Origin: Torpedo marmorata
Lineage: Eukaryota
Assembly (NCBI GenBank): GCA_977017645.1
Contig: OZ360220.1
Span: forward strand, 259,036,001-259,100,000
Direction of reading: 5' to 3'
DNA length: 64,000 bases
Shown here: in pieces, positions 1 through 64,000 of the stretch
Numbering within the stretch: position 1 is the first letter of the stretch
Layout of the letters: the number at the start of each line of letters is the position of its first letter
Translations under genes and position numbers: made by a program
Notes under the pieces: model-generated
Databases searched by the model: none
What the model was told of the DNA's origin: nothing
The model's input: the letters and a program-made list of their open reading frames with translations, nothing else

Positions 1-480
1 ATGATTGTCCAGTTACACCATGGCCATTGGCTAAGGAACACAAAATACTGTTCTGAAATGAGCTATGAAAAAATTTGAAAAGATGAAGCGAATTAGGCAA
101 ATGTCCAGACGAAGACAAGAGATCATACTTTAATTGATGAAATGAATTATTGATGTTACAATATTTAAGTCAGCAAGCTGCTGCTCCAATGGCTTTAAGG
201 CATTGTGGAAGATCTTCACCTTAAACATTCTGGAGATGTGAGCTAAGCTGAGCTGCAGTCACCTGAAGATTTAGACAACAGTCTTGAAAAGATGGTTGAT
301 ATGTTAATCTGCAAAGATTGCAGAGGCCAGTTAATGAAGACACCACGGCAGAGTTGGAAATGGCTGCTGACACCTTTTCAAAGATTGCATGTTCACTATT
401 ATGAGAAAGGGATTGATAGCTTAGTACTTGTAGATGGTCAATCAAAAACAATCGAAGTGAAACATCTTAGGGATATTTTA

Positions 481-725
481 ATTTTAATTTAGACATACAG
501 CACGGTAACAGGCCATTTCGGCCCACGAGCCCGTGCCGCCCAATTACACCCAATTGACCTCCAACCCCCGGTGTGTTTTGAATGGTGGGAGGAAACCAGA
601 GCACCCGAGGAAAGCCATGCAGACATGGAGAGAACATACAAACTCCTTACAGATAGCGCCGTATTCGAACCCCGGTCGCTGGCACTGTAACAGCGTTGCG
701 TTAACCGTTACGCTAACCGTGCCGC
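481..725 (-). mobile_element. tRNA-derived V-SINE (HE1-like), near full length
   Basis: Reverse complement has a tRNA-like A/B-box head (GGCACGGTTAGCGTAACGG...GGTTCGAAT), a V-domain core (GGAGTTTGTATGTTCTCTCCATGTCTGCATGG...GGTTTCCTCCCAC) and a CR1-type tail (GGCCGAAATGGCCTGTTACCGTGCTGTATGTCTAAA). Confidence 0.85.
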
Positions 726-1057
726 AGATATTGTTAAAGAATTGACATCTACAGTCTCATTTCATGGCTTACCATAAGAGTTTGACTGCAATAATTGCCA
801 TCTGTTTCATTCATTTCTAGACAAATGCTTTATGAAGTTCAATGGCAATTGTGCAGTAGTACATGTCTGTAAAAGAATCTTGATATTAAGCAAATGGTAT
901 TATTTCACTGCAAGTAGTGGCATCAAGTGGTTTGACAAAGAGAAGTTAGAAGTGACAAAGAAACACTGGAGAAAAATGTATCAGTACTGCAAGAATGCTC
1001 AAGTTTAACGATCAAACATTGGTGAGCTAATTAATGGCCAAATAATAGAAGATCCCA

Positions 1058-1290
1058 CAACGGTTGGTGTAGTGGTTAGGGCAACGCCTTTACAGTGCCA
1101 GCAATCGGGATCGGGGTTCTAATCCCGCGCTGTCTGTAAGGATTGTCTGCGTGGGTTTTCCCCGGGGGCTCCGGTTTCCTCCCACCGTTCGAAATGTACC
1201 GGGGGTATAGGTTAATTGGGTGTAAATTGGGCGGCACAGACTCGTGGGCCGAAATGGCCTGTTACCGTGCTGTATGTCTAAATTAAAAAT
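1058..1290 (+). mobile_element. tRNA-derived V-SINE (HE1-like), inverted relative to the 481-725 copy
   Basis: Same head, partly deleted V-domain, and the same 3' tail GGGCCGAAATGGCCTGTTACCGTGCTGTATGTCTAAATTAAAA. Confidence 0.85.
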
Positions 1291-1747
1291 TTGATTATAC
1301 TCCTGCTGAGATACAAATTTGTAGCATACACAGAACACAATTGAGCTTGCCCCTTGAGGGGGGAGTGGAAGAGACAAAATGGAAACCAAAACAATTATGG
1401 TTCAGTCATGGCAAGAGGCATTTAAAACATAGACTTTGGGCTTAACATACCTGACAAATCTGGGATTTTTATTTTCCTGTTACAATGGAATTACAAACTA
1501 TCGAGCTTGTGAAAGTTGGAGATAAATCAGAAATGTACATGTAAATTGTGTAATTTCTCCAAGAGATGTGCAAGAGAATATTAAAGGTAACAAATTCATT
1601 TGTGGAGCCTGGAAGAAATGAGAAGAGTCTACTATAGTGAGTCAAGAAGTGATACATTCATCAAGTCAATGACACAAGTACCTTTTAAGTAGACCAAAGA
1701 GAGTTAGGAAGCATGCAGAGAGGATAAAGCTGCAATGAGGTATATAT

Positions 1748-1950
1748 AGAACAATTACAGCACAGTGCAGGCCCTTTGGCCCACGATGTTGTGCTGACCT
1801 ATATATACCTACCATAAAAAACTAAACCCTCCCTACCCCATAACCCTCTATTTTTTTCATCCATGTGTCTGTCTAAGAGTCTCTTAAATGCCCCTAATGT
1901 TCCAGCCTCCACCACCACCTCTGGCAATGCATTCCAGGCACCCACAACGA
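1748..1950 (-). mobile_element. CR1/HER1-like LINE 3' end fragment
   Basis: Begins with the reverse-complemented tail (ACAGCACAGTGCAGGCCCTTTGGCCCAC) and includes CTGGCAATGCATTCCAGGCACCCAC, the reverse of the CR1 C-terminal VGAWNALP motif; boundaries approximate. Confidence 0.6.
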
Positions 1951-2317
1951 GTGATGGAATTGGTTGAAAGGATAAAGGTGTGTGTTTGAAGAAGATGCCT
2001 TTTCACAAGTCCACACACTATTGCTGAAGCTTGCGAATTGAATATACTGTATACAAATTGAGTCTGCAAATGTCACTGAGTTCAAAGACCCCACAGTATT
2101 AGTTCCCTTGAACAGGTGGAGAAAAATCAAGATGGAGAGAGAATCTGGAAAACACTGTCAATTAAGATTCTGTGCAACAACAAAAAAACACTTGGAACAA
2201 TTGCTCCCTTTATATCCTTAACAATTTCCTTCCAGCTGATGTTTGCAAGGAACTTGCTTGGAATGAAATCTTTCACTGAGCTCATACACAAATTGATGTT
2301 TATTCTTATAATACAAC

Positions 2318-4029
2318 TTGATTAACAAGGACACGCGATGCATGTGGAAGGGCATTCAAGATATCACCAACCACAAGACTACACCATCTGACTGTGCTGG
2401 TGATGCCTCCCTCCCAGATGCACTGAACAACTTCTACGCACGTTTTGAGGCAAAAAATGATGTAGTGGCAAAGAAGACAACCCCTCCTCCAAATGATCAG
2501 GTGCTGTGTTTCACAGTGGCCGATGTGAGGAGAGTGTTAAGCAAGGTTAACCCACGGAAAGCTGCTGGTCCAGATAACATTCCCGGCAGAGTGCTCAGGG
2601 GATGTGCGGCCCAGCTGGCTGATGTTCTCACCAACATCTTTAACATCTCCCTGAGCAGTGCCATGGTTCCAACGTGCTTCAAAGCCGCTACCATCATCCC
2701 CGTGCCGAAGAGGTCGATGGTGTCCTGCCACAATGACTACCGCCCTGTCGCACTCACATCTACTGTCATGAAGTGCTTCGAGAGGCTCGTCATGGGGCAC
2801 ATCAAGCTTCTGCTGCCCCCCTCACTGGACTCCTTGCAGTTTGCATATAGATCAAACCGCTCCACAGATGATGCCATCATTACCACCCTCCATCTAGCCC
2901 TCACCCACCTGGAAAATAAGGACGCGTATGTTCGAATGTTGTTTATTGACTTCAGCTCGGCATTCAACATGATCATACCTCAGAACCTGATAGGGAGGTT
3001 GAGCGGGCTGGGCCTAAACGACACCCTTTGTAATTGGATTCTAGACTTCCTGACGGGAAGACCTCAGGCAGTCCGGATTGGAAGCAGCACTTCCAAGGTC
3101 ATTACATTGAGCACGGGGGCTCCCCAGGGCTGTGTGCTTAGTCTATTGCTGTTCACTCATGACTGTGCAGCAAAACGCAGCTCGAATCATATCATCAAGT
3201 TCGCTGATGATACGACCGTGGTGGGCCTTATCAGCAAGAACGATGAGTCAGCATACAGAGATGAGGTGCAGTCGCTAATGGAATGGTGCGGAGCCAACAA
3301 GCTGCATCTGAATGTAAATAAAACAAAAGAGTTGGTTGTCGACTTCAGAAGGGCCTGAGGGGATCATTCTCCATTGACCATGGACGGCTCTACCGTTGAG
3401 GTCGTAAAGAGTACCAAGTTTCTTGGAGTGCACTTGGCGGAGAGTCTCAGCTGGTCCCTCAACACCAGTTCCATAGTCAAGAAAGCCCAGCAGCGTCTTT
3501 ACTTCCTGCGAAGGCTGAGGAAAGTTCATCTTCCACCCCCTTTCCTTACTACATTCTACAGGGGATGTATTGAGAGTATTCTGAGCAATTGCATCACCGC
3601 TTGGTTTGGAAACTGTACCATCTCGGACCGAAAGACCCTGCAGAGGATAGTGGGGTCAGTGGAGAAAATTATTGGTGTCTCTCTCCCCACCATGACGGAC
3701 ATCTACAACACATGGTGAATGAGGAAGGCTAAAAACATTGTGAAGGGCTTCTCACACCCCTTTGGTAAACGTTTTTCCCTTTTGCCATCTGGAAGGAGGT
3801 ACCGAAGCACTCGGGCTCGTACGTCCAGACTGTGCAACAGTTTTTTCCCCCAAGCCATCAGGCTCCTCAATTCCTAGATATATATGTGTATTAGCATGTT
3901 ATAGTTTTTTTTTATTGTATAATGATATTTATGTACATCTGCCCATGGTCCTGGAGAAACGCTATCTCGTCTTACTGTGTATATGGTAATGAACTACAAA
4001 TAAAGTTGACTTGACTTGACTTGACTTGA
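2318..4029 (+). mobile_element. 5'-truncated Rex1/Babar-clade non-LTR retrotransposon (RT interrupted by stop codons)
   Basis: ORFs 2318-3358 and 3374-3718 contain [46 protein letters not shown] and KKAQQRLYFLRRL; the 3' tail is AATAAAGTT(GACTT)n. Confidence 0.9.
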
Positions 4030-4396
4030 TCTTGTACGAGAATGAACAGTTCATGTTATAAAGTAGCCAAAGGAGAGATCTGGGTGATGACACATTCCAG
4101 TAGGATTCACAAGTTTGAATCTCTCTGCTACCTTCTCCATGGGAGTGAACTGTGCTGGGTATTGGTTTTAATGGTACTTTCACAGCAAATTGTGATTAAT
4201 TTGTGAAGTTCCATCAATTAGAATATGAACTATGAATTATTAAGACATATGAATGACTTTTAAAAGATGCTGACAACTAACTAGGATGTTTGATGCTTCT
4301 ATTTCTGTATATTTCTCATTTTAACGGTACCATGCACATCCTAAATACCAAAGAAAGAAAGGGATGTAGTGCTTATTAATCTTTGTTATTTTTCAG

Positions 4397-4505
4397 CCCA
4401 GGCCACGTCTGCAGCGAGGTGGCAGCTCAGCTTCACTGCACAATACCCTCATGAGGAACAGCATCTTTCAGCTGATGATCAACACTCTGGACCCACTGGC
4501 TGAAG
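4397..4505 (+). CDS. SLC24A2: SLC24A2 (NCKX2) internal exon, 109 nt
   Basis: tttcag|...|gtaat; translates to PRPRLQRGGSSASLHNTLMRNSIFQLMINTLDPLAE, matching the NCKX2 cytosolic loop. Confidence 0.95.
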
Positions 4506-5948
4506 GTAATCCACTGCACTGGAATGTGAAACTGTACAGACTAAATTATCTTGATTCCAGTCTGGAATTTTGCAAACTGTTTTTCAATAGTGTAGCAAAT
4601 ATTTGCTCACTTCTTTCATGACATGAAATGGTACTCTCGCATTAATGAGCATTTATTATGAAATAAATGGTGCTAGGCCTAGCCCAAAATGGTGTTTGAT
4701 GGAAAATTGCAGGCACTGCCTAACAGTATTGCAAAATGAATGATAGTGACTTGCAACCCATTTTGCAAATCTACCCAACTTTCTTTTGTATTAAAGCTAT
4801 TTTTATATATATTTTTATTTTATATACTGTACATTTTGGGTTCCAGTAAAGAAATACATATTGATTTTCTCCTGAATTAAAGGATTGGCTTTTTTGAGTG
4901 GCTAATATTATTCTTGTTGCTCTGAACAACAAACTAGTGCTAGTAGGGCCATGTTTCTTTGTTTTACATTTGTAAGATCACATTTTTGAAAGGTTTAAAC
5001 AGTTTTTCCTTTAAGAAAAGCTTCTGTCATCCTCATCTTGTACGATGAACCTTTTTTTATGGTATTCAGCGATCTTAGCTTTTCTTTGCAATATTAACTA
5101 TCATAAAGAAATGAGAAAAAGATTCAAATATGATGGGGAAGATAGAAGAATTTACACAATGCCCATGTCTATTCCAATATCTTTGTGAGATTTCTTGAAT
5201 CATGATTTGATAAAAGCACTGGATACGAGAGTATTTCTAAAAATGTTACTTTTATTGGTCGTGTTTTGCTTTTTGGCTCATTATTGAACATTATATTCGC
5301 TGTGGTATATGATGATGATGTTTAATTTTATTTGCACTCAATACTGAGCCATCTTTGGTTAGAATAGCTTTTATGCCACATTGTAGTCAATATATATCAA
5401 TCTAACAAATTGGCTATTAATCCCAGCATGAGGAAAGCATCTGCATTATATTAGGAAACTTGTATTTCTTTCAACAAGGGGCTTTGTTTTATTACACTGC
5501 TCAATTAGAAGTAAATTGTCAGGTAAAATTGTGCCACTAGTACAAGCCCATCTGAAAATAGATTCCAATGAATAAATTCATTAATCTTAAACATTTAGCT
5601 GACATGAGGAGCAAGAAATTTAAGTCAGAATATCAAGTTGAAAAAGACTGCAGGTTTTAGCAGTTACTGGTTTCAATAATTGTGCTAACTCTGCATCCTA
5701 ACAGAATAGTTCATTGGGTTGAAAAAGCTCTGGGTTGAGTATTGCATGTGGTGACTTGGATCAGGACACAAAGTATCCAGTCCATTCTTAGTGGATTTAA
5801 TTAATAACTGTAAAGAGAAAAATAAAATCAAGAATTAATTTCCCTAGTTTATTCAAACCTGAAAAATTAAGATTATATCAATTATTTTTGTTTATTTTTA
5901 AGAAAATCTAATTTGGTTACATTTCTATCTTGGCTGTCTAAGTTGATA

Positions 5949-6141
5949 TAAAAAACACAAATGCTGGAGAAACTCAGCAGGTCAAACAGTGTATTTTATG
6001 TAGCAAAGGTAGAAATACATAACCGACGTTTCGGGCTTGAGCCCTTCATCAAAGTATGAGAAAATGCCGGCAGGCGTCCGAACAAAAGAGTGAGGGGGGA
6101 AGGGGGGGGTGGCAAAGGCAGGAGATTTTCGTGTTTTATTT
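5949..6141 (-). mobile_element. Short Penelope (Neptune-type) pseudo-LTR insertion with 15-bp TSD
   Basis: Nearly identical to the terminus at 25500-25670; flanked by CTGTCTAAGTTGATA at 5934-5948 and 6142-6156. Confidence 0.85.
6018..6058 (-). ncRNA. Minimal type I hammerhead ribozyme motif (Penelope pLTR)
   Basis: Reverse complement reads CATACT-TTGATGA-AGGGCTCAAGCCC-GAAACGTC-GGTTATG: core UGAUGA...GAAA, stem II GGGC/GCCC, palindromic ACGU stem III. Confidence 0.7.
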
Positions 6142-8710
6142 CTGTCTAAGTTGATAGTTAGTCACCCCTAAGATGACTTGATAAAGTTGAAAATGTTTCT
6201 TCAATAAACTAAAACTTGAAGGGTAACTTTGAGCACAACTCACTGTGCAAGAAAATGGCAGTTCTGAGTTTGCTTCCCATTTTACATCCCACTTAATTTT
6301 ATTCTTCACTGGTTTTCATGTAAAATGAAGCCCCACAGGTGCAAAATAGATGACCAGCCTTAAAACATCTCTTGCCTTGCCATAATAGAAACTCCAATAC
6401 ATCAATCAATCAATCATATATCTGCATTGCAAGCGACTCCTACATGAATTATTAAGGAACTTTTATAAATAAATGAAATGTAAGATGATGTTTACGGATA
6501 ACCAAATTTAGCAGACTCTTCGGAATAATGTACGCCAAAATATCCTATTTTTTTGTGAATGGAGCATTCCTTGAATTATGGAATTAAGCTATTATAACAT
6601 ATTTTCCATTTACTGCTTTTATGAAAAAGCATAAAAACTATCTGAAACAAATGGAAACAAGACAGCAAATCTTGTAAATCATGTTCCAATGATACAAGCT
6701 ACCGAACATTTCCAAACTTCTGAGAAGGAGAAAACAGAGCAATACCGTACAACCAAATACAAGATTTATTTCACAGATGAGGTTGTTCAGCATCTACAGA
6801 AGCTTCAGTCTGCTAAATTGAAGGACACGGAAAGAATTCCAGGAATCATTTTAATGCTATTTTTAAAAATTGCTAAGAAGAATTCACTGCAATCAGGAAT
6901 GCCAGGTGTACTACAGAAGAAGAATCAGTCCAAAGGAAGTCCCACACACCAGCTTGAGCCACATCTGAGCTGGTTGCTCCTGAACCTATCAGTGCCACAC
7001 ATGAAATGGAAGCATATAAATTGGAAATTGGTAAGTACAAAGTTATCAGACTTTTATCTGAAATGCCTCACGCACCTTATTTAACATTTAACACACTTTA
7101 TTTTGACAAATGAATCACTAGGCATGTGTAAATCAATGCTAGTTATGTATATTTTAACAATTAACTGCACTTACATCAAATATGCACCATAGCAAGCCAA
7201 CAATAATTTTATAACAAAAAAATAAATATAGTATCGTGATTTGATTGCTTTGTTGTTCTTAGTATATTATGTGAACTGAAATTTTTGACACCATGAAATC
7301 CTTTTCATGCAGGTTGAGCTATCACACATGGGATGTGTCTCTCTGCAGAAAAACCGGAATTGGTACCGGGAAGAACAGTTTCAGAATCATGAGGATATCT
7401 AGGGTCACTGGTGATTAGTTTTAGTGAGTTGTCAACATCAGAACATGGGCACCTTCACTGCTTCTAAAGCTTTCCTTTGCAAAATCCTGATAGCTGTACC
7501 AAATCTTGCTGCACTGTGTGGGGATTCACAACATTGTGGCTGCCAAATAATTTACTGTATCCTATCATTAACTGAGCAATTTTAAAATGCACCTGCTTGA
7601 TTGGCCCAAAGAGAAATACCATGAATTCCAAGCCTGACTGCCTTCCAAAAAGATAGAATTCCTGGATTAAACCAATTTGAAATGAAGAAAAAACAAAAGT
7701 CATCATTCATAATATCTTTTAAAATGAGATTACCTCAATGGCCAGGATTAAGAATGATTGGGAACATGATTTGAATATAACATTCTCAGATGAAGATTGG
7801 TACTCTACTTTTAGCTTGATCAATGATTCCTCATTTTGTGCAAGGCATTGTTTATTACAATTTAAAGTGGTACATAGAATACATATTTCCAAACTTAAAT
7901 TATCTAATTTTTATGTAGATATTGATCCCCTATGTGAGAAGTGTAGAATTTTTGAAGCTTCACTGATTCATATGTTTTGGGAGTGCCCTAATTTAGAAAG
8001 ATTTTGGAAAGATATTTTCCAAACCTCATCAACGATTTTTAAGATTGGAATAGAACCATGCCCATAATTGCTCTGTTTGGTTTTTCTCGTGAATTGGACA
8101 TACCTCTGTCTGCAACTCAAGAAAAAGTTTTAGCTTTTACCACGTTGATAGCCAGACGAGCAATTTTATTGAAATGGAAAGATGACTCTCCACCTACTCA
8201 TACACAGTGGTTACATGATGTAATGTCTTATTTAAGCTTGGAGAAAATTAGATACAACATTAAAGATAGAAAGTTTCAATTTGAAAGGATGTGGGGCCCA
8301 TTCATAGAATACTATCATGTTTGGAAGAATTAAGAATTCTGATTGTTCCGGAGATTCTCTGTTCAGTGTCTGGAGGTTGCTATTTGATCCATACTCTCCT
8401 TTTTTTTAACGTTTTCAAGATTCAAGATTCAATTTATTGTCATAGCAATAAGACAGTGTCATATACCACGAAATTTCTTTTTGCCTGATGCAAGGCAGAC
8501 AGATTCGCCATCGGCAGAAATTGCCTAAGTGCCTCTAACATTCCTTACAGTCAGAGAAAGAGAAGCAAAAGAGAGTCCCCCCAGAGTCACCGAGTGTCCA
8601 TATATTCGCCTCCAGCGCTTCCGCAGCCACACAGAGTCCAGTCCAAACGATCGGCATCCCGAGCTCCAGATCTGAACCTCCAACACGGTCAGGTCGCCCT
8701 CGGCACCCCC

Positions 8711-8966
8711 TGTGGTAAACCACTGTTTGTACATATCATGTAGTCTGCTGTCTGTATCATGTAGTCTGCTGTCTGTCCCGGTGCCTCCTCTCCCCTCCCT
8801 TGGGTGTCCAGGTAATCCCTCCCCCTTTCTCACCCGAATAAAGGCCTTTGTGCCACCGCTCCGCCCATAGATCTGCAGGTCGACTGTAGGTCTGTTTAAT
8901 GTCAATAAAAGCCTATGGTTCGTCTCCCACTCATAGTCTCTTGAGTGCTAATTGATAGGTATATCA
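8711..8966 (+). repeat. 5' LTR of Gypsy A (256 bp)
   Basis: TGTGGTAAAC...GTATATCA; matches the 3' LTR except for a 21-bp duplication and a 10-bp deletion. Confidence 0.95.
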
Positions 8967-8989
8967 ATTTTATTGACATTTTAAAAGCA

Positions 8990-11900
8990 ATGGAAAGCGC
9001 CCTCCGACCGGACCGACTGGACATCGACCCTTTAGCTCCTGATGCTGGTAACGCGTTCGAACACTGGCTACGCTGCCTCCGGTCATTCTCAGCAGCGATC
9101 AAGGCAGAAAGCGAGGAGCAGAAACTGGAGGTCCTCGTATCCAGGGTAAGCCCTCGGCTGTATTCTACTATTTGGAAATGTGAAACGTACACCGAGGCGA
9201 TGGAGGCACTGAAAAAGATCTACGTAACCCCTGTTAATGAGGTCTATGCGAGGTACAGACTATCGTTGCGAAAACAGCGGGCCGGGGAGTCGATAGTGGA
9301 CTTCGTCAGGGACATCCAGTCCCTAGTGCGAGCGTGCGCCTGTAAAGCGCTGACCGAGGAAGAACACGTTGATCTGCTGGAGAGGGACACCTTTATCATG
9401 GGGATGAGGTCGGTATATGTATGCCAGCGGCTGCTGGAGCACTCCGACCTCGATCTCCGTACCGTGGTCGCGATGGCTCGCACGCTGGAGTCCGCACTGC
9501 AGAACTCCGATGCTATGCAGACGCGCGACCCCCAGCCTGCCGCGTGGACCGCCCCGTCCCCCAGCCCCAGCGATCTAACTGTGGCCGCTGTGGCCCGTGA
9601 CCCCACTGTTGCCGCCGTTGCCCGCGACCCGATCGCTACCGACACTACGCTCACCGCCGCAGCTGTTAATTGCGAACCCGAGAAGTGCTACTTCTGCGGG
9701 CTCGACAAGCATCCGAGGAAACGCTGCCCGGCCCGCGATGCGACTTGTTCCAACTGCGGCAAGAAAGGCCACTACGCGAAGGCCTGCCGCTCCAAGCCGC
9801 GCGCGGGCCCGAGTAGTGCCGCGTGCGAGAGATGGGAGCGGCCATCTTACAGACTGGCACTTCCGGCGCCGACCGCGTGTGAGGAATGGAAGCGGCCATC
9901 TTTTATGCTGGCACTTCCGGCGCCGCCATCTCATAACAGTACTTCAGTACTTCCTGCACTTCCGGCGCCGCCATTTTGTAACGAGAGCACCAGCGACATG
10001 TGCAACCCACGGGAGCGGCCATTTTTAACGATCACAGATCAAGACGACTACACCCTGACTTTGGCATCCATCGCCCTCGACCAGAACGTTCCCCACCAGC
10101 TGGCATGATCCATGATGGACATACTGGTCGAGGGACACAAGATCACGTGCTTGTTCGATACTGGCAGCACTGAGAGCTTTATCCACCCGGATACTGTTCA
10201 ACGCTGTGGCCTAACGATCGTACCGGTAAGCCAGAGGGTGGCCATGGCGTCCGGGTCCCACACAACAGACATCCGGGGGGCGTGTGTGGCGAACATTGTG
10301 GTACAAGGGACAGAGTACCGGCAATTTTCCTTGTTTGTGATGAACCGTTTGTGTGCGCCGGTGTTACTGGGTTTGGATTTTCAGAGTCATTTGCGGAGTG
10401 TAACAATGTGGTATGACGGTCCTCACCCTGCGATCACTGTGGCCAACCACCAGTTTCTGGATAACACGCCCGAAACCACCTGTGTCTCTCCACCCTTAAG
10501 ATCTCGCCTCCGTCGTTGTTTGCGAACCTGACCCTGGACTGTAGGCCTGTGGCAACCAAAAGCAGGCGTTACAGTGCCGGGGACAGAGCATTTATCAAGA
10601 CGGAGGTACAGAGATTACTACATGAAGGGATTATAGAAAAGAGTAATAGTCCCTGGAGAGCCCAGGTGGTTGTGGTAAAAGGGGCCAAGTGCAGAATGGT
10701 GGTGGACTACAGTCAAACCATCAACAGATTTACGCTGCTGGACGCATATCCGCTACCACGGATAGCGGAGATAGTGAACCAAATTGCCCAATACCGGCTG
10801 TTCTCCACCATTGATTTGAAATCGGCATATCATCAGCTCCCTATCCATCGGGAGGACCGTTCATACACCGCATTTGGTGCAGATGGCAGGCTGTTCCAAT
10901 TCCTGCGCCTTCCGTTTGGTGTCACTAATGGTGTTTCTGTTTTTCAGCGGGAGATGGACAGGATTGTGGACCATTATAAACTTAAAGCCACTTTCCCATA
11001 TCTTGACGACATTACCATCTGTGGTTATGATCGTCAAGACCATGATAACAACCTCCGGAAGTTCCTACAGGCGGCCAAAGCCCTAAACCTCACGTACAAC
11101 AAAGAAAAGTGCGTATTTGGTACCACTCGCCTTGCTATTCTGGGGTATGTGGTTGAGAACGGGGTAATTGGACCAGACCCCGAACGCATGCGGCCCCTGC
11201 TGGAACTTCCGCTCCCCACCAACCCCAGAGCCCTTAAACGATGCCTCGGATTCTTTTCCTATTATGCGCAATGGGTCCCAAATTATGCGGACAAGGCCCG
11301 ACCCCTTGTGAAATCCACTGCATTTCCCCTTGCTTCGGAGGCACGTAAGGCATTCGACCTTATAAAAGGGGACATTGCGCGAGCAACAATGCACGCGGTG
11401 GATGAAGAGACACCTTTCCAGGTGGAGAGTGACGCATCGGACTTCGCGCTGGCTGCTACCCTCAACCAGGCGGGAAGGCCGGTGGCATTTTTCTCTCGAA
11501 CCCTCCAGGGCCCCGAAATTCAGCACTCAGCGGTGGAGAAGGAAGCCCAGGCCATAGTGGAAGCCATCAGGCACTGGAGGCACTATCTCGCCGGTAAGCA
11601 TTTTACCCTGCTGACAGATCAACGCTCTGTGGCATTCATGTTCAACAATCAGCAGCGGGGTAAGATCAAAAATGACAAGATCATGAGGTGGAGAATAGAG
11701 CTCTCCACCTACAACTACGACATCATGTACCGGCCCGGGAAGCTCAATGAGCCCTCCGATGCTCTATCCCGGGGATCGTGCGCCAGTGTGCAGATCGACC
11801 GATTACACGCCCTACATGACGACCTATGCCACCCAGGAATTTCCAGGCTCTTTCACTTTGTGAAGTCACAGAACCTGCCATACTCCCTGGAAGAGGTCAG

Positions 11901-12921
11901 GACAATGATCAGCAGTTGCCGGGTTTGCGCGGAGTGCAAACCCCAGTTCTACCGCCGCGATAAGGCACAGCTGGTCAAAGCCACTCGCCCCTTTGAACGT
12001 CTCAGCATTGACTTCAAGGGGCCCCTTCCCTCCACGAACCGCAATGTGTACTTTCTGAACATAATTGACGAGTACTCGCGGTTCCCCTTTGCCATTCCCT
12101 GCCCCGACACTTCGGCTGCCTCAACCATAAAAGCTCTTCGCCAGGTATTTACGCTGTTCGGCTTCCCGAACTACATTCATAGCGACCGGGGATCAGCTTT
12201 TATGAGTGAGGAGCTGCGCCAGTACCTGCTGGCCTGGGGCATCGCCACTAGTAGGACCACCGGATACAACCCCCGAGGTAATGGACAGGTGGAAAGGGAG
12301 AACGCCACTGTCTGGAAGGCGGCGCTCCTGGCTCTCAAGGCCAGGGGACTGCCGTTCTCCCGCTGGCAAGAGGTTCTCCCCGAAGCCCTCCATTCGATAC
12401 GGTCCTTACTGTGCACGGCCACAAATGTAACACCTCACGAACGACTTTTCTCCTTCTCCAGGAGGTCGAACACCGGAACCACCCTGCCTGCCTGGCTGAC
12501 GTCTCCGGGACCGGTGCGGCTCCGCAACCACCTTCGGAGCAGCAAATATGAGCCCGCGGTCCAGAGGGTGCAGTTAGCGCACGCTAACCCGCAGTACGCC
12601 TATGTGGTCTTCCCGGATGGGAGAGAGGACACGGTCTCAATTCGGGACCTGGCGCCCGCGGGAGCGCTGGAAGAAACTCTCGACGGGCAAGACCACTCGC
12701 TGCGGCCCCTCACTATTCCCTTTTCTACCCCGTCAGACCCGGCACCCTCGACAGAACCTACACCACAAAAAGCCAGGCAGGAGGAGACAATCCTGCCATC
12801 TCCCCCAGGACCACAGCAGGAGGCGACTGCCTTGCCATCTTCCCCTGCACCACAACCCGCACCCAGGGCACTGCGCAGGTCACAAAGGCGAGCCAAACCA
12901 CCGGATCGCCTTGACCTGTGA
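8990..12921 (+). pseudogene. Gypsy A gag-pol with one nonsense codon (10106-10108) and one frameshift (~10484)
   Basis: Double CCHC knuckle CYFCGLDKHPRKRC/CSNCGKKGHYAKAC, protease LFDTGS, RT YLDD, RNase H SDAS...LLTDQ, integrase HHCC and D-D-E; no chromodomain. Confidence 0.92.
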
Positions 12922-12997
12922 CATACTGTAAATATCTGTTGTAATAGTTATTGTGGCCACGTCACCCCGCTGGACTCTTTTAAAAAGGAGGGGTGAA

Positions 12998-13242
12998 TGT
13001 GGTAAACCACTGTTTGTACATATCATGTAGTCTGCTGTCTGTCCCGGTGCCTCCTCTCCCCTCCCTTGGGTGTCCAGGTAATCCCTCCCCCTTTCTCACC
13101 CGAATAAAGGCCTTTGTGCCACCGCTCCGCCCACAGTCCGGGATAGATCTGCAGGTCGACTGTAGGTCTGTTTAATGTCAATAAAAGCCTATGGTTCGTC
13201 TCCCACTCATAGTCTCTTGAGTGCTAATTGATAGGTATATCA
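12998..13242 (+). repeat. 3' LTR of Gypsy A (245 bp)
   Basis: Direct repeat of the 5' LTR, preceded by the PPT. Confidence 0.95.
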
Positions 13243-14269
13243 CCCCCTCACATCCCGGTTCCGATACCTGGTACTCCTCCAGCCAGTTCGAGCCAACCTC
13301 CAGCAGTCCGCAGCCCGTCGTGAATCCCCCGACAGCAGTCTCCAGCAGCCCACAGCCTCCGCGGGTTCCTCGCCTCGAGTCGCCAGCAGCCCGCCGCGTG
13401 CACTGGTACTTCAGCCTCAGAGCCCCTCACCGGTCTGCCGCTTTGCTCACCGTCCCGTAGGTCGTCTCCTCCGCTTCTCCTTCTCAGACGGGGGTGATCT
13501 TCCCGTCCACTGGTGCCCTGCTCCAGTCCCCCGCTTCCTCGGAGTCTGCAGCCCCTCGTGGCTGCTGCCGATTAATAGGCGCTGCCATCTTGGGCGCAGA
13601 CCCCGCGGTCACGGGATCTCAAATAAAACCACCGTCGGCTCCTTTAAAGCCCGTGCGGAACCGACGGCAGTCGACTGGGCGGCTGGACCCCGCAGGAGCG
13701 CTGTATCTCCGCACCCACACTCCCCGCGGGTCCGCACCAGCGGCAGTGCTGCCGTTACAGCGGCTCCGGCAGCGCCGCCATCTTCAAGGTAACCTTGATT
13801 AGAGGGTGGGGGTAGAATAGATTTAGTGTTAGGGTTTTTTTTTGTTTGTTTTCTTTTTTTTTCTTTTTAATAATTTTCATTTTGAAAATTTGGTTAATAT
13901 GAGTTTAATATGGTTATTATAGATTATTCATAACTTGGATAAAACCGCCTTTTTATCTCGACCAAAGAACTGTTCAAGGTAGTTCTACTTATTCCCTAAT
14001 TATATGCATATGAAATGACTCATTATGTGTTGTAATAAAGAATTTGTATGTAAGATATATATATTAAACTCAATAAAAATAGTTTAAAAAGAAAAAGAAA
14101 GAAAATGAGATTAAAATTTCCAAAATTAAAAAAATGCTGTTATGTTCATTAAATCTGATGACCTGTGAACACATTTGTAATGCTTAAGGGTCAACTGAAA
14201 TAAACCAGGTTGGGGGTTCTAGATACAATTTCCAACAGTATTCATAAAAAAAGAGATAGTCATGTCATT

Positions 14270-14395
14270 AACATGCTGTTTGTAGAATTTTGCTGTGTGC
14301 AAACTGGCTTCTACATTTCCAGAATTGTTCCATGGGCTGCAAGATCCTTTGGGAAGTTCTGAAAGAAATGTGAAAGATGCTATACAAACGTGGGC
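14270..14395 (+). mobile_element. Decayed Deu-domain SINE (AmnSINE/SacSINE-like) remnant
   Basis: TGCTGTTTGTAGAATTTTGCTGTGTGCAAACTGGCT and a CTTTGGGA...TGTGAAAGATGCTATACAAA tail resemble the Deu-SINE consensus as I recall it. Confidence 0.45.
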
Positions 14396-17300
14396 ACACA
14401 TGAGAAAGTATACCACTATTGCCCAGTGCAGCGTAGTGGCAATCATGATTAGTGCAAGTGGGTTATGGTAAATCAACAAATGTTAGCAATACAACTGTAC
14501 CCAAAGGAGTTTAAGTTGCTCTCAACTCTACATGGGACAAAAGTGAATTTTGAGGGAAGTACTGTTTGTAAACTGTGATTTGATTATAACATGGAGCCAA
14601 AATTGTAAATGAGACTCACAATGTGCAAGAAATTAATTGCTGCAGAGTACTTAAGTGCTTGCAGTTGAGGGTTGATTAATTAATTTAGCCCTGAGTTATC
14701 TGGCTCTCAAATGATTGGGTTCAATCTGCTTCTGAATCAGTACTGACTGTCCTGAAAGTAATTAATGACATCACAAGAAACTATTATTATTTAATAAATG
14801 TCTCTGTTATGCACAACACATTCTACAAATATGTAATGCGTTTTCTGAGAACTCTGAACAGCGCAGAACCATAGCAGGTGACCTCCCTGTGAAAAGCAGA
14901 CTGGTTTTTGATTTTTATTCCCCAACACGGATTTAAAAGAAGCAATTTAAGAAAAACAAATTCAATTTTTGTACTACATTATGGCAAGTGGGAATTCCAA
15001 ATTTGATGTTTAACCTGTGTCAACTGCTTAACAGTAAGTCTTGAGTAATGCACAATACATTTCACGTGATTTCACTGCAAATTACTCATCTTGCTTTTAC
15101 ATTTATTAGTGTAAGTACTAACAATATTGTGATATGAAATATTAATTGATGCACATTTGATTGACACAGAATGCCTCATAGATAATGAATTCAGTATTAT
15201 AGAATGTGAAGAAATCGTTTTCCAGATGTCATTTCTGATTTGTGCAGCTTTATATGATCTTAATACAGAAATAAGATTAGCAATTCAGCCATTGAACCCC
15301 ATTTTGTTTTTTCCATAGATTATTCTTGCTCCATGGCGTACTTCTCTCCTCCATTTAGCATCCTTCTGTCTTGGATCTGCATCACTTGATGTCTTAATTA
15401 GGGACTATTTTAGAAAAACAGATCTGTCAGACTGGCTGACTATCAGGAGGGAAATTTCTTGAACATGAAAAGACCTCCAAATTTGGCAGGAAACCCATAC
15501 TTACAGGTTTCTCCTCTGAAAATCCTGCCTCAGCCCCCTCCTCACATTCTTTCCCCTACTTCAGCTGAATATTTGAACATTACACCTTATTGTCCAGGGT
15601 GAATAGACACTAAATGACGTAGAATATTCTCTGTGAAAAATATATTCAAAAAGAATGAGAGAAATTCTTTTTTTAAAGCAAGGGCAACATTACCCTTGCT
15701 CCAATTTTTATTTAGATTCTATTCCAAACATAACATTTAATAAAACACATAATGCGTTTTTAGGATTTAGTAACAAACAAGCTCCATTATATTGGCATTT
15801 AGAAGAATTGTCTCAATCAGATTTCGTGCATAAACAGTTGAAGGAAGCTGCTTTTTACAAATTAATTGCACTAATTATCTACATATTTGAATTAGGGTTA
15901 ATGCTTAATCTTTATATTACAAAATGACTAACAAATAGATTTTGCTACAAAGAAAAATTGAAAGAATGAATTATTTTGATCGCTATCAAACAAGATCATT
16001 TGTTTTCCACTCCTCTTGTATCAGTTCAAGCAAATAAATATTTTAATCATTTTGTAAAACTAAACCTACTTGCATCTTCAAATTAGCTTGGACTTCATTT
16101 ATTCCAAATGGAAAGTGTTTTACTTCAGATTAGCATCTACAATCTCCTAAATGGCTTCAATTCTAACACATATGCTCCCCTTCAATTCTAACACATAGTT
16201 CTGACCAATGTATGCTAAACTCGGAGATAAGACTACTCAGAAATGTAAACATTTCAAGCATCATTGTTCCATGAAAAGGAACAACTGCACACACTCTGGC
16301 AACAGATATCACTGGAGGGATAATTGGAATACTTGCAGAAGTGTAGACGAGCAAGGATGTGTGTGTTCAGAAATTCATCAGTCAATACATCGTACACCAA
16401 AAACTTTAGTCAATGACAGATCTTTTGGCCAAAAATCTTTTAAAAAAAACTTCTAGAAGGCAACCAGGATCTTGTTAGTCTTGTATATACTTCCTCCCAT
16501 TGGCAGTCCATAGGATTGAGACAGTTTCTAAACACTGGGCACACATCACAGAATTTAACACTAAACTACTGGACATTTTACTGCATTCATGAACTTAAAT
16601 CACGTTGGAATTCACCTTGGGTCTAATTAAATGCTATTTGAATTATTGATTTACCAATGAAACTCTCAAATTGTTGCGGAAAGTAATTATTAGAGGAAAC
16701 TGTTTCTATCTTTTCTCTTGCCCTGCACAATTTAAAAGCAAAGAATGGTTTCGTTGTCATGTAGCAGGGAACCTGGTTTAATGGTCTCGGTCTCGTATAT
16801 ATATCGGAGAAATAACTGCAAAATAAAAATTTAATTTCATGAGTAGAACTCAATATGTTGACATTGAACAACATCCTTGATAAAATAAAACACCTCAAAA
16901 ATGCAGGTGCATATAGAATGTTTATGAATTTATTTTGCTAGTGTGATGCTTGTGTATATGGCTTTTGAACTTCCCAAAAATTATTTTCTTCTTTTGAATT
17001 CTGGACTAGCTTTTAAGCTTATAATAGTTCAATTTAGTAAGCATCTGCCAAACTCAGCCAATTTAAGACCATAGATCTGGGAAGTGGATGTGCTAATATT
17101 TCATGTGCTAATAAGGGCAGATCATTTTGTTCTAAATGTATTTTACAAGATTATGGTTCTTACATTAAGCAAAGAAAAATGATAACTTTGGTTATGAATC
17201 ATAGTTTCACAAAACATGTTATTTAATTGAGATTTTTATGCAGCTTTTTGAATGTGCCTTACTACTTTGTACTACTTCCGTATAAAATAAATACAGTATC

Positions 17301-17920
17301 ATTATCCTTGTTTTTATTGACAAGACATAAAATTCCAAGCTTTTAAATTTAGAAAACAACTGGGAATGGTGGGGACTGTTTTCCAGGATATAAGAAAGAA
17401 AACAAAATCACTGTATACGAATGACAGGACTCCCATCATTTTTTTTCCAAAGCAGATTTTTCATCAGTACTTGTTAACTGTCTGCTCAGGGAGCTGAATG
17501 TGATCTATTCATTCAGTGTAATGAACAAAATAAAGCAACTTGATCTATAAATGGTAGGTCCTGGGAAACCACCACTACGAAAAGACAAAAATCAACACAT
17601 TGAAGGAAAACATCAGTTATCATTTTCTGCAAACTATAGAGGTTTATGCACAATGGTAAAATGGTGCCCTTTCAACAGTGTAAAAATTGCTTTTGATTAA
17701 GATGGTCATTTGTTTTCCTAATTTGAATATTGATGAATCTGCTGCAGCAATATTCCAAATTTCATATTTTAGCATTCACCGCTGAACTTCAATTCAGGCA
17801 CATATTTAGAGCACATACTGTGTGTGTGTGCCACCTTAAATTGCATTCTTGCTGCTTCCTGATTTTTAATCTCTTTTTTTGCTTTTTGCTCATTTGTCTT
17901 TTTTTACTGTAATGTTGTAG

Positions 17921-17971
17921 AACTTGGAACATATGGAAAACTAAAATATTATGACTCAATGACTGAAGAAG
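17921..17971 (+). CDS. SLC24A2: SLC24A2 51-nt cassette exon (17 aa)
   Basis: Long pyrimidine tract, tgtag|...|gtaaga; encodes (E)LGTYGKLKYYDSMTEE(G), the known alternatively spliced NCKX2 segment; phase 1-1. Confidence 0.95.
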
Positions 17972-19104
17972 GTAAGAATTCCATCTTTCTCTGTTACGTT
18001 ATCTGTATAGTCATGAACATACACATTCTTTATTACAATAAAAAATCATTTTAACAATGTTTTGTCTCATTATTACATCTAACATTTTTCCCTAATCTTC
18101 ACTGCATCTTTATGTATACGTTGTTTTGTTTTTGTGCCGTTGAACATTGTACTGATAGAGAAAATGTAAACGTGATGATGTGAAAAAATATTTTCATACA
18201 CAATTGAACTGTTGTTGTTCTTGTTTAAAAATATTTCTATCACTTTGTTTGCCTCACTCCTGTGTTTTCAATTGAACTCCATTCTTTAATAAAAAAAATA
18301 ACATCCACCTTCTTACCTCCGTGATGAGGGAATTCTGTTTTATAACTGTGTGAGAGAGAGTGTATGTGTGCATAAGCTTTATAAAGTTGTATTTCTCACC
18401 TGTAACCAAAATATTTGCTGGAAGTAACTTGGTGTTTTGATAATGCTAAATTGCTATTATGTACCATTAACTGACCAGTTCCAGTTGCAGTTTGGTTTGA
18501 TTCCATTTGATCCCCTTCAAAGAAGAGATCTGCCACACCAAATGGTTATTACATTCTTGAATATTGGTGTGAATCTGCTCCAAGCTACAGGAGCCGAATG
18601 TCGCTCCAAGGAGCCATTGTTCATAGTTCTGTACTAGCTGACTTCAAATTAGCAACCTTGCTCAAATAGGTCACAGGTTTTGGAAAATGGAGGTTTCAGA
18701 CACAATGAAACTTCTGATACACAAACAATTTTGGTAAGCTTTAGCCTGAACTTAATGTCTAATCAAGGAGTAGATGGTGCTGGCCTGCATGATGGAGTAC
18801 ATTATGAATGGATGTTTTACAACAATAGTAAATATATTTTCATTCATTGGTATTTCCTATCCTGAAAATACATGTTCATGTAAATTGTATTATTTGTTCA
18901 CAATTGCAATTCCTTTTACTTGCTCATTTTTATCATTCTGTCTTGCTTTCTGCCACAATCTCCTGTGTAACTGTGGTAATAGGAATGAACATTGGTCTTT
19001 CCAATTTTCAATTCTTACTGGTTCGATGCTCTTGCAGTGAAACTTCCCACATTGTGGTTCAAAATATATATTTCTCAATGTACAGAAATTATTTGGAGAA
19101 GGAA

Positions 19105-19983
19105 AACAAGTGTAACTTCTCTAAGTTTGCTGATGTCCCTAACTTGATTGGAAAACCAAATTGTGTAGCGGGCATAGAGTCTGCAGAAAGATGTCAATAG
19201 GTTAAGTGAGTGGACAAGGATCTGGCAGATGGAGTTCAAAATCAGTAAATGTGAGGGCATCTACTTTGGAAAGAAAAATTGTAGATCAGACTCTAACTTA
19301 AATAGTGGCAATATTGCTGCATGCTGTTGTACAGAGACCTGGGAGTGCTTGTGCATGAATTGCAAAATGTTATTTTGCAGGTGCAGCAGGCGAATGGGGT
19401 GCTGTTCTTCCTTCCTATAGGGGTTGATTTAAGAGCAGGAAGGTTCTTCTGCAACTGTACAGGGTAGTGGTGAGGTTGCACCTGGAATACTGTGTGCAAT
19501 TGTGGTCTCTTTAATTGAGAAAGGATGTACAGTACTGGCTTTGGAGGCAGTGCAGCAGGATGATTCCAGAAATAAAAGGGTTATCTTATCAGGAGAGATT
19601 GAGTAGACTGGCACTATACTCCTTGGAGTTTAGAAGGATGAGGGGGGATATTGTAGAGATATGTAAAATTATGAAAGGAGTAGATAAGATTGAAGCAGGG
19701 AAATTGTTTCCACTGACAGGTGACACTAGAACTAGGGGACCTAGCATCATGATTCAGAGGAGCAGATTTAAGACCGAGATGAGGAGGAACTGCATCTCCC
19801 AGAGAGTAGTGAATTTGTGGATTTCTCTGCCCAAGGAAGCTGCCTCTTTGAATGAATTGAGGGTTATGGAGAACAGGCAACTAAGTGGACCGGAGTCCAT
19901 GGCCAGGTCAATCATGATCTTCCTGAAGGACAGAGCAGGCTCAACAGGCCAGATGGCCTACTCCTGCTCTTATTTCTGATGTT
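19105..19983 (+). mobile_element. CR1/HER1-like LINE 3' portion, degraded
   Basis: SKFAD, LSYQERLSRLALYSLEFRRMRGD and SQRVVNLW motifs; tail GGCCAGATGGCCTACTCCTGCTC. Confidence 0.85.
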
Positions 19984-20143
19984 GAAAATTGCACAAACTT
20001 TGACAATTTTACTTGTCACGTACCAAAAGGCATAGGGTTGTGTTTGGCTACAGCTTCATTGCAATCACACCCTTTTTGCCCATTTCCACTCAAAACCTTT
20101 GACTTTTCTAAAACTGCATGGAAAGGTCCAATTTGCATGTGAC

Positions 20144-20765
20144 TTTCAAGTTCAAGTGTATTATCATCTGTCTGTACATAGACAATCCAACGAAACAGAG
20201 TTTCTCTGGACCACAGTGCACACACATACACACGCAATACACAGCACATAGAAATCAAATACATACATAAAGATGTTATTTTATCATTTAAAATAAATAT
20301 ATACAAATATTTTGGGATGATTTACTCGGTTACAGGACACTGTTCATCAATCTCACAGTCTGTGGAAAGAAGCTATTTCCCAGCCTGGCAGTCCTGATTT
20401 TGATGCTCCTTTGCCTCCTTCTTGATGGTTGTGGGTCAAAGATATTGTGTGCTGGATGGAATGGGTCTTCTATAATTCTTTGAGCCTTATTTATGCAACT
20501 CTGCTGGTAAATGTCGTCAATTGAGGAAAAGGAGACCCCAGTGATCTTCTCGGCCATTTTGATGATCCTCTGTATTGACTTCCAGTCCGATGCCTTGCAG
20601 CTACCACACAATGATGCAGCCAGACAGGACACTCTCAATTGTGCTCCTGTAAAAAGTTGTCAAAATGAGGCCCGGTAACCTTGCCCTCCCTAACCTCTTT
20701 AGGAAGTGTAGGTGCTGCTGCGCCTTCCTAACTAATGAGGAGGTGTTGTGGGTCCAGAATAGGTT
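20144..20765 (-). mobile_element. Rex1/Babar 3' fragment
   Basis: Minus ORF 20330-20638 (IQRIIKMAEKITGVS...DPFHPAH...TARLGNSFFPQ) and a (CTTGAA)n tail. Confidence 0.8.
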
Positions 20766-21371
20766 GGATCTTCAGCAGGACTGTTTTTAAGTTGACATGA
20801 TTGAAGTCACCAGCAACAGTTGTACAACCATAAATGTGAGATGCTATCCACTTCGTGCTGGTTTTCAATTCATCCAACATCCTGTTCCTGTTACAAAACT
20901 TAGTATCAGGAAGATGTGGTTGCAAAATAATCCCTTTTCTTCTAGTAGACTGCTCTGAAGTTACTTGAGGCAAATGTATTGAATGAGCCACAAGCAGCTG
21001 AACAAATGTAAATACATTCACATCTTGTCCCTTACCATGTGCTTCCTAATATTTGGTTTACATTGCAGATGCTTTAATGGGTTTAATTAGTTGTAATGAA
21101 ATAAAAGATAGTTTTATTAATCCCCTTGATATTATGCAGGTTATCATTTATTCATTCCAGGTACTAATACCAATCATTTCAGTCAATTAGTGGAGAAATA
21201 CACAACAAAACTAGGAATTATCAATGCATAACAGTGAAACAGTGACATGTACTCATTGTTTATCACAGAGTTTATTAAAACTACTAAACTGACTTTAACA
21301 ATTTGATTAAGATTAAAAAAATATCTTCTTGGTGGTAGTCTTGGAGTTGCACCCTAATTTTATTTTTTTGT

Positions 21372-21478
21372 TTTAGAGTTAGGGCACGGTAACAGGCCCT
21401 TCCAGCCCACGAGCCCACACCATCCAAATACACGCTTGTGACCAATTAACCTACTAACCCCATACATCTTTGGAATAA
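21372..21478 (-). mobile_element. V-SINE 3' half
   Basis: GCACGGTAACAGGCCCTTCCAGCCCACGAGCCC matches the tail of the 481-725 SINE. Confidence 0.6.
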
Positions 21479-22509
21479 TTTGCTAATTTTCCAAATAATT
21501 TCCCATTTTTATGCATAAACAAGGTTTGTGGTCTAGTAGACTTACTCGTCCATTTTCCTCTCAGCACCTGTGCAATGTTTGTTATAATGTGGAAATTTCA
21601 TTAGTTTTGTGTCATTTATCTTGTTATCAGGACATAATTGCAATATTACCACAATCAGAAGTTTAAAAAGAAATTAAATTATTAAAATATCCAGATTTGT
21701 TTTCTGCTTGTCTCCTCCTTGTGATGCAGAAAAGGTTTCACTCAAAACTAGATGTTTTGACACCTTTGAAATTACACAATAACTAAGATAAATAGGTACA
21801 AATATCCAGCAACTGCAAACATAACTGATGTAGTTATGGGAGTGGAGCCAACAGAGCTGGAAGGCTGAAGTGAAACTTGCCTGAATATTTTTAGAGAAGA
21901 ATCTGTAGACATTAGAGTCTCAGGGAGACTGAACAAATTTGCTGAGAGAAGGTTTGTGTGCTGCATTTTGTGAAGGCCATGGAATGGGTCTTACCTTTTG
22001 CAACTATCTACCTTTTTTTTTTGTAGACTTCTGAGTTGCAGATTTTGGTATCTGGAGATCCTTTCCAGCATTACAGCATTCACAGGCCATCTGTGGAAAG
22101 TTTACCCAGGGTAGCAACAGTGAGGCTCCTTAAACAGTCAGATAGAAGAATCCTCGCTGAGACACAGTTGGAAATTTGTTCTTTGCCACATGTGCATACT
22201 ATGAAGGCTTATGCACCTAATGCTCTGCTTTCAAAATTAGGTAGATTGCCATCAAAGGAATACTTCATTGTAGAAAGCTAAAAAGAAGAATTGATACGTG
22301 TGTGACTGGGATAAATGGAGGAACAATTTCCAATTTTTTTAGTCTGGAACAATAATTCAGTTGTGAAACAATACGACACAATGCCATGAAATCTTTCGGT
22401 ACAAGAAAAGTTGCTTGGCAGTAATTTAAGATTAATCGTAGCAGTAACCATTCACTAAACCCTTACATTCTCTGAAAACAAAATGTTACAATTGATGAAA
22501 GCTAAAATT

Positions 22510-22830
22510 AAAACAAAAGTGCTGGAAGTACTCAGCAGGGTAGGCAGCATCTGTGGAGAAACAGTTAAGGTAATTTGAAGGTAATGGCCTTTTTATAAAA
22601 CTACTCAGTTCTGAAATGTTGTAAATTAATTTTAATGGCATGATAAATCTTAATTATTGCCACACAATTTCTTTGGTATTGAAAGATTACTGGGCATGAA
22701 GCCTCATTCTTTCATCATTAAATTATTTTTCATAATCTTTCTGATGAAATGCCATTGACCTGAAATATTAATGTTTTCCAGAGATGCTCTCTGATCTGTT
22801 GAGAATTTATGGCATTTTTTATTTTTATTT
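22510..22830. mobile_element. Old Penelope pLTR-derived relic with inverted ends
   Basis: GTGCTGGAAGTACTCAGCAGGGTAGGCAGCATCTGTGGAGA on the left; degenerate CTGATGAAA...GACCTGAAATATT...AGATGCT on the right. Confidence 0.5.
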
Positions 22831-23015
22831 GTAACTTTTTATAACATATTAAGTGAGTAACTGCAGTCGTAATATTCTGTTTATGGATTTCAGACCTGAT
22901 CTGAGTGCGATACCAAGATAAAGTAATTAATTGAAGATTAGAATGTTGCAGATTGCAACTTCGAGAGTACCTTGTCTGCTGCAGAATGGTGTACTTTGGA
23001 ACTTCCTATCCACTT

Positions 23016-24087
23016 TGTTACGAACTAACAAACCTTGCTAGTACTAACAAAGGAACAACAATGGAAAAATTCACCAGACAATGGTAAATTAAAAATAATA
23101 GTTTTTATTAAACTATTAATAACATAGCATTTCTTACTTATCTCTAAACTTAAACCCCACTATGCGCAAATGTAAATGTGTGTGGGTTAAAGTCCAAACT
23201 ATTTCAGTTTAAACTTGATTCTGAAAAGTCAATTTTAAAGTCCAGTTTCAAACTTCTCGTTGAACTTCAGGATCCCTTTAAATTGTTTCAGAAGTAATTA
23301 TAAAGCAAGAGTGAAGCACCCGATTTCTTTCAAACTCACATGTCTTTTGATGAGTTGTCTTTCAGGGATATTTTTCTTCATGCGAGTGATTTCACAAACT
23401 CCCTCTTATCTTGCCTAAGAGTTCCAGAGTCTATTTTCCACGATGATTTCTTTCTTAATTGAAAGTAACACATATGAGGCTGCTCTCTTAGAGGCAGTTG
23501 GAAGTGGTCTTACTTATTTTAAAAGCCACTTATGTTGTGTATCTCCTATGATAAGGATGATACCAGACAGAACAGCATCTCTATCTATTTTCAGAGATCA
23601 CTGTTCAAAATCCTGTCTTTCCAGGAAGTCAAATTTTCTTAAACTGATCCCTTTGTCTCTGAGTTCGATAATATATTTCTTGCACATCTCTCATGTCACA
23701 TGATATGTGACATCATTTCTGTCTTTGAAGTTCATAATGTCCTCTTCACACTTATGTGCTAAAAGCATCTCTTCCCACTTAGACTCCGTGATGTCTAACC
23801 ACATGGACACAGAATGAATCTGCTTTTAGACAGGTGCTTCTGAACCAACACCTATTGTTTTCAGTATCTGAAGAACCATCATAAAGCCTTACATCTCGTG
23901 GCTTTAACTGCAATGAGCAGACATCCTGTCTCTGCAAATGGCCATCTCACAAAACTGTGTGTTTAAAATGCAAATGTGTTGTCTTTGTGTCCCTGAAAAC
24001 ACCCAAAACTAACTTACTAAGCCATATCTAGATGAAATATAGTTTTAACATTAAACTAAAGATTAATATTACCACAGATCCATTACA
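23016..24087 (-). mobile_element. Solo LTR (~1.07 kb; ERV or Gypsy origin)
   Basis: TG...CA termini (TGTTACG...CATTACA), ACTT TSD at 23012-23015 and 24088-24091, minus-strand AATAAA near 23105. Confidence 0.7.
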
Positions 24088-25564
24088 ACTTTAAGAATGA
24101 CCACTGGCGACCAAGTCAATATTCTTAACAAATTGGATTTAGTTTTGTCATTGCTGTCAGAAGAGGGAAAATTACTTATTGATTGAGGATTTGTTTGAAT
24201 TTTTTATAGATTTGTGTGAATTCCTCGATTATTAAGATTTCAAAGTATTCACCCCATTTGTGCAAGTATGCTGTTCTTCAAATACTCTGAAAATACAGAA
24301 GTTTAAGTCAAAAGTAATCATTTCATGTGGGCAGGCTGAAATTTATTATTAATTGAACACATTTTAAGAGAAAAATATGTGAATAGTTTAGTTTTATTTC
24401 TCTGGCAAGTGTTTAATTTTCCAATTATTTTTACGGAGAGAGATCCACATTCTTCATTTGCATCTCAGTACCATCTTAAAATCCCCAAATTGCACTGCAT
24501 GTATTTGTATTTTCTGCACAATCTCTCACAATTATGTGATGATTCACCTCCTTTCTTTCTCGAACAATTTCTGAAATTGTTTCTCCTCATTACCAGCTAT
24601 TGTGTACGTGATGTCAGTTCTGCTGATGAGTCAAAGTAGAAGTTTCAGAGCCTGCAAGGTTGGAAGTATTGAAATCAAAAGTGTGGAAAGAAGCTAGTGA
24701 ATGGTTAGTACAAGACTACTCGTTTATGAAGACAGTGAACCTCAAAGAAAATTCAAGACAATTCGGGAATTAAAGTCAGGAAAGGAAACTATTGAACAAG
24801 GAAATTAAAACCAATTAATTTGTACAAAAAATGACTGTTTAATCCCATTATTTTAGCAGACATTTCTAATATCCAGTAAAAACATTTAAAAATACTTAAA
24901 GTAGGAGAAGAAATTTCCCATCTCTTTATCATTTGTGTTTTTTTTAATTTCAAGATGATAGCTCCTGTCAAAACCTTGGATTTGCATCAATGTTTTTTTT
25001 TCATTAATGTGTTTGTCATTCTGTTACTACTGCTGAAGCCTGATGTTCACAGAGATAATTTTTTACATCAAGACATTTCTTTCAAGTGTACAATGTTATT
25101 CCCATCATAGTCTCACAAAATGGAAGTTCATTTCCATTCAAAGCCTAATTGACAACCCATTAGAAATTAAAATGTTAACAACTTCTGTGGGTTGTTTCAA
25201 ATATGATTGACAAATAAATCCTTTGCTGAACTGTGAGCTGATGCAACAGCATACAGTTAATATAAAGGTGAAAGAAGACATGGTGCTGCTTTTCTATGGC
25301 CTCTTATTCCATGTGAAGTAGTACTGGTCCATTGCTCATGCTGACCCTCACAGCCCATTCACTCCATCTTCTTAAGACGAGTTGCTAGCAGCAGTTCTCT
25401 GGTGGACCGTGGGAGAAGAAATGACTTGATCTGAGTACTGAGCTGATCCTGACATTGAATAGTAAAACGAAAATCTGTAGACACCGTGGTTGAAGTAAAA
25501 AACACAAATGCTGGAGAAACTCAGCAGGTCAAACAGTGTCTTTTATGTAGCAAAGGTAGAAATA

Positions 25565-25605
25565 CATAACCGACGTTTCGGGCTTGAGCCCTTCATCAAA
25601 GTATG
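25565..25605 (-). ncRNA. Minimal hammerhead ribozyme motif
   Basis: Same motif as 6018-6058. Confidence 0.7.
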
Positions 25606-25998
25606 AGAAAATGCCGGCAGGCGTCCAAACAAAGGAGTGAGGGGGGAAGGGGGATGGCAAAGGCAGGAGATGTTAGGTGGAGAAAGGAGGGAGGGGACAG
25701 CAGCAAAGAGGGGGAGGAGGGATGGCTAGGTAGCTGGAGAAAAACAGGACGGACAGTTGAGGGGGGAGGGGAAGGGAACAACAAGCAGGTTTAGTGGAAA
25801 GCAGAAAAGTCAATGTTAATGCCATCTGGCTGGAGAGTGCCGAGACGGAATATGAGATGTTGTTCCTCCAATTTGCGGGTAGTCTGGGTGGGATAGTACA
25901 TGAGGCCATGGACAGACATGTGAGTGTGGGAGTGTGACCCGGAATTGAAATGGTTGGCTACTGGGAGGTCACTGTTGTTGCGGACGGAGAGGAGGTGC

Positions 25999-27948
25999 TC
26001 AGCAAAGTGGTCCCCAATCTACGATGTATAGAAAGCCACAAAGGGAACACCGGATGCAGTAAATAAGTTCTCTGGATGTACAAGTGAAGTGTAGTTTCAC
26101 TTGGAAGGCCTGTTTGGGGCCCTGGACCGTGGTGAGGGGGGAGGTGTGGGCGCAGGTGTTGCACCTCCTGCGGGCACAGGGGAAGGTTCCGGGGGTGCGA
26201 TGGGTGGGGAGGGATGAGTGCACGAGTGAATCGCGGAGGGAGCGGTCCCTACGGAAGGCCGAGAGGGGAGGAGAAGGAAAAATGTGTCTGGTGGTGGGAT
26301 CCTGTAGTAAGTGCCGGAAATTCCGGTGGATAATGTGTTGGATGCGGAGGCTGGTGGGGTGGTAGGTGAGGATGAGGGGGATTCTATGTTTGTTGCGTCT
26401 GGGGGCAGAGGGGGCCAGGGCAGATGAGTGGGAAATGGAGGAGATGCGGGTGAGGGCTGAGTTGATGGTGGTGGAGGGGAAGCCACGTTTGTGGAAAAAG
26501 GCAGACATTTCAGAAGATCTGGAGTGGAACACCTCATCTTGGGAACAGATGCGGCGGAGGCGGAGAAATTGAGAGAAGGGGATGGAGTCCTTGCAGGGGA
26601 CAGGGTGTGAGGATGTGTAGTCAAGATAGTTGTGGGAGTTGGAGGGTTTGTAGTAAATGTCGGTGGAAAGCTTGTCTCCCGAGATGGAGACAGAGAGATC
26701 CAGGAAGGGGAGAGTGTTATCGGAGATGGACCAGGTGAGTTTGAGATCATGGTGAAAGTTGGATGCGAAGTGGATGAAGTTGACAAGCTCATCGCGGGTG
26801 CATGAGGCAGCCCCGATGTAGTTGTCGATATACCGGAGGAAGAGATGAGGGGTCTTGCCTGTGTAGGCTTGCAGCATGGATTGCTCCACAAAGCCCACAA
26901 ACAGGCAGGCGTAGCTGGGACCCATGCGGGTACCCATGGCTACTCCTTTGATTTGGAGGAAGTTGAAGGAGAAGTTATTGAGAGTAAGGACAAGTTCTGC
27001 CAGGCGGAGGAGGGTGGTGGTAGAGGGTGACTGGTCGGGTCTTTGGTCCAGGAAGAAGCGAAGTGCTTTCAGACCTTCTGTGTGGGGAATAGAGTTATAA
27101 AGGGATTGGACATCCATGGTGAAGATGATGCGGTCCGGTTCAGGGAATCTGAAGTCATTGAGGAGATGGAGGGCATGTGAGGTGTCGCGGATGTAGGTGG
27201 GGAGGGATTGGACCAGGGGAGAAAAGATGGAGTCAAGGTAAGATGAAACTAGTTCGGTGGGGCAGGAGCAGGCAGAAACAATGGGTCTGCCCGGATGGTT
27301 GGGTTTGTGTATCTTGGGTAGAAGGTAGAAACGGGCAGTGCGGGGGTGGGGGAGAATGAGGTTGGTGGCCTTGGAGGGGAGGTGACCGTAGGTGATGAGG
27401 TCGGAGATGGTGTTGGAGACAGTGGCTTGATGTGCTGAGGTGGGGTCCTGTGGGAGGGGTCGGTAGGAAGAGGTGTCTGAGAGTTGTCGACTGGCCTCGG
27501 CAAGGTAGAGGTCAGTGCACCAGACCACAACCGCACCGCCCTTGTCTGCGGGTTTGATGGTGTGGTTAGGATTGTTGCGGAGAGAGTGGAGGGCAGAGCG
27601 TTCTGAGGAGGTGAGGTTGGAATACGAGAGGGGGGTGGTGAAGTTAAGACGGTTGATGTCTTGGCGGCAGTTGGAAATAAAAAGGTCCAGAGAGGGCAGC
27701 TGGCCAGAGCGAGGTGTCCAGGAAGAGGAAGAAGGCTTGAAGCGGGAGAAAGGGTCTTGGGTGGGGGGTGGAGAATCACGGTCATGGAAGTGAGCACGGA
27801 GGCGGAGGCGACGGAAGAAGAGTTCGGCATCATGGCGTGCGTGGAACTCGTTGAGGTGTTGGCGGAGGGGGACAAAGGTGAGGCCTCTACTGAGGATGGA
27901 GCGCTCCCTCTCAGAGAGGGGAAGGTCGGAGGGGATAGTAAAAACCAA
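25999..27948 (-). pseudogene. Penelope reverse transcriptase-GIY-YIG ORF (defective)
   Basis: IKPADKGG, FYLLPKIHK, PGRPIVS, MDVQSLY, GVAMGTRMGPSYA; catalytic RYIDD appears as RYIDN; GIY-YIG region LIYCIRC..CGFLYI is broken by a deletion and frameshift near 26025. Confidence 0.9.
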
Positions 27949-28427
27949 GCAGGGGTTAGAGTGGGGATCGGTGTTGTGGAGGGTGTTGGGGGGAGGGGTA
28001 GGGTTGGGGTGGTCAGAGGGGGGAGGTGGAGAGTGGGGGAGGTTGGAGGGTGGGGGAGGGGGGGTCGGAGGGGGGAGGTGAGGAGTAGGGGAGGTAGGAG
28101 GGTGGGAGAGGGGGGTAGGGAGGGTAGCCAGAGAGAGGGGGGGTGATGGAGGGAAGGGAAGGGATGAGGTCTAAGGGTGGGGGAGGAGAGTGGGGCAGAG
28201 AGGGGGAGATGTGGGTGGAGTAGGGAGAGGTGCAGGAGGAGAGGGAAGGAGTAGTGAGGGGGATAGGTAAGTGGGATCTTGTTGCAAGATGAGGACTCCA
28301 GTGGCAGTCAGCGTGGGAGGCTCCAGCAGGTAACAGTCTGTGTCGGGAGTCGGCGGTGGAGGCATCGGGAACTCTGGTGAGTAGAGGCTCGGGGTCTTAC
28401 GTCTTAATTTTTCTCCCGACATTTTTC

Positions 28428-28468
28428 CATACCTTGATGAAGGGCTCAAGCCCGAAACGTCGGTTATG
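28428..28468 (+). ncRNA. Minimal hammerhead ribozyme motif, sense to the SLC24A2 pre-mRNA
   Basis: CATACC-TTGATGA-AGGGCTCAAGCCC-GAAACGTC-GGTTATG; stem I CAUACC/GGUUAUG with a 1-nt bulge. Confidence 0.72.
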
Positions 28469-29009
28469 TATTTTTACCTTTGCTATATAAAGGACATTGC
28501 TTGACCTGCTGAGTTTCTCCAGCATTGTGTTTTTACTTCAACCATGGTGACTGCAGATTTTCGTGTTTTACTTCTAAACTCTTTTAATCCTGACTGAAAT
28601 AAAAATCATTCTTTCAGATTTTTAATTGAATCTTTCAGTAGTTCAGCCCTCACTTTGGGCGGTGGCAGGTTTGTTCATGCCTCATTAATTGCCTATTATA
28701 AGTAGACCTTGAGTTTTCTTGAGTTATTTCAACTTGTAGTCCTTGAACCTTTCAAAATCATTTCCCTCACCAGGTTTCAATTGATTTGTTATGGCAACAT
28801 TTGTTTCCACCAAGTATTTTCCACAGCCTTCAGTTGGTGATTTATGTTTTTTTCCAAATTTAGTTACGAATGCTCCTCAGGTAGCTGTTGATTATCCAAA
28901 AAGTGACGAGTTGAGCGATGGTTTCTGCTGTAGTCTCTGTAGATATTCCTGGAACATGTGTTTCATGGTGATAAGCAATAGACAACTTGACATAAATAGT
29001 GTACAGTGC

Positions 29010-29290
29010 ATGATTTAACTGGAGAGTGCACAGAAAAAATTGACAAGGATATTGCCATAATTTGGAAATTCTAGTGATCAAGAAAGATTGGATAAATTGA
29101 GGTTGTTTGCTTTGGAAAAGCGACAACTAAGGGGAAAAGTAATTGAGGTGTATAAAAATAAAATACAAATAGCTTGTATTCCTTTGCAGAGTATCAAATA
29201 TCAGTGGACATAGATTTAAAAGTAATTTATAGAATTACCTAAAGGGTATTAGTGATCTGGAACTCACTGCCTGAATGGTGCCAGCAGCAT
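29010..29290 (+). mobile_element. Degraded CR1 3' fragment
   Basis: CTGGAGAGTGCACAGAAAAAATTGACAAGGAT and ATCTGGAACTCACTGCCTGA are CR1-like motifs. Confidence 0.55.
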
Positions 29291-29625
29291 CCTTCTCCAA
29301 ACATTCTTGGCAAATCTGCATTCTGAAAAGAGGGGTCTCTCAAAGAGACCGTCTCCACTCCACCGCAGTCACCTCGGGAACAACATGCGTTGTGGGTGAT
29401 ATTTCTGTTGTGCAGGAAGGATCTGACTGGGAGGGCTCCTCTCACCACCAGACAGACCATGTCCTGGTGCTTATTAGTGAGCTCTGGCGATGAGGCATTT
29501 CACCAGATGACCTGGACAGTCTGCTCAGGGAACCACTCCACAGTACCCATCGAGTTCTCATCTCTTAGCGTCTGCAGGACATTCCATGCTAACCACTGCC
29601 TGATGGACATGGTCTATTGAACATG
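29291..29625 (-). mobile_element. Tx1/L1-type ORF2 C-terminal fragment
   Basis: Minus ORF LVVRGALPVRSFLHNRNI...CSRGDCGGVETV resembles the Tx1 zinc-knuckle region. Confidence 0.55.
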
Positions 29626-32600
29626 GTTCTGTATCTTTGTAACTAGGCAGGGAAAGGCATTAAAAAAAAATGTTCATGTTAATTGGCCCTCATCAACACC
29701 ATTCACTGCAGTACTATAAAGGTTTGGTTACCATATTGAGTCATTTTCTTCTGTGTTTGAACAGACTTAGAGACACAATCGACTTGTGGGCATATGTAAA
29801 AATGGAAACCATTCGCAACCGGAGAAGGCCTGAATTAGTTATTAGTTTAATGCTTTAATTAATTATTTTAATGATATTAGTGTCTCTTTTTTAATTTAAA
29901 CAGTGTTAAAATGGTTAATATTTGAAATGCCTGATACCTTTGATAGATGGTAGAGCTTTGCAACCTTTAAATACTTGCAAAAGTGTTTTGAGGACAGGGC
30001 ATGTTGCAATCCACCCCCATGATCATTACCACATCAGAGGCCTTGTCACCACTCAGGGTCTGCTTCTTGGACAGTAGGACCATGTTCAGATCAGGGAGAA
30101 GAGCAATGGCAGGCCATGGGACCATACCAATGCAACATGGCAAAATCTTCCAGAGGAATTTGTCCCTACATGAAATATATTTTATAGTCTGAATCATGTA
30201 TTTTCCACTTCATTTTTTTTTAATCTGAAAGAGAAGTTTTTCTTATTATTATTACCTATAATCTTTGTCTTTTACTTCTTCAGTCATTCTTAGCAAAATA
30301 ACAGAAAATATTTTTCCTTATGGAAAGTTAGGTTAGATGAAAGGGAGAAATAATTTCAGTCAAAGAAAAGAAAAATCTGATTTAACGGTAAATCTGAGTG
30401 AGCAACAGTTGAGGATGCGGAATGCTAGGAATCTGAGAACAAAGTGGGCTTCACCGAATCATTATTAAAATGGGATAGTACTGGATTTTAATGATGGTAA
30501 TGACAATGCTAACACAACTGGAATGGACGTCATTGTAATTGATTATAATAACGGAATACTTTGTGTAATATTCTTTTATGATATATAATAGCAATGAAGG
30601 AAAGTATTTATTATGAATAACAGGAGATAGAATAAAGGTGTTGCTTCCAAAAGCTAACTTGCAAAATACCCCATGATTTAAATACTGAACAATTCAGTGC
30701 TGCTTAGTGTAGCTATAAATAAATATATGGCATTTGTTTGGCACTAGTCATTTCTCATATTTGCTCACTCCTTGCCAAGCTCTTCCACAGACTCTTGCCA
30801 GTGAAGAAGCGAAAATAGCAATTAAGTGAGAACACAATGGCAAAATGAGCAAAATGTGTTACTTGCTGCAATACGTAATGGCGCCAAATGGGGCTGGTTT
30901 TAGTAAGCAACTGACATAGAAATAGAGGGCTGAGCTTTAATTGTACTGCTGCACTGTCAAGAGAGGGTTCAGCATTGTGAATACCAATACTTGGCACTGG
31001 TTTGTGGGAAAGACATACATGTGTTCATTCTCAAAAACTAAGGTGAAACTGCATTGGAAGGAAACTTGAGCAATAATGAAAAGGCAAAATTGATAAATTA
31101 GAATTTGAAATTCAAGAAAGAACAATATAGCAAAGTTGTGGAGAATGAAATTCTTTCAATATTCACTTGTAATGAATTGACCTGTGGGATAATAAGGTAT
31201 AATTGCAAGGGTGTACAAAGTTTTGATTGATTAAAGTACTTCAGGACCATTCATAATGATGTGTTCAAAGCATAATATAAATAGGCCCTGAAATGGACCA
31301 TGCCCTCCTAAGAAGGTTGATTTGTGGCCTATGTTAGCTGAAGGCTGAGTATTAATATCAAAAAGTCCTGACAATTTTAATAGGTTTAGGTACACATAAG
31401 ATGTGTGGGTTATCACATCATGACATATGTCATTATCACTCCTGTTTTATGTTCATTAAACAGGTGCAATGATGTTGAAACTCTTCCCCCATGGTGGTCA
31501 GGGATTCATTGTGAACAAAGGGGGAGCAAAACAGATATAGTACAGGGCAGGCACCTGGAACACTTTACCCACCTGTTAGCTGGTTTCTGCTCAAAGCTGA
31601 TCCTTTTAAAATCATTCTATATACTGCATTGCTTCTGTTGTATCCCACAAGAATATTAATGGACATCCATAATGTGTATGTGGCTTTGGTACCTTTTACA
31701 GTTTCAGAAAGTTCAGAGAATTTGTCATCTGCATTATGGAGGCAAACGCACATCAAGGACATAATTGCAGCCAAGAGATATATGGCAACAGATTTTCTTG
31801 AAGCATAACTGTATTCTTGAACATGGAGAGAATTCCTCTCTTTTCAAATGTTCTATGGAATCTCGTGCATTCAATGAATTAGGAAAATTACATTCTAGTC
31901 TCATGTCAAGTATACCTGATAGCATTGAAAACATCAAAGCACTCCTTCAGTGTGTGCAAAGGTCAGTGTGATGCACTCAAGTCTTGGAATAGGGTTGGAG
32001 AACAAGCCCCACAAACCCAGGGGTAGCACTACTGCACACACTTCACAGCTGTGCCAATTCTGTGGAAGCCGTCCTTTGAGCTGCGTGATTGTCCTCCCCT
32101 CAGTCACGTCAGCCAGCAAAACAAACGTCAAGATGGCTTCAGGTCTGTCAGCTCAATTGTTTAAGACTAAGTGAATATTAAAAACATAACTCCCTGGCAT
32201 TCATTCTTGAATGTTAGTGAGAAACTGGGTTTATTTTATAGCTGCAAGTAATTTTTTAAATATTGACTCCTTGAATATTTTTTTGGAACCCTACTCAGTG
32301 ATAAAATTGTGAGGAGTATAATATCATGGTAAATGTTGTTCTTTCAAGATGTAATTGTTGAAACATGTAATGCCTCAAAACTCAATCACAAATATGAAAT
32401 TAAGTCATAGGAATTTCCATGTGATCAGATTTCAGCTTTGTAAATGGAGTGATTTGTCTCTCATCATTCGTGCCATCAAATTCATCATTTGTATGTATCA
32501 ATTCCACAATAATTAACAAATATTAAAAATATGTGATCTGTACAATGCAATATACCTTTTTGAAAAGTAGACCAATTATTTTAATTTATTTCAAATGCAT

Positions 32601-33332
32601 TGCAATATCATCAGTTATTTTCTTTTATTATTTCATCTAATATAGCATTGTGCCAGGGATATATTTGCTCTGATTTTAGCAACTCGCAGCACTGGATTGG
32701 CATATTTTATCTTATTTGCCAAACAGCTACTCAGCCACTTTGAACAGATTTAGTGAGCACTGCAGTGTCCAGCAGTGATGCAAAACTGAGTTCAAATCAG
32801 AAGATTCTCTCTGTGGAATCTGAGAAAATGCAAATCCTTATTTGGAGCTAGGCTGAGGCAATGTCTTTGTAAGGGTTGTGTAGCTGTGGGAACAGGGAGA
32901 GTGGAATATGGTGTCCAAATGAGCAAAAGCCTAAGTTTTTATTGAGGTCCAAACTTTCCTTGAGATCTAGATGCTCAGCCTTGCCTGGAACATCTTGGAG
33001 TTCCTGGCTTCCCGACAACTTCATCCAATGGGCTGGCCATTCCAGAGTGGGTTAGTATCAAAATTAGCCAGCATTGTTTGCATCAGACCCAAGTTTGCAT
33101 TTATTGCCAGACATCCTGACAGCATTCAGCAAAAATTGGGTGGAAAATTGAGCTGCCCTGTTTTAATCATGGTCTGTTCTTTTTATGGGCATCATTTAAG
33201 ATTGCTCATAACATTTCACTGGTTGTACAAAATGTAGACAGATTACTGTAAATACATGAATTCATGGATCTCTGTGGTATGATTTTTCATTCAAGAGGCA
33301 AAAGTAAGCACTCATTCCTTTCTTTGTTGCAG

Positions 33333-33431
33333 GTAAATTCCGTCACAGAGCTTCAATACTTCACAAATTGGCCAAAAACAAATGCAACGTGGATGACAGT
33401 GAGAAAGCCAATAGCACTACTAATCACACGG
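33333..33431 (+). CDS. SLC24A2: SLC24A2 internal exon, 99 nt
   Basis: ttgcag|...|gtaagg; (G)KFRHRASILHKLAKNKCNVDDSEKANSTTNHT is homologous to NCKX2 GRFREKASILHKIAKKKC. Confidence 0.93.
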
Positions 33432-35577
33432 GTAAGGCTTTCTGATACAAGAACTGCCGCAAGAGCAGACATATTCTCATGGTGTTGATTTCAGACCTTT
33501 TTCCTAAGCAGCTCCACAAAAGCAGAATATGAAGATAAAGTAAATGTTGTTTTATAAACTTGTTCATCTACAATTGCCAGTTGCTTGTGTATTTGGAAAA
33601 ACCAATGTCCATCAACATACCGCAATGTATCCCAAACAGAAGTACAAATTTTACTGTAATGTCATTTGGATTTAAATCCAAAATTTTTATTTTGTGCAGA
33701 ATTGTATTTTGTCTTTGTAATATGGAAACAAGAAAGTTTCAATTAAAGATAATGAGCCTGAAATGAAAGCCATTCTCCCTGTCCACTGACGCTCCCTGAC
33801 TTGTGAAGTATACTAGAATTTACTTTTTTTTATTTTGCGTTTCTGGCATCAGCAGTTTTTTTACTTATTTGGGCCCCAGAGAGATCATTTCACCAATCCA
33901 ACCTACTCCTTCATTCTGTTTAATTAAAAAAACACATTTACTTCTTCATAGTTGTTAATATCCTCACTTCCCAAATAGGTATATATCTCAAGGGAAAGAA
34001 CGGATGGGCAAAAGTTACCAGCCTTGTTAAGGGACCCTCATCCTGAAAATTTAATAAAAATGTCCTTGCAGGAGTTGCAGGTGGGGATCTCTATTTTAAG
34101 TGCCTGAATCAGTTAATCCATTTAATCAATATGAAAAATAATGAACCAATGTTTTAACATTGTCAAACTGCAGTTATCTTCTATCCCTGTTTTTTCATTT
34201 GTGCTTTAATTTCTCTTAAAGCTAGGTTGTCAGTTTTTGAAAGGGTATTTATTTGAAACTAAACCATAAAACAGTGCTGCCCTCGAAGTTCCCAACATTC
34301 GCCTGATACCTGCTCAGAGGTTTCCTTCTGCCACACAGAGGTAGACCACAAAGCCACCATGGACATCCTCTGTAACAGTGGCTTATGAAAGGTGCAAGCC
34401 TCTCGGTGAGAATGAGAGTCATGAAAGTGATATCCAAGTATGCACTGCACACTCTGCATGTCCACGTTCTATTGTGCATTAATGCATTAAACACATGAAT
34501 GAACATGGATGAGCAGCTTAGACATTTTAGTTTCAAAGTCCTTTATTTTCACTAGCTGATCCCATGTCTTATCAAGATCCCTGAGAGGGCATTGCACCAT
34601 TATCGGCTCTCATTTAACTCTGGTTCCACTCAACTAATACCTCTGCATTCTGCTCCCTGTTCATTGCTGTATTTGCATGGGATACTATCAAGTCAGGCAT
34701 GAGGCACAGCAAAGATGGAACATTCCTTTGCAAATTTGACGTCATTCCCACTCCTCAGACCATGTCCCCTCAATTCTCAGCACTAGTTAATGCAGCCTGA
34801 AATGCTGCTGAGAGATATTCCACTGACAGCTGTAAAACACAGTCTGAATGTTCAGACCCATGGTCATCAATGCCTAAGGAAGGATGAGGGTAACAGTGGG
34901 ATGGAACGTGGAACTGATCATCCCCATGTTGATTGAGCAATGAATCAGATCACATTGACCTTAGGTGCTGTTATTCAGTGCTACTGTGCTGACCCACTGA
35001 AATTTTCATCATGATTTTTCCTCTGAGCATTGTCACTTAAATGCAGATGTCTGCAATTAAAGGATCAGACTGCTGTCTTTCCAGAATGAGAAGTGTCCAT
35101 AAGTACAATCACCACTGGTCTCCTTTAGTCATGAAGTCCTAAAAGCTCAATTTTGGACATCACCAGAGTTTCTATCTAGGTTTCATTAATAATATCATTA
35201 AGTTAAGATCTGGGTGTGATCTGCACATCATGAATGAAAAACACATGAAACTCGTGTCATCTATATGCTGTGCAGTTATGCAATAGTCAACAGATTGCTA
35301 TCTAATTATGGATCAACAGTAAAATAATTGCTATTTGATTCAGCCCTGTGCAAGAATAGTTAATAATAATAAATTACAGGATTAGTGAGACATCAAAAAT
35401 CTGTAGGTTTTCTTATTTAACACAGATTGAAGTCATTGTATGTCATTATTTTGAACAAAATATAATGTTTATTTATGTTTCAGGAAAGGATACATTTCTA
35501 ATTATTGAATTACTCAAATGTAAGCAGGTGGATGTCATATTTTAAATATTCATATGATTGCTGTCAAATTGATTTCT

Positions 35578-36270
35578 TAAGTTCAGTTCAAGTTTACCGT
35601 TCACCGATTGTACTGTACAAGTATAACCCAACGAAACAGCGTTCTCCGGCCCTCGGTGGAAAAACATGTATATACACAACCAGACATATCACACATACAG
35701 ACAAGTGATATTTATGCAGTACATATATACATATATTAAAATAAATATATATTGTTTAATAAATAGTAGTCTCGGAGGGATAGTATGAGCAGTTCATTCA
35801 GTCGTTCACCAGTCTCACTGCCCGTGGGAAGAAGCAGTTTCTCAGCCTGGTGGTTCTGGCTCTGATACTCCTGTATCTCTTTCCCGACAGGAGTAAGCTG
35901 AAAGATGCTGCATCCAAGGTGGTAGGGGTCCTCAACGATTTTGTGCACCCTCTTCAAACAATGATCCCGGTAGATCACATCGATGGGAGGGGGGGGGTGG
36001 GGAAGACCCCAGTGATCCCCACTGCCACTCTTAAGGTCTTGTGGATTAACCTCCTATCCAAGATTCTGCAGCAACTGTACCCCACTGTGATGCAGCCGGC
36101 CAGGATGCTCTTGATGGAGCTCCTGTAGAAAGTTGACAGGATGGTGGCCGGTAGCCTTGCCCACCTCAGTTTCCTCAGGAAGTGCAGTCGCCATTGCACC
36201 TTCCTGACAAGTGACTCCAGGATAGGTCACTTGTTAAGTGAACTCTGAAAAACTTGGTGCTCTCTACAGT
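35578..36270 (-). mobile_element. Rex1/Babar 3' fragment
   Basis: Minus ORF RLHFLRKLR...STFYRSSIKSILAGCITV and a CTTGAACTGAACTT tail. Confidence 0.8.
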
Positions 36271-36547
36271 ACTGAATTATTTTTCTGGGTCCAAAGTTTA
36301 AGAAACGATGATCTTTAATCAATAAAATGATTTGAACAATGGGAGGAGAAGGAATGTTTACTCTGTTCTCACTCAGAGCATAATTTTTTTTTAAATGAAA
36401 AACATTGACCATGTCACCAAATTGTTTTGTACCATTGCACAAGTTCAGTCATTATTCTTTTGAAAGTACCGGTAACTTTAAAAAGGGATTCAGACAGAAA
36501 CTTGAAACAGAAAACTTTGAGAGACGAATGGACTGGATGGCTCATTA

Positions 36548-36745
36548 GGGGTGGGAGCAGAGTGGCAGAACTGGTGGAGTTGCTGCCTCACAGCTCTCAT
36601 GAGGTCGGTTCAAACCTGACTTCCAATTCTGTCTCCGTGGAGTTTGCACGTCCTCGCTGTGACTGCTTGGGTTCCCTCTGGGTGCTCTGATTTCCTCCCA
36701 TATCCCAAAGACGTGCAGCTTGTTCAGTTAATTTGCCACTGCGCT
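36548..36745 (+). mobile_element. Older V-SINE
   Basis: GCTGCCTCACAGC...GGTTCAAACCTGAC...GTGGAGTTTGCACGT...GGGTGCTCTGATTTCCTCCCA. Confidence 0.75.
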
Positions 36746-37068
36746 TCCACAAGGGCACTATTTTGGTTAGACATTAACATACTGATACAGCATGACCACA
36801 CTTTTTGGGGAAAGGAGAATATTGAATTATGCATCCCTGTTGCAGCTGACGTTTGAAAATAAATGATTTCTGGCCAGCTCTGTCCACCATCAACAGGATT
36901 CAAGAGTTGTATTACGTGAATTTATGGGTTTCGAAATTTTAGAACACATTTAATTGTTTGTATCAATATATTTCGCATAACGTAAGCTTTTTAAGAAACT
37001 GAATTGTTATTTTGTTGAGCATTTTGGGGTCACTTTCTAATTAGTTGTGTGTTCCTTACTTTATGCAG

Positions 37069-37187
37069 ACAAAGTAGAGCTGCCAAACACAGCCAATGTA
37101 GAAGTTGAAGTAACACCTCCGAAGGATCCTCCCGCAGCGGTGCAAAACGGAAGCCTGCCCAATGGAGCAGAGGTGGCAGTGGGCCAG
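37069..37187 (+). CDS. SLC24A2: SLC24A2 internal exon, 119 nt
   Basis: atgcag|...CAG|gtctgt; (D)KVELPNTANVEVEVTPPKDPPAAVQNGSLPNGAEVAVGQ is homologous to NCKX2 EKIELPNS...VQNG; phase 1-0 fits the flanking exons. Confidence 0.88.
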
Positions 37188-37863
37188 GTCTGTGTACTTA
37201 TGTCCGCGCAGAGGTGGCAGTGTACCAGGTCTGTGTACGTGTGTCCGCGCAGAGGTGGAAGTGGGCCAGGTCTGTCTAAGTATGTCCGCGCAGAGATGGC
37301 AGTGGGCCAGGCCTGTGTACGTGTGTCCGTGCAGAGGTTGCAGTGGGCCAGGTTTGTGTACACGTGTCCACGCAGAGGTTGCAGTGGGCCAGGCCTGTGT
37401 ATGTGTATCCGCGCAGAAGTGGCAGTGGGCCAGGTCTGTGTACACATGTCTGCGCAGAGGTTGCAGTGGGCCAGGTCTGTGTACGTGTGTCTGCACAGAG
37501 GTTGCAGTGGGCCAGGTCTGTGTACGTGTGTCTGCACAGAGGTTGCAGTGGGCCAGGTCTGTGTATGTGTGTTTGCGCAGAGGTGAGAGTGGGCCAGGTC
37601 TGTGTACGTGCGTCCGCGCAGAGGTAACAGTGGGCCAGGTCTGTGTATGTGCGCCCACGCAGAGGTTGCAGTGGGCCAGGTCTGTGTACGTGCGTCCGCG
37701 CAGAGGTAACAGTGGGCCAGGTCTGTGTATGTGCGCCCACGCAGAGGTTGCAGTGGGCCAGGTCTGTGTACGTGCGTCTGCGCAGAGGTGACAGTGGGCC
37801 ATGTCTGTGTACGTGCGTCCGCGCAGAGGTTGCAGTGGGCCAGGTCTGTGTGCACGTGTCCGT
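37167..37863 (+). repeat. Minisatellite, 17 x 41 bp, containing the exon/intron junction
   Basis: Consensus GCAGAGGTTGCAGTGGGCCAG|GTCTGTGTACGTGTGTCCGC; units start at 37167 + 41n. Confidence 0.97.
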
Positions 37864-38078
37864 GAAAAGTTGGTTGGCTCTGATGGAAAGGCAAATATTA
37901 TGTTAGTCGTCCACCATCAGAGATGTGAACTGTTGGCAGCTTAATCCCATAATTATGTTTGAATTGGTATCTTTGCTAGTTTGCTTATTAAACAATTACT
38001 TTTTCATTGCTAAATATTTCCAAATTTTCTATTATTTCTGTGTCAAACAAAAGGTTTGGAAGTTACATTATAATACAA

Positions 38079-39146
38079 AAGTAAATCACGAAATTCTGTA
38101 GACACCGTGGTTGAAGTAAAAACACAAATGCTGGAGAAGCTCAGCAGGTCAAACAGTGTCTTTTATGTAGCAAAGGTAGAAATACATAACCGACGTTTCG
38201 GGCTTGAGCTCTTCATCAAAGTATGAGAAAATGCCAGCAGGCGTCTGAACAACAGATGATGGGGGGAAGGGGGGTGGCAAAGGCAAGAGATGATAGGTGG
38301 AGAAAGGAGGGAGGGGACAGCAGCAAAGAGGGGGAGGAGGGATGGCTGGGTGGGTGGAAAAACTGGAAGGACAGGGAAGGGGGGAGGGGAAGGAAAAGGC
38401 AAGCAGGTTTAGTGGAAAGCAGAAAAGTCAATGTTAATGCCATCTGGCTGGAGAGTGCCCAGACGGAAAATAAGGTGATGTTTCTCCAATTTGCGGGTAG
38501 TCTGGGTGGGATAGTACATAAGGCCAAGGACAGACATGTGAGTGTGGGAGTGTGACTCGGAATTGAAATGGTTGGCTACTGGGAGGTCGCTGTTGTTGTG
38601 GACGGAGAGGAGGTGTTCAGCGAAGCGGATGGAGAGGAGGTGCTCAGCGAAGCGGATGGAGAGGAGGTACTCAGCGACCTCCCAGTAGCCAACCATTTCA
38701 ATTCCGAGTCACACTCCCACAGTCACATGTCTGTCCATGGCCTTATGTACTATCCCACCCAGACCACCCGCAAATTGGAGGAACAACACCTTATTTTCCG
38801 TCTGGGCACTCTCCAGCCAGATGGCATTAACATTGACTTTTCTGCTTTCCACTAAACCTGCTTGCCTTTTCCTTCCCCTCCCCCCTTCCCTATCCTTCCA
38901 GTTTTTCCACCCACCCAGCCATCCCTCATCCCCCTCTTTGCTGCTGTCCCCTCCCTCCTTTCTCCACCTATCACCTCCTGCCTTTGCCACCCCCCCCCCC
39001 TTCACTATTTTGTTCGGATGCCTGCCGGCATTTTCTCATACTTTGATGAAGGGCTCAAGCCCGAAACGTCGGTTATGTATTTCTACCTTTGCTACATAAA
39101 AGACACTGTTTGACCTGCTGAGCTTCTCCAGCATTTGTGTTTTTAC
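38079..39146. mobile_element. Foldback (palindromic) Penelope-derived insertion with 15-bp TSD
   Basis: Arms 38116-38592 and 38672-39146 are near-perfect reverse complements; TSD TACATTATAATACAA at 38064-38078 and 39147-39161. Confidence 0.93.
39037..39077 (+). ncRNA. Minimal hammerhead motif, sense to SLC24A2 (antisense copy at 38185-38225)
   Basis: CATACT-TTGATGA-AGGGCTCAAGCCC-GAAACGTC-GGTTATG. Confidence 0.7.
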
Positions 39147-39577
39147 TACATTATAATACAATATTGAGGCAAATATATGACTGAGACTGGTCAATGAAAG
39201 GTTTAATACATCTATCCTGTCAAGGTATGAGCATTCAGGCCTGAAACGTTGGTTACCCTTTTCTACCTACAGATGCTGCCTGACATGTTGATTCTCCACC
39301 ACCTTTGTGTATTGCACTACAATCCCAGCGTCTGCAGACTTTTCTATTTAGCTTTATTAATGTGGTACGCTGTATCTTCCTTTCACAAATACTCAGGATA
39401 TCAATTCTCTGAGAACTGTTGATCATAGCTATTCATTCAACTGAGTTAAACTATTAGAATCACTTAAATTACTCCACTAGAATCCTCCCATTTTGTCTGA
39501 TTGTTGCGAAGTCTGAACATTTCTTGGACAATCAGTGTAGTCCAAATGTATTTCTCAAGTTGACTGACAATATCAAC

Positions 39578-39988
39578 TGTTGCGACTATCTTCCTTTATA
39601 AACGCTTGGAAAGAGTAGAGCGTCGTTGTTTATGACTCGTCCAAGAAAAAGTCCATACTAAAGTTGCGTTGAGTTTTTCACAGTTTATTAAAACCTTATA
39701 TCTTAGTAACTACATTACTCTACTTTCTTATACGATTAAAACTATGATAAAACAATTAAAATGATACTTAAACGATGATTATAACGGTCAATAAAATTAT
39801 TCGGACTGTCTCCATTCTTTCCTTTCTCACAGAACAAAGGAAAGTTCAAAACTGATTGTTTATCTTAAAAACGCAAAAGCTAGCCACAACCTTGAAGTTG
39901 GCTGTTACTAGGATACACTCATGGAATGCGTAAACAATATCTGCCGGCTTCTTGCAGAATATGCTTGCAAGTCAATTTAACCCTTACA
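39578..39988 (-). mobile_element. Solo LTR (411 bp)
   Basis: TGTTGCGA...CCCTTACA flanked by TCAAC TSD at 39573-39577 and 39989-39993; minus-strand AATAAA near 39690. Confidence 0.7.
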
Positions 39989-40049
39989 TCAACAGTGAGC
40001 AGTTGTTATTGCCACTGGCCCCAGCTGCACTGATGTTCACACTTCCTGG

Positions 40050-40900
40050 TCTTTATCCTTGTTATCCACAGCTGTGGGCATGTGATCAGCAGCATGAGGG
40101 TTCTTGAATGGACACCTTGGCTATGCTTTCCTGATACATTGATTACTGGATCTGTCTTGGTATATGTTTATATTTTCACTCAAGCCCAGGCTGTTAGCTC
40201 TAATGTGAGAAGTATTTTCTTTAATAGTTTCATGAGTCCAAGTCTATGAGTCCACTGATCTTTGTGCATTATGGACTCTCATTCATCAGTCAGGAGTTAC
40301 TGCTTTTGATACAGCACAGAACAAAACAAGCCAACATTCTGATCCAGTGGTGTTCCACATTTTACTTGCACAATGAGAGTTTTTATTTCTTTGTTTATCT
40401 ATTTATATCCAGAGGATAATTCCATGTTATGAATTGGCAGAATAATTCTTCCTGAGGAACCCGTGAAGCAATATTCTGGGGCTAAGATGGTTGACCTCCA
40501 ACAACCACAACTACTTACCTTTGGGCAAGAGATTTCCTCTTCCACTTTTAATTTTCATTAGGGTTATTGGAGCCACATTCTTTGGACGTTGTCTTAAATC
40601 TCAGGCAATTCGTACTCACCTCTCCTCTACAAATCAACTGTTTTGTCCTGTGTGAGGTCTGGAGTCAATGTGGTTCCAGGAAAAGTCATACTAAGCATCA
40701 GTAAGCAAGCTATTGTAACCCTGACAGTAATGCCTTGATGATTGACAGTAGGCTGATGGAATGGTAATTGGCTGGGAATGATAATTGGAATTTGTACCAC
40801 TTTGCATGGATAGGATGAAGTCTGGGCAATTTTCTAGTGCTGTAGCTGTACCAGAATGGTTTGGACAGATATCACTCTAGGAAAGAATTGCAGCACTGGA
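40050..40900 (-). mobile_element. Ancient decayed CR1-type RT fragment
   Basis: Degenerate remnants on the minus strand of ANY(R)P, LLTDAQ and VVVGGQ...GVPQG; boundaries approximate. Confidence 0.45.
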
Positions 40901-41264
40901 AGTGGAGGGCCTTGCCATTTCTTCACCGATCATCAGCATCACATATTCCTGTACCCCCATGCAGATGAAATTTACATTGGCCCCAACAGCATAACTTAGT
41001 CGAATCTCAAACTGAAGAACATCTTAAACTGGTCAACTGTTTCCATTTGCCTTCATTGTGCTCTCTGCATTCTAAGCATATTTGCTCTAATGTGGACCAT
41101 CGAGAAAGAAGCACCCTTTATTTTACTATGCAGTTGTGAGCAAGTTTGTAACTAACATTCATATTCCAGTTTCAATGCTGCATACTCAGTAAAATAATAC
41201 CAGTTGTTTTTTTTTTTAAATTGTTCCATGAGCAAGTATTTATTTCAATCTAATCCATTAAGAC

Positions 41265-41465
41265 CAGCCATCATCAACGGGGGCCTTGGAAACGCCTTGT
41301 TTTCTTTCACCTCACATAAAACAAATATTTTTATGTTTTTTTTGTAGTTGGTAGGGGAGAAGTACAGAAGAAACCTAAACTTGTCTGCTTCACAGGGAAG
41401 GGGACCCATAAACTTGGAACAGAATCCTAAGGGGGCCATAGCCAAAAAAAGGTTGATAAATGCTG
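41265..41465. mobile_element. hAT (Charlie-like) MITE
   Basis: Imperfect TIRs CAGCCATCATCAAC / GTTGATAAATGCTG; 8-bp TSD ATTAAGAC / ATTTAGAC. Confidence 0.6.
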
Positions 41466-43134
41466 ATTTAGACTAATCCACATGAGGAATAATTCAGCTA
41501 GTTCAGACTTGGTGCAGCCAATGACCAAGCCTCAGTCAGTGGATCACAGGGGGAGACTTTCTCCCCCCTCCCCCCCTCCCCATCTCTCCCTGTTCTTATC
41601 TAAGTCCTTCCTCATTGTCAAAGGCATTTTCAACTGTTGCTAAATATTTCTGTTATTCAGAAATATCTAGAAAGAGTTGAAATATTGTTTCATTTATTTT
41701 AGTCTGTTATTAAAATGAATTTATTTTAAAACACATTAAAATGATGCAAATTAATTAACATCGCTATTAATTAAAAATAGAAATAAACTTACCTTGGCAA
41801 CACAGAACAAAACAAGCCAACGTTCTGATCCAGGTGACTGGGGCTGCACAAGTTGGTAGCTTAAAGCCCAAGAGCTAAATACAAAGTATATCCTACCCCT
41901 CCATACAGTACATCTATCCTTAGCCCCCTCTGCGGAGGGGAGACCTGTGGCACCAGAAATGGACTGCGCACATTCCACTCTGGAGTCTGCAGGCACATGA
42001 ATCAGGAACGTGCTGAGCTGCAAGAGCACCTTGCCAGCTGTTGTCTTCCGAGCCACCAAACCGTAGGTGTGCTTCAGCCCAACTATTGTCAAGGCTTTGT
42101 TAAAGATTACAAAATAACATCAATTAGAGGAAAAATAGTATTCGTTGATTCTGAGCAGCTTTCAAGGCTTCATGGAAATAGGTTTGCCTCCAGGGTCTTT
42201 GTGTACTGTCCTTTTATTTTCTCTCCAAGCAATTGCTCAATTTGCACTTGGAATTGCAGGTTAATCTATTTGCAGCTGTAGTCATAAATTTCAAGTGCTG
42301 CTCAGTTGCAGATCTGCTGATTTGTAATAATGGTGTACACTTGAAAGGGTTTTCACTGCTACCATGACGACATTTGTTTGTGTGGTTGTCACTGACTGTG
42401 CTATCTTCACACTGGCATTGATCCAAATTTCCATAATTACTGCTTTATTGGATTTTCCAGCTTTATTGTCCACCTTGATTGAGCATCCAATTAAAACAAT
42501 ATCCCAAGAACCCTGGATTAATTGTCTTTCATCTTTGTAGGTGGGACATCTATCCAGTGGTGAAAACAAAATGTAGGGCTTTGTTTATATTTTGAGAACG
42601 TGTCCATCAGCTATGTCCTTGCCCGCTTACACTTGCCTAGTTCACCAATCTCTCACATTTAAAATTCTCATCCTCCTGTGGTGCTGTGTGTCTCTCGTTT
42701 ATCCCTCATTATTATGATACAGTGATAGAAAGGTAGTTGGGCAAAACTCTGGAATCCCTCAACGTTGACTTCTCCTGGAAACAGGTCAGATCTCCTTCTG
42801 ATTATTACCTCTTATTCTCTCCAAACTAATTAATCACTGCTCCTCCTTATTGAACGACACTTCAAAGGAGCACTGAAAGTTACAAGAATGTACTCTAGGC
42901 GGGGGACATCAATGTCCGTCACCAGAGCTGGATGAACCCTGAAGGACATAGGATTTAGTTTGTGATGGGTAAAAGGTAACCCAACACAATGGTAAACTTA
43001 CCTCCCCTCATCCTCACCAAACTGCCTGTTATGGATGTATCTGTCTATGATGGCATTGGTAAAACTGACCACCAAACAATCACTGCCCACAAAAAGTTCT
43101 GACTTCACATCAGGGATGCTTGCATCATGTATAT

Positions 43135-43509
43135 CAGTGGTTTTCAAACTGCCCCCCTAAACTCACATTCCACCTTAAGCAATCCCTATGTCATAGGTGC
43201 TCTGTGATTAGTAAGGGATTGCTTAAGGTGGTATGTGAGTGGAAAGAAAAAGTTTGAAAACCACTGTTTTAATCGTACCTCATTGACTCGTTATGTCCAT
43301 GGTTTCATAACTCCAAAGGAAGTGGGCCAATGGTAATTTTTCTCAAGCAAAATATTTCAGTAACAATTGGGTCTAGAGCAGTGGTTCTCAACCTTCCCTT
43401 CCCACTCACATACCACCTTAAGCAATCCCTTACCAATCACAGAGCACTTATGGCATAGGGAACACTTAAGGTGGAATGTGAGTTTAGGAGGGCAGTTTGA
43501 AAACCACTG
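43135..43509. mobile_element. Composite hAT MITE: two inverted ~132-bp units around a spacer
   Basis: Units 43135-43266 and 43379-43509, each bounded by CAGTGGTT(T/C)TCAA...TTGAAAACCACTG; outer TSD ATGTATAT / CTGTATAT. Confidence 0.8.
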
Positions 43510-43545
43510 CTGTATATTCATGCTTAATTGGTTTAAATCAGAACA

Positions 43546-43727
43546 CAAAAAATGCAGATGCTGGAATCTTGAGCAAACAATCTGGAGGGACTCAGCAGGA
43601 CAGGCAATATCCACGGAGAGAGATTATCAGTCAATGTAAAAGGTTCCGACCTGAAATGTTGACTAACCATCTCTGCCCTTGGAATGCTGCCTGACATGTT
43701 GGGTTCCTCCAGCATCTCTTTGTCTGC
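43546..43727. mobile_element. Short Penelope pLTR-derived element with inverted ends
   Basis: CTGGAGGGACTCAGCAGGACAGGCA pairs imperfectly with TGCCTGACATGTTGGGTTCCTCCAG; TSD TTAAATCAGAACA at 43533-43545 and 43728-43740. Confidence 0.7.
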
Positions 43728-44346
43728 TTAAATCAGAACAGATCTGGCTGCTCAAAACAAGCCATCCCTGAAGTGATGTGGACCATCAGGAGCAGCAGAA
43801 TTGTGCACCACTACAGTCTGTAACCTCACAGCCCAGTGTGTTCCTCACTCTGCAATTGCTATAAATCGATGGGATCAACCCTTGTTGATCTTAAAGTGCA
43901 GCAGATCATGCCAGGAGCAGCATCAGACTCACCTAATAATGAAGTATCAATCTGATGAAGCTAAATCTTGGGACTAACTGTGAAATGATAGCAAAAACAG
44001 CCAAGTAATTCCCAGCCAGCCAATCAGATTGAAGTTCTGCAGTCCTGGAACATGAATGGTGGAGAGCAAGGTTCTGAGAGGAGCGTCTAATATATTCCCA
44101 TCCTGAATGATAGTGGGGCTCAGCACGAGTGCTAAAGGTGAGGTTAAAACATTTGCAATAATGTTCAGCTGGAAGTGCAGAGCAATGATCCATCACACTT
44201 CCTCCTGAGATCCCTGTTATCACAAAAGCCATTCTTCGCCAATATCAAGAAATGGTTAAGACACCAGAAGCAGCAAATTCTGTGGGACCAGATAACATCT
44301 CAACCTAATATTGGAGACCTGCACTACAGAAACAACTGTGCCTCCA

Positions 44347-47300
44347 TGATGCACCATCAATAACTCCGAAAGACTAGAAGTTATGTAGGAACTGACAGGC
44401 TTTTATTTACATCGGAATGGATGCACATTCCTGGTGGCCGTCTGTCCTGGACTGGGGAGGGAGCTGTGGCACAATGGCCTTTATTCAGGCGTCTGTGGGA
44501 GGAGCCATAGGCACAGTCAGCAAGGGGCGTGTCCAGACGACTACAAACATATATACAGTGGTTTACCACATTCACCCCTCTTTTTTAAAAAGAGTCCTGC
44601 AGGGTGAAGTGAATTAAAGTTCTCACAGATTGAGTCTTTCAGGTGGTCTGGTCTGCCGCTGTGACCGTCATAGTACCGGCTGCGGCGCAGCTGTTGCATC
44701 CAGTCCTGTTTGGACCACCTGTGTATTGTTGTCGGCTCTGACTTGGTGGATGCGTGGCGGCGAATCTGGCATGCCATCCCCAGGGGCTGGGGTCACTTGC
44801 CATGGCAACAGTGCATTGCAGGTGGTGGTAGGTGGGGGGGGGGGGCGCAGGGTGGTCGGCAATGGTGTCAGGGACTCCTGAGGGCGCGAGGTCCCGAACG
44901 GAGACCATGTCCTCCCACCCATCAGGGTACGTCACGTAGGCGTATTGGGGGTTGACGTGGAGGAGATGGACCCTTTCGACCAGTGGGTTGTGTTTATGGC
45001 TCCTCGCATGCCTCCGGAGTAGAACCGGCCCTGGGGACATCAGCCAGGACGGCAGCGTGGTCCCTGAAGCGGACTTCCTAGGAAAGGAAAACATTCTCTC
45101 ATGTGGATTGGCATTGGTGGCGGTACATAAGAATGATCTAATTGAGTGGAGTACATCGGGGAGGACCTCTTGCCAGTGGGAGACTGGAAGACCTCTAGAC
45201 TTTAGGGCTAGAAGGGTGGCCTTCCAGACGGTAGCGTTCTCCCTCTCCACCTGCCCATTCCCTCGGGGATTGTAACTGGTGGTCCTGCTTGTGGCGATGC
45301 CACTGGCCAGGGTACTGACGCAGCTCGTCACTCATAAAAGAGGACCCCCAGTCGCTATGAATATAGCAGGGGTACCCAAACAGAGTGAAGAGGTTGCGCA
45401 GAGTCTTGATGACTGTGGCAGTGGTCATGTCCGGGCAGGAGACGGCAATAATGTTGAGGAAGTACACATTGCAGTCAGAGGAGGGGAGGGGTCCCTTGAA
45501 ATCGATGCTCAGGCATTCAAAGCGGCGGGTGTCTTTTATCAAGTGCGCTCTGTCTGGTTGATAGAAGTCCAGTTTGCACTCCGCACAGATCTGGCAGTTC
45601 CTGGTCATGGTCCTGACCTCCTCGATGGAGTAAGGTAGGTTGCGGCCTTTTATGAAGTGGAAGAACCTGGTGACCCCGGGGTGGCAGAGGTCGCTGTGGA
45701 GGGCTTGTAAGCGGTCTATTTGTGCGCTGGCACATGTTCCGCGGGATAGGGCATCTGGGGGCTCATTGAATTTTCCGGGCCGGTACAAGATATCGTTATT
45801 GTAGGTGGAAAGTTTGATTCTCCACCTCAGTATCTTGTCATTTTTGATTTTGCCTCGCTGTTGGTTGTTAAACATAAAAGCAACTGAACGCTGGTCAGTT
45901 AGCAAGGTGAATCGTTTTCCGATGAGGTAGTGCCTCCAGTGCCGTACCACCTCGACAATGGCTTGGGCCTCCTTCTTGACAGAGGAGTGTCGGATTTCTG
46001 GGCCCTGGAGGGTGCGGGAAAAGAAAGCTACGGGTCTGCCCGCTTGGTTGAGGGTGGCGGCCAGGGCGAAGTTGGACGCATCGCTCTCCACCTGGAACGG
46101 GGTGGATTCGTCCACAGCGTGCATCGCAGCTTTGGCGATGCGGCTGAAGTCCGCCCGGGCCTCTGACGTCAGGGGAAAAGAGGTGGATTTGACGAGGGGG
46201 CGGGCCTTGTCCACATAATTGGGGACCCACTGGGCATAACACGAGAAAAAGCCCAGGCACCTTTTCAGGGCTTTGAGGCTGTGGGGGAGGGGGAGTTACA
46301 ACAGGGAGCGCATGCGGTCTGGATCTGGGCCAGTTACTGCGTCCTGTACGACGCAGCCAAGGATAGCAAGGCGGGTTGTGCCAAAGACGCATTTATCCTT
46401 ATTATAAGTAAGGTTGAGGAGTTTGGCGGTCTGTAGGAATTTTTGGAGGTTGGCTTCATGATCCTGTAGGTCATGGCCGCAAATGGTAATGTTATCCAGG
46501 TAAAGGAATGTGGCCTGCAGCCCGTGCTGGTCGACCATTCGGTCCATCTCCCGCTGGAAGACCGAGACCACATTGGTGACGACAAAGGGAACCCTCAGAA
46601 AATGATAGAGGCGGCCATCAGCCTCGAAGGCAGTGTATTGGCAGTCCTCCTGGCAGATGGGGAGTTAGTGGTATGCCGACTTTAAATCGATGGTAGAGAG
46701 TACCCGGTATTAGGCAATTTGGTTCACCATGTCGGCTATGCGGGGGAGAGGGTACGCGTCCAGCTGCGTATATCGGTTGATGGTCTGACTATAATCAATG
46801 ACCATCCTGTTTTTTTCCCCATTCTTTACCACCACCACTTGGGCTCTCCAGGGGCTAGTGCTGGCTTCAGTAATCCCCTCCTTCAATATCTGCTGCACCT
46901 CTGACCTGATAAAGGCCCTGTCCCCGGCACTGTACCACCTACTTTTGGTGGCAACGGGTTTACAGTCAGGGGTAAGGTTAGTGAACAGCGGTGGGGGGGT
47001 GATCCCGAGGGTAGAAAGGCCGCAGGTCGCGCGCGGTGGGTGATCTGTGGGTTGCTGTCTGGACGCGATGGGAGGGGAGGCCGGGGAGCTTCTGTGGGTG
47101 AATTGCGGTGGGCGGTTTACAAACTGTGGATTACAGACGGTGAGGGGGGGATGTGGCCCATCGTACTCCAACGTCACGCTTTTAAGGTGACATTGAAAGT
47201 CTAGCCCCAGTAGCACGTAAGTGCAGAGCTGTGACATAACGAGTAGTTTAAAAAGTTTATACTCTGTGCCCAGCACAGTCAGGGTCACTACGCAGTAACC

Positions 47301-48773
47301 GCGAATCTCTGCCATGTGGGACTTGGAAACCTTGGAGACTTTGTGGCTTACCGGCATTACCGTGAGGCGGTAACGCTGTACCTTGTCGGGGTGTATAAAG
47401 CTCTCCATGCTCCCACTATCGAACAGGCAGCTCATCTTGTGGCCGTCCACCTCAACGTCCATCATCGATCTGGCCAGTTGATGGGAGATCCCTTGATCCA
47501 GCGTGATGGAGGCCAGTACTGAGCCGCTGTCGGGTTCCGTAGAATTGATGCGGTGTTCGGTCCCAAGATGGCGCCGAAGAAGCGATCGGGTTTTCGGTCC
47601 CAAGATGGCGCCATCCAAGATGGCGGCCCCCATGGTTCGCACGCGGCGCTGCTGAGTTGGGAAGATGGTGGCGCCCAAGATGGCAGCACCCCTTGCTCGC
47701 ATGCAGCGCTGCTGGGTCTTGAGGGCGGTTTGGACTTGCAGACTTTCGCGTAGTGCCCCTTCTTCCCGCAGCTGGAGCAGACCGCGTCTTTTGCCCGGCA
47801 GCGTTTTCTGGGATGCTTGTCCAGGCCGCAGAAGTAGCACTTCAGCTGATCGCGGAGTATAGCGGCCGTAGTCGAGTCGCTGACGGGATGCGGCGGTGGC
47901 GGTGTTCCACAGGCTTGTGGTCCTCCCGCGTCCCAAGATGGCAGCGCCCTCGGTAACCACGATGTGGCCACGTTATCGGCTGAGTACACGTCCATATTTT
48001 GGAGGGCCACTTCTAGCGTGCCTGCTAGGTCCACTGCCCTCTGCAAATTATGCTCACCCTGCTCCAACAGTCTGCCGTATGTAATTGGATCGGATGCCAG
48101 CGACATAGGCATCTCTAATGAGGTCCTCTGTGTTCGCCACGGCCATTACGGCCTTGCAGCCACAGGCCCGTCCGAGGGTTCGCAGGGCCCGTAGGTACTC
48201 GGCGCTCGATTCCCCGGGTCGCTGTTTTCGGGTAGCCAGGAGATGCCTAGTTTAAACCTCATTTACCTTCTTCAGGTCCTGGCGTCTCAGCATGTCCATG
48301 GCCTCCTGATAAGATTCGGCGTCCCTGATCATAGAATATACCCGGGGCCCGACCCAGGAATGTAGTACTTGCAGTTTGTCTTCCTCAGATTGGACGACAG
48401 TAGCGGAGGCCCTCAAGAATGCCTCAAAACAACGCAGACGGTGTTCAAAACTGTTGGATGCCTCAGGTGATTGAGGATCGAGTTCTAACTTCTCTGGTTT
48501 CAGGTACTGATCCATTATCGAAAGCGATGTAAATAAAATTGATGCACCATCAATAACTCCGAAAGACTAGAAGTTATGCAGGAACTGATAGGCTTTTATT
48601 TACATCGGAATGGATGCACACTCCTGCTGGTCGTCTGTCCTGGACTGGGTAGGGAGCTGTGGCACAATGGCCTTTATTCAGGGGTCTATGGGAGGATCCA
48701 CAGGTACAGTTAGTAAGGGGCGTGTCCAGATGACTACAAATATATATACAGTTATATACAGTGGTTTACCACA
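44347..48773 (-). mobile_element. Full-length Gypsy LTR retrotransposon B (same lineage as A, more decayed)
   Basis: LTRs at 48540-48773 (5') and 44347-44570 (3') differ by ~15 substitutions and a 10-bp duplication; CTCCA TSD; PPT; gag ATG at 48515; frameshifted gag-pol homologous to A, with RT YLDD appearing as YLDN. Confidence 0.95.
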
Positions 48774-49454
48774 CTCCAGATAAGCCTTTCCTCTACAGTT
48801 ACAGCACTAGAAACTGCTTGACAATTGGGAAAGATTCCCAGGTATACCCTGATAGCAAAATGTTGAACAAATCTAATTTGTCTAATTACCATCTATTAAG
48901 TCTACTCTCGATTATCAATAAAATGATTGAGGGTGCATTCATGGTAGTAGCATTTGCATGTAGTACATACTTGCATGTACAGGGATAGATATGGATCAAG
49001 TGCAGGCAGAAGAGCTTTTGATTGATACACAAACATGCTGGAGAAACTCAACAGGTCACACAGCATCCAAAAGGCTCAGGCCAAAACATTGGTTAATTTT
49101 TACTTCTGATGGATGCTGCTTGACCTGCTGAGTTTCCACAACACTTTTATTTATTTTTTTAAAATATTTTATTTAAAAAAATTTTAAATCACACAGTACA
49201 CAGTTTAAAATGCAAAATTATCAGATTACATGTGATACATTTTCACCCTCCCCTCCCTCCCTCCCTCCCCCCCTTCCCTAACCCTCCCGAAAAAAAGAAA
49301 GAAGGAAGAAAAATATAAAGTAAGGAGAATGTCAATCTAAACAAAACTACTGTAAACTAGTTTTATAGTGGAACACAGGTTCGCCAGACAGATCCAATAT
49401 TTGGAGATCTTCAAATCCTTAAACCGACAGTTTTTATATATGGGCTCCATATTT

Positions 49455-52400
49455 TCAAAAAGAAATGATATTTATCACGTAAGTGATTTTTTCAAGTGGT
49501 ATACATGAACGCAATTCAGCATGCCATCTTTCTAACCCTAAATCTACATCCGATTTCCATGTAATGGCAATACATTTCTTAGAAACAGCTAAAGCACTAG
49601 TTCCTTTAATATCTCCAAACAAAAATATCATAGGATCCATTGGGAGTGTAATTCTTAATACTTTATCTAAAAACTATTTAACCTTCAACCAAAAATCATA
49701 CACTTTTGGACAAAACCATGTAGAATGTACAAAAGAACCTTCCTCACTATTACATCTAAAATATAAACCAGATAATGTCAGATTAAATTTCTTTTGTCTT
49801 TTAGGTGTTAAAAATAATTGATGGAAAAAATTATAGTTGCACCAGTCTATATCTAACATTAATAATCTTCGTCATACTATGTTTACATAATTTTTTTCAG
49901 TGTTCTTCATCTATTGTTACACTCAAATCTGTTTCCCAATTTAATCTTGATTTGTGAATTCCTGGTTTAGGCAATTTCCTCTGTAACAATCTATACATTT
50001 GAGAAATAAATTTAGAAACACCTCCATTAGTAACTAATAATTCCAATTCAGTCTGCCTTGGTAAAATCAAACTATGGCCCAACCTTTCAACTAAAAATGC
50101 TCTGATTTGATAGTAAGCAAAGATTGTATTATCTGCTACATTAAACTTATCTTTCATTCTTTGAAACGTAATAAATTTACCAGCTTCAAAACAATCATTT
50201 ATTTCCTTAATTCACTTTTGGAACCAAATTTTAAATAATTGATTATCAACAGTAAATGGGATAAGTTTATTTTGGTACAGAGGCATTCTTCGAGAAATTG
50301 ACCTTTCGCTCCTATTTCTCTATCCACTCTATTCCATATTTCTAACAAATGTCTAAAAATAGGAGAATTTTTCCCTCTAATTAATAATAATTTAGAATTC
50401 CATTTATAAATGACTTCTTCTTTCAAATCCTCTCCTATATTATTTAATTCTATTCTAATCCAAGCAGAGAGTTTCCCTAAATCAAACAATTCGTTAATAA
50501 ATTTTAGTTATGCTGCTTTATAGTAATATTGAAAATTAGGAAGCTGTAGACCACCCATTTCATAATTCCAGGTAAATTTCTCCATACCTACTCTAGCCAA
50601 CTTTCCTTTCCACAAAAATTTCCTAATAATTAAATATAAATCTTTAAAAAATTTCTGAGGAATTTCATAAGGAATTGATTGAAAAAGATATTGAATTCTC
50701 AGAAAAACATTCATTTTAATACAATTTACCCTTCCCATTAGAGTTATAGGTAAATCCTTCCAACTCTCCAGATTTTTTTTATATTCCCAAATAATGGTAA
50801 ATAGTTTAATTTATACAAATTGGTTAATTTTGTATCAATCTTTATTCCCAAATATTTAATTCCTTCCTTTGACCATTTAAATTGTGTAATTTCTTTACAT
50901 TTACTATAATCCCCTTGTGTTAAAGGCATAATTTCACTTTTATCCGAATTAATCTTATAACCAGATATTTCCCCATATTCTTTCAATAAAACAGACAATT
51001 GCATTAAAGAATTAATAGGTTTTGTCATATATATCAATACGTCATCTGCAAATAAACTAATTTTGTGTTCTTCATTACCAACTTTAATACCTGCAATCTT
51101 AATATCTTGTCTAATTAATTCAGCTAAAGGTTCTATTGCTAAAATAAACAATGCTGGCGATAAAGGACAACCTTGTCTAGTAGACCTAGTTAAGGAAAAT
51201 TTTGAAGATATTTGTCCATTTGTGACTACTCTAGCAGAAGGTTCTTTATATATAGTTTTAATCCAATTAATAAATGTATTTCCAAAACCGAATTTTTCCA
51301 GTACCTTAAATAAATAATTCCACTCTAATCTATCAAAAGCCTTTTCGGCATCTAATGTTAATACTAATGCCAGCTCCTCTCTTTTTTGTGCCACGTTTAT
51401 TAAACTAATTAATCTAGCGATATTATCTTTTGTATATCTGTTCTTAATAAAGCCTGCTTGATCTACATGAACTAAATCTGGTAAATACTTAGCCACTCTA
51501 TTTGCTAAAATTTTCGCCATTATTTTATAGTCCACATTTAACAACGATATTGGTCTATATGATTCTGTTTTCCACAAGTGTCTATCTTTTTTCGGTATAA
51601 CTGTTATTATTGTGTTTGAGAAGGTTTCCGGTAGTGAATGAGTTTCCGTTATTTGTTTTAACACTTCCATATAAGGAGGTATCAATAAGTCCTTAAACTT
51701 CTTATAAAATTCTGATGGAAAACCATCCTCCCCCGGAGATTTCCCACTTGTTAACTTCCCTCATCGTAAATGGTGAATCTAAAGATTCTTTACTAAGTTT
51801 ATTTAACCTAGGCATCTTAATTTTGGATAAAAATTTGTTAATTTTAGAATCATCTTTATCGACTTGAGATGTATATAAATTCAAATAAAAATCCTTGAAA
51901 GAATCATTTATTTCTCGCGGTTTATAAGTTATTTTCTTAGAATTCTTTTTTGTAGCCGTTATAGTTCTAGAGGTTTGTTCTTTCTTTAATTGCCAGGCTA
52001 AAACTTTATGAGCTCTTTCTCCCAATTCATAATACCTTTGCTTGCTTCTTTCAATGAGTTTTTCCAATTTATATGTTTGTAACGTATTATAATATAATTT
52101 TTTCTCAATTAAATTTTTCTTCTTTTCTTCTGATCTCTTTTTTTGTAAATCCTTCTCCAAAAACTCAATCTCCTTCTCCAAATTATCCAATTCCTGAATA
52201 TTTTCCTTCTTAATTTTTGCTGAATAACTTATTATCTGACGTCTTAAATAAGCTTTCAAAGCATCCCAAATAATAAATTTATTCTCAATGGAATCAGAGT
52301 TAATCTATAAGAATTCTTGGATTTCTCTTCTTATATATTTACAAAAATCCACTCTTTTTAGTAAAGAAGAATTAAACCTCCATCTATATATAATTTTTTC

Positions 52401-53124
52401 TTTTTCTGGAATTATGCATGACATTAATAAAGGCAAATGGTCAGAAATTAATCTTGCCTTATATTGTGCTTGAGTCACCCTATCTTGTAATTGTGATGAC
52501 AGTAAAAATATGTCTATTCTAGAATAAGAATCATGTCTAGAAGAATAAAAAGAATAGTCTTTTTCTCTCGGATTCAACTTCCTCCAAATATCAATTAAAT
52601 TCAAATCTTTCATCATAGTAAGAATTCTTTTAGCAGTTTTAGTTCTAATGATTGATTTAGATGTTTTATCCATTGCTGGGTCTAAACAACAATTAAAATC
52701 TCCACCAATTAAAATATTATCGTTTGCTTCTGACAAATGCATAAAGGAATCTTGAATAAATTGTTCATCTTGTGTATTTGGCACGTATATATTCATGAGT
52801 CCACATTTCTGAATATATCTGACAGTTTATTAAGACATATCTTCCTGACACATCAGTAACCACCGATTGTATTTTAAAGGGTAACTTCTTATTAATTAGT
52901 ATAGCAACACCTTTAGCCTTAGAATTAAATGAAGATGCTACTACTTGACCAACCCATTCTCTTTTCAACTTCTGATGTTCTAACTCAATCAAATGTGTCT
53001 CTTGTAATAAAGCTATGTCTACGTTTAGCTTTTTGATGTATGCTAAAGTTTTCTTCCTTTTAATCAGATTATTGAGCCCATTTATATTAATACTGACTAC
53101 ATTTATTAATTTACTGTCCGCCAT
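49455..53124 (-). pseudogene. L1 ORF2 (APE endonuclease-RT), multiple frameshifts and stops
   Basis: SININGLN, LLQETH, GGDFN, SRID, ISDH; YRPISLLNVDYK, LDAEKAFD, RQGCPLSP, LFADD. Confidence 0.92.
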
Positions 53125-53411
53125 TGCTGATATTTAATAACTCTCTCTCCATCGGATCCGCCGGCTCCCCCTTCCACATTTGTAATCTATTTGTCATCTC
53201 CTTAGAAAGAATAAGAGAAAAGGAAATAAAAAGAGAATAGAGAACTAAAGAACCCACTATATATAATACTGGTATATTTACACCAGTACTACCACCCTCC
53301 ATTGCTCGGGAAGTGGCCCTCGCCACTAAAATGATGCACGACTAAGTACGAAGAAGACAAAAAGTCCACCTCCCCCCAAACAGATTTCCAACAAAATTTG
53401 TTATCGTTTCT

Positions 53412-54800
53412 TCATCCAGCAACTTCAAGATCTCTATTAACTTGATCCTCATCGATTACGACCCCATTTTCTTGTTCCAAAACTCTTGGTGAGAGCAATT
53501 CTTGAGCCGGTAAGATGACTTGATATCGCCCTGAAAAATCTTGATCTTTCTTTAATTCCGGAAGTAAATTTGCATGCTGTAGAGCCTCTTGAGGGTCAGT
53601 GAAGAAAAGTGACTGATTCTCTGCAGATTGAACTTTCAATATCGCAGGATATCTAAATGAAAATTTATATCCTTTACCCCACAAAACCGCTTTCGCCGGG
53701 TTAAATTCTTTCCGTTTTTTTATAATTACCGAACTCAAATCAGCATAAAAAAACATACTATTTTTATCGATTATCAACGGACCATGATGAATTCTTGCCT
53801 TCTGAACAGCCAATTTCAATATTTTTTCTTTATCCTGATATCTAAGGCACTAATTAGAATTGAACGTGGTCTTTGACCAGGATATGGTTTTCTCCTGCTA
53901 TCTCTATGAGCTCTATCCATTTCAAAGTCTGCGGAATCCAGTTTTGAAAAAATATTGTTGGATTTGTCCCTTCAAAATCTTCAGGCAGTCCCACAATTTT
54001 AACATTGTTTCTCCGACTCTGATTTTCCAATACATCTATTTTTTGTAAAAGTTCATTCCTTTGTAGCTCCCAACCTGTGAATGAATCTTCCACTTTATCC
54101 ACTCTATCCTTATAGTCCACCATTTCCTCGTAATGTTCCTTAACATTCTCTTCAATTTTTTGAACCCTCAGTAGTACTTTATCCACAATATTTGAATGCT
54201 TTTTCATATCTTGTTTAACAGCATTTATTTCTTCCTTTACCTCTTTAAATCCATGCTGCATACGTTGATTCAGTAATGAAACTTGTTTTGTTAATTTGTC
54301 CATAGCTTCAATAAGAGTCATTGATAATTCTTGTTTACCTTGAAGCATTGGAGCCTCCTCTTCTCCACTTATTTCTTCTTGCTCCTCTCCCTCCATCTCT
54401 TGCATTCCTCCTTCCAATTCTTGATATCTTTCTTCCTCTCTTCTCTTTTCTTCTGAATCTGTAGATGACGATAATTCCTGTTCAGCTTCATGGCAGTACA
54501 TATCTGACAGTTCGCGATCTTTATCGCGCATGCGCGTCATTCGCACATGCGCAAACGTTCCGCCGGAAGTTGTAGTCTTTTAACCTTTCTTCAAGCACCA
54601 GCGCCATTTTCCCCAGCTCCCCAGGAGGACGGCGCTGGTGCTGTAGTTACCTTCACCGTCCTCGTCTGCATCTTCCTCGGAGGGAGAGGAACTTGATCCC
54701 GAGGCTCCATCGTTAAGGTAGGCCAGTCTTCCTCCTGAATTAAACTCTCGTTAAACTCCGGTTTTTTTTACTTTTGTTCTTTCGTTTTCCTAGTAGACAT
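53412..54800 (-). pseudogene. L1 ORF1 (acidic region, coiled coil, Transposase_22-like RRM/CTD), disrupted
   Basis: LENQSRRNNVKIVGLPE, FYADLS...RKEF and FRYPAIL motifs; probable ATG at 54800. Confidence 0.85.
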
Positions 54801-56924
54801 TCCTGAATCGTTCATAAGCAGCTTAACTTTTTTTTAATAACTATAAGTCTCTTTTATTCGGGTTTTAATTAATTCTGCTGGGAGAGGTGTAATTTCACGT
54901 CTCCACCCTACGTCATCACGCCACACCCCCGTCTCCACCCTACGTCATCACGCCACGCCCCCACAACACTTTTATGTATTGCTCTCGACTCCAGCATCTG
55001 CAGATTTTCTTGTTTAACAACAGAGATTTAATTTAATTTGGCATCCATATTTGGTGCAGACATTGTGGTCCAAAGGGTCTGTGAAATACTGTTCTATGTG
55101 TCATTGACTTCTCTTGAGTGGCACTTATTCACCAATAACCTACTAGCCCACTCCCTGTTGGGTTTCAACAGAACCACTTGGTTCCAGACTTCATTGCATC
55201 CTTGCTTGAAAAGGAGACCAAAGAGCAGAGTTCCAGCAAAGTCACAGTATTTCATCCAACATGGCATCAAGTAGCCTGGTCAAACTAGCGTCAATGGCTA
55301 TTGCGAGGTGATAATTGGAACCACACCTTGCATGAAAGGTGATTATGGTCGTCATTCAAACCCCAGGAGACCGCTGTAGGAATCCTTCTGGGCAGTGTAT
55401 TAGGCCTACTCATTAACTCATCAGTGGTATAAGGTCAGGTGTGCAGATGTTCACCGATGATTTCACAATACTCAACAAGACTAAGAACCTTAACAAAGTC
55501 CAAGACAAAGCAGCCGACACAATTGGTACCTCATCAACTTCCCTATCCATTCATTCCCTTCTCCAATCAAACCCCATGGATGTATTGTGTGTCGTCTACT
55601 AAATGAACTACATGTACTCAACCAGATTACTCCATCAGTACCTCCCAGAACTTGATCTCTACCACCAAGAAGGAAAAGGGCAATCCCACCTGTCCCCTCC
55701 AATTTACACACTATTATGAATTGCAAGTATATTGTTGCTTCTTAAACATGGCTGGGTCCAAATCCTAAACTCCCTCCCCAACAGCATTGGTAAGGTCACT
55801 TGCACTGAAAGGATTACAAAGGTTCAAAATGCAGCTCAATACCATCTTCCTGAAGGACATTTCGGGTTAGGCAATGAATATTGATCTTTCCGATGGTACC
55901 CAGATCCTAAAGGATCGATAAATAAAAGAAATCCATCACAATCCCATTGACAGCTGTGCCTTCAGCCATCCAGAGCTTTGGTCTGAAATTTGCTCTCTAG
56001 CCCTCCCCAATTTACCACCTCTCTTCTCCTTTAGGATGCCCTTGAAATCTAATGCTTTGATTGAATTTTTCATGTCCTAATGATCCTTTTTTGGCTTGTT
56101 GACAATCTTTGTCCTTTGCTCCTGGGAAATACCGCAGGATGTTTACGATGTTAAATTTGTTCGTCTCAAATGTATGCAAGTAGCAAAAGAACAAGGTCTG
56201 AGCACTCCACACTGCCTATCTTTTAAAATTGGCAGCTAAGCAGGCAGCCTCCCAGGTTGAGCTTTTTTCCTGTCCACTGCTCAACTTGTGTAACGGACAT
56301 CATGCTGTAGGATATCTTTGTAAAATTGGTCTGCCTGAGTAGCCATACAATGAATACATAATACTCCACTTGTGGCCTGACTAATGTTTTTACAGCTGCA
56401 GCAAGATCGTTCGACTTTTATACTCAATGCCCAACTGCTAAAAGCAAATATGCATGTGACTTCTTTACCACCCTATCTACTTGTATTGCCACTTTCAAGG
56501 AGCTATGGACTTGCACCCCAATATCTCTCTGTACATTATGCTCTTAAGGGTCCTGCCATTCACTGCATACTTTTCTCTTGTATTTGACCTCCCAAAGTGG
56601 AACACCAGTCGCATATAAGGACTGAACTCTGAATCAGCCTTAGCCAAGTCAGATGGGTCTTTCCTTCACTTGTTACTTTATTGCAGAGCTGATGGGATAA
56701 TACGCACAAGAGGTGGGGATGTGATTGGTACATGGAGAGTATTGGCAGCTGATTGACAGTGTGGGTTGGGTTTCATGAGGCAAATGGATCAGTATTGAGT
56801 GAGGGTGATTAGTGGTGAAATTGGGAGGCATGTGGACAGTAGCACAGTAGAAAGTTCAGCCTGACAGGAGGCAGTGGGGGTAGCTTGGCAGAGCAAATGG
56901 TAGGAATGTGGGAACTCTTAAAGG

Positions 56925-57490
56925 AGGCATTGGTGAGACCACTTGGAGTAATATGAGCATTTTTGGGCTCCTCATTTAAGAAAGGATTTGCTGACGTTGG
57001 AGAGGGTTCAAAGGAGGTTCACAAGGATGATTCTGGGAATGAAAGGGTTATCATCTGAGGAACGTTGACGGCTCTTGGCCTGTACTCGTTTGAATTTAGG
57101 AGAATGAGGGGGATCTCATTGAAACACTTCAAATGTTGAAATGCATGTACAGAGTAGATGTAGAAAGGTTGTTTCCCATGGTGGGAGATTCTAAGACAAG
57201 AGGGCACAACTTCAAGATTGAAGAGCGTCTGCTTAGAACAGAGATGCAGAGGAATTTCTTTAGCCAGAGGCTGGTGAATATGTGGAATTTGTTGCCACAA
57301 GTAGTTGTGGAGGCCAAGTCATTGGGTGTATTTAAGGGAGAGATTGATATGTTCTTGATTAGCCAGAGCATCAAAGGTTATGTGAAGAAGGCCGGGCAGT
57401 GGGGCTGCATGGGAGAATGGGTCCACTCATGATTGGCGGGGCAGACCCGATGGACTGAATAACCTATTTCTGCTCCTATGTCTTATTGTC
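56925..57490 (+). mobile_element. CR1/HER1-like LINE 3' end
   Basis: TRGHNFKI...FFSQRLVNMWNLLP; tail ...CCTATTTCTGCTCCTATGTCTTA. Confidence 0.85.
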
Positions 57491-59499
57491 TTATGGAGGA
57501 TTCAAGGGTGTATAGCTGCCAATACCAAGTAAGGGATAAAGCTGAGGTGGGTTCCAGAACCAATCTTTAAGTAACACTAATGCTGACCTTGGAGATCTGT
57601 TTCTCCTTGCATGGCCCACTGATGGTGATGGCCAAGCATGCCAATTGAAAATTTGGGAAATGGTGCCTTTCATGTAGTTAGATGCACTCTGCACATTTGG
57701 GCTCCTCCACATGAAGGATCAAATGGATGGAGAACCCAGTCAGAAAACCCCAAACTTCTTGCAACTTGAAGTAGGTCACCGATTTTCCATTATAATCAAT
57801 GTTTCAATGAAAATAAACATTGTGCAAAGTAATCATTCTTCTAAGCAGTTATTTTCCTTAGTTATCTATCGTAAATCAGAACGTCAATCCATCATTGGAG
57901 AAGGCGGATGTGAAGCGCACCTATCAACACCCTAATCCTCATTTCTTCACTTCTGTAAGTGCAGCTTATGCTGTGCTGTTTGTCTAAAGATTTCTTTTAA
58001 CATCAGTCAGAAACACTGCCATTTGCAAACTGAAGTAGTTGAATGGCTCCTGTTATTTCTCTCTGCCGCTTGTCTGCTTGTGAGTGTATTCTGTGTATTT
58101 TGGTTATTGCACACCTTACACACCAGTATTCTACTCTGTACTTGACTGCTTTAAGCCAACATCTTCCACTGAAATGGAATGAGGTGGACTGACTTGAAGC
58201 AACTAACTCATGTTCTAATTAGCCCAGAGCCTCCAAAACACCACCACTATTAACAGTAACATATTAATTTTATGCTGCTTGGTTGATATAATTAAATAAT
58301 GGGCAAGGCCAGTTGTGATTGGGTTTTTTTTTTGTAGCCTGATGCAACATCAAAGGAGTGACCAATCTGGCAAGCACAGTCAGCTATTACAAACAATGTG
58401 CTGCAAAATTTGTATTCCCTCCAAAGGGACATGTGATCTTGATTGCCGGATTAATATGCCAATCACAATGTTTGTCGCTGCAGATACCATTTTTAATGCT
58501 GGATCTTGGCAATAAAATGGATGGAAAGGGCAGAGAAATAAATGACTCAAAGTTTTGTATAAATTTAAAATTAAATTGAGGTTACTGCAATAATATCCTC
58601 CCAACCCTTCCAGAGTAGAACATAACTGAGTAATTGGCTTGTTTATTGAACTAATCTTCTGAGTTCTCCTGAATTACTCCAAAGACTTGTCATTTGACAT
58701 TGTTAAGAAACTTAGGCCTGCTGTTAATTTCCTGACTTCATTGGTCTTTAGGAAAGGTGGGTGACTCCTGAAGGTGGGGATCTCCAAGATTTGGGAGTTT
58801 TCACTCCTGAATTCCAGCATCACATTTACCTTTGTAGGAATTGCTTCTAAATCTAAAGGTGAAAATATTTTATTAGCTTTCATTTCCTGTCCTTTTACAT
58901 CTGGTTCGTGCCTGGTGGACCATTTCCTCTCAGACCACAGCTGTTGTCAGCTGGCTACCCAAAGATATCTGCAAGACTAAGTATAACGTTCCTGGAAAAC
59001 AAGTGTATGATTAACCCTTGCCCGACTCACCAAAGGCGGTTGAACATGAAATACATGCCTCAACTTAAGCGATTCAGTAGCTTTAGCGCTTCACCAGAGT
59101 GTCCGGTTACACCAATTAAACGAACCATCCTGCACGTCTTAATATTTGTGGTGGTGGAAGTTGGTTCAGTGTTAGAACCTTACTGAAAGAAGTGACCTGA
59201 TATGGTTGAGAGTGACCACCCAGATTTTCCAGTATGACTTTGGAGGACTAATGGAGGAGGTGGGGAGAAGGACAGAGTTCCTCTACCCACGAACCAGGCA
59301 CAAGTGATGGGATACCAACTAAATGAACAAAGGATCTTAAGGTCCTTGCATTCAGATTCAGTGCTGCTGAATGTTTACTGACTTTAAATTTATAGACTAG
59401 GTCAGCATGTACATCTAGAAGCAATATCTATTAGCAATGGCACCATTCGCTGTTACGTGCACCAAAACCCTGTCTTTCAAAACGAGGTGTTGTTTCATT

Positions 59500-59925
59500 A
59501 GTTTACATTGGGCCTCACTCTGACAGTGGAGAAGGCCCAGGACAGATCAGTGTGGGAATGCGAAAGGGTGTTGAAATAGTAAGCAACCAGGAGCACGGAA
59601 TGGACATTGTGAAAAGACTTTAAATGCTCTATGAAATGCTCGCCAAGTGGGCGATTGGTCTCACCGATATCTAGGAGGCCACATCGGGAGCACCAAATGC
59701 AGTTGATGAGGTTGGAGGAGGTACACATGAATCTTTGCCTCGCATGAATGGTGGAGGTGTAAGAGCAAGTGTTTCACCTACTGTAGTTTCAGGGGCAAGT
59801 ACTGGGGGCCACGGAGAGGTGGGTAAGAAGGGAAGGGCACACAAGGGAGGCACAGAAAAATCGATCCCTGTAGAAGGTGCAAAAGGGTTGGAACAGGTAG
59901 ATGTGGGTGGTAGTGGGGTCTAGTT
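59500..59925 (-). mobile_element. Degraded Penelope GIY-YIG fragment
   Basis: CTSSNLINCIWCSRCGLLDIGETNRPLGEHFIEH. Confidence 0.75.
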
Positions 59926-59949
59926 ACAGCAAAAAGTTTTGAAATCCCA

Positions 59950-60258
59950 GATTAATCATGAAAGGAATAGATCGGGCGAATGCATGGAGTCTTTTGTCCA
60001 GAGTAGGGGAATCGAGAACCAGAGGACATGGGTTTAAGTTGAGGGGGAGAGATTTAACAAGAACATGAGCGGTAACGTTTTTACACAGAGGATGATGGTG
60101 TATGGAACAAGCTGCTGGAGGAGGTAGTTGAGGCAGGTACTATTACAACATTTAAGAAACATTTGAAGGGATATGTGGAACTAGTGAAGGTGGGATATTT
60201 TGGTTGGCATGGGCAAGTTGGGCCAAAGGGCCTGTTTCCCCACTATATGACTCTATGA
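59950..60258 (+). mobile_element. CR1/HER1-like 3' end
   Basis: AGAACCAGAGGACATGGGTTTAAG...TGGAACAAGCTGCTGGAGGAGG...GGGCCAAAGGGCCTGTTTCC tail. Confidence 0.75.
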
Positions 60259-60311
60259 AACAACAGAATTTTCCATTCCTCAATCAGTGGACACTGCTTT
60301 AATCTATGAAC

Positions 60312-60391
60312 ATCATGAAAACTGAGCAATTATTTTGTTGGCAGAACCCATTATTGTTCTGCCAACAAAATAATTGCTCAGTTTTCATGAT
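60312..60391. repeat. Perfect inverted repeat, 36-bp arms with an 8-nt loop
   Basis: ATCATGAAAACTGAGCAATTATTTTGTTGGCAGAAC-ccattatt-GTTCTGCCAACAAAATAATTGCTCAGTTTTCATGAT. Confidence 0.97.
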
Positions 60392-60492
60392 CAATGTCGA
60401 CAGAAACCCGTTTTACTAGAACTTATGATATTTGTGTAACACCTACAGTAACTATTGAATCCTGTAATTGTGGTTCCCTTCCTTTTTACTAG

Positions 60493-60636
60493 GCTGAGGT
60501 GGCCATACAGAATGAAGATGAGGACCAGCCACTAAGCTTGGCCTGGCCAGATACAACACGTAAACGAATTATTTATCTAATTATACTGCCTATTATCCTT
60601 CCATTGTGGTTAACCTTACCTGACGTCAGGAAGAAG
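60493..60636 (+). CDS. SLC24A2: SLC24A2 internal exon, 144 nt (alternative in-frame start at 60511 possible)
   Basis: tactag|...|gtaagc; AEVAIQNEDEDQPLSLAWPDTTRKRIIYLIILPIILPLWLTLPDVRKK matches NCKX2 EEEDQPLSLAWP...PLWITLPDVRK. Confidence 0.93.
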
Positions 60637-61740
60637 GTAAGCATCTGTGTAGATTTTATTTTTTTCAATTTTTAATGTATACACAGTATTACACATCTGT
60701 ATCTGCATCAATGAAGCAAATGAAAGTGTGGAGAATGAAACTGAGAGAAAAAAGTAGAGGAATAGAGTCAGTTTCATTTTGATTTTAAAACCGTAGGTTG
60801 AACCCAAACTCTGTTCCATAGTTTATTTTAGTATTTTTAGTATACATACAACATAAATGAATTTATACCGCAAAGGAGTCTTCAGAAATAAATGTTGACA
60901 GTTTTATCACCTGCAGAAGTGTTGATCTCACGTGAGAAATGGATAAAACTGACAAATATTGAACATCCTGGAATACCTTATAGGGGAAAAAAGTTGATTT
61001 CAACAATCATTGGAAAACTGATTATTTATTAACATACATAATGATCAAAATATGAGTATCTATCAGACCTCATTGCTCCTCATTTCTGAGTGGGAGGTGG
61101 GGGCAATTGCATGTGTTAGAATAACAGGAACCAATTTAGATTCCTCAAGAAGAGTTTGAGGAGGAAATTGACATTGATGGCTATAAAATTATTCTTTCTG
61201 TGGGATTCTTAAGGTATTTGGACTTGTAGTATACTTTTATTTGCAGGTCAGTGGGACTAAGCAGAATAATAGTTTGGCACTGACTGGAATGGCCGAACAG
61301 CCCATTTCTGAGCTGTAGTGTTCTATCATTCTATGTTCCTCCTTATGACTGGAAGGGAGATGATCAATACGCTCATAGGAAGTAAATATGATTTATGCCT
61401 TATCACCCAAGTTCTTTTTGAACAACATCTATCAATATGCTCAGCTAATGTAGTGGCTAAATGAAGCACTGTTGGACCTGTCTGCAGAAGATAGTGAAAA
61501 CTCCATGAAAAGTCTGCTAAATAAATAGTCCATTCCCATTCCAGTGATATAACTACCTCTCTTAAAGCAAACAGCTTCAAAGAATGATTGACAATGTAGG
61601 TATGTCTGGGTGCTCTTCATCTCAGCTACCACTTCAATCCAGTACGGATATAGCAAGAAGTATAGAGGGAGGATAAGGCATCAGCTAACACAGGAATACT
61701 TTGCCAGATTATAAAATAGTTCACAATTACAGGAAGTTGA

Positions 61741-62676
61741 ACAAGAAAATCTGCAGACACTGAGATTGTAGTTTAAAACACAAAAATGCTGGAGAAACTC
61801 AGCAGGTCATGCAGCGTTCTTTATGGCAAAGATACATAACCAATGTTTCGGGTCTGATCCCTTTGTCGAGGTATGAGCAAAAAGCAGGCAGGTGCCTGAA
61901 TAAAATGGTGGGGAAGGGCAGGTGGAGAAGCACAGGCCCACAGGCAAGAGGTCATAGGTGATATAGATGGGAGAGCAGAAGAGAACAAAGCTGGGAAGTG
62001 ATAGGAGGAGGAGAAGAAATAGCTCTCTGAATGGAGAGGGAAGGGGGTTGGGTGCTGAAGGAAAGGAGAGAGAGAGAGAGAAGGAGAGGTCTAATGGAAA
62101 ATGGAGAAGTTGATGTTAATGCCATCTGGTTGGAGAGTGCCCAGACGGAATATTAGGTGTTCCAATTTGCGGGTCGCCTCAGTTTGGCAGTGCATGATGC
62201 CATGGACAGACATGTCGGCAAGGGTGTTGGGTGCGGAATTGAAATGGTTGGCCATTGGGAGCTTGCTGCTTTTGCTGCGGCAGAGCGAATGTGCTCAACA
62301 AAATGATATCCCAGTCTGCATCCAGCCTCTCTGATGTAGAGGCGGCCACAACGAGAGATCTAGATATAGTAGACCCCTGTAGATTCACAAGTAAAGTGTT
62401 GCTTCACTTGGAAGGACTGTTTGGGGCCCCGAATGATGGTGAGGGAGGATGTGTGACCGCATGTAGTATTTCCTGCGGTCACAGGGGTAGGTACAAAGTG
62501 GGTGATTAGTGGGAAGGGATGAGTGTACGAGGGAGTCACCGAGGAAGTGTTTTTGCAGAAGGCGGAGAGGGGAAGATGTGTCTGGTGGTGGGATCACGTT
62601 GCAGGTGACGGAAATGGTGGAGGATGATATGTTGGATGCTGAAGCTAGTGGGGTGGTAGGTGAGGACAAGGGGAAT
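61741..62676 (-). mobile_element. Older Penelope 3' portion (pLTR, GIY-YIG and RT C-terminus remnants)
   Basis: Colinear with 25465-26385 but more diverged; degenerate hammerhead at ~61835-61875. Confidence 0.85.
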
Positions 62677-62715
62677 TCACATTCAAAATTGACCCACACT
62701 TTTTTCATGTTGCAG

Positions 62716-62805
62716 AGTTCGCAGAAATATTTTGTAATTTCGTTCTTGGGGTCAATCACCTGGATTGCAGGCTTTTCCTATCTAATGGTCTGGTGGGCTC
62801 ACCAG
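62716..62805 (+). CDS. SLC24A2: SLC24A2 internal exon, 90 nt
   Basis: ttgcag|...|gtaagc; SSQKYFVISFLGSITWIAGFSYLMVWWAHQ. Confidence 0.96.
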
Positions 62806-63398
62806 GTAAGCACGCTGATCTCTGGTAATTATGAACCAAAAACTGAACTTTTTTTTACTTTGCAGGTATTATTCCTTTTCTCATTAAGTAGCCATCAGAT
62901 AGTGATTCTTCACATCATTAACCCTTCAGAAGAGAAAGAGATGGAAGTTGTAAACATTACATGTATAATGGAGGCATTAATGCACGTGGAGCTCGTTTTC
63001 TGAAAATTGGAATCTAATTTTGGAAGCAAAGCTTAATACACTGTTCTGCATCGCAAATTTAGTTGTTGCATACTGCAAGATAAATCTTTATCCCATGAGG
63101 CATCTTCTAAAATGATTGACAAAATCTAAACCACCTAATCCATTGATGTCTTAGGAGAAAATGATAGAATTATGAAATGAACACATCAAAATACAATTAC
63201 ATTGGTCAAAATAAAACTGATTTTTGTCAATGTACATAATTAGTTAAATCATAACTTTAAAAAAATTCCTTGTGTCTATTCTTCGGATGAAAAAAATAGG
63301 TAAAATAAATCAATTGCATGTGCACAAACCATCTAAATAAAAGCTAAATTCCAGGAATCAAAGGTGGTTATCTTGAACAAAGTTTACCCCTTTGAAAA

Positions 63399-63476
63399 TG
63401 TATTTGACGGCATACAAGACCCACTTTTTTTCCAAAAAATTGCCTCAAAAATATCGCCGGGTCTTATATGCGAAGT
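63399..63476 (+). mobile_element. Putative left end of a Tc1/mariner (Tc2-like) non-autonomous DNA transposon
   Basis: TGTATTTGACGGCATACAAGACCC...GGGTCTTATATGC resembles the CCGTATTT..GTATAAGAC / GTCTTATAC subterminal hairpin of Tc2-type MITEs; no right end is visible in the window. Confidence 0.45.
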
Positions 63477-63638
63477 TGAAATTAGGGTGATAATGGTGAG
63501 TATCACCGACAGTGAATATCGTCGCTGCGTGGCTCAGTATCAGGGAGGGAGGGATCCCCCGCTGTCTGCCCGGTATTGCCGCCTGACCCCGGTATCAGGG
63601 AGGGAGGGATCCCCCGCCGTCCACTCGGCATTGCCGCG

Positions 63639-63941
63639 ATGGCCGCTGAGCAGGTCGCTGGCTACTCACCCAGCTTCAAGAAGCCCGCGGAGGTGCTGCG
63701 GCTGTCCAGGAAGCGGGCCCGCAGCTTCGTGGGTCACCTTCCCTCGGGTGGCCCGTGCTTTCCGGAGCCGCCGCCACCGCTCACTTCCCCCGGTGAGAAG
63801 GCTGACCACGGCGGCCCCCGCCAGCAGTGCAAGAGGTGCAGGAGGAACCCATTCGCCAACATTGCCAACACCCGTGGGTTGCCGGTGGGGACCCCAGGCC
63901 CTGGGGCTGGGCGGCCTGCCGAGGAGAAGCCGCACAGCAAA
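63639..63941 (+). other. DONSON: DONSON-like first coding exon (101 codons) with Kozak ATG and GTGAGT donor; probably a captured gene fragment
   Basis: MAAEQVAGYSPSFKKPAEVLRLSRKRARS...RRNPFA resembles the DONSON N-terminus as I recall it (human [28 protein letters not shown]...RRNPFA); CpG-rich; GCCGCGATGG start; AAA|GTGAGT donor. Confidence 0.75.
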
Positions 63942-64000
63942 GTGAGTGAGAACTGAATTAAAAACATTCTGCTTACCCATAAATACACTAAAAAAAATTC

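Follow-up and report, generated by a model that had tools for sequence, protein, structure and literature searches.

Which copy of a splice donor is used when the donor is repeated many times in tandem, and does such an array change the output of its gene? Both questions are raised by a 41-bp minisatellite in the ray Torpedo marmorata, which begins inside a coding exon and runs into the following intron within the 64,000-nt stretch of contig OZ360220.1 analyzed here (the window). The features concerned are collected in Table 1.

In order to identify the host gene, homologous proteins were aligned to the window by tblastn. NCKX2 proteins matched six exons in order, at about 4394, 17920 and 33330 and at 37069-37187, 60493-60636 and 62716-62805, which upholds the SLC24A2 identity proposed in a first-pass annotation of this DNA; the acceptor at 60493 given there was also correct, as judged by tblastn and acceptor context. 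The peptide of the exon that enters the array matched 24 proteins among 36 candidates, the sources being sharks, rays or chimaeras throughout. PF01699 is present in all 24, and 23 bear the name Na/K/Ca exchanger 2(-like); the assignment to NCKX2 as opposed to NCKX1 follows the names given by the source records. The best match among 27 proteins compared was an NCKX2-like protein of Narcine bancroftii, identical at 176 of 184 residues over five exons. Single-exon searches of Pfam and PDB gave nothing significant, and the gene identity came from the homologues. NCKX2 is described as the cone exchanger, and ray eye transcriptomes include its transcripts (PMC6170504). The central loop of the protein is reported to contain signals for localisation, trafficking and regulation, segments subject to alternative splicing, phosphorylation and a disulfide with a proposed inhibitory role (PMC9820825).

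Three further observations concern the exons. The small exon at 17920-17971 matches a segment present in some NCKX2 isoforms and absent from others, as for an alternatively spliced loop exon. In all four Narcine isoforms the 37069 exon begins two residues later, without DK, and a second AG in the window, 6 nt into this exon (37069-37075), would have the same effect. The end of the exon, AEVAVGQ (37167-37187), resembles the start of the next, AEVAIQ (60493-60510); since this resemblance is common to sharks and rays, it predates the array.

Table 1. Positions of the exons, the array and its candidate donors in the window. A slash separates the exon and intron sides of a donor motif.
Feature	Coordinates	Strand	Basis or remark
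SLC24A2/NCKX2 coding exon, 119 nt, central cytosolic loop region	37069..37187	+	74-95% identity to 24 named chondrichthyan NCKX2(-like) proteins; acceptor context
41-bp minisatellite, 17 units	37167..37863	+	Unit 1 straddles the exon/intron junction; TRF and unit table
Authentic donor CAG/GTCTGT, last exon base 37187	37185..37193	+	44/52 related isoforms end here; donor comparison
Second GT, 6 nt 3' of the authentic donor	37191..37199	+	Would add Val-Cys; recurs in 16/17 units
16 downstream donor copies: 13 CAG/GT, 2 CAG/GC (units 4, 6), 1 CAT/GT (unit 16)	37208..37863	+	Unit table
Improved site GAG/GTGAGA, unit 11	37580..37588	+	Overlaps TGA 37584-37586; use would frameshift
Two-unit (82-bp) duplication, recent	37618..37781	+	Units 12+13 and 14+15 differ at 1/82 bases
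3' flank, 7/10 bases as at the start of unit 1	37864..37873	+	Candidate seed of the first duplication or decayed partial unit; match noticed post hoc and equalled by 0.5% of intron 10-mers
Next exon, acceptor 60493	60493..60636	+	tblastn; donor comparison
Following coding exon	62716..62805	+	tblastn; gene runs on past the window

TRF reported the array at 37167-37862 with 17.0 copies, 86% matches, 0% indels and a score of 965, the next-best of the 17 rows for the 64-kb window scoring 171. Each unit consists of the 21 terminal nucleotides of the exon and the 20 initial nucleotides of the intron, starting with GT, and the units are arranged head-to-tail; the 17 units of 41 bp described in the first-pass annotation were thus recovered by TRF and the unit table. 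The annotation had further stated that CAG/GTCTGT recurs every 41 nt and is mostly intact. The recurrence holds, but the count of 17 includes the real donor, CAG/GT is present in 14 of the 17 units and the exact CAG/GTCTGT in 13, unit 5 having CAG/GTTTGT. The GC dinucleotides that it noted in units 4 and 6, and the damaged unit 16 (CAT/GT), were seen again in the unit table. A GT is also found at unit position 7 in 16 of the 17 units, the exon itself included (37173). The extra donor-like sites listed in the annotation, AG/GTGAGA at 37583 and AG/GTAACA in units 12 and 14, are present, but they were not gained as described there, being improved versions of this shared GT. By U1-duplex energy, a crude proxy, the improved site of unit 11 scores -9.7 kcal/mol against -8.8 for the authentic donor. 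In addition, 16 of the 17 units have another GT, at +7 relative to the donor, which the annotation had not mentioned.

The array appears to be a product of ordinary minisatellite turnover. Sixteen of the 17 units are distinct, and 46 of the 62 differences from the consensus are transitions. All 6 possible CpG transitions were observed, as opposed to 13 of 35 transitions at the remaining columns (Fisher P=0.006), adjacent units are more alike (Mantel P=0.04), and 10 of the 14 private alleles lie in units 1-7. A germline minisatellite that is old at its 5' edge and has undergone recent turnover in its 3' part would show this pattern, and the 82-bp duplication of units 12+13 as 14+15 also suggests turnover, as seen in one haplotype. 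Copy number in tandem arrays can be mis-assembled, but an assembly or sequencing artefact is exceedingly unlikely here, as the CpG-biased substitutions, the absence of indels and the 16 distinct units argue against it, together with the excess of transitions, the likeness of neighbours and the absence of any N from the 64-kb window. The array is thus probably real DNA. An origin from a mobile element or RNA gene was rejected: comparison of the array with the rest of the window gave no similar sequence (best E 1.6), and Rfam gave no matches in 36000-39500.

Several other elements were observed in the window. LTR-retrotransposon-like copies, which we take to be such from their gag-, protease-, RT/RNase H- and integrase-like frames, lie at 8945-12921 (+), with an 818-codon open frame, and at 44639-48566 (-), in shorter pieces. 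Reverse-transcriptase-like open frames, presumably of the kind typical of non-LTR retroelements, were found at 25999-28170 (-), open for 723 codons, 2312-3718 (+) and 49900-54579 (-). Shortly 3' of the array (38208-39099), two similar G-rich segments lie inverted at 38216-38575 (-) and 38689-39099 (+), and between them is a 27-bp repeat of 2.9 copies (38600-38677).

For the choice of donor, related isoforms were compared at the exon end. The comparison started from 59 named proteins (two unnamed records were left out), seven of which lacked the exon pattern, leaving 52. The exon ends at the equivalent of 37187 in 44 of these 52 shark, ray and chimaera isoforms, including all four from Narcine bancroftii; the 52 are mostly predicted RefSeq models from relatives that may lack the array; their junctions thus show the ancestral donor and not the behaviour of the array. 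On these alignments 37187 is clearly the ancestral donor. None of the 52 named, mostly predicted isoforms reads more than two residues into the intron. Four of six Rhinoraja isoforms carry a Val-Cys extension at the junction and the other two do not, which fits use of the +7 GT.

The surroundings of the junction vary among relatives, with the Val-Cys extension in four isoforms and a shortening by four residues in four others. The models with Val-Cys are from Rhinoraja longicauda, which suggests that the tandem donor 6 nt downstream (37188-37199, GTCTGT-GT) is common to this skate and T. marmorata. The shorter exon end occurs in one isoform model each of Mustelus, Hypanus, Carcharodon and Mobula birostris, and may reflect an upstream donor or a genomic change.

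The authentic donor itself is non-consensus at +3/+4, and whereas the five other donors of the gene in the window all start with GTAA, it does not. Its U1 duplex of -8.8 kcal/mol is mid-range among these six (-6.6 to -11.0). Scored by U1-duplex energy alone, which is a crude measure of donor strength, 13 sites in the array equal or exceed the authentic donor, compared with 18 in the other 22.6 kb of the intron. On sequence alone the array copies are therefore credible donors, and position must decide the choice between them.

The consequences of using a downstream copy can be read from the frame. Six of the 16 copies (units 2, 3, 5, 6, 8 and 9) would shift the frame and lead to a stop at 60495 or 60533, which is 139 or 101 nt before the next junction. 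Seven (units 11-17) lie behind the TGA at 37584, and three, namely units 4 (GC), 7 and 10, are in frame and stop-free. Under the 50-55 nt rule, 13 of the 16 copies would yield targets of nonsense-mediated decay (NMD). The frame arithmetic of the first-pass annotation was sound: the exon frame is open to TGA 37584, the donors between 37433 and 37434 (unit 7) and between 37556 and 37557 (unit 10) would add 82 and 123 residues, and the first in-frame decoy (37311, unit 4, which would add 41 residues) is a GC copy. Its statement that the other donors frameshift applies to six copies; the remaining seven instead lie behind the TGA. Use of the in-frame GT copies in units 7 and 10 would require exons of 365 and 488 nt. 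A query of the exon plus read-through peptide had no match among 425 candidates of 94-300 aa, its 24 matches among 1349 longer candidates were all to the exon only (21-27% of the query), and the read-through peptide had no Pfam match above the cut-off. The array is thus not a coding (exonic) VNTR, the period of 41 not being frame-preserving and no protein with the repeat peptide having been found among the candidates searched.

The open frame and the positions of the GC copies are at chance level. As the consensus unit is free of stops in every frame on both strands, open frames are expected, and long ones were also found in the remaining frames of the array and on the opposite strand. When the unit order was shuffled in 20,000 trials, 132 or more codons of the exon frame remained open in 30% of them (P=0.30), and the location of two of the three damaged copies on in-frame units has a P of 0.21. 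The donor nine-mer is not exceptionally conserved, since 5 of the 41 windows of nine bases along the unit show the same invariance. Four tests for selection on the donors or the frame gave no significant signal, with low power from 17 related units. Purging of nearby donor copies was considered, as units 2-6 are all changed within -6..+7 compared with 1 of the 11 later units (rank-sum P=0.011, for a window chosen after inspection among six tried; the strict -3..+6 gives P=0.22). It was rejected as array polarity, given the excess of private alleles in units 1-7, and the changes near the donor in units 2 and 5 leave U1 pairing no weaker. Hiding of the copies by RNA structure was likewise rejected, as folding was no better than in shuffles (z 0.56) and predicted accessibility does not set unit 1 apart (0.20; range 0.02-0.66).

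Minisatellites that repeat a donor are known in human F7, IFI6 (6-16), CBS, LMNB2 and PDGFA (PMC1557585). The ray array is a minisatellite-sized head-to-tail repeat with its first unit across a real exon/intron boundary and the donor reiterated in the intron, and judged by this layout it is clearly a member of the same structural class. In the open-access literature searched, we found no report of this locus or of any example from fish.

A close parallel is the 37-bp VNTR in intron 7 of human F7. Unit 1 lies across the exon/intron boundary in both, the spacing is 37 nt in F7 and 41 nt in the ray, neither period is a multiple of 3, the exons measure 124 and 119 nt, and both donors are non-consensus. 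The two differ in copy number (5-9 in F7, 17 in the ray), in the exon nucleotides per unit (4 and 21), in the copies themselves, which are identical in F7 but vary in the ray, and in being from a mammal and a ray; length polymorphism and first-site use are established for F7, whereas the ray array is known from its sequence. Borensztajn et al. (2006) studied 50 F7 constructs and describe the minisatellite copies as functional but silent (PMC1557585). According to their account, the first site of intron 7 is used exclusively and the most upstream intact site wins; minigenes with 1-6 and 8-12 copies showed no effect on site choice, which was also unchanged with downstream sites of greater strength (consensus value up to 91), competition being seen only at perfect consensus. 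In-frame pseudo-sites were neither favoured nor used, and distant sites gave exon skipping and not long exons (PMC1557585). The suggestion in the first-pass annotation that the locus is a natural test of first-donor choice is correct, but it is not new, as this was the rationale of the 2006 study.

The same source lists only the authentic site as used in F7, LMNB2 and PDGFA, and the first site plus two more in IFI6 and CBS (PMC1557585). The 31-bp VNTR in CBS intron 13 resembles the ray array in having 15-20 copies over the exon/intron border and variant copies, and differs in that two extra donors are in use; a substitution in its repeat 2 is reported to prevent multiple alternate splicing, whereas the donor core of unit 2 in the ray is intact. 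In IFI6 intron 2 the authentic donor is likewise followed by many copies (25), but the two nearest are constitutively used. LMNB2 (100 bp x 10-15) and PDGFA (81 bp x 16-18) are similar in copy number and layout, have longer units and use the authentic donor only (PMC1557585). For duplicated strong donors, Hodson et al. (2012) report that splicing moves to the downstream copy once the two lie more than about 30 nt apart, and does so almost wholly at 45 nt or more (PMC3413131). As the ray donor is non-consensus at +3/+4, like the imperfect site of F7, the behaviour of F7 may be the better guide. More generally, repeat length can alter splicing, as reported for 9,537 spl-TRs (PMC10078293) and the ABCA7 VNTR (PMC5954066); these are presented as population associations, and in the passages concerned they are not described as repeats of the donor itself.

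Taken together, the array is with good probability a near-neutral minisatellite, with 37187 as the dominant donor and at most a minor leak to nearby copies ending in NMD. It is probably a harmless repeat because the same layout occurs in several human genes where the first copy is mainly used. The array would be an ordinary GC-rich intronic minisatellite whose seeding across the junction happened by chance. A 41-bp stretch may have been duplicated, possibly when the exon sequence at 37167 mispaired by slippage with a similar 10-mer 41 nt further along; the array evidently then grew by duplication of single units and unit pairs and aged by CpG decay, its 5' copies being the least homogenised. 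The spliceosome would define the 119-nt exon from its acceptor and take the first donor, 37187, giving normal NCKX2, as the relatives and F7, LMNB2 and PDGFA suggest. By analogy with IFI6 and CBS, a certain amount of splicing may plausibly leak to the +7 GT or to the copies closest to the authentic donor; use of units 2 and 3 would shift the frame and lead to NMD. Such leak is allowed for by the distance of 41 nt between donors and by the presence of 21 exon bases in each unit. The array would be tolerated because it is nearly silent and not be kept for regulation.

It is unlikely that splicing at this locus is unproductive in a copy-number- or variant-dependent manner, with downstream copies taking a sizeable share, mostly to NMD, and array alleles tuning NCKX2 dosage. 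The premature stops predicted for 13 of the 16 downstream copies are consistent with it, as are the turnover seen in the recent 82-bp duplication and the downstream preference of strong duplicated donors (PMC3413131), and a 2001 paper reportedly ties the 31-bp CBS VNTR to reduced activity. However, copy number is described as having no effect in F7 (PMC1557585), donor positions in the array are not conserved in excess, and the nearest copy, unit 2, keeps an unchanged donor between -3 and +8, although a costly leak might have been expected to silence it. That the copies diversify the protein is highly improbable. In that case unit 7, unit 10 or the GC unit 4 would lengthen the cytosolic loop by 82, 123 or 41 residues rich in Val, Cys and Arg, with an effect on trafficking or redox control; the frame of 132 codons with 16 Cys and the regulatory features of the NCKX2 loop (PMC9820825) could be cited in favour. 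Such a frame is expected from the unit sequence alone (P=0.30), other frames and the opposite strand being open as well, and the 41-nt period is not a multiple of 3. The insert is present in none of the related proteins searched and has no Pfam match above the cut-off, and to make it the spliceosome would have to pass over several equal donors and accept exons of 365-488 nt. We also regard it as very unlikely that the array, by allele length, diverts a real share of NCKX2 splicing, whether to NMD or to Cys-rich loop-extended isoforms, as a non-mammalian exception to the first-donor rule; the case for this is the 21 exon bases in each copy and a spacing of 41 nt near the threshold of downstream preference. 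The VNTR-tunable switch suggested in the first-pass annotation found no support, as the open frame and GC positions are at chance level and no related protein with read-through was found.

If the array is a near-neutral minisatellite, as we consider probable, it adds an example from a cartilaginous fish to a class described from human genes, and a conserved neuronal and cone gene tolerates 13 intact extra donors. With a spacing near the transition at 30-45 nt and copies that differ in sequence, so that reads can be assigned to units, the array is a natural substrate for comparing the first-site rule of F7 with the downstream-site rule of duplicated strong donors. Should allele length tune NCKX2 output, this would be of interest to specialists in splicing and in fish neurobiology, and if the array did divert a real share of splicing, it would represent a repeat-tuned calcium-exchanger dial in a gene of excitable tissue.

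Follow-up and report, generated by a model that had tools for sequence, protein, structure and literature searches.

Self-complementary primer sites in a chromodomain-less Ty3/gypsy clade of Torpedo marmorata and other animals point to priming without tRNA

Two Ty3/gypsy elements in the window

The minus strand of the window, i.e. the whole 64,000-nt stretch of Torpedo marmorata DNA that was analysed, carries a Ty3/gypsy element, here denoted element B, with a 14-bp self-complement at its 5′ end. Comparison of its LTRs delimits a 5′ LTR of 234 nt running from TG to CA (48540–48773) and a 3′ LTR at 44347–44570, the two being identical at 209 of 224 aligned nt (~93%). The 3′ LTR is preceded by a polypurine tract (44571–44586), and the element is flanked by the 5-bp target-site duplication (TSD) TGGAG (44342–44346, partner at 48778–48774). 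The intervening gag-pol (44639–48515), traced by translation and Pfam, is interrupted by several stops and frameshifts but still holds two CCHC knuckles, protease, RT, RNase H and integrase; Pfam itself returned protease, RNase H and a weak integrase match, and no match to a chromodomain in gag-pol. The order of gag followed by PR-RT-RNase H-IN is, like the TG…CA LTRs, the TSD and the polypurine tract, that of Ty3/gypsy elements, and the best match among solved structures was the Ty3 RT (E 2e-55). Judged from its sequence, element B is an old, broken copy belonging to a chromodomain-less animal clade of Ty3/gypsy.

The leader of element B is compact. The 5′ LTR ends in CA at 48540 and is followed by a one-base spacer, an A at 48539, and by the self-complementary primer-binding site (48525–48538), which lacks TGG; the gag ATG lies close behind at 48515. 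The sequence-only reading had proposed a perfect 14-bp match between this site and the LTR, and the match was confirmed: 48607–48594 reads CGATGTAAATAAAA and 48538–48525 reads TTTTATTTACATCG, its exact complement on the minus strand. The LTR arm (48594–48607), the predicted self-primer, ends in the hexamer AATAAA and is followed by GCC; the identical primer sequence recurs in the 3′ LTR at 44414–44401. From the primer to the LTR end (48540–48593), a long stem starting at the GCC is predicted by folding.

A sister family is represented by element A on the plus strand (8711–13242), with LTRs at 8711–8966 and 12998–13242, the TSD CCCCC, and Pfam matches to RT, RNase H and integrase. Its leader has the same layout, with a primer at 8898–8910, a spacer A at 8967, a primer site at 8968–8980 and an ATG at 8990, and its pairing arms form 13 bp. 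The one-base spacer and the nearby gag ATG that had been noted for both elements are thus borne out, as are two covarying pairs between them: C-G versus A-T at position 8, and A-T versus G-C at position 13. Because position 13 falls within a CpG on both arms, changes there are weak evidence. The LTRs had also been called otherwise diverged, and they do differ, albeit only moderately (74% identity over 205 aligned nt).

Element A is young: its LTRs are identical at 235 of 235 aligned nt, without a single substitution, and the 5′ LTR differs by one short duplication and one short deletion. Despite this youth it carries a stop and a frameshift in the gag-RT interval, while other copies are single frames of ~1,300 codons. 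Both elements have an extra AATAAA followed by GGC some 60–70 nt upstream of the primer, at ~8837–8842 (plus strand) in A and at 48673–48678 (minus strand) in B. This extra motif resembles the primer end plus GCC, and may be either a relic duplicate or a real poly(A) signal.

The remainder of the window includes a broken L1-like non-LTR element with ORF1-like, endonuclease and RT segments (50744–54579, minus strand), a tandem array with a 41-bp period (37086–37959), and LINE fragments with RT similarity at 2312–3358, 25458–28572, 38077–39150 and 61745–63945, those at 38077–38628 and 38672–39150 forming an inverted pair.

LTR-site pairing across and within families

Relatives were sought by an RT-RNase H scan of metagenomes, which returned 80 loci, 46 of them with a gag start. 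Removal of 18 near-copies (the best-paired copy being chosen in two families) and of two loci that were too short left 26, and addition of four families from the own genome of 6.2 Gb, in which family copies were also searched (A, B, L153 and L195), gave 30 families. Most metagenome loci have an RT-RNase H 53–64% identical to that of element A. Among named proteins the closest belong to rays and a catshark, with a sea anemone, a damselfly and a nematode supplying more distant ones; a search of viral contigs for relatives found none.

The comparison over many family members that the sequence-only reading had proposed gave a clear result. In 28 of the 30 families the LTR pairs with the primer site at no fewer than 10 of 12 positions, starting 1 nt after the LTR-end CA, and in 21 of them at all 12; the exceptions, L100 and L122, reach 7 and 8 of 12. 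When the 200 nt preceding gag were searched for their longest helix without anchoring, most loci showed the same register. Chance is thereby ruled out as the source of the pairing, as none of 6000 shuffles reached 12/12 (the best value, 11, occurred six times), although choosing the CA from several candidates within the final 70 nt biases the observed values slightly upward; where both LTRs are present the ends agree. Each LTR matches its own site rather than a common one, with a mean pairing of 11.4 for the own primer site as against 7.0 for that of another family. Over positions 5–12, 221 of 224 cells are Watson-Crick in the 28 families and the mutual information is 1.21 bits, falling to ~0.2 when the arms are slid, and the sites comprise 27 distinct 12-mers. 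Since the families share ancestry, these family counts are not independent events.

A primer site starting with TGG, as expected for a tRNA 3′ end, was found in none of the 30 families, and a tRNA 3′-end primer is ruled out on this basis. The flanks of the pairing are similarly constant, with the spacer being A in 25/28 families and (A/G)CC directly following the primer in 24/28. The primer ends in xxTAAA in 23/28 families and in canonical AATAAA or ATTAAA in 14/28; locus L108, which has no hexamer, is still paired (GAAGA/TCTTC). The duplex is mostly 13–18 bp long and fades between positions 14 and 17. A conserved TT-AG-TT occupies duplex positions 13–8, with the G present in 25/28 families, and resembles an initiator motif; no TATA box was found upstream of the primer in any of the 28 families.

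Some other families of the same genome differ in this region. Gmr1-like (integrase before RT) and CsRn1-like families are abundant (L183–L192, L201–L234), labels assigned from domain order and motifs; these mostly carry TGG a few bases after the LTR and have a self-complement of at most 7 nt. The CsRn1-like family falls on a separate branch. A fungal-type chromovirus, L199, has by eye a 9-nt self-complement preceded by a TATA box. Within the clade, this genome also holds a third and distant family (L153–L182), with a Gag ~35% identical to that of element A and an 18-bp duplex ending in AGTAAA. Locus L090 carries the LTR end and primer site as two tandem copies before gag (94–362).

Within families, copies were picked by their Gag. 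Pairing was perfect in all 30 such copies of family A, which fall into three matched versions (15, 9 and 6 copies). Among 30 copies of family B, position 8 was A-T in 15 and G-C in 12, the other three having a mismatch or wobble, and 15 were perfect over 14 bp. The matched versions within families are inherited and therefore represent roughly three events. Hardly any G-U pairs occur, with 1/316 in the duplex as against 33/305 in neighbouring predicted stems, a contrast that is large but biased, as the duplex was chosen by its Watson-Crick score and the comparison stems are only predicted. This near absence fits a primer that is copied into the daughter's site better than stepwise compensation. 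The sequence-only reading had taken the covariation as evidence for a selected RNA structure in place of a tRNA primer: the LTR-derived primer is well supported, far beyond two elements, while the covariation need not reflect compensatory selection on RNA structure.

Folding of the element B leader (48615–48513) gave z = −4.13, with 0 of 200 shuffles as stable, as compared with z = −0.61 for the matching 3′ LTR stretch without the primer site. The side helix that is conserved begins with the (A/G)CC immediately behind the primer, where four bases are paired above shuffles in 22/28 families (Wilcoxon p = 4e-5, the families not being independent). A hairpin at the LTR end had likewise been proposed to covary. 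An inverted repeat can indeed be drawn there in A and B, taking in the spacer together with base 1 of the primer site, but as a conserved part the hairpin is rejected, since it exceeds shuffled loops in only 5/28 families and is absent from the B fold. The hairpin has P = 0.58 in A; the terminal CA is paired with P = 0.00 in the predicted fold of B, and is paired in 7/28 families.

Fold-back copies and the source of the primer

Aberrant copies provide a second line of evidence. The own genome was searched for patterns in which U3 is followed by an inverted LTR end, with the reversed patterns as control. This yielded 48 fold-back junctions, five in family B and 43 in family A, and none in the control. 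In every match the primer is followed by T, the complement of the spacer, and then by the inverted LTR end; when gaps of 0–30 nt were allowed, 43 of 44 family-A matches retained the exact register. Twenty of the 48 were inspected (5 B, 15 A). Their second breakpoints all differ, and 17 extend to the TG of the LTR, two of them (L313 and L314) with the polypurine tract before it; in the fold-backs the entire U3 precedes the primer. In seven of the 15 inspected A copies the inverted arm ends 50–65 nt away from the junction, close to the AAA/GCC boundary (56–57). All nine fold-backs that are legible to both ends have 5-bp TSDs (seven exact, two with one mismatch), and hence arose in cDNA before integration; host chromosomal rearrangement is ruled out as their origin by these TSDs and by the ends at TG. 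The duplex thus forms in this register in reverse-transcription products, and polymerase extends from one duplex end, although the fold-backs do not tell which.

Fold-backs are frequent in this clade and are integrated with normal TSDs (L295–L314). Two are small near-palindromes with two U3 ends (L298, L312), and two others are the size of a solo LTR with a short internal inversion (L295, L299). Seven junctions (C30, C31, C39, C40, C45, C51, C80) have a further version of the family-A primer, which ends in ATTAAA.

In combination, the pairing data and the fold-backs make it likely that a piece of the LTR, rather than a tRNA, primes minus-strand DNA synthesis, as in Tf1. With somewhat less assurance, we favour a Tf1-like route by analogy, in which a short 5′ piece would probably be released by RNase H. 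Within the transcript, the LTR piece would bind the site; cleavage at AAA/(A/G)CC, probably by the element's own RNase H as in Tf1, would free a 3′ end from which synthesis would be extended. Because the primer would remain joined to the new DNA, its sequence would be copied into the daughter's site, keeping both arms matched. The copy of the piece in the 3′ LTR would often serve as the poly(A) signal, leaving a short repeat after (A/G)CC for strand transfer, while pairing in the 5′ LTR would hide that signal. The hexamer-like xxTAAA at the primer end in 23/28 families, which would leave that short repeat, and the initiator-like TT-AG-TT speak for this route. Several observations speak against it: the TATA box is absent upstream of the primer, unlike in the fungal chromovirus L199; the duplex exceeds the 11 nt of Tf1 and has a fuzzy outer end; side helices like those of Tf1 were not found; use of the upstream AATAAA of A and B would terminate the RNA ahead of the primer; and a canonical hexamer ends the primer in only 14/28 families.

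The primer could also derive from the 3′ LTR copy, either as the genome's own 3′ end or from a second RNA, cut or ended at AAA. This is a sub-variant within the LTR-primer explanation and appears unlikely. It is favoured by the whole U3 carried in the fold-backs (and in two of 20, L313 and L314, also the polypurine tract), by the lack of an upstream TATA box, and by the fuzzy outer end of the duplex. The fossils are in fact silent on the choice between 5′ and 3′ LTR, as fold-back of a DNA ending in a copy of the site yields the same DNA as primer extension. Poly(A) cleavage occurs 10–30 nt after the hexamer, so that a hexamer at the primer end would place the RNA end further on than AAA, and the initiator-like TT-AG-TT at positions 13–8 would fit a 5′ piece better.

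Readings in which the LTR piece does not prime at all fare worse. That the pairing only masks the poly(A) signal of the 5′ LTR, in the manner of the retroviral poly(A) hairpin, while some other RNA primes, would explain why xxTAAA ends the primer piece in so many families (23/28, canonical in 14) and why the pairing partner is present only after the 5′ LTR. It is nevertheless improbable: it leaves no primer site, given that the partner fills exactly that position 1 nt after CA; pairing persists where the hexamer is missing (GAAGA/TCTTC in L108); G-U pairs are nearly absent; and masking alone leaves the joining of fold-backs in register unexplained. It is less probable still that the match is a DNA-level by-product without a role, left by an old inversion or by template switching that happened again and again. 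Switches of the fold-back type are indeed seen at the primer site, but the register, length and flanks are fixed over 28 families, and no other primer site is present. Priming by a host tRNA fragment or other small RNA, with the LTR match as a by-product, is just as improbable, the 27 different site sequences each matching their own LTR. The best match to the sampled tRNAs was 6–7 nt at any position but 1 nt when confined to the 3′ end, in a sample of only nine anticodon types (33 genes) that lacks the types needed for positive controls. In favour of this reading, half-tRNA priming is described for copia lineages (PMC6317226).

Relation to Tf1/sushi and other self-primed elements

Self-priming itself is a mechanism already known from Tf1/sushi, so that the novelty lies in the lineage and in the design. 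Proven self-priming rests on Tf1 of fission yeast, and within Gypsy it is treated as a mark of Tf1/sushi (PMC6317226, bioRxiv 10.1101/2022.12.06.519325). No paper on self-priming in the present clade was found in the literature covered, a body that leaves aside the primary Tf1 papers, Butler 2001, Repbase and GyDB, where a mention could already exist.

The placement of the clade was examined by a tree of RT-RNase H (24 rows subsampled from 61, without named reference elements), in which the clade (100/100) is separate from a fungal/vertebrate branch (100/99) whose members are unnamed proteins related to the chromodomain-bearing L199, not Tf1 or sushi themselves. A quick tree of 47 rows agrees with this careful one. 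Union of the clade with three vertebrate rows of that branch was rejected (p-AU 0.004), while a position as sister to the whole chromovirus branch was not (p-AU 0.24), the clade having a long stem of 2.5 changes per column. The chromodomain that follows the integrase in Tf1/sushi had no Pfam match, and none was present among the 120 relatives listed. In the own genome the exact chromovirus RT motif had no match, and none of 12 chromodomain loci checked there matched integrase or RT. Going by these comparisons, the clade appears to work like Tf1 but falls outside the Tf1/sushi-like branch.

We suggest tentatively, as a scenario that may not hold in all its parts, that tRNA-free priming evolved independently of Tf1/sushi in a large chromodomain-less Gypsy clade of cnidarians, nematodes, insects and cartilaginous fish. 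A single LTR element of 13–18 nt would there act as initiator, primer and poly(A) signal, cut at AAA/(A/G)CC beside a single stacked stem, with the primer site rewritten every cycle and fold-back fossils recording the junction at base resolution. It has been proposed that hairpin priming preceded tRNA priming (PMC3601003), and a further self-primed clade, very abundant in animals and with a leader built differently, would help to choose between a hairpin-first history and repeated origin. Elements of the clade would presumably offer tRNA fragments no target site, and would be overlooked or wrongly labelled by annotation tools for which a tRNA site is mandatory. Fold-back copies allow priming junctions to be mapped from genome sequence alone.

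The closest parallels are Tf1 and Tf2 of Schizosaccharomyces pombe, Tj1 and the Tf1/sushi chromoviruses, which are likewise Ty3/gypsy elements with a site by the 5′ LTR that is complementary to an upstream piece of the LTR, and without a tRNA site. In Tf1 the first 11 bases are described to pair, with RNase H cutting after base 11 (PMC7175516), and the primer site is copied into cDNA (PMC11042837). The duplex of the present clade is mostly longer, at 13–18 bp, ends in AAA before (A/G)CC, and often overlaps a poly(A) hexamer. The clade further differs in having no chromodomain match, two CCHC knuckles, a length of 4.0–4.5 kb and no TATA box. The 'pretzel' of Tf1, as presented in bioRxiv 10.1101/2022.12.06.519325, includes a helix in which the LTR pairs with bases that follow the site; such a helix exceeded shuffles in 0/28 families. 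With the LTR-end helix doing so in only 5/28, the three-duplex leader and its side helices were not found here, by simple folding tests of limited power.

Beyond Tf1/sushi, the known or predicted self-primed cases (PMC6317226, PMC4600332) are Tcn1 (plant Ty3/gypsy) and TAR (plant Ty1/copia), for which self-priming was predicted from complementarity to the LTR located 0–5 nt after it (PMC6317226). The same feature is present here, the complement starting 1 nt after the LTR (14 bp in element B, at least 10 of 12 positions in 28 of the 30 families); unlike the present clade, both are plant lineages, Tcn1 clustering with Tf1/sushi and TAR being a copia element. The 'conserved hairpin site' of fungal GalEa copia elements and bivalve TRIMs similarly dispenses with a tRNA site, but both of its arms are described as lying in the internal region (PMC6934838), whereas here one arm lies in the LTR. 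The short animal Gypsy clades Cigr-1, MolGy, Mag and Saci2, compared by their published descriptions only (PMC11117352, PMC12471100), include some reported to be of similar size and to have a single gag-pol frame, with Saci2 set apart by TSDs of 4 bp as against the 5 bp found here.
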